64,000 nt of DNA, taken from a virus. The stretch lies in IMG/VR virus record IMGVR_UViG_3300035698_019437, positions 64,001 through 128,000 of that record. The stretch is one strand, 5' to 3'. Positions within the stretch are counted from its first letter, which is position 1. Each line of letters begins with the position of its first letter. This document shows positions 1 to 64,000 of this stretch, piece by piece. Both the position numbers and the translations under genes were made by a program. Below the pieces are notes generated by a model. It did no database searches. It was given only the letters and a program-made list of their open reading frames with translations, and was not told where the DNA came from.

Positions 1-3000
1 TTTGATGCATATCTGGATTCTGTAGAGTGTATCGATTTGAAAAATGTTGATATAGAGAAAATTCTGAAAGCAGTTGATGCTAAAGATATCAACGGACATG
101 CAAGTATTACTACTCGGTCGTTTACTAGTGGTATGTTGTTTGATGTCAGCGATCAAGTAAATAACAAACTAAAAGATCATGATAAGATTCCGTATATCAG
201 GTCGTTTGCTTTATCGTTTAACTTTATAAAAGAATACGTAAAAGCTGATAAGATCACTGGTATTGGCGTTCCTAATTTAGATATTAAAGATTTAGATGAC
301 AGTGATGTAGATAACTATGATGCATCTAGCGCTGTATTCGAAATAAGTGGTTCATCGGCTACAGAAGAAGATATAGATACGACTGCTGTTGATACACTGG
401 GGAATTTACCAGAAGGCGAATCGTCTGCTTCGTCAACATCTTCATCTACATGTACAGAATACAATTTTAATAATTACGAAGCTTATCCGTGTGGAATCCA
501 TAGAACAGTTAGCGTAGAAAAATTCACATCAGCAGAGTTGGATAGATGGAACACTGAACTATACGCAAATCCAGATTTTATGATGTTCTTTGGACAAAAT
601 AAAACGAATTGGAAAACTTCCGATGTAGAGATTTTACCCGGAGGTCTTTGCAGCACATTCTATGATGACTTCCAATATATAGATGCAAAACTACCTCCGG
701 GAGAATATACAATAGCGTATCAAGAAGGTGCTTTTAAATGGAAATCGACGCTTAATTGGTCATTACAAAGTCCGACGAGCGTATGTTCCGGGATATATTT
801 CAATTTTAATTGGGGTACCCCGACTACGCGAATAGAAAGACTGTCTCCTGGCGATAGAATCAAATATCCTTCCGTTGCTGCGCTAGAAACTGCGAACGAA
901 GGAGATGCTGCTTCGTTTATCCATATGGGTGGTCCAATAGGAATGTATGTTGTTGATCATACAACAGGCGGTAACGTATGCGATACTGATAATTGCCCGA
1001 CATATCAAATCAAGCCTACAAAACTGTCTGCTGTTATGATAGATCAATGGATAAAACCAGAAACATCAGGTATAAAATGGAATGTTATTACTCCTGTTAT
1101 GCACGGCTCGTTCTCAGCAAATACTAGAATATTCGTAGAGAGCTTTGGTATATACAGAACAGTTGATTCCGATCAAGAAGATAACAAGGAGCATAGCTTA
1201 GAAGGTTATGATAAATCATACTTTAATGATACTCTACTTGATTGTCTCAATATGTATATGTATAAAGGTATAGAATATTTGGCTGTAGAAACATCCGAAG
1301 AAATAACTCCAAGAGGGAATATATCTATAGCCACCAGACAGAATATTGATATATCTATTATGACTTCTACTGAATTTCAATACAACGGAATATCTTATCA
1401 CGAATTAAATGATGTTCCATATAGTTCATGGACAAAGTTAGGTATTGATAGAGAAGAAGCTACAGATATGTGGGATAAACTTTATGACGAAGATTGGACT
1501 AAAGTTGATCATTCTCTCTCAGGTATAGAAGTAGAAGACGAATTACCATGTCCAACGGACTCACTGATAGACAAAGCCACGTGTAAAGGGTATTTAGACT
1601 GGGTTAAAAAGAATCCTCTTATGTGTGATGGTAGAGACGAGTGCGAATCCGAATGTGAATCTGTTTTACGTGTAGATCAGGTTCCTTTAGAAAGATTGGC
1701 TTGGAAGAAGGGTAAAATATTAACTTCTATATCCGGAGCTTTAGAAATAGATAAAGAATCAAATAGTATTTTATCTGATATAGACATATCATTCGAAAGC
1801 AAAGAAGATTGGAAAGAATGGGCATCTAGGAAATCTTCAGAAAACAAAACTAATCCATTTGATTATGCGTTAGACATCACTCTGGACTATAACATATGTA
1901 CCATAGATTCTGATGATGATAACGATCTTACTTTGGTTATATTAGGATCGGATTGTCGTTCTAATTTTATAGACTTAATAAACCTAGATAACAATTCTAG
2001 TTGTAGAAATAATGACGACGAAATAAGAATAGATACACAAGTTAAAGTAGATTTAGCAGAACTTGGTAAGGTTGGCATTTTTGGAGATTCTATAAAAGAT
2101 GGAGATATAAAAGCTCAGGCAACTGTTATTAGTTCTGAAAAATTCTTTAAATACAGAGCTTCTGGTCCTATATCATCCGTTGTCTATACAGACACATCTA
2201 ACTTATTAGTATTTTATGAAGATGATAAAAGCAACATATCCGTCTCTGTATCACCTGACGGAGGCGATACATGGTACGATCATTACGGGATTGTTAGGTT
2301 ATTAAAGAAAGAAACTGCGACAAGACCTTATGCGATTCTTAACAGACGAACTAATGTTATCCATTTGTTTTTCATCTATAATCATAAATATATGGTTGTG
2401 AAGAACTTCTCAGGCAGTATGTTTAGTATTGTTGATGCTTTTGTAAGACCAAAAGCCTTAGACGAGTTTACAGTAACAACCGAAGACAATAAGAATCTTG
2501 AAGATTTATCTGAATTAGGCGCAGCTATACGCCTAGACGATATTGTTGTTATAGACGGTCCAAAAAATTCTACTGAGAATATAAACAAAGAAAATGCCAT
2601 AAGTCTAAAAAGAATTTCTAACGGTTTACTGCCCAGAATTATACTCTCTAGAGATGTTGGAGATGTTTCTGGTACTAATTACGATGATGCTCCATTCTCT
2701 GCGTACTATGACGATAAAGATATACTACGTTTGTTTTATGTAGATGGAGAAAAAACATTTGTTAAAAGTTCGTACGACGATGGGGATACATGGTCAGACA
2801 CATTAAATGGAGTATATTTCCATATGGCTAAACCAGAGAATACTACTGAAGAAACAAATGAAATGAAAGACTATTATAGGAATCAATCGTTTGTTTGTGA
2901 ATCAAATAACGAGTTTTCTGATATCATAGTCTGTTCTTCTCCGTTTTCGATAGAAGGTAAATGTATTCCATCCTTAGACGAAGCTATTCCAACTCGATCA

Positions 3001-3489
3001 GATGAGTTTGAAAATGAAGATGTTAGTAAGGCATGTACCAATGTTGAGGTTATTTCACAAATTCAAACAGTATATGATATTTTAACAGACAAAACTGAAG
3101 TTTTGTTTACCCTTAAAGGTGGGTTATATACCAGAGAAATAGAAAATAGCGTTTTCGATTTGATAGAAGGAATTGACATAGATACTGATGAAAATAGTAA
3201 AGAAGGAACTATACAATACGTAGCAAATAACATGTTCAATTTAACCTCGTTATCTAACAATAAACCTCTATGGATAGCGGGTAACAAGCCTGAAGATGAT
3301 TCGCTCTATGTAGTAATCGAGTCTGACACATACCCATCAGAAAGAAGTAATATAGTTGCAGACACAATACAGCCTAATGGGTATTTTAATTCGACTAGAG
3401 TTCTTAAGGTTTATTACTTTGACGTTAACAGAGACATATGGAATGTTACTATAGAGCCTCTATATGAAATACGTACGGAGAACACATAA
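1..3489 (+). CDS. Large putative virion/tail-associated protein (5'-truncated) with Ser-rich linker and BNR/Asp-box repeats
   Basis: Frame 1 is open from base 1, so the true start lies upstream of the window and the TTG at 37 is not necessarily the start. Asp-boxes SVSPDGGDTW (2245-2274) and SSYDDGDTW (2767-2793); acidic composition; heads a run of structural-looking genes. Confidence 0.6.
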   Translation, partial: FDAYLDSVECIDLKNVDIEKILKAVDAKDINGHASITTRSFTSGMLFDVSDQVNNKLKDHDKIPYIRSFALSFNFIKEYVKADKITGIGVPNLDIKDLDDSDVDNYDASSAVFEISGSSATEEDIDTTAVDTLGNLPEGESSASSTSSSTCTEYNFNNYEAYPCGIHRTVSVEKFTSAELDRWNTELYANPDFMMFFGQNKTNWKTSDVEILPGGLCSTFYDDFQYIDAKLPPGEYTIAYQEGAFKWKSTLNWSLQSPTSVCSGIYFNFNWGTPTTRIERLSPGDRIKYPSVAALETANEGDAASFIHMGGPIGMYVVDHTTGGNVCDTDNCPTYQIKPTKLSAVMIDQWIKPETSGIKWNVITPVMHGSFSANTRIFVESFGIYRTVDSDQEDNKEHSLEGYDKSYFNDTLLDCLNMYMYKGIEYLAVETSEEITPRGNISIATRQNIDISIMTSTEFQYNGISYHELNDVPYSSWTKLGIDREEATDMWDKLYDEDWTKVDHSLSGIEVEDELPCPTDSLIDKATCKGYLDWVKKNPLMCDGRDECESECESVLRVDQVPLERLAWKKGKILTSISGALEIDKESNSILSDIDISFESKEDWKEWASRKSSENKTNPFDYALDITLDYNICTIDSDDDNDLTLVILGSDCRSNFIDLINLDNNSSCRNNDDEIRIDTQVKVDLAELGKVGIFGDSIKDGDIKAQATVISSEKFFKYRASGPISSVVYTDTSNLLVFYEDDKSNISVSVSPDGGDTWYDHYGIVRLLKKETATRPYAILNRRTNVIHLFFIYNHKYMVVKNFSGSMFSIVDAFVRPKALDEFTVTTEDNKNLEDLSELGAAIRLDDIVVIDGPKNSTENINKENAISLKRISNGLLPRIILSRDVGDVSGTNYDDAPFSAYYDDKDILRLFYVDGEKTFVKSSYDDGDTWSDTLNGVYFHMAKPENTTEETNEMKDYYRNQSFVCESNNEFSDIIVCSSPFSIEGKCIPSLDEAIPTRSDEFENEDVSKACTNVEVISQIQTVYDILTDKTEVLFTLKGGLYTREIENSVFDLIEGIDIDTDENSKEGTIQYVANNMFNLTSLSNNKPLWIAGNKPEDDSLYVVIESDTYPSERSNIVADTIQPNGYFNSTRVLKVYYFDVNRDIWNVTIEPLYEIRTENT

Positions 3490-6400
3490 TGACATACGGG
3501 CAAACTGATCAACTTACAGCAGAAGAAATTACAAAGTTGAAAGATGGAGAAAGAGCAGATGCTGCTAATATTAATGAGATACCCGCAAATAAGCATTTTA
3601 CTAGAAACTATCAGTCTGGTAGAGTAATTATGAAATGTCTTATCAATAACTATTGTCCGACTAAAGCAGAAAACTTGATAGAAGATGGTATTGTTTTTAA
3701 TAACGATACAGTAAAAACTTTCCCAGAAGATGTTTTTAAAGACTTGTCTTTTGTTATAGGTCAACCTGGAATATACTTAAAAGAAGATTATGTATATAGA
3801 TCAAATTTCTTAGGTGTATCTCCTCTGACTACGCCCGGGATCAACACGGGTGAAGACTTGATAGATTGGTATGAACCTCTGGTAACGTTGGAGAATTATC
3901 CTCCTGATTACCTTGAACACTTTGGTTGGGTTATTCAAAGAAGCGTTTTCGATTATCCTAGTGATCTTATATATCAACCTAAACTTAGAAGGTGTAATGC
4001 CATAGGAAGTCAAAAATGTATATCAGCTAGGTGGGATTACGCGAATAAACCAAGAAATTTGGCCGGTGATGTAAGAATTCCAGATAGTGATCGTGGTAGA
4101 TATCCCACTTCTGACGAAAGACGAGATTCTAGGATAGTCTTCCCTTTTCAAAAAGCAAAGAATAAAACTAAGAAGTATTCAGGTACTCCGCCAACGTATG
4201 TGACCACTCCTGTTCATTGGAGATTAGAGAAGCATGTACCTCTTTTCTATGGAGAAGATTTTTTCATAGAGTTTATTCCTGCATCACACGAGTCAGATAT
4301 CTCTAATGTTAAATCTACAGCTTTCCATTCTTATCCAAGGCCACAATATAAGGCGTTAGATGTGTATGCAAATGTTGATTTATCGGGGCCAGATGTTCCG
4401 GAGAATAATGGGGTAGTTTCTTATGAAGCAGTTTTTAAGGATGGTACAGATGAGATAGAAAAATATAAAGCTGTAGAAAGCTCCAAAGCTTTATTAGATT
4501 TTAACAAACAAGCATACTATGTAGTAGAGATTGGTGTAAATAGTCCTGACCATAATTACTTTATAATTATTACAGAAAAAAGCAACCCCACTATTGTTAG
4601 GGTTGTTCGACAAAATGGTAAATATCGTTCGTATAATTTGGGATCGTATGCTCCAATAAAAGGAATATCTTTGTTAAAAAGAAGGTCATTCCGTATGACA
4701 GTTAGAAATCATCTAGGGAAATTAGTGATCACCTTTTCTGGATACGAAAATCAACCTTGGGTTATAGAACAATTATCTTTAAGCGACAAGGATGTTAAAC
4801 TTGTTACTGTGCCAGGAGGGTGGGACAAAGCAAGAAAGGTGGATCATGGTGGCATGACAGTATGGGGAGGAAATAAACCAGCAGGCTTCATATTCGGCAT
4901 TTTACAATATCAGTCATATTATAATTTGCTTTTACCAGTATCGGATAAGAACGTATCTACTCCGGATTCTATACAAAAGAGGCAAAAATTTGAATTACCA
5001 TTTAAAGGGACATATGGCAATATTTCTTTATTGAGTGCGCAAGATGGTGGGCTAGATATAAGTATATTACCAGAAAAAACCTTAAGTGGCCCTCCTGCGA
5101 GAGTATCCAACATTATAGATGATTTTTTTGTTAATAGGAGAAAGAGAGATAAACAACCAATTTTTACATGTGATGCGCAAAGAATAGAAGAATATTCGGT
5201 AGAAGTAAAGTCCGATGGGTCAATGGGAATAAGAAAAGAACATGCTACTTCATTTGTTCCATACGCTACCTTGGGCCATGGCTTAAAAGATTTTCCCGGA
5301 AATACTGCTGTTATCTTATATGGGAAACAGATACAGGGTTTACAAATCGACATCGCTAATGAACAAGAAAATGCTTCTCTTCTGTTTAAACTTGTTATAC
5401 TTTTATCTCAACAAGACCCTATAGATCAAGTTGAAATTGAAAAAAGGTTAGCAGAAATAGAAATAGTTAATCAAAAGATCAAAAGACTTAATACGAGTTT
5501 GTCAAGTTTATTTAAATTGCAAAAAGAAATGACAGAGAATGATCCTAATTTTTCTGGAATAAATTTGTCTATGATACCAGATGTTACAAAAAGTACCGAT
5601 CAAGCCATGAAGTTTTTTGTCTATGCTCAACTAGTAGCAGGTAGTCATCCATTTGATTACAGAATTCAAGCACTTCAACGAACTGATGGTACTCCGATAA
5701 CCACCAAAGACAGAAGTTGGACATGTCCTAATTGTGTTACTCCTGTTTTGAGTAATATAAGGTTGGTTTCTTTTCCGAGAGATGATAGCGCGTGGGGTGC
5801 AAATAAAATAGATGCGAGCGACCTGGTAATGAATTTTTCAGAGACATGGACGGCTTCAGATTTTCATAAAATAGAACATACAGGAAGTATCAACTTTCTG
5901 ATTAATCCCGGAATGAGAGCAGACGAAACAGCTACAAGAGTAGAGAATCTTCAAGATAAAGCTTTTTATATAGAAATATGGGCAGGATATGGAGACTATA
6001 ACCTTACGCCTGATTGTAACTATTCTAGATTACCGGGCATGTATAAATTGTTTACTGGTATTTGTTACGGAGGAACCATAACAAAAGAAGCAGGTAAAAG
6101 AGTTATGGAATCTCAGATTTATGATTATAGTAAGATTATAGAAGATCAACTGTTTTTTAATTCTCCGTTTTTTGATGGTATGAGAGATTTAAATGCAATA
6201 AAAACGATGGTTGAGCTATCAGGAATAAAAGATAAAAAACTGTTTGATCCCGGATATCTAGTTAGTCGTGCCGCTGAACACAAAGGAAATGATTACCATA
6301 GAATTCCCACTCCTGATGGCAGGATGTTTAAAGCTAAGCCTTACGCCTTGCCTGCTTCATATCAAAGATTGACTCAGCCATTCTTTAGATATGAGGATGG

Positions 6401-7097
6401 AAAATCTATATGGGAAGGAATGCATGATTTAACGGTACGTTCAGGCAAGGTTATATTCTTTGATGCACACGGTATGCTCCATTATGAAAGTTTGCCATTT
6501 GATACATATTTGTTTGGTAAAGATAGTATAGAAAAAATTAAGAAAGATTTGACTTTATGGTATTTTACTAGCGCGCCAGATGATTATGGTCAACAGATAT
6601 TTAATACTTTTACAATACAGGCTAGCATGGAAGATGTTATTAATAATATTCATGTTATGACTAGTACTCCTGATTTTGAGTTGGTTATTGCTGATGATAT
6701 TAATAAAGAATCTATACAAGACCCATCAAAATCAGGTTTTTTGGGATATAGAAAGACATACTTACAACAAGATGGTATATTTGGAAGCGTAAAAGCTTTA
6801 GCTAATCTTATTCAGCATTATCAAAAGCTGTATGTTCCTCCTGCCGTAGCATCTTTTGAGTCATACGGGTTGCCAATGCGGTGTTTCGACTTAGCTATTG
6901 TTGAAGGTCAACCTTTGATAATAACGAATATATCATCAGAAATTGATCCATCTGCAAATAAATGGTGGCAGACAGTAGAAGGCGAATGGTATCAACCTGC
7001 TGGATTTAGTGAAGGCGGCAATCTTAGTAGCGTACCTAGTTTACCCGCACCGACTACTCAATGGCAGGGCTTCGCTCGTCCAGGTACTGATTCCTAA
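3489..7097 (+). CDS. Putative tail/baseplate hub-like protein (1202 aa)
   Basis: C-terminal third resembles phage hub/tail-tip proteins (IEIWAGY..LFTG, FFDAHGMLHY, VINNIHV, LIITNISSEID); TAATG coupling to the upstream gene. Confidence 0.5.
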   Translation: MTYGQTDQLTAEEITKLKDGERADAANINEIPANKHFTRNYQSGRVIMKCLINNYCPTKAENLIEDGIVFNNDTVKTFPEDVFKDLSFVIGQPGIYLKEDYVYRSNFLGVSPLTTPGINTGEDLIDWYEPLVTLENYPPDYLEHFGWVIQRSVFDYPSDLIYQPKLRRCNAIGSQKCISARWDYANKPRNLAGDVRIPDSDRGRYPTSDERRDSRIVFPFQKAKNKTKKYSGTPPTYVTTPVHWRLEKHVPLFYGEDFFIEFIPASHESDISNVKSTAFHSYPRPQYKALDVYANVDLSGPDVPENNGVVSYEAVFKDGTDEIEKYKAVESSKALLDFNKQAYYVVEIGVNSPDHNYFIIITEKSNPTIVRVVRQNGKYRSYNLGSYAPIKGISLLKRRSFRMTVRNHLGKLVITFSGYENQPWVIEQLSLSDKDVKLVTVPGGWDKARKVDHGGMTVWGGNKPAGFIFGILQYQSYYNLLLPVSDKNVSTPDSIQKRQKFELPFKGTYGNISLLSAQDGGLDISILPEKTLSGPPARVSNIIDDFFVNRRKRDKQPIFTCDAQRIEEYSVEVKSDGSMGIRKEHATSFVPYATLGHGLKDFPGNTAVILYGKQIQGLQIDIANEQENASLLFKLVILLSQQDPIDQVEIEKRLAEIEIVNQKIKRLNTSLSSLFKLQKEMTENDPNFSGINLSMIPDVTKSTDQAMKFFVYAQLVAGSHPFDYRIQALQRTDGTPITTKDRSWTCPNCVTPVLSNIRLVSFPRDDSAWGANKIDASDLVMNFSETWTASDFHKIEHTGSINFLINPGMRADETATRVENLQDKAFYIEIWAGYGDYNLTPDCNYSRLPGMYKLFTGICYGGTITKEAGKRVMESQIYDYSKIIEDQLFFNSPFFDGMRDLNAIKTMVELSGIKDKKLFDPGYLVSRAAEHKGNDYHRIPTPDGRMFKAKPYALPASYQRLTQPFFRYEDGKSIWEGMHDLTVRSGKVIFFDAHGMLHYESLPFDTYLFGKDSIEKIKKDLTLWYFTSAPDDYGQQIFNTFTIQASMEDVINNIHVMTSTPDFELVIADDINKESIQDPSKSGFLGYRKTYLQQDGIFGSVKALANLIQHYQKLYVPPAVASFESYGLPMRCFDLAIVEGQPLIITNISSEIDPSANKWWQTVEGEWYQPAGFSEGGNLSSVPSLPAPTTQWQGFARPGTDS

Positions 7098-7115
7098 TAA
7101 CGAAAGGCAATAACA

Positions 7116-7337
7116 ATGAATCATGTTTATAAAGATTATACTGATACCGTAAAAGAATATACTGGTAGAGCTACGGATCAGTCGATTAATAGAAGTAGGA
7201 GTACGGAAAACATTACACAGGTTGTTGTAAGTGGTTTTAGGTCTCTTCATGCCCACCAGGTTAGGAGATTTTCATATGCCAATAGAGATATTCATATTGT
7301 AGGCAGAGCCGGTGGTGGGAACTCTGTTGGGAGATAA
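7116..7337 (+). CDS. Small hypothetical protein (73 aa)
   Basis: Fills the gap between two structural genes; AAAGG upstream. Confidence 0.55.
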   Translation: MNHVYKDYTDTVKEYTGRATDQSINRSRSTENITQVVVSGFRSLHAHQVRRFSYANRDIHIVGRAGGGNSVGR

Positions 7338-7339
7338 TT

Positions 7340-8959
7340 ATGGCAGGTTTGACTCCTTATTATAAAATGGCGTACTTCGACTTTGGAGATGAGTTAGACA
7401 CTCCGATTAATATGCAAAAAGAAGTTGATAGATTTACGCTAATTGATAGGCAAATATTCGGGATGTACCAAATTTTTGGTAACGGTGTTATAACTGGATG
7501 GCAAGTGTATGATAATGGGTTCACTGAAGAAACTGGTATAAGTATCGGCATAACAGAAGGAAGTGGAGTTATAGATAGTATCTCCGCTGTCACGAATTTT
7601 CCTGATCGTATCGACGGGCTTATCCCCAACACTACTACAGATATCTATGTCGTATTGGTAGCTTCTACAGTCACTGACAGACTTCCATCTTTTGTTTTAG
7701 CAACACCAAATTCTGTTTTACCAAATACATCTACTATGCTGAAGATAGCTTCTGTTACTACATCAGATAATGGTATATTATTACTAGATAATACGGTAAG
7801 AGAGCTTATAACTTTTCAACAGATTATTCAAGATACTGTAGATGATCATAAGCATCGTGGAGAACCCACAAAAATAGACCTTGAAAAAGAAGTTAAAAAC
7901 CAACTTCCCGGCGCTAGAATAGAAAATTTCGATGCATCTAAAATAGAAAACGGTAGAGTCGATAGAGGAAGAATACCGACTTTAGATCATACAGAACTAG
8001 ATAATGTGGGTATTTTAACTCATGCATCTTTAGACAGTTTCATACAAGCTATTACTGTTCCTAATTTAGGTTTGTTAGGAGAAGTTGCTACTGTCAATCT
8101 TCTTAGACAAACGATATTTTTGAAATATAAATATCCTACAGTAGATAATTACTTTGTGAACGAGTTGGCTGTATTGCCGGGTATATCTTTAGATTCTCAA
8201 ATAGATTTTAATGCAAGTACGGCTGTTATAGATATAATTTCTGGGTGTATCGCAGGATTCCCGTTTGCAGATACAAGTGCTTACTTCTTTACTAGTAATT
8301 TTTCTTTATCTAACAATGTTATAAGAGGTATTCTTACAAGCAGAATTACTACCCCTAACAGTTCAACTGTACAATTTGGAATCAATACAACAAATTCAGT
8401 TGATTTTGATAATGATTATGAAGTGATAACCGAAAATTCTGTGTTTACACTGGATCAACCAGGCGAAAATCTTAGAGTAGGTATCAAACTTGTATCAGGA
8501 ACAGGGTCTCATAACCCGTACGCTGTTAATTTTACAAACTTCGTAGACTTTGTGTTTGTTAACGAATCTACATCTTCGGCCACGTTCCATTTTAGAATTA
8601 GATTTTATAATGATGAGTTTTTGACAGATTTATTTACTACGGCATACAGCGGTAGTGATCAAGAGGGTTGGGTAATAGATGACAAATATGATATTCCGTT
8701 AATAGGATATACGGTTGGTGCAAGTGATGCTATCAACGTTTCATATTACCCAGACTTGTCTACGTTTGTGCAAGACAAAGTATATTATCTAACTATAGAT
8801 GCTTTTGACGGGTCTTCGTTTGTATCTGAATCATCTGGTTATACTTTTGTTTCAGGCGGAAGTACTACATGTGATCAATATTCTAATTTGCCAACTGTTA
8901 AAAACTTTGCTTTGATATTTGAAATGGAAAACGGAAGCAAGATAATGCTTAATCTATAA
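7340..8959 (+). CDS. Putative virion structural/fibre protein, paralogue of the downstream 1967-aa protein
   Basis: GGAG RBS; N-terminus (DRFTLIDRQ..GVITGWQV) and HKH..KIDL..IPTLDH block align by eye with the next ORF. Confidence 0.6.
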   Translation: MAGLTPYYKMAYFDFGDELDTPINMQKEVDRFTLIDRQIFGMYQIFGNGVITGWQVYDNGFTEETGISIGITEGSGVIDSISAVTNFPDRIDGLIPNTTTDIYVVLVASTVTDRLPSFVLATPNSVLPNTSTMLKIASVTTSDNGILLLDNTVRELITFQQIIQDTVDDHKHRGEPTKIDLEKEVKNQLPGARIENFDASKIENGRVDRGRIPTLDHTELDNVGILTHASLDSFIQAITVPNLGLLGEVATVNLLRQTIFLKYKYPTVDNYFVNELAVLPGISLDSQIDFNASTAVIDIISGCIAGFPFADTSAYFFTSNFSLSNNVIRGILTSRITTPNSSTVQFGINTTNSVDFDNDYEVITENSVFTLDQPGENLRVGIKLVSGTGSHNPYAVNFTNFVDFVFVNESTSSATFHFRIRFYNDEFLTDLFTTAYSGSDQEGWVIDDKYDIPLIGYTVGASDAINVSYYPDLSTFVQDKVYYLTIDAFDGSSFVSESSGYTFVSGGSTTCDQYSNLPTVKNFALIFEMENGSKIMLNL

Positions 8960-11900
8960 TGCCTATATCTACTAAAAAATATGGTTTGATTGCCTTCACC
9001 GATGGTGATGTATATTCTGCTGCTTCAGATAAAGAACGTTTTGTAATCATAGATAATCAACTTGCATCTCTTGCAGATTTAATTACAGACGGCGTTATAG
9101 ATGGATGGTCTGTTGTAGATAATAGTACTACATCTACACTGTCTGTAAAAGTTACGTCTGGCCTTGGATTAATAGATCGCAACATTACGAGAACTTTCCA
9201 ATCATTTTATGTTGATATAACAGATAACACTACTTTGTATGTTTATATGCAAAGAAAAAGAGACTATATAGCATCCTTTAGCCCGTTTTCTGAAAGGGCA
9301 AGCGTTATTTATGTTGATGCGACACCTCCAGATATGCCAACTGGACTTCATGCCGCTAGAACTATATACAGCTCTATTACGATAGCATGGAATAACAACA
9401 TAGAACCTGATTTATCTTATTATTCTATAGAGAAAAGTATAGATGGCGTGGTGTTTGCAGAAGTTTCTCAAGAGACTGATCCTATCTATATAGATACGGA
9501 TGTCAGCGACAACACGACATATTCTTATAGGATTATAGCTGTCGATAATAGTGGTAATAACAGCGTCACTTCTGCTGTTGTTACAATTACTACTCCTGTT
9601 GATACAACGTCACCAGTAAATCCATCGTTCTTGTTGGTTTTTGTAGGCGACGGTCAACTAGAATTAGTTTGGGAAACTCCTAAAATAGGCAGCGTTTCTT
9701 ACTATGAGGCAAGAGTTCAAAAGTTAGATGAGCAACATCAAGAGACTGGTTCTATATCTGTCTACACCGCAGATTCTATTGCTACTAATCTTTTTATGTT
9801 GGGGCTTGATAATGAGACATCGTACAAAGTTGAATTCTATGTAGTGAATCCAAACGGCGTAAAGTCTCCTGGTCTAGTAAAGATAGCAACTCCTGTATCT
9901 AACATTGGACCGCAAGAAATAAGTGACTTGACAATATACGATTTGCAAAGCAGTGTTTCTGAAAACGGTGTGTTGTTGAACATTTCATTTATTCCCGGAA
10001 TAGACCCATATAGAACATTCGCAGATGTTTTTATAATTACATTAATAGAAAACGGGATAACTACATCTGATGAGATTATTATAACCAACTCTAATGCATT
10101 AGAAATATCTTTGTTTAACGTTGACGGATTAATAAGTCCTATTTTACCAAGAACTGATTATATAATTAAAGTTCAAGGTAGGGATTCGGATGGGAATGTC
10201 AATAATGGCGTAGTTGGAAGAATAGAAACTAGGAATTTTGTTTCTCCTGCATCTCCGAGTAACCTGAACGTTGTTTCATATTTTGATAATGGAATACATT
10301 TTTCATGGACGAATAGTGTAGATATATTTAATCACAATACAATAACTGTTATAAAGCAGAATACATCTACCGGTGCTCAAACGGTATTAGAAAATTCTAC
10401 TAATATAGGTAAAGCTGCATCATATGTTATTACCAAAGAAAACATTGAAGGTAATTTTACTTATTCTATACAGTTGTATGCAGTTGATGAATATGAAAAT
10501 AGAAGCAGTACTGTTTCTAAATCACTAATTGTCGAAGCGTTTGAAGCTCCTGATATACCTTTAGAACAATTTGCTTTGTCAGGTGTTGGAAGTGTATTTT
10601 TGGGGTGGGAACCAAGAAATGATCAGCCAACAGAGTATTACAAAATATGGAGATCAGATTATGACGAGAGATCAGTTACTGCTAGTGATTTTTCTCTCAT
10701 CGATACCATCCCTGGTTCATTAACATCATATACGGATTATACTGCTGAGCTTGAATCTAGATACTACTATTTCGTAACCGCTGTTAGCAAATTTGGTGGA
10801 GAATCCCTCAATCCAATAGACGATGAGTTTTATTATTATGACATGATTTATGCTTTTGGCGGATATTCTCATACAACAATACAGCCCGGTGGAATGGCTG
10901 CTACTAATTCAGGCGTTGCAGATGATTTCGATATTAGTCTGTCATGGGATGCTCCTGATAACGCAGAGGCTTTTGATGGATATGAAATATATAGGTCAGA
11001 TGGCAACACTTATGCATGGGAGAAAGTAGATAGCGTTGATAGGTATGAAACAAGTTATACAGATATAGACGCTGCAATAGATAGCCAGACTTACTACTAT
11101 ATGGTAAGACAGTTTAGAGATGAGGCGAGATTGTTTGTATCTACATCACCCTCCGCGCCTGTTGATTCTGTTGTATTAGCAAAAGTAACAACTACTTTAG
11201 GTCTAGTTACTGTAGATTCATCTGTATCTAATCAACTTGCACAATGGAGAGACCCACTTTTAGATTATATCAATGAAAAAACTGATGAGCATCAACACAT
11301 ATTTACTACAGAAAAAGACCGAAGAATCGATCTTCGAGAAAATGTAGTTATTACTGAGTGGACTACACTAGATAATAAGAAATATGGCACTGTACAAGAT
11401 TTAACAGGCGCTACTTCATACGTTGTTAAAGTCGATGGCTCTTTGCCTAATATGATGTATGAGGTTGATGATTTACTAGGTACAGTCATTTTTGAAAGAG
11501 CAACTGAATCTGACAATATAAGTGTAGAACTAGTTGGAGTTAATGAAACTCAGAATACGTTACCGAAAGAGAAAGTCTCCCAGGTGTTCGGTGAACAGGT
11601 TAAAGGAGACGCATTCGCCGTTGAACAGATTCCGATCTTAGACCATTTAGGTAGAACGGTTGAAGAGCTTGTTCCTGTACAGTTAAGAATGCAGACTTCC
11701 GATGGCTTTAGGTTTACAATTGCACAAAATAATTTTAGCGATGTTGATGAAACAGTAGGAACTTCTGTTACGTTTTATCAAGTAATGCAAGCGATTGTAC
11801 CAAATCAGGTTGAACTTTGTTGGGAAGATTTGATATTTCCAGAATGGGATGACCTTCTTTTTAACGAATGGTCTAAATTCCCGTTTGATTGTTCTTCATC

Positions 11901-14862
11901 TACCCCTACAGGAGATGTATATATACTGATTGCGGCGACAAGTTGGGGAATTTTATCTAGTCTTGATAACGGAACAAACTGGGTTGTTTCTTTTATAGGA
12001 GATGGCCCGATCCATGCTTTATATTTTGCTCCTGTATCTAGTAGATACTATGCTCTAGGTAACGATACTGTATATTTGAGTTATAACGGCATTACATGGG
12101 TAAGGACCAACAAAATTGAGAACGTATCAGCAGTTAGAGATATAGTTGAAGACTCGTCTCAAAATATATTTATCAGTACGAATTTGGGAGTCTATATACT
12201 AGAACCTGGAGACGTGGGAGATTATCTGGATTGGCAGCAGACAAGATTGATCGGTGCGACAACTTCGGACTGTTATGGACTTTGGTTAGATTCAGTTGGG
12301 AGTAGACTTGTAGTAAGTACGGAAATTGGATTGTTTGAAACTAATAATAATGGCATAACGTGGTCTTATACATCGGAGTTTGATGAAGAACAACCTATAT
12401 ATCAGTTCACAGAAGATAGCGGCTTTTTGTTTGCTTTGACGGACGGAGAAATCTGGAGAAAAGTCGCAGCTAATAATTCAGATAATCTATTAAAAGTTGG
12501 AGACCTGAATTCAGATGTATCCAGAAAATTTGTGATTTATGACAGTCATCTTATTATTAACAGCAATGACGGTATAAGAGTTTCCAGAAATAATATACAC
12601 AGTAGTAACGATGTCCAATTTGACGAAGATGCCAGCGATATACGATTTGCTGCTCGTAAGACAGAAGTTACATCCATAGACGTTGTTAATTCTATATTAT
12701 ATATAGGTTCTGACGAACACTTATTCAGTGGAACAGACATAGATGATATGTCTATTTTATATGAAAATCTCAACGGAAAGACTCCTACGGTTTACGTTAA
12801 TGGAGAAAGACAGGTGCTGGGATTCGTATATGATACTACTAATAACGTTATTTCATTCAGCAGATTGATAGATGAAGATGCAGAAGTATTGGTAGCTAAC
12901 CAGTATCAGCTTTATCGAGCTAAAAATGGCGGCTGGATTGATCAAAAATATATTGAATCTGTTAGCGTCCTGCAAAATAAGATACAGATTACTTCCGTAA
13001 CCGGCGCAACTAGTGGTCAGTTGGTTTCATCCTTCACGGAAGTTGTATTTCCTACGTTCGATGAAACAAATTCAAATAGCGAAACCGCTACTCCTTTGAG
13101 TCAAGAATATTTGGCAGAGGTACAAAGATTTCAAGATATAATCGCGGGTACAGAAATACTTGATGATGACGAAACATTGCAAGATGTAGCATCTAATATA
13201 GTTGGTCTATATAATGAAACGTATTCCCAGTTTTTAGGGCAAATTCGTTTTATATCTCTGATCGAGTATGATGATAATGATTATACTTTAGTAGGATTTG
13301 AGAGAGTATTGTCTACTTTAGATGATACGTTGTTATCTGATTATACTTTGGTAGATCATATTCCCAGCGTAGAGATAATACAGGAAGATGTTGTTCAATT
13401 GAACATTGTTGACGGTACTACACTGTTTACCAGCACTTTTGATAAATATGATGATTTAGCCATAAGTATAACAGGAACAACATTTAATGTTGATATGGTT
13501 TATTCTCATCAGGAAATAGATGATAACATAGAACATATAAATTCAGGTTTACCAGCGTCTGGTTTGGCTATAGCCTCTGACTCTAATCTTGTAAAGACTG
13601 GGTTGTTCTTCGAAAAGACATGGCCTGTCGCTCAGGAATCTGATAAAGATGAATGTTGTGGTAATGTGAAGCTATATCCTCCTTTGCAAACTAGTTACAT
13701 TATCCCTCGTGACAAGGCATGGTATGATACATTAAATTCTACGATTGACTATACAGAACATGTAGATTGTGGAGATTTGGGACTTTCTGTTAATTATCCC
13801 AATGCAGTTTTGTATATTCCAGAAGTTAGCAAGGTTTTCGTTGGTTCAGAATCTGGACTTATTTCAGTAAGTACAGTAAATTATGAACTATCTGTTGAAG
13901 CGTTTAGCACATGGAGCTACGAAGAACCTGTTCGTGATATAGTAAGATCAGGAGATGTGATTTATCTTCTTACTAAAGATAGATTGTATTCAAGTACAGA
14001 CTTTGGTGTAACGTGGGAAAAACAAAATATGAATAATTTGTCTCGCGATTTCTTAGCTTTTGCCATAGTCAGAAATACCAAAGTTATAGCTGCAAAAGAT
14101 GGAGTATATTATCTAAATAATAGTGTAGACGAATGGACTAAGGTATTCAAGTTTGGAGCAGATGGAGAATTACCAGCAGATTTTAATCAAGATGGTAAAG
14201 TAGATGTTTATGATTTGGCTGTTATTTCTAATAATTGGCTTGGAACCGATAAAACATTTTCTCAAGGAGACGCGAATGGAGATGGAGTTGTCAATCAATT
14301 AGATTTAAATATACTGAATGCATATTATGGTAGAGCAGACGCTTTTCTTTCTAATAAAGAAACGTCATCAGTAATCTTCTTCAACTCAAATAACTTGTTC
14401 ATGATAGTAAACAATGAATTGTATTATTCGGTTGACGGTATTCATTGGTCTTATGCAGGAAGTTTTGGAACAGTAGTTGTCGGTGATATAATCAGATATA
14501 GAAATAATATGGTTTTGGCTACGGTAAGCGGATTAAGATATGATGGAGGTTCATTTTTCAGCAGTTCCGTAGTTACATCGGTTGTAGATTTGCTAAATGA
14601 TTTAACCCAATCTTCATCAATGGAGTTTAATGCAGTAGCTGTGAGTGGAGATGGGACTGAGTTTGTTTCTGGCATGGCAAATGGAACTATCTATTTATTC
14701 GATAATGGTAGCTATATTCCTAAAGATTTATGCGTAACAGGTATGTCTACAATTCATAAGATAATTTATGTTGGTGATGAATTTTGGGCATTTGGACACG
14801 ATAAACTAAGGGTATCTTCTCTTGTTTATCCGATTACACTTAAGACGGGTGTACCTTTTTAA
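8959..14862 (+). CDS. Giant adhesin/tail-fibre-like protein: FN3 array, Asp-box beta-propellers, dockerin-type domain
   Basis: Multiple FN3 signatures (PTGL..ITIAW..YSYRIIAVD; YYYFVTAV); Asp-boxes SLDNGTNW, STDFGVTW, SVDGIHW; dockerin DFNQDGKVD..GDANGDGVVN at 14170-14331. Confidence 0.7.
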   Translation: MPISTKKYGLIAFTDGDVYSAASDKERFVIIDNQLASLADLITDGVIDGWSVVDNSTTSTLSVKVTSGLGLIDRNITRTFQSFYVDITDNTTLYVYMQRKRDYIASFSPFSERASVIYVDATPPDMPTGLHAARTIYSSITIAWNNNIEPDLSYYSIEKSIDGVVFAEVSQETDPIYIDTDVSDNTTYSYRIIAVDNSGNNSVTSAVVTITTPVDTTSPVNPSFLLVFVGDGQLELVWETPKIGSVSYYEARVQKLDEQHQETGSISVYTADSIATNLFMLGLDNETSYKVEFYVVNPNGVKSPGLVKIATPVSNIGPQEISDLTIYDLQSSVSENGVLLNISFIPGIDPYRTFADVFIITLIENGITTSDEIIITNSNALEISLFNVDGLISPILPRTDYIIKVQGRDSDGNVNNGVVGRIETRNFVSPASPSNLNVVSYFDNGIHFSWTNSVDIFNHNTITVIKQNTSTGAQTVLENSTNIGKAASYVITKENIEGNFTYSIQLYAVDEYENRSSTVSKSLIVEAFEAPDIPLEQFALSGVGSVFLGWEPRNDQPTEYYKIWRSDYDERSVTASDFSLIDTIPGSLTSYTDYTAELESRYYYFVTAVSKFGGESLNPIDDEFYYYDMIYAFGGYSHTTIQPGGMAATNSGVADDFDISLSWDAPDNAEAFDGYEIYRSDGNTYAWEKVDSVDRYETSYTDIDAAIDSQTYYYMVRQFRDEARLFVSTSPSAPVDSVVLAKVTTTLGLVTVDSSVSNQLAQWRDPLLDYINEKTDEHQHIFTTEKDRRIDLRENVVITEWTTLDNKKYGTVQDLTGATSYVVKVDGSLPNMMYEVDDLLGTVIFERATESDNISVELVGVNETQNTLPKEKVSQVFGEQVKGDAFAVEQIPILDHLGRTVEELVPVQLRMQTSDGFRFTIAQNNFSDVDETVGTSVTFYQVMQAIVPNQVELCWEDLIFPEWDDLLFNEWSKFPFDCSSSTPTGDVYILIAATSWGILSSLDNGTNWVVSFIGDGPIHALYFAPVSSRYYALGNDTVYLSYNGITWVRTNKIENVSAVRDIVEDSSQNIFISTNLGVYILEPGDVGDYLDWQQTRLIGATTSDCYGLWLDSVGSRLVVSTEIGLFETNNNGITWSYTSEFDEEQPIYQFTEDSGFLFALTDGEIWRKVAANNSDNLLKVGDLNSDVSRKFVIYDSHLIINSNDGIRVSRNNIHSSNDVQFDEDASDIRFAARKTEVTSIDVVNSILYIGSDEHLFSGTDIDDMSILYENLNGKTPTVYVNGERQVLGFVYDTTNNVISFSRLIDEDAEVLVANQYQLYRAKNGGWIDQKYIESVSVLQNKIQITSVTGATSGQLVSSFTEVVFPTFDETNSNSETATPLSQEYLAEVQRFQDIIAGTEILDDDETLQDVASNIVGLYNETYSQFLGQIRFISLIEYDDNDYTLVGFERVLSTLDDTLLSDYTLVDHIPSVEIIQEDVVQLNIVDGTTLFTSTFDKYDDLAISITGTTFNVDMVYSHQEIDDNIEHINSGLPASGLAIASDSNLVKTGLFFEKTWPVAQESDKDECCGNVKLYPPLQTSYIIPRDKAWYDTLNSTIDYTEHVDCGDLGLSVNYPNAVLYIPEVSKVFVGSESGLISVSTVNYELSVEAFSTWSYEEPVRDIVRSGDVIYLLTKDRLYSSTDFGVTWEKQNMNNLSRDFLAFAIVRNTKVIAAKDGVYYLNNSVDEWTKVFKFGADGELPADFNQDGKVDVYDLAVISNNWLGTDKTFSQGDANGDGVVNQLDLNILNAYYGRADAFLSNKETSSVIFFNSNNLFMIVNNELYYSVDGIHWSYAGSFGTVVVGDIIRYRNNMVLATVSGLRYDGGSFFSSSVVTSVVDLLNDLTQSSSMEFNAVAVSGDGTEFVSGMANGTIYLFDNGSYIPKDLCVTGMSTIHKIIYVGDEFWAFGHDKLRVSSLVYPITLKTGVPF

Positions 14863-14874
14863 TGGGAGTTTGAA

Positions 14875-15867
14875 ATGGCAAACATTTATGTAGATGGGGA
14901 GCTAACGACTGGTACCAATAACGGTGGTTCTTGGGCTAACGCATATCAAGGGAATGTTGGATTACAAGCAGCATGCGATGCTGCTGTGGCAGCAGATATA
15001 TTAAATTTGGCTAGAACATTTACTTTGGCGGCTCTTATAGATATAGACCAAACATCGGGTACACAGCTTAGCCCCATACGAGTAATAGGCTATAATTATA
15101 ATTCAGGTTCTCCTATTGTAGATGGCACGTTTTCTACTTTAGACGGAAACAGTGCTGTTAATAATTGTATATTAGCTAACAATATAGATAATTGGATTTT
15201 TGAAAACATCGAATTCAAATACGCTAAAGACGATAATGCAGGAGTAACTGGAGCGGCTTGCAAGCACTGGTCTTTTATAAATTGTCATTCTCATCACGCT
15301 TTAGGTACTCAGTTAAATACTGGTGATGGGTGGGGAGGGTCTGGTACTACAGCTTTTGATAATGTTGCATACGTTTTATGCCAAGCATATTCCAATGCTC
15401 AGCATGGTTTTTTGGGTTATCATGCCGCGATGTTTGGTTGTACTTCACACGATAATATTGATGATGGATATTCTGCGACATACTCTATGTTTAATAATTG
15501 TATAGCTTATAGCAACGGAGATCACGGTTTTAAGTTGAGTGGAAACGAAAATCTTTTGGTTAATTGTGTATCGGATGGTAATGCAGACACTGGTGTATAT
15601 GTAGATGATGGTCCTTCTGTGTTGGCGGGTTGTAGGATAACAAACAATACTTGGGGTATAAGAGGCGATGCTTCAGCTACCGTCTTAGACTTCTATAATT
15701 TCCTTCAAGGCAATACTGTTCCTACTATTAATTGTACTGTTATTTCCACTATTAAAGGGCAAAATACTCGTACAACGACGGGTGATGAGGGATATATAAA
15801 TCGTGCTGCCGGTAATTTTGGATTGTTAGATACTGCTGCGGCTCGTCGGATGGAGGTACAGTTGTAA
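14875..15867 (+). CDS. Right-handed parallel beta-helix (pectin lyase-like) protein, possible tailspike/depolymerase
   Basis: YVDG..G.NNGGSWANAY N-terminal motif; repeated NC.A..N..(D/H)G(F/Y) rungs; GGGAG RBS. Confidence 0.7.
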   Translation: MANIYVDGELTTGTNNGGSWANAYQGNVGLQAACDAAVAADILNLARTFTLAALIDIDQTSGTQLSPIRVIGYNYNSGSPIVDGTFSTLDGNSAVNNCILANNIDNWIFENIEFKYAKDDNAGVTGAACKHWSFINCHSHHALGTQLNTGDGWGGSGTTAFDNVAYVLCQAYSNAQHGFLGYHAAMFGCTSHDNIDDGYSATYSMFNNCIAYSNGDHGFKLSGNENLLVNCVSDGNADTGVYVDDGPSVLAGCRITNNTWGIRGDASATVLDFYNFLQGNTVPTINCTVISTIKGQNTRTTTGDEGYINRAAGNFGLLDTAAARRMEVQL

Positions 15868-16817
15868 TGTCTTATATGCATATATCTGCTGGTCTATTTC
15901 CACCTGATATATTTACTGATAATAACTCTATTTATGTTACGGCTGGTTTATCACCTAGTGATGTATCTTATGAGATAGCAACTAGCAATATAAAATTAGC
16001 TCAAATATTCTATGTCTATAATCAGTTTGTACCGTCAAAAGCTTCTTTGTATCTAAAAACCGTATCTGGTTATAGCATTCCATATTTTGATGTTTCTAGA
16101 CCAGTAACAATAGATGCTTTAAATTTTTCTCAATTAACTCAAAGAACTAACAAAAACATTGTTTATACCGATTATGGAGATTTTTCTGGTAAAGGAAGTA
16201 TATATGTTCTTGAACTTGATGCTCTAAGTCCCTATGCATCGTTATATTATCCCATAAAAGCCGATGACGATGGTGACGTTAATATTTATCTTAGAGGAAG
16301 AACCTCTACTGGAAGGTTTGTAGCTGATTTATATCTCGATTCTGTTCTAATAGCTTCTGTTGATCAACCTGGACCTGTTGGAGGTTGGGGTTGGTTCGGG
16401 CAGACTTTTACTTTAGATGACGATTCCATTCATATTTTAGAAATACGAATGATAGAAGATGGTAATGCTCTAGATAGATTTTGTATTAGTCAAACCGCGA
16501 TAGTACCAGATGATGTTAATGATTATCAAAATGCATATATCACTGTGCATATGCAAATACATTCGGTAGGGTCAGGAAGTGTTCCTGCTACTCCATTATA
16601 CATATATGACTATAAGACTACTTTGGGAGAGGTAAGAAATTCCGATTGGTATAACTTTAGTTTAAGTTTTTTGGATTCTTCGTTATCGATATTATGGGAT
16701 GATGTATATGCCATTGTTTTATTCAGTTCCGGGGGGAGTGCAACTAACTATTTAATCTGGGAATTAACAGATAATGACGATCCGTACATATGTGGACCAT
16801 CTGCTATAAAAATATAA
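15867..16817 (+). CDS. Putative carbohydrate-binding (jelly-roll/CBM-like) virion protein
   Basis: GGWGWF and HILEIRMIEDGNALDRFCI resemble the CBM6/35-like C-terminal strand motif. Confidence 0.5.
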   Translation: MSYMHISAGLFPPDIFTDNNSIYVTAGLSPSDVSYEIATSNIKLAQIFYVYNQFVPSKASLYLKTVSGYSIPYFDVSRPVTIDALNFSQLTQRTNKNIVYTDYGDFSGKGSIYVLELDALSPYASLYYPIKADDDGDVNIYLRGRTSTGRFVADLYLDSVLIASVDQPGPVGGWGWFGQTFTLDDDSIHILEIRMIEDGNALDRFCISQTAIVPDDVNDYQNAYITVHMQIHSVGSGSVPATPLYIYDYKTTLGEVRNSDWYNFSLSFLDSSLSILWDDVYAIVLFSSGGSATNYLIWELTDNDDPYICGPSAIKI

Positions 16818-16892
16818 CATAGAGGGATTCTGAATGTTAGATAGAAATATGATTATCAAACCTTTCATTACCCTCATGGAGTTGTTTATCAA

Positions 16893-19800
16893 ATGAGTTT
16901 TACTACATATTGGTATAATTTGTGCATCAGTCAATGGGAAACCCTTACATGGGAAGAGTGGAACCTGATGCAGTTTGTACAAAATATTTCAACAATTAGT
17001 ACAATATCAGACCCTCCTACTTATTATTACTATTATTTGTATAATTTACAGCACGGCGATCTTACTAGTGATAAGTGGTATTTGATTGACAGCAAGAAAC
17101 ACGCATATAAGATATATTCTGATTTTGATTCCCTAGATGAAGATAATGAAAGAATTTTAACGCGATCTGGAACTCAGCAGACGGAAGAAATAAATGTATT
17201 TAGCGACAAAAGCATACAACTTATAAATACGAGAATAATTGCTGATTCGATTGGTGGAGAAGATATAGAGCTTAGATTACCGAATAAACTAATCGGAATG
17301 GTATTCGATAAAAGCGGTAGTGTATTATGGAATGATGCAGACGAATTAAGATATACTTTAGCCAAAAGGCTGATTAATCGCTTGTCTGCCACGTATCCCG
17401 GAACTTTAGAATATAGCATATTTAAGTACGGTGGACAGCCTCTATCTTTGTTGTTTACAGGGTATATAGAAGAGGAAAATCCGTTTGATAATCTTCCAGA
17501 GTCAGAACCATGCTGGCCACAAGACCCATTCGTTGATGCGGTTAACAATTTTTCTGGATTCCGAATTCTTAGAAAAGAAGGTAGTCCACCAGCAAGTCCT
17601 ATAGATGGAGAGATTATTTTTGATGGAATAGTAAATAAGATACTAGATGTTGGATTAACTGATGGGACGACATATTACTACAAAGTCTTTACGTTTGATG
17701 AAAATTATTTATTCAGCGATGGAGTTGTTGTAAAGGTTGTTCCTAAAAGAGCAATTGTTCCAGATGGAATACCTATTTTTGAAAGTGAAGTCCTAAAAGG
17801 TACCGGCATTGTAGTAGATGAATATGTTTCAAGCGTATGGCATTTAGATGAAGAACAAGAACAGACTGTATATGATTTCAATGCTCGTACAGATTTGACA
17901 ATAACTGATGCAGAACCTAGATGGTTAAATAGTTTAGATGTTCCTGTAGGAATCGCTGGTTTAAGATTTGACGGCATAGCTACTGCTGCGTCTAGTACAA
18001 ATTCACAGGATTTAGCTCTTTCATCGAGTTCTCAATTCACATTTATGGCATGGGTCAATCCTTACACTATGTTGAATGATGAGGTTATTCTTTCTAGATG
18101 TGAAGATGTGATGGTAGCACCTAGACTTAATTATATATTCTTTATTAATGGGGCAAATGGTAGACTTGGGTTACAAACAAGCTATGCTGTGGGCGATGTG
18201 GTTTATTCGAATGCTAATGTATTGTCGGAAAACCAGTGGAATCACGTTGCTTGTACTATAGATGAATCAACTGGCGCGGTTATCTTTTACGTCAATGGAA
18301 CACCAGCCGGTGCTGTTACTCTGGGTACAAATACTGTGGATACAGGAGATTTACAGTTTTTTATTGGGTACTCATCTTTAGTGGCACACGAAAGGTTCTT
18401 TGGAGAAATAACCGAAGTAAGCGTACATAATACTATAAGAGATTTAATATACATAAATCGTTATGCTACTATTTCAAGTAGAACTGATCAAGATAACGGC
18501 GATAGGTTAGTAGTCCTTAAATATACTGTATATGATGATTTCAACTTTTCTGGCGGAAGAGTTCGAATAGTTCAGAAAGATTTGAGTTTACCTTCTAATG
18601 AGTTAGACGGAAGCGTTATATATGATGTTGCAGCAGTAGCGGGAAATTATTATACGACTTACAGAGATAATCTACTGTTAGGTTCTACTGAATACTTCCG
18701 CATATTCTCTTCTAACGTTATAGGGAACTATAGTGATATACGAGATTCAACGTCTATAGAAACGGTTATTACAGATATGAGTGATGAAGCTAAAGAACAC
18801 ATCACTTCTTTGGTTTCTCCATACGATGTTCCAAACAATATTACAGTGTTGCCAGGCAATAGAAAGATTTATGTTAATTGGGATAATACTATATGGAATA
18901 CTAATATAGTTAGAATGAGATTATATTCTTCCCCTGATTCTTTTCCTGTAGTAGACGATATGGGTAGCGATGGAGAACTTATATTCGAAGGCATCATTTA
19001 CAGTGATACCGGTTATGTAGACAGGGGTTTGATTAATGGAAGCAGTTATTATTATACGCTAGTGGGTATAGATAGATATAATCGAGTTTCTGTAGCAGCT
19101 AATTCATCATCTACGCCATCTATATCTGCAAATGAAGTTGGGATACCGCTTCTAGAGGTTGAGTCTTTAAGCTACGAACTAGTTGATGCTAATAGTATAA
19201 ATTTGTTTTGGAATAATCCTATAACGAGTAGAACTGTAACTGCATACTTTGCACAGGATTTAGTATTTTATTCTTCTATACGAGATGAATACGGAGACAC
19301 GGTAACAACTGATTTTGATGTGTCTATAGAAACAGATGCATCTTATGAGTTATACGAAGATGCTGCTGAAAACATATTTGTAGGTGAAACTGAGGTTAAT
19401 AGTCCGGATGTAGAAGATTTATATCAGTTTATACTGTCTGATCCTATTGATGAAACGGTTAAGGCAACATTCCAAACTGCTGACGATACTTCTTTATTCG
19501 AAAATATTAAGAGTTTAAGGATAGAACTTAAATTACAGATTTCTTTACCTAATCAAGGTGGTACAGGAGAAGTTTTTGAATATAGTTCTTTGCCAGTTGT
19601 GATTGAATGGCAAAATCCGATAGAGTTTGATATTATAAATAGAGACTCTAAGCATGTTATAGAATCGTGTAAAAAGACTATAAACGTTTTAGATAATCAG
19701 GTTGTAGAATCCAAAAAACAGTACGATGGTATTTATGTAGGAGCTAGCGAGCCTTATGTTGCTAAGCTTTCTGCTACGTACAGAGGAAGCAGCTTAGTCG

Positions 19801-22800
19801 GTTATTTGACTTCTACAGTAGGGGTTTTTGATTCAACAGTAGATTTGTGTTCTGGAATATTACCAGTTACAGGAGATCAAAGTACAACTGTTAGTTTTTC
19901 TGATATAAACCAAACTTCTGAAGATGAATTTACTTTAAGGAATATAGAGCAAGAGGTTTTGAATGAAGATGGTAATCCTTCTGATGTAGATGAAGGTGTA
20001 TTAATTGCAAATGTCGATATGTTTTCTCCTGATTTACCAGAAAATACGATGCTGTATGTTTCAATCAATCATGGTGGGTTTGTTGTCGTTAAAAAAATCC
20101 AAATCATTTTTGGCAATCCCCTTAAAATAGAGATATCTCCAAGAACTTTAATACCAGATGGCATAGACAGAGCAGAACAGTCTGCTTTAGTATATACCGT
20201 AGACCCAGATGACCCAGAAAATATAAACAGCAGAACTACTCCAACGGATAATACTGTTGTTAGATGGTCGTTGGATGCAAAATCAGAGCAAGCTATTCAA
20301 AGATCATTCTACTCAGAAGATTTGGTTCCTATCTATGATGGTGTGTATTCATATACTACGGATGGAGTGGCAAAGAATGTATTCTTTGGACCCGTAACTG
20401 ATGTTAATACTCCTGATTACGATGATGATGGTAATCCTATATTTGAACAATATGAGATTACAGCATCTATAATAAGTGATAATATCGTAGTTACCGATAG
20501 CTATAACTTTGATTTGGTTCCAATAGCATATCTTGGAAAACAAACGGTTTCGTCTTACTTCTTAATGGAATTCCAGAATTTCCAAGAAAAATTCTGGTCT
20601 GATGGAAGTGATTATGTTCGTATGCTTGTTACTAGCGATGCATCTTCGTCTAATACAAAATACTCTAGTTGTTTTCGTGATTGTATGAGCGAAATTGGGA
20701 AAACCATTTATGCTCTACAGCCGGGGCAAAAGGTTAGAATTGATACAGATGATCCAGATGTAGAAATTATTTCTGGAGATGTTGTAGAACATATAGACCC
20801 CTATACGGGACAAAAATGGTTAGATACTTCTAATGCTGTTATATCTACAGGATATGGATATGTAGAAATAGAAAAAGATGGAAGTACATATGTATACTTC
20901 AGATTGAATAAATTTTTAGATGAACAAAGAACTATAGGATTCTCTAGGATCAAGCATAATAGTTGTTCTTGCTTAGGACTTATAAGAGAGGCCAGATACT
21001 TCAAAGAAGTAGTTGTGACCGGATCAATAACATCTGTATTCGATGAAAAGGTTGTAACGCTTCGATCTGGTGGAGATTATGATGATGGCATTCCACCAAC
21101 AATCATGATTCCGAAAGAACCTCTGGAATTGATTGTAGCAGACAAACGAATAGGGAATGTATCTATCGAGACATTCTTGGTTGACGGGGTAAGCGAGAAT
21201 AGCTTTATCACGTATGTATCTTTTGCTGGTTTGCCTGTTCCAGATGGAACTATTATTACTCCGCAAGTTTTAAGTCTATATGATGAGCTTGTTCAAACGC
21301 AAGAAGATTCTATAAACACAAGTCTGTCAATAGACTCTGCCGTAGATTCTGTTGCAAGAAGCTATGCGGAGTTGGCTTTTGAAGCAACTCCACAAGGAAA
21401 AACCTTCTTGTCTCAGGTATATATGTCTGTTTCATATAATAGAGTCGGCAGCGTAGATAGAACGGTTACCAGATGCGTGGAAATTTCGTTTGATGCCGAA
21501 GATGTTAAGAACAGTCCATCTGTTACTGCGATTCCAAGCATATTTAGCGATAGAATTCAAGCTTCTGAAATAGGCGTAGCACCAGCAACGTGGGTTGATT
21601 TGGCGAATATGGCTTATCCTAGAGGCCATCTGTCAGTAGAGGTTATAGGTAATAAAATATATGCCATCGGAGGCATTGATGGTAAAGAAGTTACCAATCG
21701 AGTAGAACAATATGATCCTGCTGCGGATACTTGGGCTACCATGACAACAATGCCAACGGCTAGAATGGGAGCTGTCTCTGCTGTTGAGGGTAACTACATA
21801 TATGTATTTGGTGGAGTAGTATATAATCGTATAGATAATTCTCTAGAAATTTCTCAAGTTGCTGAAAGATATGATACTACAGCAGATAGTTGGGAAACTC
21901 TAGATTCTATGCCTTCTATTATCGCTGGGACTATAGACCCAGTTACTTATGGAAACGCCTACGGCGTGGCACATAGCGACGGTAGTAGGGTCTATGTAAC
22001 TTCTGGTGTAAGGTTTATTACTGAAGACGGTTTAACAATAGACCATAATGATAGGGTCTTCTATTACGATATAGCATCTGATTCGTGGGGATATTCTGAT
22101 ATCATCGCGGAAACTGAGTTAGATAACTACTTAAGAATTGGGCCAGCTAGTTTTTTGGATGGAAACCAGATTGTTGTATTCGGCGGTGCATGGCAAAACA
22201 GTTCACAGCTTCTGTTTATGCTTACAGATGCATACACGTATGATATAACAAACGGAGCTTTAGCAAAATCAGAACAAAGGTTTGATGTAAATGTTGTACC
22301 AAGATATTTCGTTGCTTCTGCATCATCCTCGCCAGAACATTTTGCTTTGGCTGGTATCGGTAATGATTCATTTACTCTTAGAACCTTTGAGCAGATTACA
22401 GATGGTGGACCTGGCGTAAATCCTATATACGATCTGGCAGAATATGATACGACTGTTAAAGCTAGGAACGGAGCAGGCGCAGCTATCATATCTATTGCTG
22501 GTAGCGATTATGTAGCTTTGGTTGGTGGTATGGAGAGCGGCAAAGGTTCTGGCTTTTTAAAAATATCTTCTAACATGTATCCAGATAATATAGAGTTGAA
22601 TGCTCATCAGCACGCCCAATATAGAACAACATTAACGGATGAAGCTGGCGAAGAGCCAGTGAGTAATGTCGGTGTAGCTTCTAAGGGATATGTTCAAGAC
22701 AAAGACAAGTCAGGCGTTTTGCTTCCTATTCTTGAAGATGCTTTGACGAGATATCATGTATTGCTTGCAGACGATTCTGATACATCGAGTGATGGTCAAA

Positions 22801-24953
22801 CTATATCTCAACTTGAGCCAAGATCAGACGATGTTCTTAAGAACGTTACAACCGATGGATTGGTTTTGTCTGAAGGTCAGTCACAAGAAAGATATCAGCT
22901 TATTATGCAGTCTACTATTGTTGACAGTACGTACTATGGACAAACTCTTATAAATACGGTTAAAGAAGATTCTGTTCTTCCTGTAGTTCCAGAAGCTGTG
23001 TGTGTTTCTGTAGCTTCTAATATAACGATTGCTCACTTGGCAGAGATTGCAATTACATCTCCATATCAGTTCTTCGTTATTTCGCCACCTGCTAGACAAT
23101 CTGATATATCCAACATGCCTGTTTTGGCAGGTATCGCATGGTCTCCTTTTGTTGAGGACGTTACAAATGGGGTTCCTGTTGATGGCGAATCCGCTATAAC
23201 GTTGATTGACAATTTGCCAGAATTTTTAGATATTGGTAGTTCTCCATGGTTTGACGCCCTATATGATATGTCGGTGTTGTTCTCAGGCGTCTCGTATGAT
23301 GGAGAAAATAAAGTTATTTATTCATACGTTGATAATGAACCCAACTCTTCTATCAAGACTATAGACGAGGCGATAGAAGAAGTGAATACTATAAACGGGT
23401 TCAAAGAGGTTCCTGTTGTTGTCGGTAATTTCAACGTTGATCTTCCATCTGTTGTAGATATATTGAGAGATCGCGGAGAGTACGGAGAAGTTGATCAGGT
23501 TGCTTCTGGTACAGGTGGTCAAAACATTAGTATAGTAGATGAGAATTTTGTAGACGATGTTGCTTATATTATGGCAGGTATAGCCAAAGGTTCTATGGGT
23601 AATGGATTAGCTGAATTTATTATTGATGTGGGCGAAGTGGTTTTTATCAACTCTGCAACTGTATTTTTTAGATTGTATACGAATACTAACGGCAGATGGA
23701 AAATGTCGGTTAGTGACGACAATTATCAGTATACTGATTGGACTATAAAATTTAAAGCTAATGACCAAGCAGATTTCGATGGTCTTTCTGGTAGATATAT
23801 TAAATTCAGCACGGAACTGATAAGTGGTTTAAGCGAAGGAAATACTCCTGAGTATGAGATTATTCCTCTTCCAGCTTCTCCTGCCGTAACTGAAATTGAA
23901 ATAGGATACATCAAAAGTCGTTCTGACTATATATACTTTGATGCAGATAATGTGAGTGATGAAGTTCAACAAGTGGTTGTAGCGGTTAATCCAAGCGTAA
24001 ATCTAGATAGTCCAAATACAGAAGTAAACATGGGTATAACAACTTGGAATTATTCTCATAACTGGCTAGATTTTGATAGCAGTTCTAAACCTGCTCAGGA
24101 GCAAGCTGGTAGAGTTGTTATTCCTATTAGAGAAGGGACAGTCCAGTCAAATAGAGTAGAGCCTCTTATAAGTGTAGATGAATTTATTTTCAATGCGACT
24201 TACGGAAGCTGGGACTCAGGTTCTTCGGTTACTGTTTATGATGGAGATAACAACATTATATCGTCTTCGGATTACATTGTGTATCCTAGAGACGGATATA
24301 TAGTCTTCGATACTAAACAAGATAGCAATCTTGTTATAAGAATAGATAATCCTAATGTCATTAAAGCCGGGGTAGAGGTTAAAAACGCATCAACGGATAC
24401 TAGTATTAATCTCTATGGCTTTGGATATATGTATTCTTTAGAAGACCCCAACAGTAATCCTTTGAGTCCATTCCCAGAGAGTAGTTCTAGTTCTTCATCA
24501 TCGACTACTCCTTGTTCAGACGAACCATGTACTGATTGCAATGGGACACAGATTGGTCGTCGTGCGTCGGTTGCTGTAGATGCTGTTGCAGGTAATGTAT
24601 GTTACGATAGAATAAATGGAGAATACACGTTTGATAGTTATCTTAAATTAGAGTCATCTTGCACTTGGTGGTATAGAAATCCGAACGATAGCGATGTAGC
24701 ATTGACCATAGTATATTGTGAAAATGAGCAAGAATGGTATTCTCAGATATATGATGACGATGCAGATGTTGCTTTATTCGGAGGCAGTCCAGATGAATGT
24801 CCGTGCTTAGATATGGTTAATGACAGATTAGATGAAGTCACTGGACTTATATGTTGTCGCGGAGACGTTGTAAGCGGTCAATATGAATTAGGCGGGTTGA
24901 GCACTTGTGCAGGACGAACGGTATCCATAACTGTAGGGCTAGACCCTCTATAA
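16893..24953 (+). CDS. Giant 2686-aa multidomain virion protein: split vWA, FN3-like repeats, LamG, Kelch propeller, Cys-rich tail
   Basis: MIDAS-like FDKSGS (aa ~139); LamG (FTFMAWV..QWNHVACT..YVNG..FFGEITEV); Kelch repeats (IYAIGG..VEQYDPAADTW..MPTAR, IYVFGG); vWA second half GSSPWFDAL..YVDNEPN..ASGTGG (aa ~2113-2210). Confidence 0.75.
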   Translation: MSFTTYWYNLCISQWETLTWEEWNLMQFVQNISTISTISDPPTYYYYYLYNLQHGDLTSDKWYLIDSKKHAYKIYSDFDSLDEDNERILTRSGTQQTEEINVFSDKSIQLINTRIIADSIGGEDIELRLPNKLIGMVFDKSGSVLWNDADELRYTLAKRLINRLSATYPGTLEYSIFKYGGQPLSLLFTGYIEEENPFDNLPESEPCWPQDPFVDAVNNFSGFRILRKEGSPPASPIDGEIIFDGIVNKILDVGLTDGTTYYYKVFTFDENYLFSDGVVVKVVPKRAIVPDGIPIFESEVLKGTGIVVDEYVSSVWHLDEEQEQTVYDFNARTDLTITDAEPRWLNSLDVPVGIAGLRFDGIATAASSTNSQDLALSSSSQFTFMAWVNPYTMLNDEVILSRCEDVMVAPRLNYIFFINGANGRLGLQTSYAVGDVVYSNANVLSENQWNHVACTIDESTGAVIFYVNGTPAGAVTLGTNTVDTGDLQFFIGYSSLVAHERFFGEITEVSVHNTIRDLIYINRYATISSRTDQDNGDRLVVLKYTVYDDFNFSGGRVRIVQKDLSLPSNELDGSVIYDVAAVAGNYYTTYRDNLLLGSTEYFRIFSSNVIGNYSDIRDSTSIETVITDMSDEAKEHITSLVSPYDVPNNITVLPGNRKIYVNWDNTIWNTNIVRMRLYSSPDSFPVVDDMGSDGELIFEGIIYSDTGYVDRGLINGSSYYYTLVGIDRYNRVSVAANSSSTPSISANEVGIPLLEVESLSYELVDANSINLFWNNPITSRTVTAYFAQDLVFYSSIRDEYGDTVTTDFDVSIETDASYELYEDAAENIFVGETEVNSPDVEDLYQFILSDPIDETVKATFQTADDTSLFENIKSLRIELKLQISLPNQGGTGEVFEYSSLPVVIEWQNPIEFDIINRDSKHVIESCKKTINVLDNQVVESKKQYDGIYVGASEPYVAKLSATYRGSSLVGYLTSTVGVFDSTVDLCSGILPVTGDQSTTVSFSDINQTSEDEFTLRNIEQEVLNEDGNPSDVDEGVLIANVDMFSPDLPENTMLYVSINHGGFVVVKKIQIIFGNPLKIEISPRTLIPDGIDRAEQSALVYTVDPDDPENINSRTTPTDNTVVRWSLDAKSEQAIQRSFYSEDLVPIYDGVYSYTTDGVAKNVFFGPVTDVNTPDYDDDGNPIFEQYEITASIISDNIVVTDSYNFDLVPIAYLGKQTVSSYFLMEFQNFQEKFWSDGSDYVRMLVTSDASSSNTKYSSCFRDCMSEIGKTIYALQPGQKVRIDTDDPDVEIISGDVVEHIDPYTGQKWLDTSNAVISTGYGYVEIEKDGSTYVYFRLNKFLDEQRTIGFSRIKHNSCSCLGLIREARYFKEVVVTGSITSVFDEKVVTLRSGGDYDDGIPPTIMIPKEPLELIVADKRIGNVSIETFLVDGVSENSFITYVSFAGLPVPDGTIITPQVLSLYDELVQTQEDSINTSLSIDSAVDSVARSYAELAFEATPQGKTFLSQVYMSVSYNRVGSVDRTVTRCVEISFDAEDVKNSPSVTAIPSIFSDRIQASEIGVAPATWVDLANMAYPRGHLSVEVIGNKIYAIGGIDGKEVTNRVEQYDPAADTWATMTTMPTARMGAVSAVEGNYIYVFGGVVYNRIDNSLEISQVAERYDTTADSWETLDSMPSIIAGTIDPVTYGNAYGVAHSDGSRVYVTSGVRFITEDGLTIDHNDRVFYYDIASDSWGYSDIIAETELDNYLRIGPASFLDGNQIVVFGGAWQNSSQLLFMLTDAYTYDITNGALAKSEQRFDVNVVPRYFVASASSSPEHFALAGIGNDSFTLRTFEQITDGGPGVNPIYDLAEYDTTVKARNGAGAAIISIAGSDYVALVGGMESGKGSGFLKISSNMYPDNIELNAHQHAQYRTTLTDEAGEEPVSNVGVASKGYVQDKDKSGVLLPILEDALTRYHVLLADDSDTSSDGQTISQLEPRSDDVLKNVTTDGLVLSEGQSQERYQLIMQSTIVDSTYYGQTLINTVKEDSVLPVVPEAVCVSVASNITIAHLAEIAITSPYQFFVISPPARQSDISNMPVLAGIAWSPFVEDVTNGVPVDGESAITLIDNLPEFLDIGSSPWFDALYDMSVLFSGVSYDGENKVIYSYVDNEPNSSIKTIDEAIEEVNTINGFKEVPVVVGNFNVDLPSVVDILRDRGEYGEVDQVASGTGGQNISIVDENFVDDVAYIMAGIAKGSMGNGLAEFIIDVGEVVFINSATVFFRLYTNTNGRWKMSVSDDNYQYTDWTIKFKANDQADFDGLSGRYIKFSTELISGLSEGNTPEYEIIPLPASPAVTEIEIGYIKSRSDYIYFDADNVSDEVQQVVVAVNPSVNLDSPNTEVNMGITTWNYSHNWLDFDSSSKPAQEQAGRVVIPIREGTVQSNRVEPLISVDEFIFNATYGSWDSGSSVTVYDGDNNIISSSDYIVYPRDGYIVFDTKQDSNLVIRIDNPNVIKAGVEVKNASTDTSINLYGFGYMYSLEDPNSNPLSPFPESSSSSSSSTTPCSDEPCTDCNGTQIGRRASVAVDAVAGNVCYDRINGEYTFDSYLKLESSCTWWYRNPNDSDVALTIVYCENEQEWYSQIYDDDADVALFGGSPDECPCLDMVNDRLDEVTGLICCRGDVVSGQYELGGLSTCAGRTVSITVGLDPL

Positions 24954-24984
24954 GCCAATGGGATATGATTGTGTCTAATAGTTA

Positions 24985-25776
24985 ATGTACATTATAAATA
25001 TGAAGCAGTATTATGAGATTATAGTAAATCCTAAGCAGGATGCATATCTTAACATAGTTGTTTTGTGTCATAACAACGTCAAAGTTACGCAAGATTTTTT
25101 GCGCCTTCTGTATAGGAATACCCCATCGGATGCATTCAATCTTATGATGATAGATAATGATTCTTCTGATTCAACTCCAACATTTTTGTCTGAATACTTG
25201 AAAGAAAAAGACAATGCTACTTTAGTACTTTCTAAAGAAAATTTAGGTGTTGCAGGTGGCAGAACGTTAGGATGTAACCTGTGTATGAAACAGAGGATAC
25301 AACCAGAGTTTGTTATGTTTATAGACAACGATCAATTCGTATTAGAGGGTTGGCTAGAACAACACATTGGAGTTATGGGGAGAGGTTACGATCTGGTAAG
25401 CGTAGAAGCATGGCAAATGGATAATAAGTTTTTCCCAATCAAGAAAAATACGCATTTATCTGAACATTTCGCTTATGTGGGAGGGGGAGGCATGATAATA
25501 CGTAGGAATGTGATTGAGTCTCTTGGTATGTTTGATGAACAATTTTATCCAGCATACTATGAAGACCCTGATTACTGTTTTAGAGCATATGACGCTGGAT
25601 TCAAAATAGGATGGAATATAAAGTCAAAAATAGTGCATATGGCTCACCAGACTCTTGGAGCTAATCAGCAGGAAAAACAAAAAGTCTTTCTTCGCAGTTG
25701 GAAAAAATTTAGGGACAAGTGGAAGAACAGAAAGCTTCCTACTATAAGGCAGATAGATTTGCCGGAATTTAAATGA
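24985..25776 (+). CDS. Glycosyltransferase family 2
   Basis: IVVLCHN, IDNDSSD, ENLGVAGG, FIDND (DxD), GMFDE..YYEDPDYC..AGF motifs. Confidence 0.9.
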   Translation: MYIINMKQYYEIIVNPKQDAYLNIVVLCHNNVKVTQDFLRLLYRNTPSDAFNLMMIDNDSSDSTPTFLSEYLKEKDNATLVLSKENLGVAGGRTLGCNLCMKQRIQPEFVMFIDNDQFVLEGWLEQHIGVMGRGYDLVSVEAWQMDNKFFPIKKNTHLSEHFAYVGGGGMIIRRNVIESLGMFDEQFYPAYYEDPDYCFRAYDAGFKIGWNIKSKIVHMAHQTLGANQQEKQKVFLRSWKKFRDKWKNRKLPTIRQIDLPEFK

Positions 25777-26918
25777 CAGATAAATTTAAACTTGTTATAG
25801 CAGCTAATCACAGTTTTCCTCATGTAGGAGGTACTGAGGTAGTCATCCAAAACATTGCTGAAAGTTTTGTCAACGACTTTGATTGTGAATGTACCATAAT
25901 AAGTAGAGTATTAATAGAGAAAAAGATTTCTCAAAATGGTGTAGAAATAGTGAAATGCGGTATAGATGCTAATGCATTTAGGGATCAACTTGTTTCCATC
26001 TCACCAGACCACGTTTTTATATATAGCGATTGCTTTAGATATTGGCCGGATATTTTGAATAGTAATAAGTTTACAGATTCGAAATACAGCATCGCTCTAG
26101 TGGGTATGAATAATATGTTGTCAGGGAATAAGAGTTTATTTTATAAATTCAAAAGGAAATACAATCAATATAATGTGATTACACATTCAGACAACTATCA
26201 AGATTACATGTATTGTCAAGATGCGGATATACCCGTTCATGTTATACCAAATGGAGTTTCTATCAAAGAGTTTGACGTAGACTCTTCTGACTTTCGTAAA
26301 AAACACAAAATAGATACTGAGAAAATTGTTCTTTGTGTATCTAACTTCTTTCCCGGTAAGGGTCAGGAATATCTGTTACCGATACTTGACAAACTATATC
26401 AACAACGACAGGATTTTACTGCTGTATTTATATGCAGCACCGTCAATTTTTATGTAGCGAATAATATTAGAAACAAATTTAGACAGATGTTAAAGCGTGC
26501 TAAATTCCCTTCTAAAGTAATATCTGATGTAGCTAGGAAAGAAGTATTAGAGGCTTACAAAGAGGCAGATGTTTTTGTTTTCCCATCGCAAAAAGAAGTA
26601 GCTCCAATAGTGATACTGGAAGCTATGGCTTCTGGGACTCCTTGGGTAGCGATGCCAGTAGGTAATATTGGACAGCTTAAAGGAGGTAAGCAAGTTCCGT
26701 ACCGTTCTAAGGATGCAGAGGGATTTGCTACCTACAATGCAGAGTCAAATGATTATTTTGTGAAATACCTATATGACATATTATCCGATGATCATCTGAG
26801 AAAACAACTTGGAGACGAAGGTAGGAAAGAAATAGAAGAAAAATATTTATGGGAAAAAATTGTTCCTATATATCATGAATTATTCACTTTAGGCACTAAA
26901 TATGAAGCCACTAGTTAG
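25773..26918 (+). CDS. Glycosyltransferase family 4 (GT-B)
   Basis: PHVGGTE, VIPNGV, KGQEYL, ADVFVFPS..E..PIVILEAMASGTP motifs. Confidence 0.92.
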   Translation: MTDKFKLVIAANHSFPHVGGTEVVIQNIAESFVNDFDCECTIISRVLIEKKISQNGVEIVKCGIDANAFRDQLVSISPDHVFIYSDCFRYWPDILNSNKFTDSKYSIALVGMNNMLSGNKSLFYKFKRKYNQYNVITHSDNYQDYMYCQDADIPVHVIPNGVSIKEFDVDSSDFRKKHKIDTEKIVLCVSNFFPGKGQEYLLPILDKLYQQRQDFTAVFICSTVNFYVANNIRNKFRQMLKRAKFPSKVISDVARKEVLEAYKEADVFVFPSQKEVAPIVILEAMASGTPWVAMPVGNIGQLKGGKQVPYRSKDAEGFATYNAESNDYFVKYLYDILSDDHLRKQLGDEGRKEIEEKYLWEKIVPIYHELFTLGTKYEATS

Positions 26919-27648
26919 CGTTATAACAACTTTATACAATTGCGAGAAGTATGTTCGTGAATCTCTGGAATCAATTGTAGAACAAGATTTCAAAGATTTT
27001 GAATTTATCATAATTAATGATGGTTCTACTGACGCTACTTGGGATATTGTAGAATCCATAAAAGATGATAGAATAAAGCTTTACGACTATAAAGACAATA
27101 AAAGAATTCCTACTAGAAGGAATCAAGCTATAGATTTTGCGAAAGGCAAATACGTCGCTATCCACGATGGTGATGATATAAGTATAAGAGGTCGATTGAC
27201 TGCTCAAGTAGAAAGTCATGAGAGTTACGATAATTTGTTTTGCTTGGGTGCTCATGCCGCTAAAATCAACGTTGAGGGAGAAACCACTGGGTTTATGACA
27301 TACCCTCCAGTCAATCATGATAATATTGTGAGATCGTTTTTACGTAGTATGAATCCCATGATAGACCCGACTACAATGTTTAAGAGAGAGGACTTTCTAG
27401 AACTTGGGGGCTATACATTGGACAAGAGTATTTATACGGTGCCAGATTTGCATCTGTGGACAAGAGCAGCATTGAAGGGATTGAGATTTCATAATATCCC
27501 TATATCGCTGATAAAATATAGGATCAACCCAAATGGTGTTACTAGGAGTCATGCCAAGGAAATGCAATCAGCACATAGCAGGGTACTGAGAGGGTATTTC
27601 GAACAGTTTATTAAGCAAAATAAGATAAGAAATGCGAGGAAACGCTGA
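26902..27648 (+). CDS. Glycosyltransferase family 2
   Basis: PLVSVI..YN.EKY, IINDGSTD, AKGKYVAIHDGDDIS motifs. Confidence 0.92.
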   Translation: MKPLVSVITTLYNCEKYVRESLESIVEQDFKDFEFIIINDGSTDATWDIVESIKDDRIKLYDYKDNKRIPTRRNQAIDFAKGKYVAIHDGDDISIRGRLTAQVESHESYDNLFCLGAHAAKINVEGETTGFMTYPPVNHDNIVRSFLRSMNPMIDPTTMFKREDFLELGGYTLDKSIYTVPDLHLWTRAALKGLRFHNIPISLIKYRINPNGVTRSHAKEMQSAHSRVLRGYFEQFIKQNKIRNARKR

Positions 27649-28841
27649 TGAGTAAACATAACAAGGCTTGGACTGATAAAGAAACAGAAATCTTGTACGT
27701 ACTAAGAGAAGAAGGAATTCCTTACAAAATTATTTCAACGGAATTGAAGAGAAGTGTAAAATCGTGCGAAAGAAAGTATAATAGTACTAATTGGTCTTTA
27801 ACTGATCTATATGATCCTGTAAAAGGCAGAGTAAAACAATCTTTGAGACGAGCTTATTCAGAGCATCTTACTAGGAATCAGGATAAGAGACAGAATACTC
27901 GTCATATGGTAGGCGATCTTATTTCAGATAGGATAGAACGATGTGTTGAGGCTTTGCCGAAAGTTCCCAAGCCTACTTATAGAAAATCGAAGTCTAGGAA
28001 AAAGGTTGTTCATTCAGATGAAGATGTGGGACTTATTATGAGTGATGCTCATGTAGGTCACCATCATACGTTTGAAGAGACTGGCGGTATATCTGAATAC
28101 AACACAGATGTATTCAAAAAACGTATTAATAATTTAATGTATGCAGTCAAAGATATTAAAGAGTTGCATTCTAGATTGTATAATTTACCAACGTTGCATA
28201 TATTCGCATTAGGAGATATGGTTGCTGGTATGAATCATGTAGGAGCATGGTCTCCAACGTATATCAATTTACCGATCTATGATCAAGTTATTATGGGAGT
28301 GGATGCAATCGCTGGTGCGATAAACTATTGGCTTGGTCTGTTTGGAGAGATAAAGTTTTATGGTGTTGTAGGTAATCATGGTCGTGCCGCACCTGTTGGC
28401 AGTGAAAAAGAATACGTTAACTGGGATTTGATTTGTTACAAATTCTTGGAAGCTCGTTTTAAAGATAATCAAAGAGTAACGTTCAATAATACTTTGACTT
28501 GGTGGATTATGGAACGTATTAGAAATCATAATTTTCTCATGGTTCATGGAGATACCATTAGAGGCTCTAATCCCTTGAGAAAACTGGTTGATTTGGAAGA
28601 AAAAATGACAGGTATTTTAAAAGAGATGCCAGATTATACGCTTGCTGCTCATTTCCATAATCCTGCTGAGATGACAACTAATCATGGTAGGGTTATTATT
28701 AATGGGTCTTTCATAGGTAGCGATATATATAGTTTGAAAGACTTGAAACGAAGTTCTCCACCAGAGCAGAAGGTTTTCGGTATTCATGATAAAAGAGGTA
28801 TTACATGGACTTATAACTTGAATCTCAATATTGACAGGTAA
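27648..28841 (+). CDS. HTH (Myb-like) + calcineurin-like metallophosphoesterase
   Basis: N-terminal WTDKETEIL..IS.EL.RS; phosphoesterase motifs SDAHVG, LGDMV, GNHG, HGD, AHFH. Confidence 0.8.
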   Translation: MSKHNKAWTDKETEILYVLREEGIPYKIISTELKRSVKSCERKYNSTNWSLTDLYDPVKGRVKQSLRRAYSEHLTRNQDKRQNTRHMVGDLISDRIERCVEALPKVPKPTYRKSKSRKKVVHSDEDVGLIMSDAHVGHHHTFEETGGISEYNTDVFKKRINNLMYAVKDIKELHSRLYNLPTLHIFALGDMVAGMNHVGAWSPTYINLPIYDQVIMGVDAIAGAINYWLGLFGEIKFYGVVGNHGRAAPVGSEKEYVNWDLICYKFLEARFKDNQRVTFNNTLTWWIMERIRNHNFLMVHGDTIRGSNPLRKLVDLEEKMTGILKEMPDYTLAAHFHNPAEMTTNHGRVIINGSFIGSDIYSLKDLKRSSPPEQKVFGIHDKRGITWTYNLNLNIDR

Positions 28842-28878
28842 TAACAAGGATTAAAAAGTCTAATGAAGTATATGTATA

Positions 28879-29403
28879 ATGGATGGGAATTATAATAAAA
28901 TGCTAGATTTACCAGTATGGTTAAAACTTGTGGTGCCTACTTTAAATTGTCCTCATTGCGATGCGGCATTGAGGAAGGAGAATATTTTATCTATAGGCAT
29001 AAGAATAAGTGCAACTTCAGAAGACAAAAGCGTGTTGTTTTTTGAATATCAGTGTGATTCCTGTAAAAACAGGTCCATTCTAGAACTCAGCGAAATGACG
29101 GTTGAACAATTTGCGAAATCGATGCAAGATATGAAATCTGAGTATCTTCCTAAGCATATTGATGATGAAGAAGAAGTTGAAGATGAATCTCGTAGACCTA
29201 GACGTGTGTATATAAATAGAAATGCTAAAAAGCGCAAGCCTAAAAAATCTAAGATAACTAATAAAGAAGTTAAAGAGGCTGTTAAGTGGATAGAGGGATG
29301 TAAAGATTCTCAAGAATTTTTGTTAGGAATAGGATTGTCCAAAGAACAGATAGAAGCTATACTCACGACAAAAGACAAGGACGAAAAGAAAAATAATGAA
29401 TAA
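28879..29403 (+). CDS. Zinc-ribbon protein (CxxC...CxxC)
   Basis: CPHC and CDSC pairs; basic C-terminal region. Confidence 0.65.
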   Translation: MDGNYNKMLDLPVWLKLVVPTLNCPHCDAALRKENILSIGIRISATSEDKSVLFFEYQCDSCKNRSILELSEMTVEQFAKSMQDMKSEYLPKHIDDEEEVEDESRRPRRVYINRNAKKRKPKKSKITNKEVKEAVKWIEGCKDSQEFLLGIGLSKEQIEAILTTKDKDEKKNNE

Positions 29404-30472
29404 AGTTACAGACTACCAATTTGTTTATGCAATTATTAAAGCGGCATGCAAAGCGGTATGTTGTGACTTTGTTGACGTACCTGTTGTTATAGATGAATTC
29501 AATGATTTTGTAGGTATAAAAGATGGAAGTATATATGTAGGACATCCAACTAATTTGTCAGAGATGATGGCTAATATTATTTTGATATATATGGGTTCTT
29601 TTGAAGAGATAACTGGGAAATCCCTATTTTGCAACAGAGATCAGGAAGATAACACACTTTTACTTATAGCTAATTTTATTAGGAAGTTATCAAATGTAGA
29701 AGATGTACTACCAGAATCTATATCATTAGACCCGGTAGTACAGAGATTATATCAATATAAGCTATCTTGGTTGTTAATGAAAGATTTGGTGTGTCCAGCT
29801 TTTTCAGTCCCGATAATAAATCATCGAGTTATAAGCTATCATTCTCCTCGTTTCGATATTGCAGGTGCTTTTGAAGAAAATAAAGATGACGATGTAGAAT
29901 TGACAGCTTTTGTAAATACAGATGTTGAGTATAAACCATGTTTAGAAGCAGCCTTGTTTATTGCAAGTTTAAAGTGTCATGAACTAGACATAACAAGAAC
30001 AGTACAACAGATTGTAGAATCTGGACTTAGAGATCAGCTTCAAGGTCTAGTTAAGTTGGCTTTTAAAAAAGATGAAGAAGTAGATGATTTCATGGGATTT
30101 CTTCTTACATTTTCTGGTATTGGCAATAAGATGGAATCAATTATTGGTAAAGTTCCTGATGTATTATCTTCTGGTGAAACGAATGAGATGTATAAAGAGT
30201 CTCAGAACACAAGAGATTTTACCAGTAGTTCTTGGTGGTATTTTGGATTGATTGAGAAAATGCTTGAAGAAGTGAGAGGTTCGGATTGGACTACTTACAA
30301 AAGTCTGACTCCTTATCTCAAAGAACACTGGGATAAAATTCATGCTGCAAGAAAAGCTAAAGGTCGAGACGGCTTAAGCTATGAAGCATTATTGAGAGTT
30401 AAGTATAAAGATAACGAAGATGAAAAACCTAGAATTATGGAAAGTCTTCTAGGTGCTAATAGAGTATGGTAA
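29396..30472 (+). CDS. Hypothetical protein (358 aa)
   Basis: Long ORF in operon context; no recognised motif. Confidence 0.7.
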   Translation: MNKVTDYQFVYAIIKAACKAVCCDFVDVPVVIDEFNDFVGIKDGSIYVGHPTNLSEMMANIILIYMGSFEEITGKSLFCNRDQEDNTLLLIANFIRKLSNVEDVLPESISLDPVVQRLYQYKLSWLLMKDLVCPAFSVPIINHRVISYHSPRFDIAGAFEENKDDDVELTAFVNTDVEYKPCLEAALFIASLKCHELDITRTVQQIVESGLRDQLQGLVKLAFKKDEEVDDFMGFLLTFSGIGNKMESIIGKVPDVLSSGETNEMYKESQNTRDFTSSSWWYFGLIEKMLEEVRGSDWTTYKSLTPYLKEHWDKIHAARKAKGRDGLSYEALLRVKYKDNEDEKPRIMESLLGANRVW

Positions 30473-30487
30473 TTTTAGGAGAATACA

Positions 30488-30709
30488 ATGAACAAAGAAC
30501 TAGAAAAAGAATTAAAGGAAACGATAGGAAAGATTCAAGGTTCTATCAACATATTACGTTCGTCTCCGGTAATTCTAGCATATAATAAGCTTGTGGGAAT
30601 TAACCAGAAGCTGACTATGCTACTGTCGAATTTAGAAATAGGCGCATGTGATCCAGAAGTTACATGTAAAGATACGGATAAAGAAACCAATGAAGGTAAT
30701 TCAAACTAA
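30488..30709 (+). CDS. Small hypothetical protein
   Basis: AGGAG RBS before ATG. Confidence 0.65.
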   Translation: MNKELEKELKETIGKIQGSINILRSSPVILAYNKLVGINQKLTMLLSNLEIGACDPEVTCKDTDKETNEGNSN

Positions 30710-30902
30710 ATCTTACATAAAGTTGGCGTATACGTCTTATGACGACCAGCCTGGTTTTGTTAACCGAGATGATAAGGATCAAGGGTCTACTTTATTCTTT
30801 GATCCTAATCCTGAGAGTGAAGATAATATCAAAAAAAAGTGGACAAAGAAAAGGAAGTTTCGTCCGCAAATTCTAGAAGAGATGCCTAAAGGTTCTATCT
30901 AA
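30690..30902 (+). CDS. Small hypothetical protein (likely start MKVIQTKSY)
   Basis: In-frame ATG at 30690 gives a smaller overlap than the track start at 30648. Confidence 0.55.
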   Translation: MKVIQTKSYIKLAYTSYDDQPGFVNRDDKDQGSTLFFDPNPESEDNIKKKWTKKRKFRPQILEEMPKGSI

Positions 30903-30904
30903 GT

Positions 30905-32440
30905 ATGACGGATAAACTCATTCTGCATGTAGGAAACACTTCCATTTCTATAGATGGGAAGTTCCCCAAGGGATTGTATAAGAACTTCAAACAATCTCTA
31001 GGTTATCGTCCTGAAGATGCTATATTTAGGATGAAGATGAGTCAAAATAAATCAGCCAAATCGGGTCGAAAGTGGGCTTGGGATGGTTATATAACTACAG
31101 TATGCTATAATAGGCATCATTGTAAATGTCCTATCAAAAAAGATGGTACCCATTTCCCAACAGGGCTTCTAGGAAAAGCCAGAGATTTCTTCCAGACATA
31201 CGAAATACCTTATCAATTTGTAGACGATAGAGTTAAAGTTGTAAGAAGCACTGGTATGACTATGAGTGATGATTTCGAGAGTCGCCCATATCAGCTAGAA
31301 GTAGTAAACAATGCCGTTAATAGCCAGAGAGGTATCATCAGAGCTTGTACAGGCAGCGGTAAGACCGCTATGGCGGCTCAAATCATAGCAAAGCTTGGTG
31401 TTTCCCCTTTTATATTTTATGTGCCTTCTATAGACCTTCTGATACAAGCAAGAGATGAATTGAGCAAGTTTATCGTTAAAAATGGAAGTAATCTTAAAGT
31501 AGGTGCAATCGGAGGCGGTTTTTTTGATATACAAGATGTAAATGTTATGACAATACAAACCGCAGTAAGAGCGACTGGTGAGAAATACATCAAGTTTGAT
31601 GAAGAAGAAAACAAGATAAATGATTTAGAAATTATAGATCAAAACAAAATCGACATACGTGATTTGATTATATCTGCTAAAGGCTGTATATGTGATGAAG
31701 TTCAGCATTGGGCTGCTGAAACTTGTCAGATTATATCTGATTATTCGTCTTCTTGTTATTACAAATACGGTATGTCTGCTACTCCTTGGAGAGATAAAGG
31801 AGATGACATATTAATAGATGCTTGTTTTGGTAAGCTAATAGCTGATATAAGTGCATCGTACTTAATCAAAGAAGGATTCTTAGTTAAGCCCAATATCTAT
31901 TTTGTTCCTATGAAACATCCTTCATATAAGGGACAAGTATATAGCTCGATTTATGAATCTGCTATTGTAGAGAATACGATGAGAAATAATTGTATTGCTT
32001 CGGTAGCTAAAAAGTTTGCGGATCAAGGAAGAACTGTTTTGGTTCTTTGTAGATATATAGCTCACGGTAAGACTTTGAATTCTTTAATGGATAACAGCGT
32101 TTTCTTGCATGGTAAACATAGTGGTTTAGAAAGAGAAGAACATCTTAATAAGATGAGATTACAGCAGGCTCCAATAACGATAGCAACTTCTATCTTCGAT
32201 GAAGGTATTGACTGTAGACCACTAGATACTCTTGTTTTAGCTGGTTCAGGCAAGTCTCAAACTAGAGCGTTGCAAAGAGTTGGACGTACTTTGAGACCAT
32301 TTCAAGGAAAAAACACGGCAATAATAGTTGATTTCGATGATAAGTGTAAATATTTATCTTCTCATAGCAAGAAGAGAAAAAAGATATATGAAACTGAAGA
32401 AGAATTTTACATAGAGAACCTGCAAATAGACAATGGCTAA
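30905..32440 (+). CDS. Superfamily 2 DExH DNA helicase (UvsW/XPB-like)
   Basis: RPYQ, ACTGSGKT, DEVQH, SATP, DEGID, QRVGR motifs. Confidence 0.9.
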   Translation: MTDKLILHVGNTSISIDGKFPKGLYKNFKQSLGYRPEDAIFRMKMSQNKSAKSGRKWAWDGYITTVCYNRHHCKCPIKKDGTHFPTGLLGKARDFFQTYEIPYQFVDDRVKVVRSTGMTMSDDFESRPYQLEVVNNAVNSQRGIIRACTGSGKTAMAAQIIAKLGVSPFIFYVPSIDLLIQARDELSKFIVKNGSNLKVGAIGGGFFDIQDVNVMTIQTAVRATGEKYIKFDEEENKINDLEIIDQNKIDIRDLIISAKGCICDEVQHWAAETCQIISDYSSSCYYKYGMSATPWRDKGDDILIDACFGKLIADISASYLIKEGFLVKPNIYFVPMKHPSYKGQVYSSIYESAIVENTMRNNCIASVAKKFADQGRTVLVLCRYIAHGKTLNSLMDNSVFLHGKHSGLEREEHLNKMRLQQAPITIATSIFDEGIDCRPLDTLVLAGSGKSQTRALQRVGRTLRPFQGKNTAIIVDFDDKCKYLSSHSKKRKKIYETEEEFYIENLQIDNG

Positions 32441-33557
32441 AATATATGATCAAACAGATTGTAACTTTGATACTGGGAAGATTACTAGACCTTTTATAAC
32501 TGAACTTATATATAGTATTAATCAGGTCAAGGCTATAACAAATCCATATGTAGGAAATAAGAGGAAGATTCTTTTCAAAATATTCCAGACTCTAAATAAT
32601 TACGAATTCGATTCCATGCTGGATTTGTTTAGTGGTAGCGCGTGTGTTTCAGTAGTTGCTAGACGTATGGGTAAAAAAGTAGTAGCTAATGATCTATTAG
32701 CTAGTTCTTGGGTATACGCAAAGAAGTTTTTGGAATGCGATGAGAAGCTTTCAGAACAAGAGAAAAAGTTTTTAATCTATAACGACAATAACTCAAGTTC
32801 TGATTTTGTATCTAAAAATTTTGGGGAACGATTCACGAAAAAGGAAAGTAAATTTCTAGACAATTATTATGCTAATATGGATACTCTTTTCAGAGTATCT
32901 AATGCGGCAAATTTTCCTAATTTATGTTCAAACAAAGCCATTACAGCTTTAGTATCTATACAGCTTTATATACTTGATAAGTGCTTTGTAGGTGGAAGAC
33001 TTAATCGCGGTCAAGTACTGGCTAAACTAGAACATAGAATTCAACACAAGAGGAACGATGGTTCTGAAATGTGTTTTCAAAAAATGGAGTGGTCTCATAT
33101 AGATCAGGATAACGAACACCAGTGTTTTGCTTATCGTATGGATGCAATAGAACTTTTGAAGAGCGATATTATAATTGAGTTTCAGCCAGAATTGGTTTAT
33201 ATAGACCCTCCCTATGGTGGTAGTCAGAGCGATTATGGAAACATGTATTCGTTTTTTGAGTCTTATTTGACTCAGAAGATGCCGGATGAATGGGACCATA
33301 TCAGCAAAGATTCGCTGAAAAAATTTGCGAATAAGAAAAATTATGAAGCCAATTTTGTAGAACTGATGAAAGGGACTCAATTTTCTCCTAGAGTTGCAAT
33401 TAGTTATAACGACTCTAGTTGGGCAGATATAGACAAGCTCAAGGAAATTATTTATGGATTTAGGAAAAAAGTGGAAGTTCATAGTATAGATTATGAGTAT
33501 AAGTACAGAGATAAGAAAAACAAATCAGGTACTGAGTACCTAATTGTGGCAACATAA
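32433..33557 (+). CDS. DNA adenine methyltransferase (D12/alpha class)
   Basis: PYVGNKRK, DLFSGS, ANDL, YIDPPY motifs in alpha-class order. Confidence 0.88.
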   Translation: MAKIYDQTDCNFDTGKITRPFITELIYSINQVKAITNPYVGNKRKILFKIFQTLNNYEFDSMLDLFSGSACVSVVARRMGKKVVANDLLASSWVYAKKFLECDEKLSEQEKKFLIYNDNNSSSDFVSKNFGERFTKKESKFLDNYYANMDTLFRVSNAANFPNLCSNKAITALVSIQLYILDKCFVGGRLNRGQVLAKLEHRIQHKRNDGSEMCFQKMEWSHIDQDNEHQCFAYRMDAIELLKSDIIIEFQPELVYIDPPYGGSQSDYGNMYSFFESYLTQKMPDEWDHISKDSLKKFANKKNYEANFVELMKGTQFSPRVAISYNDSSWADIDKLKEIIYGFRKKVEVHSIDYEYKYRDKKNKSGTEYLIVAT

Positions 33558-34408
33558 TGATGAATAAAAAAGAAGAAAAGAGCTTGTTGCTAGAAGCTTT
33601 GAAGGATTCTGGAATAGTAGGTAAAGAAGCTTCTATCAAGCAAGGTGTTTCGCTAGTGGGGAAAGTCAAAGGTGTTAGAACCATTGAATTCGGCAAAATC
33701 AAAAAGACAGGTTGGGAACTCAAGCCCGACTTGGCTAATTGGACTAATAGAGATTTTGCTATTTTTATTAGAGATAGGTACACATCTCAATACTCGAAAA
33801 ACTGGGAACTGAATACTCTTGGTGTTACTAGTTATATGGGACGAATCAAGGAAACATTGGTCAATTCTTTAGATTTCTGTGACAATATAGTTCTTAAAGA
33901 TTATATTGAATTTTATTTTGATAGGTGGTCTGACAAGTTTTTAAGAGATTCTTTTTCAGTTCATCCTATGAGATTTGATACTCCAATAAAAGATTTTGTT
34001 CAACAATATGATTACAAAGCTAGAGTTAGAGAATATGTCAGGAATAGAAATGATTATATAGAAGTAAAGAGCGATAATCTGTCGGCTAAGGATATAGAAA
34101 GTGCTTATCTATTAGGCGAAGAAGCATTTGTTATGTCTTGTGGGATTATCGTTTCAGTTAATTGGTTAGCCTGTAAACAGAATATGTCTGTACTAGAAGC
34201 CGTTGATTATGTCTGTTCAATTTTGAAGGATATATCTGTTGAGAATGGTGTAACGACTGTATTAGAAGCTACTCTTATGCATTCTCCGTATTCAACTGAA
34301 TGGCTATTTAAGGATGTAGAGACGCTTTTGTTAAAATGTAGCATTAACCCCTCAAAAGATTTTTTGGAGAGTATTAAGTTCAATGAAAAATGTAATATTA
34401 AATTCTAG
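33557..34408 (+). CDS. Hypothetical protein (283 aa)
   Basis: Long coupled ORF; no recognised motif. Confidence 0.7.
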   Translation: MMNKKEEKSLLLEALKDSGIVGKEASIKQGVSLVGKVKGVRTIEFGKIKKTGWELKPDLANWTNRDFAIFIRDRYTSQYSKNWELNTLGVTSYMGRIKETLVNSLDFCDNIVLKDYIEFYFDRWSDKFLRDSFSVHPMRFDTPIKDFVQQYDYKARVREYVRNRNDYIEVKSDNLSAKDIESAYLLGEEAFVMSCGIIVSVNWLACKQNMSVLEAVDYVCSILKDISVENGVTTVLEATLMHSPYSTEWLFKDVETLLLKCSINPSKDFLESIKFNEKCNIKF

Positions 34409-34423
34409 GGAGCAACATTAGAA

Positions 34424-34918
34424 ATGTCGCAAGAAATTAGAGTTAACACTCGTATCCGTGCATCATTGGTTATGCTTATCGATTCGTTAGGTGAAAACAA
34501 AGGAACAGTAAATAGAGATCAAGCTATCTCTATGGCTGAAGTAGAATGTTTGGACCTTATCCAAATGTCATATCCAGAAAATGGTCAACCGCCGGTGTGT
34601 AAAATCATGGATTATGGTAAATATAAATACAAGCAATCTAAGAAATCTAAGAACAAACCTGAGAGCGTGAAAGAAATAAGAGTAAGCTATAAGATAGCTG
34701 ATCATGATTTGGGTGTTAAGATTAAGAAGGTAAAACAGTTTCTTAGTAAAAATCATAAAGTACGCATGGTAATGATGTTAAGAGGACGTGAAAAACATCT
34801 TCATGCAGCAGCAGCAGAACGCTTCAAAGGCATGTTGAAAAAGTTTGACGACGATGCATCTTGGGATAATGTAAGTACATCAAGTAATCAAGTTTTTGTT
34901 GTGCTAAATCCTAAGTAA
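34424..34918 (+). CDS. infC: Translation initiation factor IF-3
   Basis: RVN..IRA..V.LID..GE..G, PPVCKIMDYGKYKY, VKEIR..I..HDL..K..FL..HKV....LRGRE. Confidence 0.93.
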   Translation: MSQEIRVNTRIRASLVMLIDSLGENKGTVNRDQAISMAEVECLDLIQMSYPENGQPPVCKIMDYGKYKYKQSKKSKNKPESVKEIRVSYKIADHDLGVKIKKVKQFLSKNHKVRMVMMLRGREKHLHAAAAERFKGMLKKFDDDASWDNVSTSSNQVFVVLNPK

Positions 34919-34937
34919 TACTTCTGAAGGAGATGTA

Positions 34938-36659
34938 ATGCCGATTAAGACGAAAGTAGAAAAAGCCACAGTCAAATCGCAAACGAAAGCAACAAAGCCT
35001 GTTACGGCAAAACAAGAGCATGAAGAAACTCTTGAAGCTATGGCTACACCTGAATTCTCAGATAACCTCATGGCTCTGTTGAAAATCAGGTCTCCTATTA
35101 TTTATCTCACGGTTAATGAAGAGAAAAGGATGCTTAATTACTTCAAGCATCTTTCCATTGCAAAGGGTTACAGAACATCAAAATGGGACTGCTATCTTGG
35201 TTTGTTGGATTTGATTAGTGACCAGAAAAGTAAAGCTAGTACGGATGATATTAAAGAACCAGAAGTTATCCTAGAGAAGATTATAGAACAGGCCCAACAA
35301 GATATCAAAAATCAAGAAGCTATGACATCTGATGGATATAAGGGAAATATCTATATCCTATTGGACTTCCATAGATTTATTGAAGATGCGGATTCAGGTA
35401 TTGAAAGAAGACTCAAGGAATTATGTAATATAGAGTCTATGACTACAGTTATTATAACTGGTCCTCATTTCGAAACGACTCCTGCGTTGGAAAATAGTTT
35501 TGCGGTATTAGATTTCCCGTATCCTAATAGAAAAGAAATCGGAAGTGCTTTATATACGTTGGTTAATTCCGAGAACATTCAAGCAAAATTACCGAAGCTA
35601 GCAAAGGTAGCAAAAGCCAGAGAGAATGAACTAATCAATGCTGCCAGTGGATTGACTTTGAATGAGGCTCAAACAGCATATTCAAAGTCTGTTGTTATGC
35701 ACAGAGATTTTGATATTTCTACTATCCTTAATGAGAAGCAGCAGATCATCCGTAAAAAGGGAATCCTTGAATTCTACAAAACCAACGTAAAAATCGAAGA
35801 TGTTGGTGGTTTAAAAAGGATGATACGTTGGTTTGAAAGACGCCGACTCGCGTTCCACCCAGATGCTAAGGAATATGGTTTGAGATATCCAAGAGGCGCA
35901 TTGTTTATCGGAATGCCGGGTTGTGGAAAATCCTTAACGGCAAAGGCGATTGCATCAATGTATGAGATGCCTTTGCTTAGACTCGATTTTGGAAGGTTGT
36001 TTAATTCTCTTGTTGGAGAGTCTGAGAAAACCGCTAGAGATGCGATTAAGCTCGCAGAAACAATATCGCCGTGTATTCTTTGGTGCGATGAAATAGAAAA
36101 GGGATTAGCTGGTGCTAAGTCTAGTGGACAAACAGATGGTGGAACTACAAGTAGGGTTATATCAACTTTCTTGACTTGGTTGCAAGAAAAGGAAACGCCT
36201 GTATTTGTTGTTTGTACCGCGAACGATCATATGCAAATACCTCCTGAGTTTATGAGAGCAGGTAGATTTGATGAAGTATTCTTCGTAGACCTCCCTGACG
36301 TAGATGAGAGAGAACAAATTACAAATGTACTTTTGCGTAAATTCGGTAGAGATTCAGAAAAATTCAATGCTAGAAAGATTGCTTTGGCTAGCGATAGCTA
36401 TAGCGGTGCAGAAATAGAAAAAGCTATTGAATGCGCAATGTTTGAAGGTTTTAATGATGGTAAGAGAGAGATTCTTGAAAAAGATATTATAGATGCGCTT
36501 AATGAATTTGAACCTCTTAGTGCTACTCGTTCTGATGTGTTCGATAGTATGAGAGAATGGGCGCACAGTTATTGTGTTTTAGCTAATGGGAGTGACAAAA
36601 ATTTTCCCAAGGCTAAAGTCTCTTCTAAGAAAAAGAAAGCAAATATAGATTTAGAATAA
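34938..36659 (+). CDS. Ycf46/SpoVK-like AAA+ ATPase
   Basis: Degenerate N-terminal AAA module (RSPIIY..EEKR), EKQQIIRK.GILE, DVGGL, GMPGCGKS, LWCDEIEK, RAGRFDE..FVDLP; AAGGAG RBS. Confidence 0.88.
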   Translation: MPIKTKVEKATVKSQTKATKPVTAKQEHEETLEAMATPEFSDNLMALLKIRSPIIYLTVNEEKRMLNYFKHLSIAKGYRTSKWDCYLGLLDLISDQKSKASTDDIKEPEVILEKIIEQAQQDIKNQEAMTSDGYKGNIYILLDFHRFIEDADSGIERRLKELCNIESMTTVIITGPHFETTPALENSFAVLDFPYPNRKEIGSALYTLVNSENIQAKLPKLAKVAKARENELINAASGLTLNEAQTAYSKSVVMHRDFDISTILNEKQQIIRKKGILEFYKTNVKIEDVGGLKRMIRWFERRRLAFHPDAKEYGLRYPRGALFIGMPGCGKSLTAKAIASMYEMPLLRLDFGRLFNSLVGESEKTARDAIKLAETISPCILWCDEIEKGLAGAKSSGQTDGGTTSRVISTFLTWLQEKETPVFVVCTANDHMQIPPEFMRAGRFDEVFFVDLPDVDEREQITNVLLRKFGRDSEKFNARKIALASDSYSGAEIEKAIECAMFEGFNDGKREILEKDIIDALNEFEPLSATRSDVFDSMREWAHSYCVLANGSDKNFPKAKVSSKKKKANIDLE

Positions 36660-37510
36660 TGGAAGATATCACTAAATTAAGAGAGTTGCTGGAAAAGAAA
36701 TACGCTAAGAAGTTTTGTGATATAGATGATATTTCTAAATGCCCTCATGGTGATAAGTGTACGTGTAAAATAGCTGCTGAAATTAAAGCATATTTGTATA
36801 CTATTATTCCATCTTCTTTTAGAAATCTTACGTTATCAGATTTTGATGGTCGTAATGGAGATGGGAAGCAGCTTATTTCTGATGGGGTTGCTCTGAAAGC
36901 AAAGAAAAAGATTCTTAGCTATTGTTGGAAAGATGTATCCTTGAATAATCTAGTTGGTCCTAAAAAACTTACAACGGATCAGTTGGACTCTTATTCTATT
37001 ATAGATAACAGGAGATATTCTGGTGATAACGTTGTTATTTATACAGATTCTCCTACTCAAAGTAAAGGGTTGACTGGTAAAGGGAAAACTATGGTAGCTT
37101 CTTTGATTATGAAAGAAGCTATAAAAAGACGATCTTCGCCAAAACATAGTTCTGATACATATGAGTGGATTTCATTTAGAAGTTTGTTGCAAAAAATCAA
37201 GTTAGAAGATAGGGGAGATAGATATATCAATCTCTCGGATATAAAGTTTTGTGACTGGCTTGTTGTAGATGATATACCAGACGATTTCGGAAGGACCGTA
37301 AAAGGTCAGGATTATATTTCTTCTATATTAGACCCATTCTTTTCAGATAGATATACTGCTAGACTTCCAACCATATTCGTATTCAAATTTGATATTATGC
37401 AACCATCGGTTGAGATAGAAAGAAGTTTCGGTATATCAATTGGAAAAGTTGTACAAGATTCTCATACTACATTAATACCTCTGTGCGAATATAATAATGA
37501 TAACGGATAA
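36659..37510 (+). CDS. DnaC/DnaI-like helicase loader ATPase
   Basis: Cys-rich N-terminus, IP..F...TL.DF, GKGKT Walker A, WLVVDD Walker B, R....LPTI; directly upstream of DnaB. Confidence 0.72.
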   Translation: MEDITKLRELLEKKYAKKFCDIDDISKCPHGDKCTCKIAAEIKAYLYTIIPSSFRNLTLSDFDGRNGDGKQLISDGVALKAKKKILSYCWKDVSLNNLVGPKKLTTDQLDSYSIIDNRRYSGDNVVIYTDSPTQSKGLTGKGKTMVASLIMKEAIKRRSSPKHSSDTYEWISFRSLLQKIKLEDRGDRYINLSDIKFCDWLVVDDIPDDFGRTVKGQDYISSILDPFFSDRYTARLPTIFVFKFDIMQPSVEIERSFGISIGKVVQDSHTTLIPLCEYNNDNG

Positions 37511-38984
37511 ACAGAAAATAGACATCGAAAGAGACTTTATAGCTTTACTTTTGAAGCATAAAGATTTGGTATCAGAATGGATTGAAGGTGGACCTTCTAC
37601 AGACTTTTTCGATGAAACACATCACTTATTATTGTACGCTATCATGTCAGCCTACAATAATAATGCATTACTGACTTTAAGAGGTTTAAGAGGATTCTTA
37701 ACTGTTCAATCTTCTAGCAAATTAAATAATCTAGCTCATGAAAAAGAATTCAACTTAGCTAATATGGCTTTTGTTGGTAAAGATGATTTTCATGTGTTGC
37801 GTACTAAAATTACAGAAGCGCACGTTTCAAAGAACTCGATAGATGCTATTCAGAATTTTAGGAATGACTTGGGTTCTAAAGGGGCGATGTTTGCTGTTAA
37901 GAAGTTAGAAGATAGTCTGTCTAGTCTTGTGCTTAATACGGAAGTGCAGAAACCTATCGTTTATGAGTCTTTGATGGATTATATGCCAGAGTTTATGCAT
38001 CTTCTTGAAGCAAGGAAGGATGGCAACGGCGAAGAAATCATTTCTTGCGGAATCAAGGAAATAGATTATGCGATGGTTGTAGGGTTCGCTCCCGGTACTT
38101 TGACTTTGTTTTGTGCAGATGTAGGCGGATATAAAAGCACGATGATGCTTAACATAGCCGTGAACATTTGGAAGAAATCAAAGAAGAACGTTTTGTTCGT
38201 ACCTCTAGAAATGCCAAAAGACAAAATCGCAGAAAAAATACTTTCTAGAGAAACAGGTATTCCGTTCGAAAGGTTTGAGCATAGTGAACAACTAACCGAT
38301 GATGATTGGAAAAAAATCAAAGAGTTTAGTGAAGAGAGAAAAAATTGGGATCATAAGTTGTTTATTATGGATGCACCTGAACGTATTCCAGTATCTGTTA
38401 TTCGTAGAGAAATAGAAAAGCATATAGATATATTCCAACCCAACTTAGTGGTTGTAGATTACATAGCAAACTTGATTCCTGATAAAAGATATAGAAATGA
38501 CAGAAACGACTTGCAAATTGGTGAGATGTTGAAAGACTTGAGACATATGGGAAGGGTTAATAGTATTTCTAAGAAGGGCTTTGCGATTGTATCTGCTGCT
38601 CAAATAGGTAGAGAGGGATTAAAGCGAGTAAGAAAGCTAGGTGCAGGTAAGAGTACATTCTATTCAGAAGATTTGAGAGGTAGTCATGAATACGCTGCTG
38701 ATGCGGATAATATATTCGGACAAATGGAAGACCCCTCTCAGCCTACTTCTAATTTACAGCTAGTTGTTATTAAAGCGAGATACGGAAGAAAGACTTTTTC
38801 TGATGGAAAAGTTAAATCCATATTGGATATCAAACCAGAGATTGCTTTAATTCAAAGTAAAGATGAGGCATGGCTTAATTCAGAACAAGCTCAAGCTAAC
38901 ATCCTTACCAAAGTAGATACTCCTGACGAGGATTGGGATATACAGATAGATTCTCCTGATTTTGGAGTAGATGGACAGATATGA
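37497..38984 (+). CDS. dnaB: Replicative DNA helicase DnaB-like
   Basis: SCGIKEID..GF.PG.L, variant Walker A ADVGGYKS, LEM, VVDY, AAQIGR, DADN, KARYG. Confidence 0.88.
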   Translation: MITDKQKIDIERDFIALLLKHKDLVSEWIEGGPSTDFFDETHHLLLYAIMSAYNNNALLTLRGLRGFLTVQSSSKLNNLAHEKEFNLANMAFVGKDDFHVLRTKITEAHVSKNSIDAIQNFRNDLGSKGAMFAVKKLEDSLSSLVLNTEVQKPIVYESLMDYMPEFMHLLEARKDGNGEEIISCGIKEIDYAMVVGFAPGTLTLFCADVGGYKSTMMLNIAVNIWKKSKKNVLFVPLEMPKDKIAEKILSRETGIPFERFEHSEQLTDDDWKKIKEFSEERKNWDHKLFIMDAPERIPVSVIRREIEKHIDIFQPNLVVVDYIANLIPDKRYRNDRNDLQIGEMLKDLRHMGRVNSISKKGFAIVSAAQIGREGLKRVRKLGAGKSTFYSEDLRGSHEYAADADNIFGQMEDPSQPTSNLQLVVIKARYGRKTFSDGKVKSILDIKPEIALIQSKDEAWLNSEQAQANILTKVDTPDEDWDIQIDSPDFGVDGQI

Positions 38985-39649
38985 GCAAAGCAAATAAATA
39001 TCTTATAGATCAGATAAGAAAGAAACATAAGATAACTGAGTTCTTAGCGTCTAAGAATATACAGCCAAAGAATATAGGAGATCGTAGAATAGGCTACGTG
39101 TGTCCAATACATAATGATAGTCAACCTTCTTTCTTTGTATATACAGACCCTGGAACATATGAAAACTATTTTTGTTTTGGATGCAAAAGTTTTGGTGACA
39201 TTATATCTTTGTATGCAGCTATGGAAAAAGTGTCGTGGTTAGAAGCTATAAACATACTAGGAAAGGGTATGACGGTTTCTGACGACCATAGACTTGATGT
39301 AACTATAGATGAAATCAAAAAAGAGATATCAGACATACATGAAGATAAACAAGATAATAAGTTTGGTGAGTTTTCTTTGTTAATATCTGTAATGGGTAAT
39401 AACCATGCCAGAAAGACCGAACAAGATAAAGCAGAGTTAGAATTACTAGAACAGTTATACCAGAGAATAGACAAAATGGTTCATGAATACAACATAGACG
39501 AATTACAAGAGATGTACGAATACATAACTGGTAATAACAGTTTAGGAAGAAATGCATTTGAATACCGTATGTCTATATGGTATTGTAAGCAGCAAGAGAA
39601 ATTGAAGAAAGAACTTCATATGGAAAACGTTTTTAATGAAGATGGTTAA
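38981..39649 (+). CDS. Stand-alone DnaG-type CHC2 zinc-finger (primase zinc-binding domain) with helical C-terminal region
   Basis: CPIHNDSQPSF..YFCFGC..GDII...E..S..EA matches the DnaG ZBD; no TOPRIM domain follows. Confidence 0.85.
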   Translation: MSKANKYLIDQIRKKHKITEFLASKNIQPKNIGDRRIGYVCPIHNDSQPSFFVYTDPGTYENYFCFGCKSFGDIISLYAAMEKVSWLEAINILGKGMTVSDDHRLDVTIDEIKKEISDIHEDKQDNKFGEFSLLISVMGNNHARKTEQDKAELELLEQLYQRIDKMVHEYNIDELQEMYEYITGNNSLGRNAFEYRMSIWYCKQQEKLKKELHMENVFNEDG

Positions 39650-40376
39650 AAAACTTAGAAATCCCATAGACTTAGAAATAATACAACGTATATATGACAT
39701 GTACGTTGAAAAGGCGTATTTAGAAACCCAATTTCAAACGGATATAGATTTATACAAAATATCCGATGAACTGGAAATGGATTGCAGACAGCTATATGAA
39801 AGATTGAAAATATGTGATTATAAATTTTCAATAAAAGGGTATAGGCATAAGTTTATGCCTTCTTATCATAAGGATGAGAAACTTCCTTCTAAACAGCAGA
39901 AGGGACATAAAGGAAAGCATAATTTGAGATTTCCTTTAGTAGAATATGCGTTGGCTAAATTGAAAGCAGAGTACCGTACAACAAATTTATTGGATAGAGC
40001 TAATGAAAATCAGATTAAGACGAATAACAAACAAAATAAAATTAGTATTACGATTAAAAAATGCACGATAGCAATGGTATGTTTTACGGCGTTAATGTTT
40101 GTCTGTATGATTTCTAATGTAGTAATATCTGTTATGGATTATAAGAAGGATAATATTCATCTCCCCTGTAGTAATATAGGAGAGGTGAATAAAAATGGCA
40201 TTGAATATAACAGAGAAAGAATTACGGAGTTTATACGTCGATCAGAATTTATCGAGTTATCAAATAGCAAAAATATACAACACGAAAGGACAGTCGATAC
40301 AGTATTATATCCGGAAATTTGGTATCCCTATGAAGCAAAGAAATGGAAAGTACCAAGTACCATTCCGAGTAAATGA
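39636..40376 (+). CDS. Hypothetical protein with a probable transmembrane segment
   Basis: Hydrophobic stretch CTIAMVCFTALMFVCMISNVVISVM; 3' end overlaps the endonuclease gene by 182 nt. Confidence 0.55.
   Translation: MKMVKKLRNPIDLEIIQRIYDMYVEKAYLETQFQTDIDLYKISDELEMDCRQLYERLKICDYKFSIKGYRHKFMPSYHKDEKLPSKQQKGHKGKHNLRFPLVEYALAKLKAEYRTTNLLDRANENQIKTNNKQNKISITIKKCTIAMVCFTALMFVCMISNVVISVMDYKKDNIHLPCSNIGEVNKNGIEYNRERITEFIRRSEFIELSNSKNIQHERTVDTVLYPEIWYPYEAKKWKVPSTIPSK
40154..40191 (+). promoter_or_regulatory. RBS-sequestering RNA hairpin upstream of the homing endonuclease
   Basis: tattcatctcccctgta-GTAA-tataggagaggtgaata: 17-position stem with 1 mismatch and 2 G:U pairs, GNRA loop; the 3' arm contains the SD GGAGAGGTG; ATG at 40195. 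Confidence 0.8.
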
Positions 40377-41127
40377 AAAATACTTTTTAAAATGGTCATA
40401 TAATATGGCATATGTTTTAGGCTATATTGCCGCAGATGGTTGTGTTAGACCAGATAAATATGAACTCAAATTGAAATCTATAGATTATGAGTTACTTGAA
40501 TTTGTTAGAGATCAACTTTCTTCTAATTATGATATAAAGAAAGAAAAAAACTCTTCCTGCTATGTTTTGTATTTATATGGTAAAAAGCTTGTTTCAAGTT
40601 TAGTACAATTAGGGATACATCATAGAAAGACTTATAGCCTTGAAATGCCGGATATTCCGGATAAATATTTTTGGGATTTTTTAAGAGGGTATGTCGATGG
40701 AGATGGCTGTATACAGGTGTCAGAACACAATAGAAGCATATCAATAGGTATTGTTAGTACTAAGAAATTTTTAAATGATGTTTTAAAAGAATTGCATGAT
40801 CGCATTGGATGCAAAAAGTACGTTTTGAATTGTAATATGAAATCAAAAGTCAATGCGTCTGTTAACATATATGGACGACATGCTTATAATGCTATGAAGC
40901 ACATGTACGATAATAAAAGATTTGCGATTAGCAGGAAAAAATATGTAGTAAAAAAAGCTCTTAAGGTATACAAAAATACTATTAAGTGTAAGTTGTGTAA
41001 TAAGACAATAGACTTTGCTCATAAAAATCGCAAGTTTTGTAAAAAGTGTTCTTATGAAAGAAATAAAGAAATATGGAGTCAACATGGCAAAGACTGGTAT
41101 AAGAATCATGAAAGAATACGAAAATAA
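40195..41127 (+). mobile_element. Free-standing LAGLIDADG homing endonuclease with N-terminal HTH and C-terminal CxxC pairs
   Basis: YVLGYIAADG and FLRGYVDGDG motifs; LRSLYVDQNLSS..IA HTH; CKLC..CKKC. Confidence 0.9.
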
Positions 41128-41884
41128 AATCATTACAGGTGATTCTCTTAAAGTACTTAAAACTATACCAGATGAAGTTGTTTCTTTAACAGTTACATCT
41201 CCTCCTTATTGTTTAAAAATTAAGTATAATTCCTATGAAGATGATATGCCATATGATGAATATATAGATTGGTTAAAATCCATATTTCAAGAGGTTTATC
41301 GTGTAACTAGAAAGGGTGGTCGAATAGCTATAAATATAGATGCTATGACCAACCGACAAGAAGATAAAGATAAAGAATACGTAAGAGCTATATATGCCCA
41401 TCTTTATAACAAGATGAAAGAGATAGGATGGAAATTCCGTACGGAGATATGCTGGTACAAACAGAATGCCGTAGGACGTGCAACTGCTTGGGGTTCTTAC
41501 AAATCTCCATCTAATCCCATTATACGAAGAAATCATGAATATGTGTTGGTATGGTCAAAAGAAGAGTGGAGATTGGAAGGCACAGAGAAGCCTGATATAA
41601 CGGCAGAGGAATTTCAACATTGGACACTTAGTACATGGTTCGTACAACCAGAAACTAGGAATGTGGGTGGTCATCCTGCTCCATATCCTAAAGAACTTGT
41701 TAGAAGGGTTATAAAACTATTTTCCTATCCTGGCGATGTTATACTGGACCCGTTTAATGGCATAGGAACGACTACGCATGTAGCTAAGATGAATAACAGG
41801 AAATACGTAGGAATCGACGTAGATTCTGAATATTGTAAATATACTAGAGAAAGAATGGAAAAGAGTAAGGACTTATTGGCTTGA
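41108..41884 (+). CDS. DNA methyltransferase, N4-C/N6-A beta class
   Basis: TSPPY catalytic motif N-terminal to HPAPYP and LDPFNGIGTT (FxG); likely ATG start at 41108 (MKEYENKII). Confidence 0.92.
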   Translation: MKEYENKIITGDSLKVLKTIPDEVVSLTVTSPPYCLKIKYNSYEDDMPYDEYIDWLKSIFQEVYRVTRKGGRIAINIDAMTNRQEDKDKEYVRAIYAHLYNKMKEIGWKFRTEICWYKQNAVGRATAWGSYKSPSNPIIRRNHEYVLVWSKEEWRLEGTEKPDITAEEFQHWTLSTWFVQPETRNVGGHPAPYPKELVRRVIKLFSYPGDVILDPFNGIGTTTHVAKMNNRKYVGIDVDSEYCKYTRERMEKSKDLLA

Positions 41885-42330
41885 GTGAAGATGAGAATGA
41901 ATTTGACTTAGAATTTTCAGATATGACTCTGATTGAAGCCAAAGGTAACTACGCTAAAGTAGTTGAGATCATGGATGATGAATTTACAGGTGATGTATGG
42001 ATGCTACGTACAGATGTGACCATTGCAACTGATGCTGGTTCTACTTTTATGGTATTGCATTTTTATAATGACGGAAATGTTTATATCTTCAAATATATGC
42101 CATCATCATCTGATATATTCTTTAATACTGATATACAGTATTTATCTTGGTGGATGCAAGATAGTGGCTGGAATGTTCCAAGAGTTCATAAAGAATTGAT
42201 AGATGAAAACATTTATATGTGGAAACAATATTGGGAAACAATGCTAGTAGATTCTGAATATCTAGATGGTATGTTCGGAGAAAGAATTGCAGATTATTCT
42301 GATGAAGAGGACGATGATAGTATAGAGTAA
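41881..42330 (+). CDS. Acidic hypothetical protein
   Basis: TTG start overlapping the MTase stop; fills the gap. Confidence 0.65.
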   Translation: MSEDENEFDLEFSDMTLIEAKGNYAKVVEIMDDEFTGDVWMLRTDVTIATDAGSTFMVLHFYNDGNVYIFKYMPSSSDIFFNTDIQYLSWWMQDSGWNVPRVHKELIDENIYMWKQYWETMLVDSEYLDGMFGERIADYSDEEDDDSIE

Positions 42331-42347
42331 ACATAAGGAGTTACAAA

Positions 42348-43040
42348 ATGCCTATTAAACATAACGAAAAAGATGTCATTATAGATTTTGAGTATAGTGA
42401 AGAACCCGATGATACAGGTACGGTTAGAGGGATTAATAGATTTAAAATACGTTATCATTTTATAGAGAGTTTTGGAGCTACAGTTTCGTTAGCCCCTTAT
42501 AATAATGAATTCAAATCCTTTGACGATAATGGACATAGCTATATATCCATGCCCGCAGAGATGATAGCAGAAATAGCCGATTTCTTAATTAGTAAGGGTA
42601 TGATTGAAGGTAGGGGAATTCCTGTAAAACGTAAACCATATAACACTACCCCAATATCTGATGGGACAAAGAAAAAGACTCCACTTTCTGGTACTAATAT
42701 ATCTGGTAATTTAGAAATTCCTAATCCTCATAATACCGCAACGTTGTCTTCTCCTAAAGTAGAAAAGACTTCGGAATACGAAGCTGAATTGTCTGCTCCG
42801 CTGGTTGAGACAATGGATACTGTTGAGGGAGAACCTATACAAACGTTTTCAGGTGGTGATGACATAGAATATGAAGAAACTGTTGTGGCTCCTGATCCTG
42901 TTCCTCAATTGAGTAGTCCTAGAGTTATGCCAAAAACAAAAGAAGTTAATCCAGCAGTAGCTGAATTGTCTCAAGAGAGAGAAAAAGCTTCTGAAAGAGC
43001 ATCTACCGGGGAAGAACAGAATAAGATAAACAAACGATAA
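42348..43040 (+). CDS. Hypothetical protein with disordered Pro/Glu-rich C-terminal half
   Basis: AAGGAG RBS; low-complexity tail. Confidence 0.7.
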   Translation: MPIKHNEKDVIIDFEYSEEPDDTGTVRGINRFKIRYHFIESFGATVSLAPYNNEFKSFDDNGHSYISMPAEMIAEIADFLISKGMIEGRGIPVKRKPYNTTPISDGTKKKTPLSGTNISGNLEIPNPHNTATLSSPKVEKTSEYEAELSAPLVETMDTVEGEPIQTFSGGDDIEYEETVVAPDPVPQLSSPRVMPKTKEVNPAVAELSQEREKASERASTGEEQNKINKR

Positions 43041-43255
43041 TGGAATACCAATGCAAGACAATATCGATTGAAGTATTACCAATAGGTCATCAAGGCACTA
43101 TATGCCCTTTATGTGACATATGTTCGTCTATGGACTGTTCTAATCCAATTCAGAAGTCTAAGGTTAGCGTTCAAGGCATCACAGAAGAACACAGAACGTA
43201 TATGAGGGGCAAAGAGCCATATTACGTTATAGCATGTCAGGGATTTATAAAATGA
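43040..43255 (+). CDS. Small Cys-rich (putative Zn-binding) protein
   Basis: CPLCDIC...C...C; coupled on both sides. Confidence 0.6.
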   Translation: MEYQCKTISIEVLPIGHQGTICPLCDICSSMDCSNPIQKSKVSVQGITEEHRTYMRGKEPYYVIACQGFIK

Positions 43256-44049
43256 GAAGATTTTCGCTTTCTGATGTTATGAGGTTTAAGGAAGCAAAGA
43301 GAAATGCTTTCCAAAAACAAATCGCGCTGTCCGAAGGACATATAGAGAAGATCAAAAATCATAAGAGTACAAAGATTGTAAAATGGTCTGACTCTCCTAA
43401 AGCATTTGCTTATGTGGATGCTTTATTCCCAGAAGCAGAGGTTGATAAGGTCTGTGTATACTCTCCCGATAGCTCATTGACCAGTAGGCTTGGTTACAAG
43501 GGTATTGGAGGGTTCTTTAGTAGAGTCGATAGATGTATTGTTATACCTAAAGAAAACAAAAGAAAAATCAAGAAGAATAACATTGATATTTGGGAGCAAG
43601 TTAGCGCAAAGGTTTCTTTCGATGAAGTTCTTGTACATGAGTTGTTGCATTATGCATCTAATTGCCAGAAAAAGGGTTTCAGTAGTGTAGAGATGGAAGA
43701 AGAATTTGCATATGGGAATTCCATAGAATATCTACGTAAAAAGAAATATACCGATGAAGATATCATTAATAACAACTTCATGCCATTTTTGATTGCTACA
43801 TTGGACATGAAAAAAATCGTTCAAGGGGTTTTAGCATTTCACGGGTATACGGTATGGGACATGAAGAATTGGTCTGAGGATAAACAGAAACGAATAATAA
43901 AAAAGCATGAAGAAGATATATTTAAGTCAGCTACTACAAAAGCATTTAAAAAAGGTGAAGAACTTATAGGAATATATGCTAGATATCCAGAAGATATAGA
44001 AGTAAAGATTGACGATGGATCAGCTAGGTTCAACTTACTGGATTTATAA
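43252..44049 (+). CDS. Putative zincin-like metallopeptidase
   Basis: GGFF..VLVHELLHY..EEEFAY (HExxH plus downstream E); ATGA-overlap start at 43252. Confidence 0.65.
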   Translation: MRRFSLSDVMRFKEAKRNAFQKQIALSEGHIEKIKNHKSTKIVKWSDSPKAFAYVDALFPEAEVDKVCVYSPDSSLTSRLGYKGIGGFFSRVDRCIVIPKENKRKIKKNNIDIWEQVSAKVSFDEVLVHELLHYASNCQKKGFSSVEMEEEFAYGNSIEYLRKKKYTDEDIINNNFMPFLIATLDMKKIVQGVLAFHGYTVWDMKNWSEDKQKRIIKKHEEDIFKSATTKAFKKGEELIGIYARYPEDIEVKIDDGSARFNLLDL

Positions 44050-44534
44050 TGCTTAAAGTGAATTGGAATCAAATTGATGGATCATATATCTATCTCGATA
44101 GTGATGGATATCTGACATTCAGACCACAGGATGCTAATGGTATACCTAATAAAGGTATCGGTCTTGTAAGCCAAAAAGGGATGTCTGGTATTTCTAAGCT
44201 AGGCTCGTATGGAGTAAATATTGATTTAAGTATAGAAGTATTTGATTCTTCTATGAACCCTATGGTTAGTGTTGATCAAGATGCGGCGTATAATGCTTTG
44301 AAAGTTATACAGGGAAAAAATCCAAATTCAAATTCCATAGAGGGTATAAGTATGGGTGACATAGAGGAATCCCAGTTATTAGAAGTAAAGATGCCAAGTA
44401 ATCCTCCAACAGTTGTTGATGGAAAGCTCGTTCTTGATGCAAATAAAAAAAATGGCAATATAGCGAGTAAAAAAGATTCTAAAGGCTATGAAAAATCTTA
44501 TAAGTTTATTGATATAGAAGATTCAGATACATAA
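44049..44534 (+). CDS. Hypothetical protein
   Basis: Coupled by TAATG at both ends. Confidence 0.65.
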   Translation: MLKVNWNQIDGSYIYLDSDGYLTFRPQDANGIPNKGIGLVSQKGMSGISKLGSYGVNIDLSIEVFDSSMNPMVSVDQDAAYNALKVIQGKNPNSNSIEGISMGDIEESQLLEVKMPSNPPTVVDGKLVLDANKKNGNIASKKDSKGYEKSYKFIDIEDSDT

Positions 44535-44809
44535 TGCCAACATATTCATATAGACATCCAGAAAGTGGTGAAATCTTAGAAGATTTTAGAACCATAAGCA
44601 AAAGAGAAGAACCATTTATAGCTCCCGATGGAGCGGAATGTGAATTCGTTCCATTCTGTCATGGGAAAGCTCCTGAGATAGGCATTGGTAAAAAAGAAGG
44701 ATGGGAACTTGATGAGAAGTTCTATCGAAAGACTAATCCAAAATTTGTAAAATATCGCGATGGCCGAAGAGAACGATATGATCCTAATAAGCATCGTAAA
44801 CAATATTAA
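44534..44809 (+). CDS. FmdB-like (degenerate zinc-ribbon) small protein
   Basis: MPTYSY..P..GE..E N-terminus is typical of FmdB-family proteins, but the CxxC pairs are lost. Confidence 0.55.
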   Translation: MPTYSYRHPESGEILEDFRTISKREEPFIAPDGAECEFVPFCHGKAPEIGIGKKEGWELDEKFYRKTNPKFVKYRDGRRERYDPNKHRKQY

Positions 44810-45168
44810 TGAGATATATACGTCAACAACAATTTATTACAACTGTCACCGATCAAGAAATTAAAAAACACGATGACATAAATAATCTTCTAACTGCTAT
44901 AAGAAACGGAAGTGCAGATATCCATTTAGTCTATGAAGATGCAAGAACGTCTTCTATCATATCCCATAAAAAAACTCGTATTAAAAAAGTGGAAGACGGT
45001 AAAATAGACATTACATCTTTCGGTAAAAGCGGTAGCATCTCTGTCAAAAATATTACTTTTGATAATATCATATCGATTAGAATAGTGACAGATACTGAGA
45101 ATATAATGGTAGATGAAAAGAAGATTACAAGAGCAGATTTACTTGATATAGAAATAGAATCGGAGTAA
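44809..45168 (+). CDS. Hypothetical protein
   Basis: Coupled ORF; no recognised family. Confidence 0.65.
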   Translation: MRYIRQQQFITTVTDQEIKKHDDINNLLTAIRNGSADIHLVYEDARTSSIISHKKTRIKKVEDGKIDITSFGKSGSISVKNITFDNIISIRIVTDTENIMVDEKKITRADLLDIEIESE

Positions 45169-45173
45169 TCAAT

Positions 45174-46487
45174 TTGCAATTCTCTAACTCAAACTTTGTT
45201 CATTGTCATGTACACTCAGAGTATAGTCAGTTCGATGGAATATGTTCTATCAATAAATTGGTTATGAAGGCTAGAGAGATGGGTTTTCCTGCTTTAGCTT
45301 TGACTGATCATGGTTCGGTAGGTGGATGGATTAAGTTTTTGAATGAGTGTAATGCAACGAAAACCAAAAAAGGAGAATCTATTCCTTTTCCAAAAATTAA
45401 GCCTATTCTTGGAAGTGAACTATATGTTTCTAAGGATATGTATGCTCAGAGTAAAAATGAGCAGCCAGAAGGCAGGAAGGGAAACCGTCACTTAGTACTG
45501 CTTGCTAAAAATTGGGAGGGTTACAAGAATCTAGCTAGATTGTCCAATGCGTCTTGGACAAAGGGGGTATATTATAATCCTCGTGTAGATTTCGACTTAT
45601 TGTCGAAACATTCTGAAGGTATTATAGCTAGTTCTGCATGTCTTTCAAGCGTTATAAATGCAAATTTGTTACATGATAGATATGATCAAGCTAAGGCTGC
45701 TTCATCTTTATTTAAAGATATTTATGGTGAAGACTTCTTCTTAGAAGTTATGTATCACGGTATTGATGCTCAACGAGTAATTATAGCTGATATATTTAAG
45801 CTAAGTAAAGAACTGGATATTCCTGTAATAGCTACAAATGATGTTCATTATCTTAGCAAGGCTCAATCCAAATCTCATGAAATTTGGATGTGTATGAAAA
45901 GCGGTGATAATGTTAAATGTATTCATGATACAAAAAGAATCAAGTTCCCGTTCCCAGAAATGTATTTGAAAAGTGCAGAAGAGATGTCAGTTGTATTTGG
46001 GGATTCTCCTCAGATTCTTTTCAACACTCTATCTATAGCGGAAAGAGTAGATGATGCTGATATAAATAAAAACCTCTTTGGTGGTATGAGACTTCCTGTA
46101 TTTCACGTGCCAGAAGAATTTGAAACTTCTTACGACTATCTAAAGAAGTTATCATTAGATGGTTTAAAGAAACTTGGTTGGGATAAAAGCCCACAGCACG
46201 TAGAAGCGTTTGAAGTTGAGATGGAAGATATAAGGATAGCTAAAGAGAATAACGATTATGATTTTGCTACATATTTTCTTATCGTAAGAGATTATATCAA
46301 AAATGCGAAATCAAAGGGGATTCTTTGTGGACCCGGTAGAGGTTCAGGTTATGGAAGTGTTGTTCTAAGATGTATAGGAGTTACATATGGACCAGACCCA
46401 TTAAAGTATGGATTGCTTTGGGAAAGATTCTTGGGTTTTGATAACAAAAGATTTGTTATGGAAAAAGACTTTGGTTTTGAGGAATAA
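45174..46487 (+). CDS. dnaE: DNA polymerase III alpha, N-terminal fragment (PHP domain + start of palm)
   Basis: FVHCHVHSEYS.DG, ALTDHG, GSELY, HLVLLAKN..GY.NL, TNDVHY, GPGRGS..GS, DPLKYGLLWERFL, then stop. Confidence 0.93.
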   Translation: MQFSNSNFVHCHVHSEYSQFDGICSINKLVMKAREMGFPALALTDHGSVGGWIKFLNECNATKTKKGESIPFPKIKPILGSELYVSKDMYAQSKNEQPEGRKGNRHLVLLAKNWEGYKNLARLSNASWTKGVYYNPRVDFDLLSKHSEGIIASSACLSSVINANLLHDRYDQAKAASSLFKDIYGEDFFLEVMYHGIDAQRVIIADIFKLSKELDIPVIATNDVHYLSKAQSKSHEIWMCMKSGDNVKCIHDTKRIKFPFPEMYLKSAEEMSVVFGDSPQILFNTLSIAERVDDADINKNLFGGMRLPVFHVPEEFETSYDYLKKLSLDGLKKLGWDKSPQHVEAFEVEMEDIRIAKENNDYDFATYFLIVRDYIKNAKSKGILCGPGRGSGYGSVVLRCIGVTYGPDPLKYGLLWERFLGFDNKRFVMEKDFGFEE

Positions 46488-46488
46488 T

Positions 46489-46656
46489 ATGCTTCATAAT
46501 GAAATGGCAGATATGTTTGTTATAAAATATAAAGAAGAATTGTCAGAGTTAGTTAAGGATGTGCCTCGATTAAGGTGGACAATAGTTCAGGAATTCAAAG
46601 TAAATTTTCCTACTGCCATGTCGGTGGTGAAACATATAATGGAGAATAACAGATGA
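46489..46656 (+). CDS. Small hypothetical protein (55 aa) between the dnaE halves
   Basis: ATG immediately after the dnaE-N stop with GAGG upstream; ATGA overlap with the next gene. Confidence 0.5.
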   Translation: MLHNEMADMFVIKYKEELSELVKDVPRLRWTIVQEFKVNFPTAMSVVKHIMENNR

Positions 46657-47174
46657 TGATAGATGATTTTATGAGTGATCTAGACTTTTTAAGAATTGCG
46701 TATCGCGTAGCAGAACAACATTCAACTGATCCAAGCACCCAGAACGGTGCCATTCTTGTGAAGAAGTGTTTTGATCCTAATTCCATACAAGTATGGGGCA
46801 TGGGCGCTAACCATTTTCCAGAAGGTGTGAAAGATATTCCCGAGAGATGGGAAAGACCACAGAAGTATGGATATGTAGAACACGCTGGAAGAAACGCTAT
46901 ATACGATGCCGCTAGAAAAGGTTTTGGTACAGAAGATTTAGTAATGTACTGTCCTTGGTTTGCATGTTCTGATTGTGCTAGAGCTATCATACAAGCAGGT
47001 ATTTCAGAAGTTATAGGTCATCAGGATCAACTGGATCGAACTCCTGAGCGATGGATGGAAACGATTGATGTCGCCCTTAATATGCTTAAGGAAGCCGGTG
47101 TTGACTATAGATTTGTCCCTGGCAAAGTTGGTGGAGTAAAGATTACATTTAATGGAGAAATTATTGAGCCGTAA
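46653..47174 (+). CDS. dCMP deaminase-family protein (catalytic HxE reads HAG)
   Basis: S.DPSTQNGA, HAGRNAI, PWFACSDCARAIIQAGI. Confidence 0.88.
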   Translation: MMIDDFMSDLDFLRIAYRVAEQHSTDPSTQNGAILVKKCFDPNSIQVWGMGANHFPEGVKDIPERWERPQKYGYVEHAGRNAIYDAARKGFGTEDLVMYCPWFACSDCARAIIQAGISEVIGHQDQLDRTPERWMETIDVALNMLKEAGVDYRFVPGKVGGVKITFNGEIIEP

Positions 47175-49135
47175 TGTCTGATATTAGAAACGAAATTCTG
47201 AAGCATATAGGTGATGTTGATTCTAAGTCGTGTGATAAGGTTAATATTGAACTTGATATCATGGAAATCACTGATGCTTTAGAAGGTGGAAGCTCTCTAG
47301 AAGTTTTCTATGATATATGGCAAAAGAATCGTCATAGAACAGGAAAAACCAACAACGTAAATAGTTGGACTGCTTATCTATTAGGCATTACGTCTATGAA
47401 ACCTGATGGCGATTTTATGCCTGAACGTAGAGCATTTGCAAGAGCAGGATTTCCTGATATTGATTCTGATTTTGACTATTTCAGAAGAGATGAAGTCTAT
47501 GATTATATTATAGATAAGTTTGGTCGAGATAATGTAGCTAACATAGGAACGTATCAGGCTTTAAAGTTGAAATCTGCTGTTCGTCGTATAGGTAAGGTTA
47601 TTGATATTGCAGGAGCTTATCATAAGGGTAAAGATAAATATACAACTGAAAATGAGAAAAAAGTTTCAGAGATTATCAATTCTTTGCCTTTCCAAGTTGG
47701 TGCAAAACTAAAAATAAAAGACGATAGCGGTGAAACGCAAGAAATAAAATCAATTGAAGATGCATACAAGTACTGTAAAGATTTTAGATATTACATGGAC
47801 AAGTATCCTGATATTCGAAATCATGCTAAGAACATTGAAGGTCTTCTTTCTATATTTGGGAAGCATGCCGCAGGTATTGTTGTTTCTGATGTTCCTTTAG
47901 ACGAAATTGCTCCTGTTAGAACGGCAAGAGGCAATAGTCTTGCAACACAGTTCGTGTTGGATGAGCTAGATCAGATCGGACTTATTAAGTTTGATATTCT
48001 TGCTTTAAGTGCGCTTACTGTAATAGATAGAGCGGTCAGTATGGTTAAAGAAAACTATGGTATAGATATAGACATAGAAAATTTGCCATTAGATGACTCT
48101 AAGACCTTGGCTCTTTACAGGACTGGGAAACTTGCTGGGGTATTTCAAGCTGAAACAAGTGCAATGCAAAAAACTATGATGGATATCAGTATAAATAGAT
48201 TTGAAGACATCATAGCTTCAATTGCGTTGTTTAGACCTGGCCCAATGGATAGTATTCCAGAATATTGTGCCAGAAAAAGAGGAGAGAGAAGTGTAGAATA
48301 TTTTCATCCGTCTATTGAGCCACATGTTAAGAAGTACTTAGAAGGTACATATGGAGTTTTGGTTTATCAAGAGACGGTTATGCAAATATGTAATGCCCTT
48401 GCAGGTTTTTCTATATCCGATGGTTATGTTGTCATTAAGGGTATTGGAAAGAAGAAAGAACATATTATTAAGAAGTTTAGGGGTCAGTTTATAGAAGGTT
48501 GCGTGAAGAATGATGTCCCTAGAGATGTAGCAGAAAAATATTGGGACAAGTTCATTACTCCGTTTGCATCTTATGGATTCAACTTAGCTCATAGTTGTTG
48601 CTATGCATACTTGAGTTATATAACCGCTTATCTCAAAGCAAATTATCCTGACGAATTCATGTGTTCTTTCTTGAACGTAGAAAATGAAAGAAAGAATCAC
48701 GATAAGGTCGCGGTACTTATGAAAGATTTGAAAAATTTCAATATAGAGCTAGGCCCAAAAAGAATTAACTCATGTAGCGTAGATTTTTGTATTGTGAAAA
48801 AGAGGGATGTATCATCTGGTATAGAGAAAACCGTTATATCCCCAAGTATTGCATGTAAGGGTGTAGGGTCAAATAGTGCAGAAGAAATAGCTAAGAATGG
48901 TCCTTATGGAGGTCTTAGAGACTTAGCTACTAAAACCAGTTCTAATATAGTAGATCAAGAAGTAATCAGCAACTTATTCGACGCAGGGTTTTTTGAATCT
49001 TATCTTAAAGATTATAAAAAGAAGAATAAGAAGGCAATGACCAAAGAATTATTGGTTAGTCGATTTGCTTCTATAAGAGAAGATATGAAGAAAGCCGCCC
49101 AGAAGGGCGTAATATCAAAAGACCTATTTGGTTAA
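47174..49135 (+). CDS. dnaE: DNA polymerase III alpha, C-terminal fragment (catalytic PDIDxD, fingers, HhH; no OB domain)
   Basis: FPDIDSDF, GKHAAGIV, GLIKFDIL, GVFQ, ALFRPGP, TYGVLVYQE, FASYGFN.AH, YLKANYP.EF. Confidence 0.93.
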   Translation: MSDIRNEILKHIGDVDSKSCDKVNIELDIMEITDALEGGSSLEVFYDIWQKNRHRTGKTNNVNSWTAYLLGITSMKPDGDFMPERRAFARAGFPDIDSDFDYFRRDEVYDYIIDKFGRDNVANIGTYQALKLKSAVRRIGKVIDIAGAYHKGKDKYTTENEKKVSEIINSLPFQVGAKLKIKDDSGETQEIKSIEDAYKYCKDFRYYMDKYPDIRNHAKNIEGLLSIFGKHAAGIVVSDVPLDEIAPVRTARGNSLATQFVLDELDQIGLIKFDILALSALTVIDRAVSMVKENYGIDIDIENLPLDDSKTLALYRTGKLAGVFQAETSAMQKTMMDISINRFEDIIASIALFRPGPMDSIPEYCARKRGERSVEYFHPSIEPHVKKYLEGTYGVLVYQETVMQICNALAGFSISDGYVVIKGIGKKKEHIIKKFRGQFIEGCVKNDVPRDVAEKYWDKFITPFASYGFNLAHSCCYAYLSYITAYLKANYPDEFMCSFLNVENERKNHDKVAVLMKDLKNFNIELGPKRINSCSVDFCIVKKRDVSSGIEKTVISPSIACKGVGSNSAEEIAKNGPYGGLRDLATKTSSNIVDQEVISNLFDAGFFESYLKDYKKKNKKAMTKELLVSRFASIREDMKKAAQKGVISKDLFG

Positions 49136-49148
49136 TTGGAGAAATTAG

Positions 49149-49454
49149 ATGTCAGAACAAACACGCAAATCTATTATTCATAAGACAATCACTAGAAAAC
49201 TTAGTACCGCAAAATTTGAGAGTCTAGACTTAACTGTTGAATTTGAAGAAGAGGTAGAGTGGAATTCTATTAAAGAAAGACAAGAAAAGTCCGATAAGAT
49301 TACAAAGCTTCTTTTGGTTGATTACACGAAAACAAGAAATGCTGTTTTGGATGTTCTTGGTTTGACAGAAAAGAAAGCGTCTGTAAGCAGCACAGTTACA
49401 ACTAAAAGCAAAGAATATAATGTTCAAGAACTCGGCTTGGACGATTTGAAATAG
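49149..49454 (+). CDS. Small hypothetical phage protein
   Basis: GGAG RBS; TITRKLST..FES motif seen in small phage proteins near replication genes. Confidence 0.65.
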   Translation: MSEQTRKSIIHKTITRKLSTAKFESLDLTVEFEEEVEWNSIKERQEKSDKITKLLLVDYTKTRNAVLDVLGLTEKKASVSSTVTTKSKEYNVQELGLDDLK

Positions 49455-49462
49455 GAGTAAGT

Positions 49463-50449
49463 ATGAAAGATTTAGATGATATTTTTGATATACCTACAGA
49501 GAAAAAAGAACAGCAAGAAGATGATCCGAATACGAAGTTCGGAGACAAAGTTGCAGACGTTGTAGGAGATTTGTCTAAAGACTCTGTAGCTTTGGAAGTT
49601 ACGCATGTTATGGCAGCAGATGATGCGCCTCCCGGCGTAGCTGAAGATTTAGAGAAGATAGTTGAAGCTAAATCAGAACCCGAGTCTCTTCCAGAAGAGG
49701 TTGTACCCGCACAAGGTGGTGAAGAAGTAGGGAAATATTACGACGAACCCGGTGCCATACCAGGTGGTCCATGGATACTTAAAAGTCCAAATTCTATGTA
49801 TGATAATTTCTATGAAGAGAAGAAGGAATTATTAACACAGATACTTGTTGATGGAGCTATACCATTTCCTAAATACAGGAACGAGCTTAAAACAAGTAGC
49901 GTAGATATATCTGTAGTTACCTTTGATAAAGATGAGATATACCAGAAGATGTCTGCTGTTCAAGGTTTGAAAGAAAGAGTTAAGCAAATTCAAATTCATT
50001 GCAATAGCCAATTTTTTCTTTGGGAACGTTCTTTACAGCTTATGCACGGTGTTCTAGCTCGTATAGATTACGAAAAACCAGTTGTTAAGAATGAAGGCGT
50101 TGTATATGAACATATGAATGATATGGAAAGATACTTTGGTAATCTTAAAGGGTTGACCAAATCTGCTGATGCTGTTATGAAGACGCTAGAAGGTGCGTTT
50201 GATTGTCTTTCCAGGAGAGTAACTATAGCTATGCCGATGCGAGGTATAGAAAGAAAAGAACCTCAACCTCAACTGCAACCGCAACTGCAACCTCAACCGC
50301 AACTGCAACCTCAACCGCAACCCAAGTCGGAAGAAATGTCTTATTTCGATAAATTAGATTCATCTGCGTCTAAGCAAATTATTGAAAGTCATAAAGTTTC
50401 TGAGAAAAAAGTCAAGGGTACACAAAGTGTGAGTTGGGGAAACATATAA
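49463..50449 (+). CDS. Hypothetical coiled-coil protein with PQ repeat (possible recombination mediator)
   Basis: AGGAG RBS; helical core; directly upstream of SSB and RecA. Confidence 0.6.
   Translation: MKDLDDIFDIPTEKKEQQEDDPNTKFGDKVADVVGDLSKDSVALEVTHVMAADDAPPGVAEDLEKIVEAKSEPESLPEEVVPAQGGEEVGKYYDEPGAIPGGPWILKSPNSMYDNFYEEKKELLTQILVDGAIPFPKYRNELKTSSVDISVVTFDKDEIYQKMSAVQGLKERVKQIQIHCNSQFFLWERSLQLMHGVLARIDYEKPVVKNEGVVYEHMNDMERYFGNLKGLTKSADAVMKTLEGAFDCLSRRVTIAMPMRGIERKEPQPQLQPQLQPQPQLQPQPQPKSEEMSYFDKLDSSASKQIIESHKVSEKKVKGTQSVSWGNI
50261..50323 (+). repeat. Hexamer tandem repeat (CCTCAA/CTGCAA/CCGCAA) encoding PQPQLQPQLQPQPQLQPQPQP
   Basis: Ten consecutive NNNCAA units read directly. Confidence 0.9.
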
Positions 50450-50492
50450 TAGTAATGTTGTCAAATAATGTTCTACTTTAGAGGAGATCGCA

Positions 50493-51158
50493 ATGAGCAA
50501 TGAGATTAACTGGAAGGAAGTTGGCGAGAATTCCAAGCTGAATTCATTTGATGGAGAAAGCAAGAAGATTAACTTTTTAAGGTTGTCAAGTGGACAAACT
50601 TATAAAGTAAGACCTTTGGGAAGTCCTGTTATGTTTTACAAGTATGTTGTAAATCACGAGGGTTCTTGGCGTTGGGCTATTTGTTCTGATCCTGATACGT
50701 GTCCCGTAAGAAGCAAGCATAATGTAGAGCCAAGAGAGCGATATGCTGTCAATATCATCGACCGTTCTGATGGTCAGATTAAGATTATGGAAGGTCCGGT
50801 TACTGTATTCAAGAAGTTCAGAGAGTACTTCGAAATGACTGATGCCTCTCCCGGTGGGAAACAAGGTGCTGATTTTATTATCAAGGTAACTGGTGCTGGA
50901 TTAAAGACTCGTTACGAAGTTTCTAAGGATCAAAGAACCCCCTTCACTGAGGAAGAGACTGCTTTTATCAAGGATAACTTCTACACGCTAGAGAATATTT
51001 TTAAGGCTACTCCGGAAGATGAGATTGAAGATGTATTGTTCGGAGAAGGTAAGAAAGAAAAGGTCAGCGAACCGCAAGTTGCTGTTGCGGAACCTGCTCC
51101 TTCGCCTACTACCACGACTGAAGCTGCTGCAACAGATGGTGATGAGCTTCCTTGGTAA
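50493..51158 (+). CDS. Phage ssDNA-binding protein (gp32-like)
   Basis: FL.L..G....VR.LG, C..CP, RYAVNIIDR.DG, G.DF.I..TG.G..TRY; acidic tail DGDELPW; GAGGAG RBS. Confidence 0.8.
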   Translation: MSNEINWKEVGENSKLNSFDGESKKINFLRLSSGQTYKVRPLGSPVMFYKYVVNHEGSWRWAICSDPDTCPVRSKHNVEPRERYAVNIIDRSDGQIKIMEGPVTVFKKFREYFEMTDASPGGKQGADFIIKVTGAGLKTRYEVSKDQRTPFTEEETAFIKDNFYTLENIFKATPEDEIEDVLFGEGKKEKVSEPQVAVAEPAPSPTTTTEAAATDGDELPW

Positions 51159-51207
51159 TATGATTCTTTAGCAACTTAACACTGTTTATATATACAAGGG
51201 AGATGCT

Positions 51208-52446
51208 ATGTCAAAATCAAAAGATATTGTAGTAGAAAATTTGAAAGGGTTTGTAAGAAAAGGAGCATCTTCTTGCAGTCCGGGAAATATCCCGACTGGT
51301 CATTTCCCTCTTGACTTTGTTATTCATCACGGGACTACTCCCGATAAAGTCGATCTCAACAAAGTAGATGGATACGATCCCTCTAAGCCACTAGGTTTAC
51401 CGCTTGGAAAACTTATCGAGATTTTCGGTGGGGAAGGAGCCGGTAAATCTAGTTTGGCTTATAGGGTAGTAGGATATGCTCAGAAGCTAGGGCATGCCTG
51501 TGCGTGGCTAGATACTGAAAATAGCTTTGCTGAGAACCTAGCTACAATTAACGGTGTCAATAAAGAAGAACTGTATTATTCTGATATGTCAACTGAGGAA
51601 GAACTAGATAAAGTCTTCTATGCAGAAGATGTTTTTGACGCGATTATAACTCTTATCAAGAGTGGCGTTAAGGTTATTGTCTTAGACTCAGTTGCAAATT
51701 TAGTCCCGAAGGTTCGTATGGAAGCACAAGCAGAACAAAGAACTGTTGGTGTCCTTGCTAGACTTATGAGTGAAAATCTTGGGAAGATTGTTAACTATGC
51801 TGGTAGTCATGGAGCTATGGTTATCTTTATCAATCAGTTAAGAGAAAAGATCGGGGTTTTCTTTGGAAATCCAGAGACAACTCCTGGCGGTAGAAGTCTA
51901 AAGCATAATTGTTCTGTAAGGATTCAGATTTCTAAGAAGGGCGGCAAAGAAGCTGATATCTTCATAGAGAACGAAGAAGGCAATGAATCTCTTATCGGAA
52001 GATATGCTAGAGTGAATGTTAGAAAGAATAGAATGGCTAAGCCATACATGGAAAGCATTTTGGTTCCTGTTTATTACGAAGCATATTTCCCAGACATTGA
52101 GGAAATGCTATTTGATGTCGGTCGTCAACTCAAATTGATTTCAGTTAGAAAAGGCGTATTTAAATGGGAAGACAGTAAAGGAAAAGAACATAAGTTGGAT
52201 GGCAGAAGAGCTTTCATTGATTACATTAAAAGTAATAAGTTGGAGTTTTTGCTTGCTAATAGCCTTATCGCTAAGGCTGCTGAGGTAGGCGTATTTTTGC
52301 CGCCAGAAATTACTCAATGGTATATGAATAATACGAAAGCAGAAGAGGGTATCGGAAGTGACGAAAAAACATCCAATAAGGAGGGATCGGCTTCCGGACG
52401 CAGAAAGGGAAAAAGTAGCAAGGTGGGCGACGGAGACTCTCAATAA
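51208..52446 (+). CDS. recA: RecA/UvsX recombinase
   Basis: IPTG..LD, GLP.G..IEIFGGEGAGKS, DTE, VLDSVA, ARLMS, FINQLREKIG..FGNPETTPGGR.LK, KNR. Confidence 0.95.
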   Translation: MSKSKDIVVENLKGFVRKGASSCSPGNIPTGHFPLDFVIHHGTTPDKVDLNKVDGYDPSKPLGLPLGKLIEIFGGEGAGKSSLAYRVVGYAQKLGHACAWLDTENSFAENLATINGVNKEELYYSDMSTEEELDKVFYAEDVFDAIITLIKSGVKVIVLDSVANLVPKVRMEAQAEQRTVGVLARLMSENLGKIVNYAGSHGAMVIFINQLREKIGVFFGNPETTPGGRSLKHNCSVRIQISKKGGKEADIFIENEEGNESLIGRYARVNVRKNRMAKPYMESILVPVYYEAYFPDIEEMLFDVGRQLKLISVRKGVFKWEDSKGKEHKLDGRRAFIDYIKSNKLEFLLANSLIAKAAEVGVFLPPEITQWYMNNTKAEEGIGSDEKTSNKEGSASGRRKGKSSKVGDGDSQ

Positions 52447-53101
52447 AAGAGAAAATGGAGAATCAAAAGAAGCGTTTGAGTATTTGAGAGATGTTAGAGG
52501 GCTATCTGAAAGAACTATTAAGGACTTTCGAATAGGTTATGTTCCCAAGAGTGTCCAGAATGAGTACGGTAATAGACACGAATGTGCAGGTAGGATCATT
52601 TTTCCTATCTTCGATGCCTATAACAGTTTAGTAGCTTTATCTACAAGAGACTGGCGAGAAAATGCCAAGATGAAACATTGGCATGAAAGTTTTGCCAAAT
52701 CTCTTTATCTATACGGTTTGAATGCTGTAAAAAAATGGGTTTCTCATTATAATCTTTGTATGATAGTCGAAGGTGAATTTGACCTATTCTCCGTATATAA
52801 TGTAGGGTTATATCCAGTTGTAGGTACTTTGGGAACATCTCTTAACCTTTTTCAAATTTCCATGCTTAAAAGATATTGTGATAACATATACCTTATATTT
52901 GATGGTGATGAACCTGGTAGGAATGCGACTCAAAGAGTGTTAACTGTAAGTAAACAACATGGGTTATCTAGTTTCGAGATAAACATAATACCTGTATATA
53001 TGCCTGAAAAATCAGACCCCGATAGTTTCGTCAGACAAAACGGCAAATCATCATTTGTAAGTTTGATGCGCGAAGCTAAGAAATTGAAAGAGAAGAAATA
53101 A
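52358..53101 (+). CDS. dnaG: DNA primase DnaG catalytic core (Toprim_N + TOPRIM) lacking the zinc-binding domain
   Basis: YL...RGL....I..F.IGY, GRIIFPI, LYGL, IVEGEFD, GT.L...Q, FDGD.PG..A, KSDPDSF; no CHC2 motif. Confidence 0.9.
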   Translation: MTKKHPIRRDRLPDAEREKVARWATETLNKRENGESKEAFEYLRDVRGLSERTIKDFRIGYVPKSVQNEYGNRHECAGRIIFPIFDAYNSLVALSTRDWRENAKMKHWHESFAKSLYLYGLNAVKKWVSHYNLCMIVEGEFDLFSVYNVGLYPVVGTLGTSLNLFQISMLKRYCDNIYLIFDGDEPGRNATQRVLTVSKQHGLSSFEINIIPVYMPEKSDPDSFVRQNGKSSFVSLMREAKKLKEKK

Positions 53102-54039
53102 TGGATAATTGGAATATGGTATCTCCTGACGTTGCTGCTGTCATGGGAGTTGTTGATACTGTTATGCAATGGAAGCGTCTTGGTTCTCACCGTTCTTATA
53201 TACATTATCATCCTTCTGAATTTGGTAAATGTCTTCGAAAGATGCAATACAAGCATTATGAATCGCTTGGTCTTATTGGACCCGCTAAAGAAGAATTAGA
53301 TAGTAAGCTTCTTAGATTGTTTGATAAGGGTCATAATATGCATGCGAGATGGACAACCTATTTTGAAGCTGCGGGAGTGTTGAGAGGATACTGGGTTTGT
53401 CAGAATTTGCTTTGCGATAAATCCAAAGATGGTAGAAGAAAGATTTATGGTTTGGATGATGTTCTTGGGGTATTTAAACCAGAAGTATGCGAATGTGGAT
53501 GTAAACTTTTTGCTTATGAAGAAGTAAAAGTTGAAAGTAAAGAGATGAATGTATTTGGTCATGCTGATATGATCTTAGATTTTTCTGCTTTTGACGGGAG
53601 TTCACTTAAAGGAGTCGATCCACAATTCACAATAGCAGATTTACCAAGTAAACCGATTGTAGTTGATATGAAAACTGCCAATGACAATAGTTTTAAAAGA
53701 GTCATAAAAGATGGTCCGTCTCCCGAATATCAAATACAGCTAACTATCTATGCCAATATACTTGGATGCCAGTATGGTCTTCTAGTATATGAAAATAAGA
53801 ATAATTCAGTAACTGCTAGTTATAAAATAGCTACAAAGACTGATACCCTTTTTGAACTTATAAATCGTCAAGCGAAGTTAATGATTGAAATGGTTCCACA
53901 TAAATTATTACCTCCACCTAGACCTAATAAGCGTGATTGTTATGAATGTAAAGGATGTCCCTTCAACGCAGTATGCAAGAAGTCCGGTATTTGGGAGAAT
54001 CCTAAATTGGAAGAGATAAAGAAAAAGTTTTACGGCTAA
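53101..54039 (+). CDS. Cas4-like PD-(D/E)xK exonuclease with Fe-S cysteines
   Basis: HPS..GKCLRK, G...H, GHAD, DMKT, Q...Y, C..C..CPF...C. Confidence 0.82.
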   Translation: MDNWNMVSPDVAAVMGVVDTVMQWKRLGSHRSYIHYHPSEFGKCLRKMQYKHYESLGLIGPAKEELDSKLLRLFDKGHNMHARWTTYFEAAGVLRGYWVCQNLLCDKSKDGRRKIYGLDDVLGVFKPEVCECGCKLFAYEEVKVESKEMNVFGHADMILDFSAFDGSSLKGVDPQFTIADLPSKPIVVDMKTANDNSFKRVIKDGPSPEYQIQLTIYANILGCQYGLLVYENKNNSVTASYKIATKTDTLFELINRQAKLMIEMVPHKLLPPPRPNKRDCYECKGCPFNAVCKKSGIWENPKLEEIKKKFYG

Positions 54040-54111
54040 GTCTATATGCCAAATGCTTTTGCCGATACACTAAATTAGTAATACTTGATAACTAATTCGA
54101 AGGAGAAACTA

Positions 54112-54459
54112 ATGCACGACAACCAAGTAGATGATTCTGGAAATAGTAAGCATCCTTTTATCAATTCAGAAGACCCGAAGTTGTTACTTATAAAAGGTAA
54201 TTTGACAAAAGAGAAATCAAAAGATTATGTCAAGAAGGTAGCCAATGCTATTAACAAAGTAATTAGCAAGCATGAGACGGCTATTCTAAGATGTGTTGGC
54301 GCTGCGTCTGTTAACAATGCAGTCAAGGCGACCATCATTGCATCTGGAGAAGCCAAAAAAAGAGGAGATGATTTAGCAATTGTTCCAAGCTTCCATAACG
54401 TAAATTTTGATGGTGTGGGAGAGAAGACCTCTATAGTATTAGAAGTTAGGAAAATTTGA
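54112..54459 (+). CDS. spoVS: SpoVS-family (Alba-like) protein
   Basis: KVANAI, LRCVGAASVNNAVKA..IA, PSF; AAGGAG RBS supports ATG at 54112. Confidence 0.82.
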   Translation: MHDNQVDDSGNSKHPFINSEDPKLLLIKGNLTKEKSKDYVKKVANAINKVISKHETAILRCVGAASVNNAVKATIIASGEAKKRGDDLAIVPSFHNVNFDGVGEKTSIVLEVRKI

Positions 54460-54474
54460 TCGAAGGAGATAACA

Positions 54475-55059
54475 ATGTTATATAGGTTGAACCAAACAAA
54501 GATTGCGGAATTAATAGAAGCTGGTGAAGTCAAACCACTCGATTCTGATTTAGAAATTGAAGATTGCATTACAGCCGTATCAGATTTAGATAGGAAAATA
54601 GATTTCCTAAAGCGTCTAAAGAAAAACAGACAAGAAACTATTGATAAGGTTATTAAGAAACATGAATCCACCAAGAACCTGATTAGACAGGTTATTCTTG
54701 AAACTCTCAAAGTCAATGAGATCAAATCTTTAGATTTTCCCGGTGTAGGAAGAGTTGTATCTAAAAATACAAAGGGCAAATGGATTATTGATGATGAGGA
54801 AACTTTGATATCTATTCTTGAGAAAGAACTAGATAAAGATCAATTAGAAGAAACCGTTAAGAGTAGCAAGAGTTTAGTTAAGAAGCATCTTAATAAGATT
54901 CTTGAGCGTTGGTCTAAAACAGATTCTGTACCTAAATGTGTAAAGAAAGAAGATGATCAAGTTGGGTTGTCTGTATCTATTTATGAGCCTGAGAAGCTTC
55001 CTGAAGCTAATGCAAATAGTGCAACAGACACTGAGGATTTGGATAAGCTAGATTTTTGA
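54475..55059 (+). CDS. Gp157/Gam-like coiled-coil protein
   Basis: Coiled coil followed by KSL.FPG.G.V...K..W.I.DE and K..L.K pattern; AAGGAG RBS. Confidence 0.55.
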   Translation: MLYRLNQTKIAELIEAGEVKPLDSDLEIEDCITAVSDLDRKIDFLKRLKKNRQETIDKVIKKHESTKNLIRQVILETLKVNEIKSLDFPGVGRVVSKNTKGKWIIDDEETLISILEKELDKDQLEETVKSSKSLVKKHLNKILERWSKTDSVPKCVKKEDDQVGLSVSIYEPEKLPEANANSATDTEDLDKLDF

Positions 55060-55060
55060 T

Positions 55061-56983
55061 ATGAAAAAGAAGAAAAAGAAGACAAAGAAGACAAAGACAA
55101 ATAAAACTGATCTAATCAGTAAGGCTAGAGTAAAGCTAGAAAGAATATATAAGAAAATACCAGATACTCAGGGATGTATGGAGAATTTGAAGAAGGAAAA
55201 TGGTTGTAGTGCTTGGTGCTGCGTTGCGGCTGGAACTAAAGTATATACTCCTTCTGGATTGATACCGATTGAAAACTTATCTGTCGGTGATCCTATTTTT
55301 ACTAAAAATGGTTTGAGTAGAGTTGTCAGAACAGGTAATAGGTTTATCAAGGAACATATTTTAGAGATAAAAACGTGCTATGGCAGAACAATCAGGCTTA
55401 CAAAAGATCACAGAGTATTTGTAGATTTGATAACTAGAAAAAGTAGGTATGTATATGATAAATCGGAATTTGTAGAATCTGAGTCGTTAATTCCTAAAAC
55501 GGGTAAAAACGACCCTGGTCATTATGTAATTTTTCCAAAGATAAATATAAGAGAGAACGATAATCCGATTTATATTCAAGTAAACAATTTCGCTGATGTT
55601 TTTGTTTGCAATGAGGGGGATGATCTTTCAAAAGATTCTGAATATTGTTATGCTTCATCTGTTAAAAGAGGTCGTAAAATCAAGAAAAATATTTTGTTAG
55701 ACCCCGATTTTTGCTGGGTGCTGGGGTTATATCTAGCTGAAGGGTCTGTTTCTACAGATAGTGTAGATTTTCATATTAGTTCTGACGAAGTAGATTTATT
55801 AAGTAAGTTAGAAAAGTTTGCTAAATCTTTGAATGTTTACTGTTCTAATAAAATTAATATAGGGAAAAGTAAAACTGTTAGAATTTTTAGTAGGGTATTA
55901 GCTAGATTTTTTAAGAATGCGGGTGGTTCTGGCTGTGAAAACAAAAAACTTGATGATAGACTTTTCAAACTTATTGTATCAAAAAAAGAATTAAGAAACT
56001 CATTTCATCAAGGATTATATGCAGGAGACGGAACAAAAAAACTTTATAAAAATTTAAAATATGCTTATACTACTACTTCACGGAACTTAGTTGATCAGGT
56101 CGTATTTTTAAATTATCTAGATAATGAAATTCCTATAGTTCATCGTACACGAAGATATAATAGAAAAGATTCTTTTTCTATATCTATCTCTAAGGGTAAG
56201 TTTAAGGATTATGTTGAAACCGATAATGATTTTAGGGTTCCTGTGAGAGATGTAAAAACCGTGTCATACGATGGTTTAGTTTATGATATTGAGGTCGCTC
56301 ACGGAGAATCTTTTTTGACTGAGGCAGGAGAAATACATAATTGTCAGATACAGTCTCCACAGGTTCTATATGCTGAATTCCTTAATGGTTGGCAGTTTAT
56401 TCTAGATAACTGGAAGCCTGTTGATATTATAGAGCTTGTAAGAAGGTCTCTTAATACTTATGTAGATAATAAACCCACTAAAGGGTGTGTTATGTGGGAT
56501 TCTGAGTCTAAGCTTTGTTTGAGTCATACGACTAGACCGTTTAGCTGTAGAATGTATGGTATTATTCCTGCTGAAGAATTTGCTTCTAGAATAGCTAGAG
56601 TAAAAGAGCAACTTAAGGATAAGAAAGATGCCGTTATCCATGATCAATGTGTTTTGGTTAGTACAGTTAGCGGAGAAAAAGTATCTACCATACAGACTGA
56701 TATTTGGATGGATCAACTAACTCAAGTGGAAATGTTCATAGGCGTTCCACGTCATAGCATTCATGATCAATTTGGTGGTAGTTACAGAACATATCATGAT
56801 CATGTATTAATTCATCTTTTTCCTGATGATGTGATGCAGAACCTTTCTATAGTAAGGGTACAAGGAACGGATGAAGAAAAGGAAATTGTTGTAGAAAAGT
56901 TAACTAATCACTTTAGACAAAGAATGTTTAATATATTCACTGAAGGTGAAGAAAGTGGCAAAACAAACACAGAAGAGAGTTAA
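55061..56983 (+). CDS. YkgJ/FliB-family (CxxCxxCC-type) Zn/Fe-S protein interrupted by an intein
   Basis: Exteins LE.IY..IP..GC..GC..WC | CQ..SP.V...E..C..WD....C..H..RP.SCR.YG; spliced product 266 aa. Confidence 0.85.
   Translation: MKKKKKKTKKTKTNKTDLISKARVKLERIYKKIPDTQGCMENLKKENGCSAWCCVAAGTKVYTPSGLIPIENLSVGDPIFTKNGLSRVVRTGNRFIKEHILEIKTCYGRTIRLTKDHRVFVDLITRKSRYVYDKSEFVESESLIPKTGKNDPGHYVIFPKINIRENDNPIYIQVNNFADVFVCNEGDDLSKDSEYCYASSVKRGRKIKKNILLDPDFCWVLGLYLAEGSVSTDSVDFHISSDEVDLLSKLEKFAKSLNVYCSNKINIGKSKTVRIFSRVLARFFKNAGGSGCENKKLDDRLFKLIVSKKELRNSFHQGLYAGDGTKKLYKNLKYAYTTTSRNLVDQVVFLNYLDNEIPIVHRTRRYNRKDSFSISISKGKFKDYVETDNDFRVPVRDVKTVSYDGLVYDIEVAHGESFLTEAGEIHNCQIQSPQVLYAEFLNGWQFILDNWKPVDIIELVRRSLNTYVDNKPTKGCVMWDSESKLCLSHTTRPFSCRMYGIIPAEEFASRIARVKEQLKDKKDAVIHDQCVLVSTVSGEKVSTIQTDIWMDQLTQVEMFIGVPRHSIHDQFGGSYRTYHDHVLIHLFPDDVMQNLSIVRVQGTDEEKEIVVEKLTNHFRQRMFNIFTEGEESGKTNTEES
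55220..56341 (+). mobile_element. Intein with LAGLIDADG endonuclease (374 aa)
   Basis: N-junction CVAAGTKVYT..G..PIE.L.VGD; block B LTKDH; WVLGLYLAEG and FHQGLYAGDG; C-junction VYDIEV...SF....IHN/C. Confidence 0.95.
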
Positions 56984-57296
56984 GGTAGTTAGTTGTGAAT
57001 ACCATAGCGATAAAAACCTTGTAGTATGGACTGTTCAACCTCTGGACGAAGATAAACCTATTAAAATGGCATTTAAAAGTACTGAGTTAGGTGCTGCTGT
57101 AGGAATATCAGGATATATCCCACCAGATGCAATAGAAAAATTCTGTAAAGAAATTACAGGGAAAGAGATTAATTGGGTTCATGAAGTTACCTATGAAAAT
57201 TCTCCTTCTTTAGATGATGTTAGTAATGAAGACTTAGCAGAACAAGTCCATGAGTTAGATAGTTATCCATATGAAGAGATTGAGGACTTGGAATGA
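56946..57296 (+). CDS. Hypothetical protein
   Basis: GTG start; fills the gap; ATGA overlap with the next gene. Confidence 0.6.
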   Translation: MKKVAKQTQKRVKVVSCEYHSDKNLVVWTVQPLDEDKPIKMAFKSTELGAAVGISGYIPPDAIEKFCKEITGKEINWVHEVTYENSPSLDDVSNEDLAEQVHELDSYPYEEIEDLE

Positions 57297-57604
57297 ATAT
57301 AATATTTTTCGGAAGTGATGATTGTAAAAAATGTATAGCTGCTATAGAAGAAATGAAAGAAACAGGTTTAGACAAACTTGCTTCTCATTTTCTATATGTA
57401 GATGCATTCGATGATGACAAACAACCATTATGTGATGAACATGATGTAGATAAATTGCCTCATGTAAAGGTATATAGTAACGGACAACTTGCATATGAAT
57501 CAGTTGGTTCGTGTGATATTGATAAAATAGGAAAAGTTTACGCTGAAGAGCGTGGCAAGATGAAAAAGTTCAATTTTTTGAAACGTCGAGGAAAGTCTGA
57601 TTGA
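57293..57604 (+). CDS. Thioredoxin-like protein
   Basis: FF.S..CKKC, YVD, V..LP fold motifs. Confidence 0.75.
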   Translation: MNIIFFGSDDCKKCIAAIEEMKETGLDKLASHFLYVDAFDDDKQPLCDEHDVDKLPHVKVYSNGQLAYESVGSCDIDKIGKVYAEERGKMKKFNFLKRRGKSD

Positions 57605-59511
57605 TGATCAATTTAAATTCGCAGCAGAAGAAAGCAGTTGAACACGAAGAAGGTCCATGTCTAGTTGCCTCTGTTCCCGGAAGCGGTAAAACAGCGGTTC
57701 TAGTAGAACGTACTGCTAGGCTTATAGAGAAAGGTGTAACGCCTTCGTCTATATTGAGTGTTACGTTTACTAATAAAGCATCTAAAGAAATGCGCAAACG
57801 AGTTACTAGTAGACTCGGTACTTCTAAAGTTGATTGTGTCATATCTACGTTTCATTCTTTTTGTGTAAAAGTTCTCAGGAATTATGGTTCGAATATAGGT
57901 TATGGTAGCAATTTTTCTATATTAGGTGATTCCGATCAAAAAGCTTTGATTTCTCAAATCGGCAAGAAGCTAGGTATTCCTAAGAAGAAAATCAATGCAT
58001 ATTCCATACTTTCTAAGGTAAATATATCCAGAGAGAATCTTGAGGAATTTATCGTTCTTGCAGCAAGATTCGATAACGATCCAGCATCATGGGCTATAGC
58101 TAAAGAATATCTTGAAGAGATGAAGAAGCAGAACGCTATTGATTTTAGTGGTTTGCTATATGAGACTGTTCAGTTATTCCAGAAGTATCCTAAAATTCTG
58201 GAAGCTTTTCAGAATACTTTTAAGTATATACAGGTAGATGAAACCCAAGATACAAACTACATCCAATTTTACATGATTAATATGATTGGAAAGAAACATA
58301 GAAACATTATGCTTGTTGGGGATATCGACCAGTCAATCTATGCGTTCAGGAATGCAAGATATCAGAATATCGTTGATTTCCTAGAAGATCATAAAGATTG
58401 CGTTCGTATTCCACTTGAGAAGAACTACAGATCGACTCCTCAGATTATTCGTGTTGCGAACAAGTTGATATGCCATAATTCTTCTCATATCGTAGATAAG
58501 TTTGAGACAGATAACCCTGATGGGCCTCCTGTTGTATATAAGGAGTTTAATGAGCCTCAAGACGAAGCTAGGTGGATCGCTTATAAGATTAACAAATTCA
58601 AAAATGAACTTGGGTATGATGGAAGCGATATAGCTATCTTCTATCGACTTAATAGGTTGTCTATGGATTTGCAGCCTGCATTACGTCATGCAAATATTCC
58701 TTTTGTAGTTATAGGTGGTCCCAGCTTCTTTGATAGGAAAGAGATAAAAGATTCGTTAGCTATGATGAGATTTCTGTCTAATCCTAAAGACGGTACTGCT
58801 TTTTACAGATTGATAGACTTGTTCGACGGTATTGGCGATGTAACTGCGCATAAGATACAAGAATTGTCTAGACAAAACGATATTAGTCTTATTGATGCTT
58901 GTAGGAAAGTAGATGGATTGACAAATAGGACTCCTATCCGTAAGGCAGCTAAAAGAATAGCAGATGTTTTCGATTTCGATTACAAGGCATGCAATTTGAC
59001 TCAGTGTTTCGATACGCTTATGAATAAACTTCGTTACAAAGATACTTTAGAATTGAAGTGCAAAACCGGCAAAGAATTTTTGGAAAGACAAGATAATATC
59101 GATTCCTTCGTCTCGGATGCAGTAGGTTTTACGAATAACAGTACAGCTAAAATAGATGATTATCTGAAGAACGTAAGCTTAATGTCTTCAGAAGATGGTG
59201 ACGCGGATGAGCAATCGATTAGTCTAATGACGTTCCATGCAGCTAAGGGATTAGAATTTCCGATAGTATTTACGGTAGGTGTCGAACAACAGATATTGCC
59301 TCATTATCTTGCTGTGGCTGATGCGACAGATGTTCAGTCTAAGAAAGAAGCCATAGAAGAAGAGAGGCGTATATTTTATGTTGGTATGACTAGAGCAAAG
59401 AAACATCTGAATATTTCTTCATGCAAATATCGCAGAGTACGTCAGCAAGGAATGTTCATACAACAATCAGGATTGCCTAGTCAGTTTTTAAAAGAATCTG
59501 GTTTAAGATGA
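57601..59511 (+). CDS. UvrD/PcrA superfamily 1 helicase
   Basis: LN.QQ..AV, PGSGKT, TFTNKA, TFHS, VDETQD, GDIDQSIY.FR.A, NYRS, MTFHAAKGLEF, EEERR.FYVGMTRAK. Confidence 0.95.
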   Translation: MMINLNSQQKKAVEHEEGPCLVASVPGSGKTAVLVERTARLIEKGVTPSSILSVTFTNKASKEMRKRVTSRLGTSKVDCVISTFHSFCVKVLRNYGSNIGYGSNFSILGDSDQKALISQIGKKLGIPKKKINAYSILSKVNISRENLEEFIVLAARFDNDPASWAIAKEYLEEMKKQNAIDFSGLLYETVQLFQKYPKILEAFQNTFKYIQVDETQDTNYIQFYMINMIGKKHRNIMLVGDIDQSIYAFRNARYQNIVDFLEDHKDCVRIPLEKNYRSTPQIIRVANKLICHNSSHIVDKFETDNPDGPPVVYKEFNEPQDEARWIAYKINKFKNELGYDGSDIAIFYRLNRLSMDLQPALRHANIPFVVIGGPSFFDRKEIKDSLAMMRFLSNPKDGTAFYRLIDLFDGIGDVTAHKIQELSRQNDISLIDACRKVDGLTNRTPIRKAAKRIADVFDFDYKACNLTQCFDTLMNKLRYKDTLELKCKTGKEFLERQDNIDSFVSDAVGFTNNSTAKIDDYLKNVSLMSSEDGDADEQSISLMTFHAAKGLEFPIVFTVGVEQQILPHYLAVADATDVQSKKEAIEEERRIFYVGMTRAKKHLNISSCKYRRVRQQGMFIQQSGLPSQFLKESGLR

Positions 59512-60209
59512 TATCTTACGAAACATTGATAGGAAAACACGATGGGGAGTCGGCATTTGTGTTTGGTGCTGGTACAAGTCTATTCGGAGTTGATCTTTCT
59601 CCTGTTCATAAACATATAGTTTTATGTGTTAATTCGAGCTTCATACTAATGCCGTGGAACGAGGGAGAACCAGATAGAAGGTATTGGTTATCTAATGATG
59701 CTTTAGTAAGAAGATGGACTTACTGGTCTAAAGTGAAGAAATCTAAAGCCATTAAAATAGTACGCGATAGTTGGAAGAAGTATGAAAAAGAGATAAGCGA
59801 CTTTCTTGTTTTTTCTCCTAGACCGACTAAGGAAAGTGTTATCAATCCAGATGATACTGGTTTGTGCTATTGTTCTAGCGTTCCAAGTAGTATAGATTTG
59901 GCAATACAAATGGGATGTAAAAAAATATTTGTAATGGGCTTGGATCAATATAAAGTTTCAGATCGCAGATATTTTTGGGAATTTATGCCAAGGAAAGAAC
60001 AGCCTACTTGGTCTCATGGATTTAGATATTTACCAAATTATGATCAGCAACTTTGGACGTTTGGTTTTGATAGACAAGCATATTCGGCGTTAGAAGAATT
60101 CTCGAAAATCAAAGGTGCAAAAATATACAATTGTAACATGATTAGCAAGATAGATTCGTTTGAGAAGATAACGTTTGATCAAGCTTTGGAGATCGTCAAT
60201 GGGAATTAA
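59508..60209 (+). CDS. Maf/DUF115 (MptE-like, sialyltransferase-like fold) protein 1
   Basis: KH.GE.A...GAG.SL, VN, D, SV....LAIQMGCKKI...GLD, IYNCN. Confidence 0.75.
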   Translation: MISYETLIGKHDGESAFVFGAGTSLFGVDLSPVHKHIVLCVNSSFILMPWNEGEPDRRYWLSNDALVRRWTYWSKVKKSKAIKIVRDSWKKYEKEISDFLVFSPRPTKESVINPDDTGLCYCSSVPSSIDLAIQMGCKKIFVMGLDQYKVSDRRYFWEFMPRKEQPTWSHGFRYLPNYDQQLWTFGFDRQAYSALEEFSKIKGAKIYNCNMISKIDSFEKITFDQALEIVNGN

Positions 60210-60708
60210 ATGGACACATTTCAAAGAAACATCCAAACATAAGTTTTGGGTTTCTTTTTATATAGTAAAGATATGTCTGAAGCTTCTTAAGAGAGCGATT
60301 GTTCATGACGATAGCAAATATTCAGGAGAAGAAGGTAGACTTTTCGCTTTATCAGTTCCTAAGCTTAGAGGTTTAACTTATGGCTCGGAAGAGTATAAAG
60401 ATATCTTAGCCAATATGCTCAATCCCGCAATCAAAAGTCATTATGCTAGGAATCGTCATCATCCGGAACATCATGATAATGGAATTAATGGCATGTCATT
60501 TATTGATAAGATAGAAATGGTGTGTGATTGGAGAGCAGCAACAAGAAGACATGATGATGGTTGTATATTTAAGTCTCTTGAAATAAATCAGAAACGATTT
60601 GGATATGATGATAGAGAGAAAGAATTGTTCTTGAGTATAGTAAAAGAATTGGAGAACGATAATGCAAAAAAGAGATACAATCAGGAGAAGATACACAGTG
60701 AGAGATAG
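60199..60708 (+). CDS. HD-superfamily (DUF5662-like) protein
   Basis: HK..V, HDDSK, HY..NRHHPEH, EMVCDW; likely ATG at 60199. Confidence 0.8.
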   Translation: MGIKWTHFKETSKHKFWVSFYIVKICLKLLKRAIVHDDSKYSGEEGRLFALSVPKLRGLTYGSEEYKDILANMLNPAIKSHYARNRHHPEHHDNGINGMSFIDKIEMVCDWRAATRRHDDGCIFKSLEINQKRFGYDDREKELFLSIVKELENDNAKKRYNQEKIHSER

Positions 60709-61018
60709 AGTATATAGAAAAAGTCATTTTCATAAATTCCCTTTCGATGCTATAAAGTATCGTAAAGATGAGCATGGGTATCAGACTGAATATCCTTTGA
60801 ACACATCCTTTGGTCTTGGCGGTCATGGATTTGCTGATGGAGTCTGGACTATTTCTATTATACATAAAGACTCTAGTGCGGATATATATGAATTGCCTGA
60901 TTATCTGCAATACGTTCTGAATACAGTTAGAGACTGGGGCAGAAGTGACGTTAAGAACGATCTGAGAGTCAAGCTAGAAGATGTAACAAGATTATTAGGT
61001 ATAGTCAATGAAGATTGA
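60662..61018 (+). CDS. Hypothetical protein
   Basis: Fills the gap; true start may be the later GTG (~60698). Confidence 0.55.
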   Translation: MQKRDTIRRRYTVRDRVYRKSHFHKFPFDAIKYRKDEHGYQTEYPLNTSFGLGGHGFADGVWTISIIHKDSSADIYELPDYLQYVLNTVRDWGRSDVKNDLRVKLEDVTRLLGIVNED

Positions 61019-61778
61019 AGAACTAGAAAATATGCATGCAGATTCTCCCCTGATATTCGTAACAGGATCAGGTCCATCTCTTCATGATGTTAATATTGAT
61101 ATGATTAAGGAATATCCTATCATATCTGTTAACTCTTCTATTATGAAGTTCGGAGCATTTGCGAATCATTTTGTTTCAGATGATATAGGTGCAAAAAACT
61201 GGAATTACTATACTCAAATACTTCCCAATATTCCATGTACCAAGTTGTTGTATAAAGACAAGTTGAAAATGCATGCTAAATATTTTGATAAAGATAAGGT
61301 AGTATTCTTTAAACATAAATGGTGGTTTTCTCCTAAAGAAAACAAGTACAACTCAAAAGGTCTTGTTTTGACCAAGGATGCGAAGGCTCCAATTGTAGGT
61401 GCTAGAACTTCTTTGGGTACTGCTTTACATTTTGCGTACATAATGGGCGGAGAAAATACGAGAATAGTATTATTGGGTTCTGATTGTTGTTACAGAGGAA
61501 ATAAAAGATATTTCTGGCAACTTGATGGTGAACCTCAAGTATTTAGAACTACAGGAGAACCAGTATTTTCTACTCCTAATAGGGGTAGGTATATGGGAGA
61601 GCCAGTAGATGCTCATTCTATGGACTTCCTTCAATATTGGAAAGCGTTTGTAAAACAAAATGAAGGTACTCCTAATCTTCATATTATAAATTCGTCAGGC
61701 GGCATTCTAGATTATTTTGAACGTATGCCTTTGGAAGAAGTGTTGATTAAATATGGAAACAAAAAGGAGCAAACATAA
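61008..61778 (+). CDS. Maf/DUF115 (MptE-like) protein 2
   Basis: VTGSGPSL, ISVN, SD, TS..TALHFAYIMG....IVLLGSDC, IINSS.G. Confidence 0.78.
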   Translation: MKIEELENMHADSPLIFVTGSGPSLHDVNIDMIKEYPIISVNSSIMKFGAFANHFVSDDIGAKNWNYYTQILPNIPCTKLLYKDKLKMHAKYFDKDKVVFFKHKWWFSPKENKYNSKGLVLTKDAKAPIVGARTSLGTALHFAYIMGGENTRIVLLGSDCCYRGNKRYFWQLDGEPQVFRTTGEPVFSTPNRGRYMGEPVDAHSMDFLQYWKAFVKQNEGTPNLHIINSSGGILDYFERMPLEEVLIKYGNKKEQT

Positions 61779-62526
61779 AATATTATCTGTAGTGACTGCT
61801 CGTGCTGATTCAAAAGGATTACCGGGTAAAAATTTCAAGATACTTGGGGGAAGACCTCTTTTTGAGTATTCTGTATTTGCATCTCTTGACAGCGAAAACG
61901 TAGGGTTGACAACTGTAAGTTCCAATTGTAACGAAGTAGAAAAATACACCAAGATCATGTTGAATAGGATGAATAGGAATATGGGGGTGTTGAATGATCG
62001 AATTTCTATGTTTAACGGTGGCGGTTACTTCATTGGTTGGTTAGAGTTTATAAGAAGGCCAGATGAATTTGCTGGTGATATGAGTAAGAACGAAGATGCT
62101 TTGATACACACTTATAATTATTGTAAAGACAAATGGAACTTCGATGCGGATATCATAGTCAATCTACAGCCAACATCTCCAATTCGCAATAATGGTTTGC
62201 TTGATAAATGTATAGAGAAATTCATAGATGACGATGCGGATAGTTTATTCACATCATCAAAGCATACGCCGTTCTTCTTCAAGGAAAGAGATGGATTAGT
62301 GGTAGCTGAATGGGATGTGAAAAACAGGCCGATGCGACAAGAAATTTCTGATTTTATGTTTCACGACAATGGGAATATTTATATAATGAAGAGAGACTTA
62401 TTATTAAGTGAAAGATGTAGATTGGGTGGTAAGATGATAATGATGGAAACTGATAAGTTTCAAAGCATGCAAATAGACGATGAAGATGATTTAGCTATCA
62501 TAGAAAATGTCATGAGCAGATTATGA
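61753..62526 (+). CDS. neuA: Acylneuraminate cytidylyltransferase (CMP-nonulosonic acid synthetase, NeuA/PseF/LegF family)
   Basis: ARADSKGLPGKN....GG.PL, RP.E.A.D, LQPTSP.R, NG.IY, IDDEDD. Confidence 0.9.
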   Translation: METKRSKHKILSVVTARADSKGLPGKNFKILGGRPLFEYSVFASLDSENVGLTTVSSNCNEVEKYTKIMLNRMNRNMGVLNDRISMFNGGGYFIGWLEFIRRPDEFAGDMSKNEDALIHTYNYCKDKWNFDADIIVNLQPTSPIRNNGLLDKCIEKFIDDDADSLFTSSKHTPFFFKERDGLVVAEWDVKNRPMRQEISDFMFHDNGNIYIMKRDLLLSERCRLGGKMIMMETDKFQSMQIDDEDDLAIIENVMSRL

Positions 62527-62819
62527 TTATTGTAGATATCGTATGGATAAATAAAGAAGATCACAGTGGTTTTGGTTCTATGGTAGCTCAAAAAATGGCA
62601 GATTATTTTCGTAGTCCTTATGGTTTTAGGACTCTATCTTATAAAGCAGATATCAAAAAAGAAAGATGGTTAGACCCTGATTATCACACTAAAGGTATGC
62701 AAGAGCCTAGATGCACTTTGTGGTACAAAGGGGATAAGCCAGATAATCACTTAGAAATCTCCGAAAAATTGAAAGATATAGTGAATAAACTGTTTTTCTG
62801 GGATGTTATTATGGTTTAG
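62523..62819 (+). CDS. Hypothetical protein
   Basis: ATGA overlap with neuA. Confidence 0.55.
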   Translation: MIIVDIVWINKEDHSGFGSMVAQKMADYFRSPYGFRTLSYKADIKKERWLDPDYHTKGMQEPRCTLWYKGDKPDNHLEISEKLKDIVNKLFFWDVIMV

Positions 62820-62889
62820 TCGCGTGATAAGATTTCCTGTAACATCGTCATATGATGGACGATATGGTATCAGTAGCAGGAGATAAATA

Positions 62890-64000
62890 GTGTATACACA
62901 GTCAGATTTTTTCGGCAACGTAATCGATTTAGATTTGAAAAGAGGGGTTAAGAAAATAGACTTACTTGATGAAGGAAGAGAATCTTCTACTTTTAGTCTA
63001 TGGGACGAAGAATTTACTCTACAAGAAGTTTCTAGTTGGATATATGGCATACTGGGAAGCCGATTTGTTAAGTGGACTAAAACCACGGAAACTGAAAACC
63101 GGAAATTTGTTTTTGGACCAGAAGTAAGGGTGTGGATGAATAGAAAATCAAATAGAAACTTATCTTCTATTTTATTAGATACTGGCGTGAGCATAGAGCG
63201 TCAAAAACCATTTAGGAACTATTATGGAGGGACTTTAGTAGGCCCATCGCAGTCTAAGATATGGGCCTTTTTCCGTGAATCCGGTTTGAATAAATTTCTA
63301 GAACATTATTTATACGAGATGGATGGAGTAAAAATATATGAACAGTCAATCCCTGAGTTGAATCTTGAAAAAGAATATGAAAAGAATAGAAAATGTTTTT
63401 TAGGGGAAAATTTCTGCAATAGAAGTTTTAAACTAGGTATATCTGGATTGTCTTTAAGTTCGTCTTTAAATGTAAGTATATTAGATCAAGAAAATAAACT
63501 GCTAAAGTTAAAAACTGAAAAGCTTGCTAAGCGAAGTAAAAACTTATCGGATGTACCAATAGAAAATATAAGAATTGCAGCTAGAAATTCTCATTATATT
63601 CCAAGGATACCTGTATATATAGATGGCTATGCAAATCATGTATCGTTATTTAAAGACGAGATGGTAAATAACATGTCTGCTTTAGAAAATGTAGTACCTA
63701 AAAATATGTTAAGGCTAATAGAGAGTGAAGTCTGTTTGCACGGATTATCATCTACAAAAGAATCAAGGAAGTATCAAGCTTACAAGATAAGTAAAGAGCA
63801 TATTGTAGATAACTCATACTTACAAAATTTTTTGTTCTACCCTCATTTTGTTGAAAACATAACTTTTTTACCTGTCGGTTATAATTGTTCGCTACCTAAA
63901 TGGCAAAACGTAGAATCAGGAGTCAGGAAATCAGTAAAAACGATTAAAGACGGATGCTATTATGATTTTGACGAGTGGCGAGATTTAATATATGCTATTT
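62890..64000 (+). CDS. Hypothetical protein, 3'-truncated (absent from the ORF track)
   Basis: AGGAG RBS then GTG at 62890; manually translated frame (MYTQSDFFGNVIDL...) has no stop before the window end. Confidence 0.75.
   Translation, partial: MYTQSDFFGNVIDLDLKRGVKKIDLLDEGRESSTFSLWDEEFTLQEVSSWIYGILGSRFVKWTKTTETENRKFVFGPEVRVWMNRKSNRNLSSILLDTGVSIERQKPFRNYYGGTLVGPSQSKIWAFFRESGLNKFLEHYLYEMDGVKIYEQSIPELNLEKEYEKNRKCFLGENFCNRSFKLGISGLSLSSSLNVSILDQENKLLKLKTEKLAKRSKNLSDVPIENIRIAARNSHYIPRIPVYIDGYANHVSLFKDEMVNNMSALENVVPKNMLRLIESEVCLHGLSSTKESRKYQAYKISKEHIVDNSYLQNFLFYPHFVENITFLPVGYNCSLPKWQNVESGVRKSVKTIKDGCYYDFDEWRDLIYAI

Follow-up and report, generated by a model that had tools for sequence, protein, structure and literature searches.

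In bacteria, DnaG primase is a single chain that carries a zinc-binding domain (ZBD), a catalytic domain and a helicase-binding domain. Action of the ZBD in trans has been established experimentally for bacterial primases (PMC2978363), which upholds the claim of the original prediction that this domain can serve another catalytic domain. The primase fragment of T7 gp4 and the T4 primase gp61 likewise combine a ZBD with a catalytic domain and have no helicase-binding domain of the DnaG type. Their ZBD is flexibly tethered and able to act on a neighboring subunit. In cluster A mycobacteriophages, which are cultured phages, the DnaG-type primase is annotated as two ORFs (e.g., Kampy gp55 and gp54). 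A survey of jumbo phages mentions in one sentence stand-alone primase zinc ribbons beside DnaG-like Toprim primases, and it also notes a PolIII alpha divided between distant genes (Iyer et al. 2021, Viruses 13:63; PMC7824862). The phrase "split primase" was not found in the literature searched.

The window analyzed here is a 64,000-nucleotide stretch of a 147-kb phage record. It carries a zinc-finger gene and a primase core gene that are separated by 12.7 kb and some 20 genes (Table 1). The best reading of the two is that they probably encode a DnaG-type primase built from two polypeptides.

Table 1. Genes of the two primase parts and their neighbors in the window
Feature	Coordinates	Strand	Domains and matches
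AAA+ ATPase, 573 aa, first gene of a conserved helicase module	34938..36659	+	PF00004 AAA, E 1e-27
Conserved 283-aa protein directly upstream of dnaB	36659..37510	+	no Pfam match
DnaB-type replicative helicase, 495 aa	37497..38984	+	PF03796 DnaB_C, E 3.3e-24; phrog_19, E 3.8e-51, residues 6-433
ZBD-tail protein, 222 aa	38981..39649	+	CHC2 primase zinc-binding domain (about 1-100), linker, conserved helical bundle (about 126-221)
RecA/UvsX-like recombinase, 412 aa	51208..52446	+	PF00154 RecA, E 5.6e-49; phrog_97
Stand-alone DnaG catalytic core, 247 aa	52358..53101	+	Toprim_N and Toprim; Pfam DNAG_N (PF08275), Toprim_2 (PF13155)
PD-(D/E)XK (Cas4-like) nuclease directly downstream of the core	53101..54039	+	PF12705, E 2.6e-4 (21.5 bits, slightly below the Pfam cut-off of 22 bits); phrog_1706, E 1e-23, and phrog_1990, E 3e-20 (both Cas4-domain exonuclease)

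The core gene begins with a GTG codon preceded by the ribosome-binding site GAAGAGGG. Its product matches DNAG_N and Toprim_2/Toprim/Toprim_4 in Pfam, and contains no ZBD, C-terminal helical subdomain or helicase-binding domain. It has what defines a DnaG catalytic domain, namely Toprim_N followed by Toprim with the EGxxD, DxD and DPD motifs. These acidic motifs (here EGExD, DGD and DPD) are kept throughout the family, and E138, G139, D142, D182, D184, D220 and D222 are invariant among 17 core-only homologues. A profile of the core family searched against the PDB retrieves Aquifex DnaG (2au3, E 3e-37, aligned to residues 123-351). The predicted model of the core has a pLDDT of 92.6, superposes on the E. 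coli DnaG core 1dde with a TM-score of 0.81 and also matches 1nui (E 4.5e-9); its N-terminus is modeled as a conserved helix, residues 14-30. The gene overlaps the 3' end of recA by 89 nt. The overlap codes for part of the core in which E16, R17 and K19 are invariant or nearly so in the 17 homologues. Scanning for loci with the core as the only query protein gave no match.

The zinc-finger protein, here called ZBD-tail, has PF01807 (Zn_ribbon_DnaG, residues 7-99, E 2e-15) as its sole Pfam match. The four zinc ligands of a CHC2-type DnaG ZBD are present, on a polypeptide of their own. Across an alignment of 54 homologues, C41, H44 and C65 do not vary, and C68 hardly does. The AlphaFold model has a pLDDT of 91.7, and the modeled ZBD superposes on 1d0q (Z 11.6) and 2au3 (Z 11.4). 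The start codon of the gene shares the sequence ATGA with the stop codon of dnaB. The same overlap occurs in one relative (L006), and the two genes abut in another (L014). Both genes are thus as originally predicted from the window: one encodes only a CHC2 zinc finger with a helical region and is coupled to dnaB, and the other encodes only Toprim_N and TOPRIM, without ZBD or helicase-binding domain, and overlaps recA by 89 nt, as Pfam and the coordinates confirm.

Relatives of ZBD-tail are numerous. Exhaustive HMMER searching finds more than 200 clusters at E<=1e-10, whereas a word-indexed homologue search found none. Nearly all of the 150 matches listed are about 190-230 aa long, and most are aligned over most of their length. 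A search restricted to longer proteins returned none in which the tail is fused to another domain; it matched ordinary DnaG proteins alone, through their ZBD. The matches in abalone shriveling syndrome-associated virus and in Helicobacter prophages are likewise ordinary fused primases of about 530-540 aa. Five homologues of about 600 aa (P0047, P0076, P0084, P0144 and P0157) were considered as unsplit ancestors containing ZBD, core and tail and were rejected, as their extra length comes from a LAGLIDADG intein and they give no alignment with the core. Inteins home to conserved sites of important proteins, mostly those of replication, and several ZBD-tail homologues, these included, carry one directly ahead of the cysteine that forms the fourth zinc ligand. 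Inteins and homing endonucleases abound in this genome and in its relatives.

The C-terminal tail is modeled as a confident, all-helical bundle and is specific to this family. Pfam detects no helicase-binding domain (PF08278/PF10410) in either ZBD-tail or the core. Comparison of the tail with the helicase-binding domains of DnaG and with the N-domain of DnaB found nothing specific by Pfam, PDB profile search, Foldseek, VIA-align wide or the ESM Atlas, a null result that does not prove the folds to be different. Its structural matches are generic helical bundles only (Z <= 7.9), with no profile match.

The neighborhoods of the two genes are also conserved. In the slots upstream of dnaB, L006 has a 568-aa AAA protein and a 272-aa protein, and L014 has an intein-bearing, split AAA protein and a 268-aa protein. 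The gene that precedes the DnaB-type helicase of Bacillus phage G is annotated as a DnaC-like helicase loader; it corresponds to the 283-aa gene in position. Around the core, recA directly precedes the core gene in four related contigs (L004/P0020, L005, L012 and L014), and the slot after the core is occupied in relatives by ORFs of 334-337 aa. Megablast of positions 38000-54000 against phages gave no match.

The division into two genes is a conserved trait and no accident. In each of seven related large contigs (L006, L014 and G001-G005), a single ZBD-tail gene is accompanied by a single core-only gene at a distance of 8.6-17.7 kb. The core-only ORFs measure 235-258 aa; the ZBD-tail ORFs measure 179-218 aa, rising to about 600 aa where an intein is present. 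With Bacillus phage G, the single polypeptide expected of DnaG is replaced by two ORFs in eight related genomes, and the relatives with the pair span 224-497 kb. Both ORFs are conserved across many genomes at 27-60% identity with their motifs intact, so both parts are under selection. The placement of primase domains on two genes about 13 kb apart is thereby borne out, and every close relative examined shares the split. The possibility of a full-length dnaG elsewhere was also followed up. The whole 147-kb record has one ZBD match and one DNAG_N match, although it is rated 29% complete for a phage estimated at several hundred kb. Two complete genomes, that of G002, which is 461 kb long with terminal repeats and a completeness rating of 100%, and that of phage G at 497 kb, contain no fused DnaG, Prim-Pol or archaeo-eukaryotic (AEP) primase, and by analogy with these complete relatives only, a fused gene is presumably absent here too. 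In more distant large phages (G006-G010), both domains are fused in one frame and there is no extra ZBD-tail gene. Because these phages carry fused primases, the split is derived. A ZBD-less core is accompanied by exactly one ZBD-tail gene in every such genome examined. Shared descent would lead one to expect this co-occurrence in related phages, and it does not count as independent evidence that the two are partners.

The same observations can be read in other ways. The core could be a self-sufficient minimal primase and ZBD-tail a DnaB accessory (a loader, a regulator, or an origin- or ssDNA-binding factor) that keeps a primase-type zinc finger and takes no part in primer synthesis. The coupling of the ZBD-tail gene to dnaB rather than to the core, and the family-specific bundle of the tail, are in keeping with such a role. 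However, the ZBD is required for template recognition and initiation in the characterized primases of the DnaG, T7 and T4 types (PMC2978363; general knowledge). The retained zinc ligands also speak against it, as does the distribution of the gene, which is present once wherever the core lacks a ZBD and is not found as an extra in the fused relatives. We regard the accessory role as unlikely. It is more improbable still that the core belongs to a recombination or repair module with RecA and the Cas4-like nuclease, priming only at recombination intermediates or acting on DNA ends while host DnaG primes the fork. The order recA, core, nuclease is kept, with the genes overlapping or abutting, in the window and in four related contigs, but the core is not adjacent to recA in phage G. 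Moreover, the fold is that of the full RNA-polymerase domain of DnaG and not of a RecR- or OLD-type Toprim, and the DnaB, PolIII alpha and primase zinc finger that the phage genome supplies argue for a replisome of its own. A role in such a module and a role in fork priming are not mutually exclusive.

We give almost no credence to the proposal that the ORFs are what is left of a disrupted primase gene, whether pseudogenes or an assembly artefact, or that their products are rejoined after translation by a split intein. The abundance of inteins and homing endonucleases brings these ideas to mind. Yet remnants are already contradicted by the conservation of both ORFs over many genomes. Trans-splicing of the kind known for cyanobacterial DnaE would require the first fragment to end in an N-intein and the second to begin with a C-intein; neither protein has a Hint or intein match in Pfam at E<=0.01, and the helical C-terminus of ZBD-tail and N-terminus of the core are not intein-like.

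A two-polypeptide primase remains the probable explanation, and its workings can be outlined from the domains and gene couplings. The core would supply a complete RNA-polymerase active site. ZBD-tail would supply the zinc finger, the part of a one-piece primase that chooses the template trinucleotide and begins the primer. Through the overlapping genes, ZBD-tail is likely made together with DnaB, and it probably resides on the DnaB hexamer or close to it, perhaps anchored through its helical tail. There it would act in trans on the core, as the ZBD of DnaG or T7 gp4 does on the catalytic domain of a neighbor. This model supposes that ZBD-tail binds the core and that the tail forms the bridge to DnaB. 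The link that the core may have to recombination-dependent replication is one of gene order with recA only, which is looser in phage G. The split itself would be an old, fixed trait of a huge-phage clade that replicates with PolIII alpha and includes phage G. A more speculative extension, which we think has a small chance of being right, is that recognition and catalysis are now deployed separately. ZBD-tail would be a permanent, DnaB-bound specificity factor in which the new tail replaces the helicase-binding domain, and the free core would be shared by DnaB forks and RecA D-loops. If so, the shared core would offer a switch between origin-dependent and recombination-dependent priming.

The idea of a trans-acting primase zinc finger stems from engineered fragments and chimeras, and a naturally split primase would be a ready-made test system for it. 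The split is conserved over deep divergence and is present in a cultivable phage, and it could show how a core without a helicase-binding domain reaches the fork. It also calls for a correction of annotation. Neither of the genes called "DNA primase" in these huge phages is a whole primase, and a missing primase domain in them is not to be taken for gene decay.

In comparison with bacterial DnaG (E. coli, Aquifex aeolicus and Geobacillus stearothermophilus; 1dde, 2au3 and 1d0q), the phage proteins have the same CHC2 fold, the same Toprim_N and Toprim fold and the same acidic motifs. They differ in that the ZBD and the core are in separate genes, the core has neither a C-terminal helical subdomain nor a helicase-binding domain, and the ZBD bears a family-specific helical tail. 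In T7 gp4 and T4 gp61 the domains are covalently linked, those of T7 also to the helicase, whereas here they are encoded apart. The Kampy ORFs lie next to each other with an overlap of about 185 nt, such that a frameshift product is possible; the present genes are not adjacent or overlapping and are independent, kilobases apart and in different operons. A close counterpart is Bacillus phage G (NC_023719), a cultured phage with a complete genome of 497 kb and the same two-gene architecture. Its gp229 (211 aa) and gp419 (235 aa) are both annotated "DNA primase", and no discussion of the pair as a split enzyme was found in the literature searched, only annotation. The ZBD-tail homologue lies near a DnaB-type helicase, and the core-only homologue is the sole Toprim primase match. 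The phage G proteins are only 22-27% identical to those described here, and a distance of 154 kb separates their genes, which lie on opposite strands and have no direct coupling to dnaB or recA. In phage G the ZBD gene lies two genes from the helicase, while 5.5 kb separate the core from recA, which is on the other strand; the tight couplings are thus not universal. The pattern described in PMC7824862, a separate primase zinc-ribbon gene with a DnaG-like Toprim gene, is also found in this record. That survey places the arrangement in "group 2" jumbo phages, which are T4-like with a family B polymerase, whereas the present clade has a PHP-PolIII alpha replicase. Neither the tail and the gene couplings nor the mechanism and the lack of a fused enzyme are analyzed there. 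With this mention and the annotation of both genes in phage G, the high novelty implied by the original prediction does not stand. The two-gene layout was already known in brief, though uncharacterized, and the present pair is a further member.

The record of which the window forms bases 64001-128000 is 147 kb long and rated only 29% complete, so the window is a piece of a huge phage genome. Its G+C content is about 35%, and its long ORFs lie almost all on the + strand. The genes for the primase zinc-binding domain (ZBD) protein and for the primase catalytic core both lie within a replication and recombination block. The block begins with an AAA+ ATPase, then a conserved protein of 283 aa, DnaB and the ZBD protein, followed by a LAGLIDADG endonuclease that is free-standing and an N6/N4 DNA methyltransferase. 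PolIII alpha comes next, in two pieces that flank a dCMP deaminase, and the last part comprises RecA, the Toprim core, a Cas4-like nuclease and SpoVS.

Features of the replication and recombination region, in window positions
Feature	Position	Strand	Content or match
ZBD protein	38981-39649	+	222 aa
246-aa ORF	39636-40376		
LAGLIDADG endonuclease, free-standing	40195-41127	+	phrog_4645, E 2e-47
N6/N4 DNA methyltransferase	41015-41884		complete
PolIII alpha, first gene	45174-46487	+	437 aa; PHP and start of NTPase domain
dCMP deaminase	46653-47174		between PolIII alpha pieces, along with an 82-aa ORF
PolIII alpha, second gene	47174-49135	+	653 aa; rest of NTPase domain, finger and HHH domains
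Primase core	52358-53101	+	247 aa
SpoVS homologue	54085-54459	+	PF04232, E 2e-17
640-aa ORF with intein carrying LAGLIDADG domain	55061-56983	+	Hint_2, Intein_splicing

The ZBD protein matches one family only, the CHC2 zinc ribbon of DnaG (PF01807; residues 7-99, E 2e-15), and its ATG and the stop codon of dnaB overlap in the sequence ATGA. The original prediction of a gene with only a CHC2 zinc finger and a helical region, coupled to dnaB, is thereby upheld. In the predicted structure (54 homologues as input; mean pLDDT 91.7), residues 1-100 superpose on the DnaG zinc-binding domains of Geobacillus (Z 11.6) and Aquifex (Z 11.4), and residues from about 126 to 221 form a helical bundle with only generic structural matches (Z <= 7.9). 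Zinc ligands C41, H44 and C65 are invariant in the homologue alignment, and C68 is nearly so. An exhaustive HMMER search matched 208 cluster representatives at E<=1e-10. Nearly all of the 150 representatives listed are 190-230 aa long, and in most the alignment spans the greater part of the protein, including the tail. A few homologues of about 600 aa were considered as fused primases and rejected, as their extra length comes from a LAGLIDADG intein that interrupts the protein immediately ahead of the fourth zinc-ligand cysteine. This intein, of about 380 aa, precedes the cysteine equivalent to C68 in homologues P0047, P0076, P0084, P0144 and P0157 and in another relative (L099:1465-3186). The primase zinc finger looks like a recurrent intein homing site.

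The core matches DNAG_N (Toprim_N) and Toprim and no other family. Its GTG start, preceded by a GAAGAGGG ribosome-binding site, lies 89 nt within recA. Judging from the motif P-E-x-E-R-x-K, which is kept across 17 core homologues with R17 invariant, this overlap does encode part of the core. A gene of Toprim_N and TOPRIM, lacking a ZBD and a helicase-binding domain and overlapping recA by 89 nt, had been anticipated, and the Pfam matches and the coding overlap agree. The core model (16 homologues as input; pLDDT 92.6, pTM 0.88) superposes on the E. coli DnaG catalytic core 1dde (TM 0.81, rmsd 2.4 A) and also on Aquifex DnaG residues 123-351. The Toprim acidic residues are invariant among the homologues (E138/G139/D142, D182/D184, D220/D222). 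About 20 core-only relatives, 235-250 aa long, share 37-57% identity, and several of them are encoded on 124-351 kb contigs. Each putative half of the primase is a family of its own.

Relatives' contigs were walked for the positions of the ZBD and the core, and the map was alike in each, so the split is conserved. In NCBI SDBU01000076.1 (124 kb), AAA, a 272-aa protein, DnaB and the ZBD (200 aa) are followed 14.4 kb downstream by RecA, the core (238 aa), a nuclease, SpoVS and UvrD. In an ENA contig (111 kb), the ZBD (218 aa) abuts DnaB, and the core (234 aa) follows 12.8 kb further downstream. Five IMG/VR records (101-461 kb) each have one ZBD-tail ORF and one core-only ORF, 8.6-17.7 kb apart. 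One of these, G002 (460,978 bp), has direct terminal repeats and a completeness rating of 100%; it also holds sub-threshold primase zinc-ribbon-like matches at C1:378566-378733 (20.3 bits, 254-aa frame) and 280778-280903 (15.8 bits, 162-aa frame). In the cultured Bacillus phage G, whose genome is complete at 497,513 bp, the single ZBD match is gp229 (211 aa), which lies two genes past the DnaB-type helicase gp226; the single core match, gp419 (235 aa), is 154 kb away on the opposite strand. A full-length primase elsewhere would have undone the two-subunit reading; none was found in G002 or phage G, and the window's own incomplete record has one ZBD match and one DNAG_N match. No Prim-Pol or archaeo-eukaryotic primase was matched in G002, phage G or the window's record. 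In five large phages that are more distant (core identity <= 31%), ZBD and core lie in a single open frame of 288-563 aa. Since the close relatives are all split and the distant large phages fused, the split is, on this distribution, a derived trait fixed in one clade.

The ZBD of one-piece primases reads the template trinucleotide and can act on another molecule's catalytic domain (PMC2978363). Here, both genes are intact and conserved and keep the residues that define their respective domains, and the complete relatives have no alternative primase. The two proteins probably constitute the phage primase jointly. Production of the ZBD-tail protein would be tied to that of DnaB, and the protein would probably sit at the helicase, perhaps anchored by its tail; the core would then be recruited to it. 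The main rival, in which the core needs no partner for priming and the ZBD-tail protein serves DnaB in some other, accessory role, is unlikely. Restriction of the core to RecA-dependent events is more improbable still: the recA-core gene order, its sole support, is conserved in the close clade but absent in phage G. Origin of the two ORFs by artefact, pseudogene formation or a split intein is contradicted by the conservation of both. Against a split intein, neither protein has a Hint match, and their facing termini are helical in the models.

Other genes of the region bear marks of mobile elements. The free-standing endonuclease overlaps both of its neighbours, the 246-aa ORF and the methyltransferase. 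In the ENA relative (L014), the methyltransferase directly follows the ZBD gene, which suggests that the endonuclease and the 246-aa ORF were inserted. Also in that relative, the AAA+ ATPase encoded ahead of dnaB (L014:2491-4780) is intein-bearing and appears in the gene calls as ORFs of 481 and 233 aa, with one of 46 aa in between; it is another replication gene of the clade that a mobile element has invaded. Gene calls in relatives show every state of PolIII alpha splitting: a single 1400-aa gene bearing an intein (L012, L014), neighbouring pieces accompanied by a LAGLIDADG ORF (SDBU01000076.1), and pieces with eight small genes between (P0020 contig). A split intein at the junction in the window was rejected, as there is no room. 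A SpoVS homologue downstream of the core is conserved and may point to a Bacillota host that forms spores. The relatives have a UvrD helicase, intein-bearing in one case, slightly further downstream of SpoVS, and a translation initiation factor IF3 gene upstream of the helicase module (L006:966-1463 in SDBU01000076.1; L014:1972-2427).

The two-gene primase is real and conserved; the arrangement is already recorded, yet uncharacterised. Iyer et al. (PMC7824862) mention stand-alone primase zinc ribbons alongside DnaG-like primases and describe PolIII alpha split into distant genes in jumbo phages, and the phage G record annotates gp229 and gp419 alike as 'DNA primase'. In the literature searched, the phrase 'split primase' was absent, and a functional study of a two-gene primase was not found. 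Our analysis adds the conserved helical tail, the dnaB and recA couplings, the absence of a fused enzyme in complete genomes, the fused state in more distant relatives, and the intein hotspot at the zinc site. The arrangement will not surprise comparative genomicists, and the pair would be a good experimental system. Bacterial DnaG has a C-terminal helical subdomain in its catalytic domain and a separate helicase-binding domain, whereas the phage core has neither. The spacing also differs from that in cluster A mycobacteriophages, in which the two primase ORFs are adjacent and overlapping.

What the first reader, a model, noticed from the sequence alone, without database searches (positions are those of the whole stretch)
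45174..49135. DnaE split through the palm domain into two genes, with no intein and two unrelated genes in between
Seen: the N-gene has a PHP domain with apparently intact metal ligands and the GRGS motif, and stops 17 aa after ERFL. The C-gene supplies PDIDSDF and the third Asp (KFD). In ordinary DnaE, ERFL and PDID are about 7 residues apart. No C/S-start or HN-C intein motifs flank the break, unlike cyanobacterial split DnaE. A 55-aa ORF and a dCMP-deaminase gene are coupled in the gap, arguing against a sequencing frameshift. Inference: a heterodimeric C-family replicase whose active site assembles non-covalently. Together with the split primase, this suggests a modular replisome and is the strongest candidate for an undescribed system.
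Basis: partly seen in the sequence, partly recalled or inferred. Interest (0 to 1): 0.85.

Follow-up and report, generated by a model that had tools for sequence, protein, structure and literature searches.

The report
Two-gene phage DnaE polymerase, no intein
This large uncultured phage, like thousands of metagenomic relatives, encodes its bacterial-type replicative DNA polymerase as two separate proteins that must share one active site, and the space between the two genes has become a drop-in site for unrelated cargo genes.

Summary
DnaE is encoded as an N-gene (45174-46487: PHP, palm start, GRGSG, ERFL) and a C-gene (47174-49135: catalytic Asp residues, thumb, fingers, HhH). A 55-aa ORF and a dCMP-deaminase-like gene lie between them. 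I found no intein, intron or Rfam match.

The split is not peculiar to this genome. Stand-alone N- and C-halves are abundant in metagenomes, on contigs up to 548 kb. Of 30 informative loci, 24 are split, with gaps of 0-2,936 nt carrying varied cargo. Five near-complete relatives have no family-A or family-B polymerase.

The cut does not lie in the ancestral 7-residue loop. It lies in the flexible linker of a clade-specific insertion of about 105-130 aa. Some relatives carry that insertion in one chain and others lack it. The insertion's C-part, the 84-aa leader of the C-gene, is a conserved helical module that looks like a diverged second copy of the helix-GRGS-helix unit. Fused and split forms are interspersed on the tree.

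Best reading: a non-covalent two-subunit C-family replicase. I found no paper describing it. The nearest are a predicted split minimal Pol III (Iyer 2021) and the active split PolB 43A/43B. This scan has already found and followed up the same arrangement on at least eight other genomes.

The parts
45174..46487 (+). DnaE N-subunit gene (437 aa). [quoted passage not shown] It lacks the acidic ...GGVDRY tail found in most relatives.
46464..46487 (+). End of the N-subunit: KDFGFEE followed by the stop codon. D432 and F433 are invariant in 50 N-halves. This corresponds to the segment just before the only low-confidence linker in the natural single-chain relative P0124.
46489..46656 (+). 55-aa ORF of unknown function. 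It is gap cargo, starts 1 nt after the N-gene stop, has GAGGAA upstream and overlaps the deaminase start. No family matches it, and no homologue occurs in the other surveyed gaps.
46653..47174 (+). dCMP/CMP-deaminase-fold gene (173 aa), also gap cargo. The zinc ligands are kept, but the catalytic Glu of the HAE motif is Gly (EHAGRN; codon GGA at 46887-46889). Homologues in relatives keep the Glu and lie far from DnaE.
47174..47425 (+). Leader of the C-subunit (aa 1-84). It is a conserved, clade-specific four-helix module (invariant N60; >=90% conserved E26 L42 W49 G57 N63 S64 W65 A67 G71 T73 P77 F81). It is probably a diverged second copy of the helix-GS-helix unit, with GRGS degenerated to GKTN (nt 47342-47353). 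It is proposed to form part of the interface with the N-subunit.
47174..49135 (+). DnaE C-subunit gene (653 aa). After the leader come the RRAFARAGF strand, catalytic FPDIDSDF (47450-47473), thumb, third Asp in IKFD (47984-47995), fingers, and the HhH / beta-binding-domain region. There is no OB fold or tau-binding C-terminal domain.

Best explanation
The two genes encode complementary subunits of one DnaE-type (C-family) replicative DNA polymerase that assembles without covalent joining.

The N-subunit supplies the PHP 3'-5' proofreading exonuclease and the first part of the Pol-beta-like palm, including the GRGSG loop that holds the incoming dNTP's phosphates. The C-subunit supplies the two Mg-binding aspartates (PDID), the third aspartate (KFD), the thumb, the fingers and the HhH DNA-binding region.

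The cut lies in a flexible surface linker inside a clade-specific insertion of about 105-130 residues. That insertion sits between the ERFL helix and the DxD strand. Its N-side (GF-D-x-K-x-F...DFGF) stays on the N-subunit as a short strand plus turn. Its C-side is the 84-aa helical leader of the C-subunit.

Inferred steps. The N-tail strand pairs with the conserved RRAF strand just before PDID. The leader packs against the N-subunit. Together these lock the halves so that GRGS and DxD face each other. The leader most likely arose as a tandem duplicate of the helix-GS-helix unit and then lost the GS function, while the N-copy kept it.

Because the junction tolerates a break, the intergenic space has become a hotspot where unrelated genes accumulate. 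Here these are a 55-aa ORF and a deaminase-like gene, co-transcribed and translationally coupled with the polymerase genes.
For: Shown by tools:
1. The domain content of the halves is complementary. Both halves cover Taq 423-457 and PRK06826 positions 358-391.
2. GRGS, the nine PHP ligands and tail residues D432/F433 are invariant in 50 N-halves. D95, D97, K272, D274 and leader residue N60 are invariant in 101 C-halves.
3. Stand-alone halves are numerous: 5,936 N-type hits at E<1e-20 and 3,204 C-type hits at E<1e-30, on contigs up to 548 kb.
4. Of 30 loci, 24 are split, with gaps of 0-2,936 nt. In the minimal-gap loci the C-gene has its own Shine-Dalgarno sequence and ATG.
5. Five relatives that are 98-100% complete (461-548 kb) have no PolA or PolB.
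6. Natural single-chain 'expanded' relatives hold the tail core, a linker and the leader in one ORF. The AF2 model of one (P0124) has pLDDT 93.2 and pTM 0.89. It matches Taq and Mtb Pol III alpha at TM 0.72-0.73. Its only weak stretch (residues 431-450, pLDDT 60-69) is exactly the cut site.
7. The C-half modelled alone has a confident helical leader (pLDDT ~90). Residues 81-100 (RRAFARAGFPDID) drop to 65-74 and lose the strand seen in the fused model.
8. The leader is not superposed on the canonical GS unit; structural alignments begin at residue ~88.
9. hhalign of the leader profile against the canonical segment gives probability 87% and E 4e-6 over 69 columns.
10. Fused and split forms are interspersed on the tree. 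AU tests reject a single clade of fused forms (p 4e-43). This implies the forms are functionally interchangeable.
11. There is an experimental precedent in another polymerase family: split PolB 43A/43B co-purify and are active (PMC2988022).
Against: There is no experimental evidence that the halves bind or that the complex polymerises. No multimer prediction or model coordinates were available, so the strand pairing and the leader interface are inferred from DSSP and pLDDT differences only.

This window's N-half lacks the acidic ...GGVDRY C-terminal tail present in about 60% (72 of 119) of N-halves. If that tail is the main tether, association here would need another route. Short-tail forms do recur in several lineages, though.

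The duplication signal is modest. It is not significant against the phage's own N-segment (E 0.12), and the leader-only HMM hit no canonical DnaE in the library search.

The genome is a 29%-complete fragment, so another polymerase in this particular phage cannot be excluded.
Confidence: 0.8

Rival explanations
1. The halves act separately. The C-protein would be a self-sufficient polymerase that uses its own degenerate G..N loop in the leader. The N-protein would be a free-standing PHP exonuclease or proofreader, functionally like a separate epsilon subunit, perhaps only loosely associated.
For: The leader keeps near-invariant G57 and invariant N60 at the positions of GRGS. The C-half folds confidently on its own. 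Proofreading by a separate subunit is normal for E. coli Pol III (established knowledge).
Against: GRGSG and the whole palm entry are invariant in N-halves, which is unexplained for a pure exonuclease. The leader position equivalent to the second Gly of GRGS varies (T/K/S/R). The leader does not superpose on the canonical GS unit. The active-site strand region is poorly ordered without the N-part. Natural fusions keep both copies in one chain.
Confidence: 0.1
2. The halves are joined covalently after transcription or translation. Candidate routes are a group I/II intron spanning the gap, a cryptic (split) intein formed by the tail plus leader, or translational bypassing.
For: This DnaE clade is rich in inteins. 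The relative L003 has a split intein plus a free-standing LAGLIDADG gene at another site, and many N- and C-halves carry inteins. The leader has a conserved N63|S64 that superficially resembles an intein C-junction. Presence and absence of the insertion is sporadic on the tree.
Against: No Rfam intron hit was found. Gaps range from 0 to 2.9 kb and contain intact coupled ORFs, so no conserved intron is possible. No Hint family hit occurs in either half. The insertion is predicted to be almost entirely alpha-helical, whereas Hint domains are all-beta (established knowledge). The N-tail begins with conserved DnaE sequence, not a Cys/Ser Hint start. Relative to compact relatives, the insertion boundaries are D...R, not C/S...N.
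Confidence: 0.03
3. The arrangement is an assembly or sequencing artefact, or a decaying polymerase gene interrupted by a recent insertion in this one genome.
For: The gap cargo is unique to this genome among surveyed loci. The deaminase-like gene lacks its catalytic Glu. Read support cannot be checked.
Against: The same two-gene architecture, with the same tail core and leader, occurs in independent assemblies from many samples. Every invariant catalytic residue is intact in both window genes. The junctions are tightly coupled: TAA-T-ATG and TAATG.
Confidence: 0.02

Closest known systems
Single-chain bacterial DnaE / Pol III alpha with an active PHP proofreader (T. aquaticus 2HPI/3E0D, M. tuberculosis DnaE1 7PU7/5LEW; Clostridia-type DnaE is the nearest by sequence, ~44% identity to the N-half)
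   Same: It has the same domains in the same order: PHP with nine metal ligands, a Pol-beta-like palm with GRGS, DxD and a third Asp, then thumb, fingers and HhH. The natural fused relative models onto these structures at TM 0.72-0.73, and the C-half aligns at Z 22-26.
   Different: Here it is encoded as two polypeptides cut between the GS motif and the DxD strand. There is an extra 105-130-aa insertion at the cut, and no OB fold or tau-binding C-terminal domain. No beta clamp was detected in complete relatives.
Split 'minimal' Pol III alpha of group 2.2 (T4-like) jumbo phages, predicted by Iyer et al. 2021 (PMC7824862)
   Same: It is a C-family catalytic module divided into an NTP-binding part and a Mg/template-binding part that are encoded separately and presumed to reassemble.
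   Different: That version is minimal, with no PHP and no other Pol III domains. Its two genes are distant from each other. It accompanies a family-B replicative polymerase, and it is also only predicted. Here the full-size PHP-bearing DnaE is split, the genes are neighbours, and it is the only polymerase found in complete relatives. Direct sequence relatedness between the two systems was not tested.
Genes-in-pieces enzymes of T4-related phages: PolB 43A/43B (Aeromonas phages 25 and 44RR), NrdA split by mobE (Aeh1), topoisomerase gp39/gp60 (review PMC2988022)
   Same: An essential replication enzyme is cut into two ORFs with no intein, sometimes with an inserted gene between them. The pieces reassemble non-covalently, and 43A/43B and the split NrdA are shown to be active.
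   Different: These belong to different enzyme families and are mostly tied to homing-endonuclease insertions. Here no endonuclease was recognised in any of 20 scanned gap ORFs. The cut lies in a duplicated-segment insertion, and the arrangement spans a very large, old clade.
Split-intein DnaE of cyanobacteria and 'fractured' DnaE genes with a split intein plus free-standing endonuclease (Dassa et al. 2009, PMC2677866)
   Same: dnaE is encoded in two genes. The relative L003 of this very clade shows the fractured arrangement at the GFN|SHS site.
   Different: Those halves are ligated by protein trans-splicing at other positions. The window's break has no Hint sequences and a helical, not beta, predicted structure.

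Membership tests
C-family DNA polymerase, DnaE type (Pol III alpha) | PHP domain followed by the Pol-beta-like palm (PF07733), fingers (PF17657) and HhH (PF14579) in this order | tested here: met
   The features are met by the two proteins taken together. The N-half has PHP plus PF07733 positions 2-98. The C-half has PF07733 positions 68-260, PF17657 and PF14579. NCBIfam DnaE models cover both halves.
C-family DNA polymerase, DnaE type (Pol III alpha) | Catalytic residues: the GS dNTP-phosphate loop, two Asp in PDxD and a third Asp | tested here: met
   GRGS 388-391 lies in the N-half and is invariant in 50 sequences. D95, D97 and D274 lie in the C-half and are invariant in 101 sequences.
C-family DNA polymerase, DnaE type (Pol III alpha) | Single polypeptide carrying the whole catalytic core | tested here: not met
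   There are two ORFs separated by 686 nt that contain two other genes. 24 of 30 related loci are also split.
C-family DNA polymerase, DnaE type (Pol III alpha) | C-terminal OB fold and tau-binding domain of replicative DnaE1 | tested here: not met
   The C-half has no PF01336 match. The structural alignment ends at about Taq residue 983. The nearest bacterial DnaE proteins do carry PF01336.
PHP-proofreading DnaE (M. tuberculosis DnaE1 type) | All nine PHP metal-ligand residues (H H D H E H C D H) | tested here: met
   H12 H14 D21 H46 E82 H106 C156 D223 H225 are invariant in 50 N-halves. Exonuclease activity itself was not tested.
Split-intein / fractured gene (Dassa 2009) | Hint N- and C-fragments with Cys/Ser at position 1 and a terminal Asn followed by Cys/Ser/Thr at the break | tested here: not met
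   Neither half matches a Hint or intein Pfam family. The region is predicted to be helical. The relative L003 does show the real motifs at another site, which serves as a positive contrast.
Intron-interrupted gene (group I/II) | A conserved ribozyme structure spanning the interruption | tested here: not met
   There is no Rfam match at E<=1 in 44800-49600. Gaps of 0, 14 and 54 nt in relatives leave no room for an intron.
Homing-endonuclease 'genes in pieces' (T4-like mobE/seg type) | A free-standing HNH, GIY-YIG or LAGLIDADG gene at the break | tested here: inconclusive
   Twenty gap ORFs from relatives and the window's two gap ORFs were scanned against Pfam and none matched an endonuclease family. 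Many gap ORFs have no family at all, and the other gap ORFs from the 73-ORF set clustered were not scanned.
Split minimal Pol III alpha of group 2.2 jumbo phages (Iyer 2021) | Minimal NTase plus template-binding modules only, with no PHP, alongside a family-B polymerase | tested here: not met
   PHP and the full fingers/HhH are present. No PolB was found in the window's genome or in five complete relatives.
dCMP/CMP deaminase (gap cargo gene) | Zinc motif H/C-A-E ... P-C-x-x-C with a catalytic Glu | tested here: not met
   PF00383 matches at E 1.8e-13. However, the motif reads HAG where human DCTD has HAE, and relatives have HAE or HSE.

The most novel reading that the evidence does not exclude
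The tail-plus-leader insertion is a dedicated subunit-docking module born from a tandem duplication of half of the nucleotidyltransferase core. It lets a replicative C-family polymerase exist interchangeably as one chain or two. Fission and fusion have therefore happened many times in this clade. The permissive junction has been captured as a genomic landing pad that places accessory genes (methyltransferases, ClpP, deaminase-like proteins and others) under replication-module expression. If so, this would be the first C-family replicase shown to build its catalytic centre across a protein-protein interface.
Probability: 0.45. Interest if true: 0.75.

Novelty: new variant of a known kind. Interest (0 to 1): 0.66.

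Why it matters
C-family polymerases are the main replicases of bacteria. As far as I know and could find, every characterised one carries its catalytic centre on a single chain (after splicing in the split-intein forms of cyanobacteria). Here a very large clade of phages with genomes up to ~0.5 Mb appears to replicate with an enzyme whose dNTP-binding loop and metal-binding aspartates lie on different proteins.

This gives a natural system for three questions. How can a polymerase active site be assembled across an interface? How does duplication followed by complementary decay create a gene fission? Why do some phage loci become hotspots for cargo genes?

There is also a practical point. Annotation pipelines label the halves 'PHP domain-containing protein' and 'DNA polymerase III subunit alpha', so the arrangement is easily mistaken for a broken gene. 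Natural fused, compact and split versions exist side by side, so direct biochemical comparison is feasible.

Tried and rejected
- **Intron.** The Rfam E-value scan of 44800-49600 found nothing.
- **Intein.** Neither half has a Hint family match. I considered the N63|S64 junction and the sporadic distribution as signs of a cryptic intein. I rejected this because the region is predicted helical and its boundaries do not fit.
- **Close cultured relatives.** tblastn against 50,697 phage records gave at most 33.5% identity, so no annotated record could be used.
- **Homing endonuclease in the gaps.** None was recognised among 20 scanned gap ORFs from relatives or the window's two gap ORFs.
- **A conserved partner gene in the gap.** Clustering of 73 gap ORFs showed only sub-lineage-specific sets, and the window's two gap genes matched none.
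- **The window's tail.** I searched for the GGVDRY tip in all six frames of the window, L003 and L004. It is absent.
- **Leader against the phage's own N-segment.** hhalign was not significant (E 0.12).
- **Leader-only HMM against 1.84 billion proteins.** Only this clade was hit and no canonical DnaE, so the duplication rests on profile-profile and extension alignments.
- **Contact analysis of the AF2 models.** Coordinates are not exposed, and no multimer prediction was available.
- **Promoter/terminator scan.** Nothing notable appeared in the gap.
- **Polarity of evolution.** It is not resolved. Compact forms are nested within split clades, yet they share junction characters (ERFL-A-F, GKRVFAR). 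Recombination and repeated deletion cannot be told apart.


Full report
**Observation.** The window is part of a 147-kb IMG/VR viral record with CheckV completeness 29%. In it, an ORF of 437 aa (45174-46487) is followed by a 55-aa ORF (46489-46656). Next comes a 173-aa deaminase-fold ORF (46653-47174), then a 653-aa ORF (47174-49135), all on the + strand and tightly coupled.

Pfam places PHP and positions 2-98 of the Pol III alpha palm profile on the first ORF. It places positions 68-260 plus the fingers and HhH domains on the last ORF. PHROGs and NCBIfam agree. GRGSG and WERFL are in the N-gene. FPDIDSDF and KFD are in the C-gene.

No Hint or intein family matches either half. No Rfam family matches the region at E<=1.

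Against Taq Pol III alpha, the N-half aligns to residues 4-457 and the C-half to 423-947. About 35 canonical residues, the GS loop and the following helix, are thus represented twice. The copy in the N-gene is intact. The copy in the C-gene is degenerate (GKTNNVNSWTAYLLGIT).

**The split is a clade character.** Searching the 5.8-billion-protein collection with the N-half gave 5,936 hits at E<1e-20 in the 240-765 aa size class. The top 120 are all PHP plus palm-start proteins of 429-660 aa (all but one at most 502 aa), 54-65% identical, on contigs up to 473 kb. The C-half gave 3,204 hits at E<1e-30. The top hits are mostly 640-680 aa, most covering 96-100% of the query so that the leader is included, on contigs up to 502 kb.

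I examined 30 informative loci. Of these, 24 are split, 3 are single-chain 'expanded' and 3 are single-chain 'compact'. The neighbourhood is conserved: DnaB, a stand-alone DnaG zinc ribbon, methyltransferases, DnaE-N, DnaE-C, RecA and a Toprim primase core.

Five relatives are 98-100% complete (461-548 kb, three with terminal repeats). They have no family-A or family-B polymerase and no beta clamp. The split DnaE is therefore the only recognisable replicative polymerase in this kind of phage and must work.

**Where the cut really is.** Single-chain relatives fall into two classes.
- Compact forms (about 991-998 aa, and L003) read ERFLAF, about 8 residues, then GKRVFARxGFPDID.
- Expanded forms (1071-1117 aa) read ERFLGF-D.K.F...DFGF, a linker, then the complete equivalent of the C-gene leader, then RRAFARAGFPDID.

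The expanded forms thus carry an insertion of about 105-130 residues in one chain, and the split forms are cut inside it.

Every N-half shares the tail core, and D432/F433 are invariant. Every C-half shares the leader. N60 is invariant and a dozen positions are at least 90% conserved.

I modelled a natural expanded fusion, P0124, as a stand-in for the heterodimer. The model has mean pLDDT 93.2 and pTM 0.89. It superposes on the Taq and M. tuberculosis enzymes at TM 0.72-0.73. Its only weak stretch is residues 431-450 (pLDDT 60-69), which is the linker between DFGF and the leader-equivalent helices. The natural cut therefore falls in a flexible loop.

**What the leader is.** A profile of 92 leaders aligns to the canonical bacterial segment (ELxVI helix, YFLIVWDFI helix, VGPGRGS loop, SxVAYxLGIT helix). 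The match spans 69 columns at 87% probability and E 4e-6. Pfam, NCBIfam and PDB alignments independently extend into leader residues 57-84.

The signal is modest. It is not significant against the phage's own N-segment. A leader-only HMM finds only this clade among 1.84 billion representatives: 65 clusters, with the leader always at the N-terminus of C-halves or inside expanded fusions.

I read the leader as a diverged tandem duplicate of the helix-GS-helix unit. It has lost the GS function, because the position of the second Gly varies.

In the model of the window's C-half alone (pLDDT 91.0), the leader is a confident four-helix module. Structural alignments to solved Pol III alpha start only at residue ~88 (Z 22-26.5). 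The leader therefore does not occupy the canonical GS slot.

Residues 81-100 (RRAFARAGFPDID) drop to pLDDT 65-74 and lose the beta strand that they form in the fused model. In that model a strand in the N-side tail core (FDEK) is also present. From this I infer, but cannot show without coordinates, two things. The N-tail strand pairs with the RRAF strand, and the leader provides additional interface.

**Evolution.** On a tree of the shared N-terminal region, rooted with Clostridia-type DnaE, the phage clade is monophyletic and split forms dominate, including on basal branches. Expanded and compact single-chain forms are nested at several places (FastTree, 152 rows).

IQ-TREE AU tests on a 57-row subset reject a single clade for each class:
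- compact forms, p 2e-7
- expanded forms, p 2e-44
- all fused forms, p 4e-43

Expanded forms are repeatedly sisters of short-tail split forms like the window's. Minimal-gap loci show how small the step is. L017 has DFGF-stop, then 54 nt with a Shine-Dalgarno sequence and an ATG. L006 has TAA directly followed by ATG.

Either fission and fusion recurred or junctions recombined. In both cases, one-chain and two-chain enzymes are interchangeable in nature. Polarity remains unresolved.

**The gap.** Gap lengths run from 0 to 2,936 nt. Cargo includes Dam-type methyltransferases, ClpP, a SAM methyltransferase, a zinc-finger protein and many unknowns. It is shared only within sub-lineages, and no endonuclease was recognised.

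The window's two gap genes occur in no other surveyed gap. Homologues of the deaminase-like gene lie far from DnaE in complete relatives. The two 'unrelated genes in between' are thus cargo in a permissive junction, not parts of the polymerase.

**Rivals.**
- Independent function of the halves is the only serious rival (about 0.1). The invariant GRGS in N-halves and the leader's non-canonical position argue against it.
- Covalent joining is very unlikely (about 0.03).
- Artefact or decay is also very unlikely (about 0.02).

**Comparison with what is known.** I found no paper describing this split. The following are the nearest.
- Iyer et al. 2021 predicted a split minimal Pol III alpha in T4-like jumbo phages. 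It has no PHP, its genes are distant, and it sits beside a PolB.
- Dassa et al. 2009 described DnaE fractured by split inteins. The relative L003 shows this at another site.
- Split PolB 43A/43B of Aeromonas phages co-purify and are active.

This case is a new variant: a full-size, PHP-bearing C-family replicase divided between the GS loop and the DxD strand.

This scan has already met the arrangement. At least eight followed-up findings on other genomes reach the same reading.

**Features specific to this window.** These are the short-tail N-half, the unique cargo and the Glu-to-Gly deaminase motif.

Noticed in passing
relatives only, e.g. L006:7340-7392, L010, L012, L021; absent from window 1-64000 in all frames: 72 of 119 stand-alone N-halves (about 60%) end in an acidic linker followed by a strongly conserved C-terminal tip, ...E[ED]D[LMPF]GG[VI]DRY-COOH. 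This is reminiscent of the acidic C-terminal interaction tails of SSB and T7 gp2.5. The window's N-half belongs to the minority that stops right after DFGF. The function of the tip is unknown; it could tether the C-subunit or another replisome protein.
   Followed up: partly
window 46653-47174 (Gly codon GGA at 46887-46889): The dCMP-deaminase-like gap gene keeps its zinc ligands but has Gly where the catalytic Glu of the HAE motif should be (EHAGRN). Human DCTD has HAE, and homologues in relatives have EHAE or EHSE. The codon is one base from GAA. The protein could be an inactive or repurposed deaminase, or the change could be a sequencing error.
   Followed up: partly
L003:4696-9339 (IMGVR_UViG_3300002514_005018): The closest IMG/VR relative has an unsplit, compact palm. 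It is fractured elsewhere instead, after FASYGFNM. There a Hint N-fragment (CLDG...) is followed by a free-standing LAGLIDADG-like ORF (384 aa), then a C-intein-like leader (...FVFSAN|SHSS) fused to the rest of DnaE. This is a textbook 'fractured gene' of the kind described by Dassa et al. 2009.
   Followed up: partly
proteins P0127-P0175, P0249, P0263, P0265, P0340 and others: Many N-halves (about 840-900 aa) and C-halves (about 1050-1125 aa) of this clade carry full inteins (PF14890, PF14528, PF13403) at several different sites. This dnaE is an unusually dense target for selfish elements.
   Followed up: no
window 38981-39649 and 52358-53101: The DnaG primase is also encoded in two genes about 13 kb apart: a CHC2 zinc-ribbon protein next to DnaB, and a DNAG_N/Toprim catalytic core after RecA. 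Relatives L004 and L006 have the same layout, so it is conserved.
   Followed up: partly
G001-G005 (complete relatives, 461-548 kb): No beta sliding clamp (PF00712), PolA or PolB was detected in five near-complete relatives. The C-half also lacks the OB and tau-binding domains. How this polymerase achieves processivity is open.
   Followed up: partly
L013:10388-10558: One sub-lineage (N-tail ending ...EQDFV) appears to have a shortened leader of 65 aa up to PDID, instead of 92-103. The start was taken as the first ATG, and the stretch upstream in that frame was not examined. P0183 (976 aa) is a single-chain form with an intermediate insertion (61 aa between W of WERFL and PDID). The insertion module therefore varies in size.
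   Followed up: no

Follow-up and report, generated by a model that had tools for sequence, protein, structure and literature searches.

A predicted module for making and transferring a nonulosonic sugar, with stand-alone Maf-like proteins, in an uncultured huge phage

A group of genes in an uncultured phage (genome approximately 500 kb) appears to encode a module that makes, activates and attaches a sialic-acid-type (nonulosonic) sugar. The module comprises genes at 59508–62526 of the window, that is, of the 64,000 nt analysed here (positions 64,001–128,000 of IMG/VR record IMGVR_UViG_3300035698_019437), together with genes for a NeuB-family synthase and a KdsC-type phosphatase that lie past the window's end. 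Judged from gene families and gene order, we assign this reading a probability of about 0.7. The record examined is a 147-kb fragment, about 29% of a genome, and absences in that record alone therefore carry little weight. No published description of such a phage module was found in the literature.

Gene content and conservation

The principal features are listed below, with window coordinates unless the record is named.

55061–56983, plus strand: gene of the YkgJ/CxxCxxCC family (PF03692), split by an intein; 'FliB-like' in the initial annotation
55220–56341, plus strand: class-1 intein with LAGLIDADG homing endonuclease (Hint, Intein_splicing and LAGLIDADG matches)
57601–59511, plus strand: UvrD/Rep-type helicase (PF00580, 253 bits; PF13361, 212 bits)
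59508–60209, plus strand: DUF115a, stand-alone Maf/GT42-like putative CMP-nonulosonate transferase, 233 aa (phrog_4603)
60175–60708, plus strand: DUF5662 protein, weakly HD-like (PF18907, 116 bits)
60662–61018, plus strand: 118-aa ORF, private insertion (no Pfam, PHROG or NCBIfam match)
61008–61778, plus strand: DUF115b, core stand-alone Maf-like putative CMP-nonulosonate transferase, 256 aa (AF2 fold and profile)
61753–62526, plus strand: NeuA-type CMP-nonulosonate synthetase, 257 aa (PF02348)
62523–62819, plus strand: 98-aa ORF, private insertion (no family match)
62890–64000, plus strand: 408-aa ORF, private insertion, continuing beyond the window end (no family match)
Record 128113–128988, minus strand, outside the window: NeuB (PF03102, 200 bits)
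Record 129057–129560, outside the window: KdsC-type HAD phosphatase (best match NCBIfam KDN-9-P phosphatase)
Past the phosphatase, to the contig end: radical SAM gene, GT4–GT2 fusion, methyltransferases and about eight further glycosyltransferase (GT) genes

The initial annotation took the whole of 55061–62526 for a nonulosonate-transfer toolkit resembling flagellin-modification loci, and this is partly borne out: the catalytic fold, the NeuA neighbour, NeuB with its phosphatase and a conserved operon agree with it, while pseudaminic or legionaminic acid as the sugar and the flagellin likeness beyond the catalytic domain do not. All the elements that it listed (two DUF115 genes, a gene between them, a NeuA-type gene and a YkgJ gene) are present. 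The toolkit itself is confined to 59508–62526; the stretch at 56946–59511 is occupied by the UvrD helicase and by two small ORFs, one of 116 aa and one thioredoxin-like, none of them part of it. The remark that the window lacks NeuB is literally true, but NeuB begins 113 bases past the window end. From UvrD through the 98-aa ORF, neighboring genes overlap by 4–47 bases.

Conservation was assessed in 23 related huge-phage loci (IMG/VR; contigs up to 498 kb), picked by their match to the DUF115b protein. As a consequence of that choice relatives of DUF115b occur in all 23, the four most distant being 20–28% identical. The DUF115b-NeuA-NeuB-HAD block is kept in approximately 19 of the 23, in the order UvrD-[DUF115a]-DUF115b-NeuA-NeuB-HAD; in most loci NeuB directly follows NeuA on the same strand, and stops and starts often overlap. 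DUF115a is a separate gene in about 10 loci. DUF115b is the conserved core putative transferase, and DUF115a a diverged accessory paralog that probably attaches a second residue, forms a second linkage or acts on a second acceptor.

The gene between the two paralogs had been called an HD-domain gene. It matches DUF5662 rather than Pfam HD, and displays an invariant H..HD..H..HH..D pattern (H22, H44, D45, H89, H95, H96 and D118). Its best structural matches are weak and fall on HD-GYP domains (top match 3tm8, Z 6.0), and a Foldseek search returned nothing; the protein is weakly HD-like and probably binds metal. It is private to this phage: tblastn against the 23 related loci gave no match, and the 118- and 98-aa ORFs are absent from those loci as well. 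Together with the 408-aa ORF, these are lineage-private insertions and not parts of the machine.

The putative transferases

DUF115a and DUF115b both match phrog_4603, annotated as 'alpha-2,3-sialyltransferase' (E 1e-10 and 4.5e-10, respectively). Matches to the MptE-like/DUF115 family PF01973 are weak (12.8 and 24.6 bits) and below the gathering score of 34.6. The two are paralogs, because their family profiles align with a probability of 100% (hhalign, E 2.8e-39).

An AlphaFold (AF2) model of DUF115b (pLDDT 96.2) has as its best structural match residues 261–516 of the Magnetospirillum Maf protein 5mu5 (Z 16.4 over 200 aa, 3.4 Å; Foldseek E 3.4e-7). The second-best match is MptE (M. jannaschii HPPK, 8sd5; Z 11.4 over 153 aa), followed by Cst-I (Z 9.2), GT29 sialyltransferases (Z 8–9) and thiamin pyrophosphokinase (Z ~7), such that the same fold is also used by pyrophosphokinases. 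Profile comparison with a Maf-type protein carrying Maf_flag10_N gave a probability of 96% (hhalign, E 3e-9) and aligned the GSGPSL, VSDD and LLGSD motifs, with the acidic residues D59 and D159 among the aligned positions. In CbMaf, D272, S334 and D357 are reported to be necessary for activity (bioRxiv 10.1101/2020.06.03.131540); D59, S135 and D159 of DUF115b have a compatible spacing, the mapping being based on the profile alignment and this spacing. Fold and profile together support the interpretation, already offered in the initial annotation, that DUF115a and DUF115b are stand-alone Maf-like catalytic domains.

The likeness to Maf (Magnetospirillum magneticum 5MU5, Clostridium botulinum, Geobacillus kaustophilus) extends to the catalytic fold, the GxGPSL loop and the two acidic positions, and in both cases the genes are linked to those for a CMP-nonulosonate donor. 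In contrast to Maf, the phage proteins consist of the catalytic domain alone, with neither Maf_flag10_N nor the C-terminal part, share only ~15% identity with it, occur outside any flagellar context and form a pair of diverged paralogs. Cst-I and Cst-II of Campylobacter jejuni (GT42) resemble them in being single-domain proteins of similar size and related fold, and some of the 137 homologs of DUF115a exceed the gathering score of the CST-I model PF06002. The structural match is, however, weaker than that to Maf, and neither window protein matches PF06002. Cst-like action would imply a glycan acceptor and not flagellin.

The predicted pathway and the type of sugar

With each step assigned from family membership, the pathway would begin with NeuB joining PEP to a host-derived phosphorylated hexose, in the simplest case mannose-6-P to give Kdn-9-P or ManNAc-6-P to give Neu5Ac-9-P. 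The HAD phosphatase would then take off the 9-phosphate, the NeuA-type enzyme would form the CMP-sugar, and both Maf-like DUF115 proteins would move the sugar from CMP to a cytoplasmic acceptor.

The NeuA-type protein exceeds the gathering score of PF02348 (CTP_transf_3; 37.4 against 22.6 bits) and shows the SKGLPGKN, QPTSP and acidic C-terminal motifs; its closest solved relatives are mouse CMP-Neu5Ac synthetase (CMAS, 1qwj; E 7e-15) and also bacterial NeuA. The best matches of the HAD protein are the NCBIfam KDN-9-P phosphatase, KdsC and the KdsC-like domain of mouse CMAS. All three enzymes fall far below the NCBIfam equivalog cutoffs (NeuB, 168 against 400; NeuA, 57.8 bits against 206 for PseF TIGR03584; HAD, 79 bits against 180), and consequently the scores do not distinguish Kdn from Neu5Ac as substrate.

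The initial annotation named pseudaminic and legionaminic acid as the sugars that Maf proteins transfer, and suggested a search for neu, pse or leg genes elsewhere in the genome. NeuB indeed adjoins the window, but no DegT aminotransferase was found in the 147-kb fragment or in five relatives, three of them complete, and a NeuC-like epimerase (Epimerase_2) is present in just one of the five. The lack of aminotransferases in the three complete relatives speaks against pseudaminic and legionaminic acid, which are unlikely; a sugar of the Kdn or Neu5Ac type, formed by way of a 9-phosphate, is likelier. The pairing of NeuB with a KdsC-type phosphatase likewise points to the 9-phosphate route.

The nearest parallels for this arrangement are the Kdn pathway of Bacteroides thetaiotaomicron, with its Kdn-9-P synthase, KDN9P phosphatase BT1713 and CMP-Kdn synthetase (Wang et al. 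2008, as cited in PMC6200933), and the vertebrate Neu5Ac-9-P route. The phage has the same three types of enzyme side by side: a synthase of the NeuB family, a C0 HAD phosphatase of the KdsC type and a cytidylyltransferase of the NeuA family. The best NCBIfam match of the phage HAD is the BT1713-type phosphatase. Were mannose-6-P the substrate, neither epimerase nor aminotransferase would be needed. The phage differs in two respects: its NeuB has no SAF domain at the C-terminus, and its operon also includes dedicated transferases along with a GT island.

The acceptor and alternative explanations

The module stands at the head of a long island of soluble GT2 and GT4 enzymes and methyltransferases, with sulfotransferases in a relative. 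From this position, the likeliest acceptor is a glycan that the phage itself builds on a soluble protein, probably one of the virion. Mycobacteriophages provide a parallel: their soluble, phage-encoded GTs have been shown to carry out cytoplasmic glycosylation of virion proteins (Freeman et al. 2023, as cited in PMC12619734), which for the present phage is a hypothesis from genes. In the account given there, ordinary GTs and host nucleotide sugars are used, with no nonulosonate synthesis or Maf-like enzyme. The Ser-rich virion proteins earlier proposed as targets fare less well: the poly-Ser and Ser-rich proteins of this phage, the sole obvious candidates of that kind, are absent from three complete relatives.

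Alternatively, the module could cap or build a glycan that is passed to host export and remodels the host surface (capsule, LPS or S-layer), blocking superinfection or the adsorption of progeny to lysing cells and leaving virions undecorated. The island, with at least eight GTs plus methyl- and sulfo-transferases, is long and like a polysaccharide locus, it follows the replication genes outside the head and tail operons, and there is precedent in phage GTs that bring about seroconversion (cited in PMC12619734). We nevertheless consider this explanation unlikely. Neither this record nor three complete relatives contain an initiating phosphoglycosyl transferase (Bac_transf), a WecA-type enzyme or a Wzx flippase, although host carriers may be used; moreover, the island is devoid of multi-pass membrane proteins, and all its enzymes appear soluble. 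These absences speak for assembly in the cytoplasm, as the main reading proposes.

A role for the Maf-like enzymes in modifying flagellin or some other surface protein of the host, as Maf does in bacteria, is less probable again. The outcome would be altered motility or a masked receptor, an idea raised in the initial annotation as superinfection exclusion. The nearest solved structure is a flagellin glycosyltransferase, and a YkgJ-family gene is syntenic a few genes upstream of the sugar module in about 18 of the 23 loci. The likeness to flagellin loci nevertheless ends at the catalytic domain: the DUF115 proteins, at 233–256 aa against roughly 600 aa, are without the Maf N-terminal domain (PF20157) and C-terminal part, and none of the four records surveyed (this fragment and three complete relatives) encodes flagellin. 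As to the proposed FliB link, conserved gene order is all that speaks for it; three genes, including UvrD, intervene, and the YkgJ family, which includes FliB, is a broad one. The intein-split gene itself scores 18.7 bits against PF03692 (gathering score 23), compared with 28.4 bits for an intein-free ortholog (L011:3562-4302). The intein runs from Cys54 to His-Asn427, is followed by Cys428 at +1, and is placed within a Cys cluster, between GCSAWC and CQ; BLASTP against the 246-aa ortholog of the complete relative G001 recovered two exteins, 19–61 and 428–611.

A kinase identity for the DUF115 proteins, of the MptE or thiamin-pyrophosphokinase type, with NeuA adjacent by coincidence, is very improbable. 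The Pfam family is named for MptE, and kinases are among the structural matches; however, the Maf match is both higher and longer, the genes are fixed beside NeuA-NeuB-HAD in about 19 loci and have no pterin or folate genes beside them, relatives pass the Cst-I sialyltransferase model, and the PHROG family of both is annotated as a sialyltransferase.

Equally hard to credit is attachment of the sugars to phage DNA, as glycan hypermodification of hydroxymethylated bases against host nucleases: Maf, Cst and GT29 relatives use protein or glycan acceptors, and nonulosonates are not known to occur on DNA. Genes for replication and repair (RecA, primase, nuclease and UvrD) immediately precede the module, and there are published examples of phage GTs assembling glycans on DNA (Pyle et al. 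2024, as cited in PMC12619734), but a thymidylate-synthase-family hydroxymethylase is missing from this record and from two of the three complete relatives; the single match to that family, in G003, scores 418 bits and is like an ordinary ThyA.

Gene content and conservation of the locus

Two paralogous stand-alone genes related to Maf, the bacterial flagellin nonulosonate glycosyltransferase, lie with a NeuA-like gene near the end of the window, and are followed beyond it by genes for NeuB and a HAD phosphatase. We regard this locus as a module for the synthesis, activation and transfer of a nonulosonic acid, with putative activities throughout, and assign this reading a probability of about 0.7. 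The source record is 147,268 bp long, has a CheckV completeness of ~29% and carries nearly all of its genes on the plus strand.

Genes of the locus and its flanks. Positions are those of the window unless marked as record positions; L006 is an IMG/VR locus.
54085-54459: SpoVS-family gene, 63 bits
55061-56983, plus: YkgJ/CxxCxxCC-family ORF, 640 aa, with Hint, intein-splicing and LAGLIDADG matches
56946-57296: 116-aa ORF, no family match
57293-57604: thioredoxin-like ORF, 103 aa
57601-59511, plus: UvrD helicase, 636 aa, 253 bits
59508-60209, plus: DUF115a, 233 aa, phrog_4603
60175-60708, plus: DUF5662 gene, 177 aa, 116 bits
60662-61018, plus: 118-aa ORF, no family match
61008-61778, plus: DUF115b, 256 aa, phrog_4603
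61753-62526, plus: CTP_transf_3/NeuA-like gene, 257 aa
62523-64000: 98- and 408-aa ORFs between NeuA and NeuB, no family matches
record 128113-128988, minus: NeuB, PF03102 at 200 bits, 113 bases past the window end
record 130756-131190 (L006:2756-3190): DUF1257 gene, 3' of the HAD gene
record 131720-132793 (L006:3720-4793): radical SAM gene, 203 bits vs. the AmmeMemoRadiSam cutoff of 220

From the UvrD gene onward, consecutive genes overlap by 4-47 bases. The initial annotation had drawn a sugar-transfer toolkit from 55061 to 62526; every element it listed is present, but the sugar genes are confined to 59508-62526. Its remark that the window holds no NeuB is likewise accurate for the window, although the search for neuB elsewhere, which it had proposed, found the gene just past the end.

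Scanning IMG/VR with a 15-sequence alignment recovered 23 related loci on contigs of up to 498 kb (a single-protein query recovered none). When the proteins of the source phage were aligned to these by tblastn, the order SpoVS-194aa-YkgJ-116aa-Trx-UvrD-[DUF115a]-DUF115b-NeuA-NeuB-HAD was evident in approximately 19 of the 23, with DUF115a a separate gene in about 10. NeuB lies directly 3' of NeuA, on the same strand, in most related loci; in the source phage it is inverted relative to the operon. None of the 23 loci contains a counterpart of the DUF5662 gene or of the 118-, 98- and 408-aa ORFs, all of which are private insertions. Across the tail, replication and sugar regions the source record is collinear with G001, a complete related huge phage. 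GenBank phage records gave no match to the module (blastn) or to DUF115b (tblastn), and only two relatives of NeuB, both uncultured; the literature searched contained no description of a phage nonulosonate, NeuB or DUF115 system. At the edges of the module, the SpoVS-family gene heads the syntenic block in most related loci, and the radical SAM and DUF1257 genes follow the HAD gene in the source phage and several relatives.

Two further genes had been linked to the toolkit. The gene previously labelled HD belongs to DUF5662, a mostly viral family of 2,259 representative clusters; its absence from all 23 related loci led us to reject it as a part of the machinery. Residues H22, H44-D45, H89, H95-H96 and D118 are invariant among 45 sequences, and the model (pLDDT 92.5) is all-helical. 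The best matches in an exhaustive structure search are the HD domains of HD-GYP and PgpH proteins, and these are weak (Z 4-6); there was no Pfam HD match and no Foldseek match, a PDB sequence search returned chance-level matches only, and a search of the ESM Atlas returned DUF5662 clusters only. An HD-like fold is plausible for the predicted structure.

The second gene, at 55061-56983, had been tied speculatively to FliB. It is conserved upstream of the module, from which three genes, including UvrD, separate it, and it belongs to the YkgJ/CxxCxxCC family (28.4 bits for an intein-free ortholog vs. a gathering score of 23). This is a broad family, and we see no connection between the gene and lysine methylation of an acceptor. 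The ORF is interrupted by a class-1 intein of 374 aa (55220-56341; C54..HN427, +1 Cys) with a LAGLIDADG endonuclease, which splits the YkgJ-family Cys cluster (GCSAWC|CQ); the ortholog in G001 (246 aa) is without an intein.

Likeness of the DUF115 proteins to Maf, Cst and MptE

Both window proteins match phrog_4603, annotated as an alpha-2,3-sialyltransferase (E ~1e-10). Against PF01973 they score 24.6 and 12.8 bits, below the gathering score of 34.6; their G001 orthologs score 37.3 and 35.6 bits, and the domain is present in most database homologs. For each family, over 115 metagenomic homologs were retrieved, similar in length and 35-60% identical; many of them sit on 100-548-kb contigs, and both families recur on the same contigs. 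Profile alignment of DUF115a with DUF115b (probability 100%, E 2.8e-39, 21% identity) marks them as old paralogs. G001-G005, the three complete relatives and two further ones, each contain 3-7 DUF115/MptE-like matches at several positions, including an island of glycosyltransferase (GT) genes (G001:223566); the family has evidently expanded in this phage clade.

PDB sequence searches with DUF115a, DUF115b and a DUF115b profile gave chance-level matches only. An AlphaFold (AF2) model of DUF115b built from a 47-sequence alignment (mean pLDDT 96.2) was then compared to known structures, as the initial annotation had proposed. Foldseek and the exhaustive VIA search agree on the top match, the central catalytic domain of Magnetospirillum magneticum Maf (5mu5 residues 261-516; 200 aligned residues, 3.4 A, Z 16.4, Foldseek E 3.4e-7). 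It ranks above archaeal MptE/HPPK (8sd5, Z 11.4, 153 aa), SteA (Z 9.4), Cst-I (2p56, Z 9.2), mammalian GT29 sialyltransferases (Z 8-9) and thiamin pyrophosphokinases (Z ~7). The expected resemblance to Maf is thus borne out for the model.

A longer relative, P0252, provides a bridge at the level of sequence. It is a Maf-type protein with PF01973 at 121 bits and the N-terminal domain Maf_flag10_N (PF20157), and the DUF115b profile aligns to it over 222 columns (hhalign probability 96%, E 3e-9), with the motif pairs GSGPSL/GSGPSL, VSDD/VSID and LLGSD/LIGQD. A preprint reports that Maf activity requires E324 and D415 in MmMaf, and D272, S334 and D357 in CbMaf (bioRxiv 10.1101/2020.06.03.131540). 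Residues D59, T134/S135 and D159 of DUF115b are near-invariant among the 47 sequences, and D59 and D159 align with Asp residues of the Maf-type protein; these residues, and likewise D64, S123/S124 and D146 of DUF115a, follow the order of the Maf catalytic residues at similar spacing. From alignment and spacing we infer that the Asp/Ser set probably corresponds to D272/S334/D357 of CbMaf.

Neither window protein is a Maf proper. Whereas Maf carries flanking N-terminal (PF20157) and C-terminal domains, both consist of the core only and do not match PF20157. Maf acts on flagellin and resides in a flagellar neighborhood; the phage module has replication and sugar genes as neighbors, and no Flagellin_N domain was found in the source record or the three complete relatives. 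For the GT42 enzymes Cst-I and Cst-II the signals are mixed: PF06002 is unmatched by both proteins, and its gathering score of 25 is passed by two relatives of DUF115a, P0156 (28.4 bits) and P0192 (25.8 bits). The related fold of MptE would also allow a pterin pyrophosphokinase, but the conserved neighbors of the DUF115 genes encode NeuA, NeuB and the HAD phosphatase and are not pterin genes. On sequence and model, the DUF115 proteins are a putative catalytic core of the Maf/Cst kind, distinct from Maf proper.

The donor sugar

The NeuA-like protein scores 37.4 bits against PF02348 (gathering score 22.6), with good alignment only over the N-terminal 50 residues, and 57.8 bits against the PseF model (cutoff 205.7). 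Among solved structures its closest relatives are without exception CMP-Neu5Ac synthetases, namely the mouse enzyme (E 7e-15) and bacterial NeuA, and its translation contains SKGLPGKN, QPTSP and acidic C-terminal motifs, which we take to be typical of the NeuA-like family. NeuB scores 168 bits against TIGR03569 (cutoff 400) and 120 against PseI (cutoff 340); at 291 aa, and with no SAF match at its C-terminus, it is similar in length to the 290-aa NeuB of PDB 6ncs. The HAD phosphatase (167 aa) follows NeuB. Its best NCBIfam match is the Bacteroides-type KDN-9-P phosphatase (79.4 bits, cutoff 180), followed by KdsC; it reaches 61.2 bits against TIGR01670 (HAD-IIIA YrbI, cutoff 107), 32.8 bits against Pfam Hydrolase (26.4), and E values of 7e-20 to 1e-10 against PDB 3ewi, 4hgn and 3e81, its best solved relative being the KdsC-like domain of mouse CMAS. 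Because all three proteins fall far below equivalog cutoffs, the exact sugar cannot be read from sequence.

Pseudaminic or legionaminic acid, which the initial annotation named as the sugars that Maf proteins transfer, fares poorly. No DegT aminotransferase was found in the source record or in five relatives (three of them complete, 488-499 kb), no SDR in the source record (a fragment), and a NeuC-like Epimerase_2 gene in only one of the five relatives. The missing DegT and the single Epimerase_2 argue against a phage-encoded route to either sugar, and we have rejected it. The one exception is G001, where a NeuC/WecB-like Epimerase_2 gene (G001:C1:231638-233358) and an adjacent SDR lie ~19 kb downstream of the module.

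Pairing NeuB with a KdsC-type phosphatase mirrors the arrangement of the 9-phosphate routes to Neu5Ac and to Kdn, the latter in B. thetaiotaomicron (Wang et al. 2008, as cited in PMC6200933). A sugar of the Kdn or Neu5Ac type is, on balance, the probable product. Man-6-P is present in any host, which makes Kdn the most economical option, offered here as a guess.

Candidate acceptors and the surrounding glycosyltransferases

From the HAD gene to the contig end extend the DUF1257 gene, a peptide deformylase, the radical SAM gene, a GT4-GT2 fusion, methyltransferases and ~8 further GT2/GT4 genes. The G001 island is similar and adds a sulfotransferase (L011:19380-19997), which, with the Epimerase_2 and SDR genes of G001, indicates that the sugar chemistry varies among members of the clade.

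We rejected two destinations for the sugar. Lipid-linked export encoded by the phage finds no Bac_transf, WecA-type or Wzx genes in the source record or the three complete relatives, and hypermodification of DNA finds no thymidylate-synthase-type hydroxymethylase in the source record, nor any in two of the three complete relatives. Proteins with several membrane spans are absent from the islands of the source phage and G001. The lack of multi-span, carrier, flippase, flagellin and hydroxymethylase genes favors a soluble acceptor and assembly in the cytoplasm.

Ser/Thr-rich virion proteins, suggested previously as acceptors, do not survive comparison with relatives. The source phage encodes an 864-aa protein (G000:C1:27083-29677) with an (SSSS[S]H)n tract of ~495 residues and, after the tape measure, a 2389-aa tail-module protein (G000:C1:60320-67489, extending into window positions 1-3489) with a similar tract of 66 residues. 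Both are genuine coding repeats, and their Ser codons are mixed. Six-frame scans of the complete relatives G001-G003 revealed no poly-Ser protein, and a conserved acceptor therefore cannot be sought here. A virion protein is the obvious if tentative candidate by analogy with mycobacteriophages, in which glycosylation of virion proteins offers a precedent (Freeman et al. 2023, as cited in PMC12619734).

Taken further, phages of a ~250-550-kb clade might rely entirely on soluble enzymes of their own to build an acidic glycan containing Kdn or Neu5Ac in the host cytoplasm, methylate or sulfate it, and attach it to virion proteins; we hold this extended scheme to be possible but rather unlikely. 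If it were true, the mini-Maf proteins would be a new class of soluble sialyltransferase, with an acceptor specificity independent of the flagellin-binding domains of Maf. Animals, some bacteria and archaea are known to carry sialic-acid-like sugars on their surfaces, and the only role established for bacterial Maf enzymes, to our knowledge, is the modification of flagellin. An operon conserved among phages for making, activating and transferring nonulosonic acids would extend this chemistry to phages, and would offer glyco-engineering many compact (~250 aa) soluble candidate sialyltransferases. What is new is the carrier and the reduced architecture; the enzyme families themselves are known. 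An acidic sugar coat on a huge phage would raise the question of its role: shielding, adhesion, or avoidance of adsorption to debris.

Elsewhere in the window, the GT trio mentioned in the initial annotation, GT2-GT4-GT2 (24985-27648), directly follows the gene for a 2686-aa tail protein and occupies the same place in G001 (174624-177367). This position suggests glycosylation of the tail protein, independent of the nonulosonate module.
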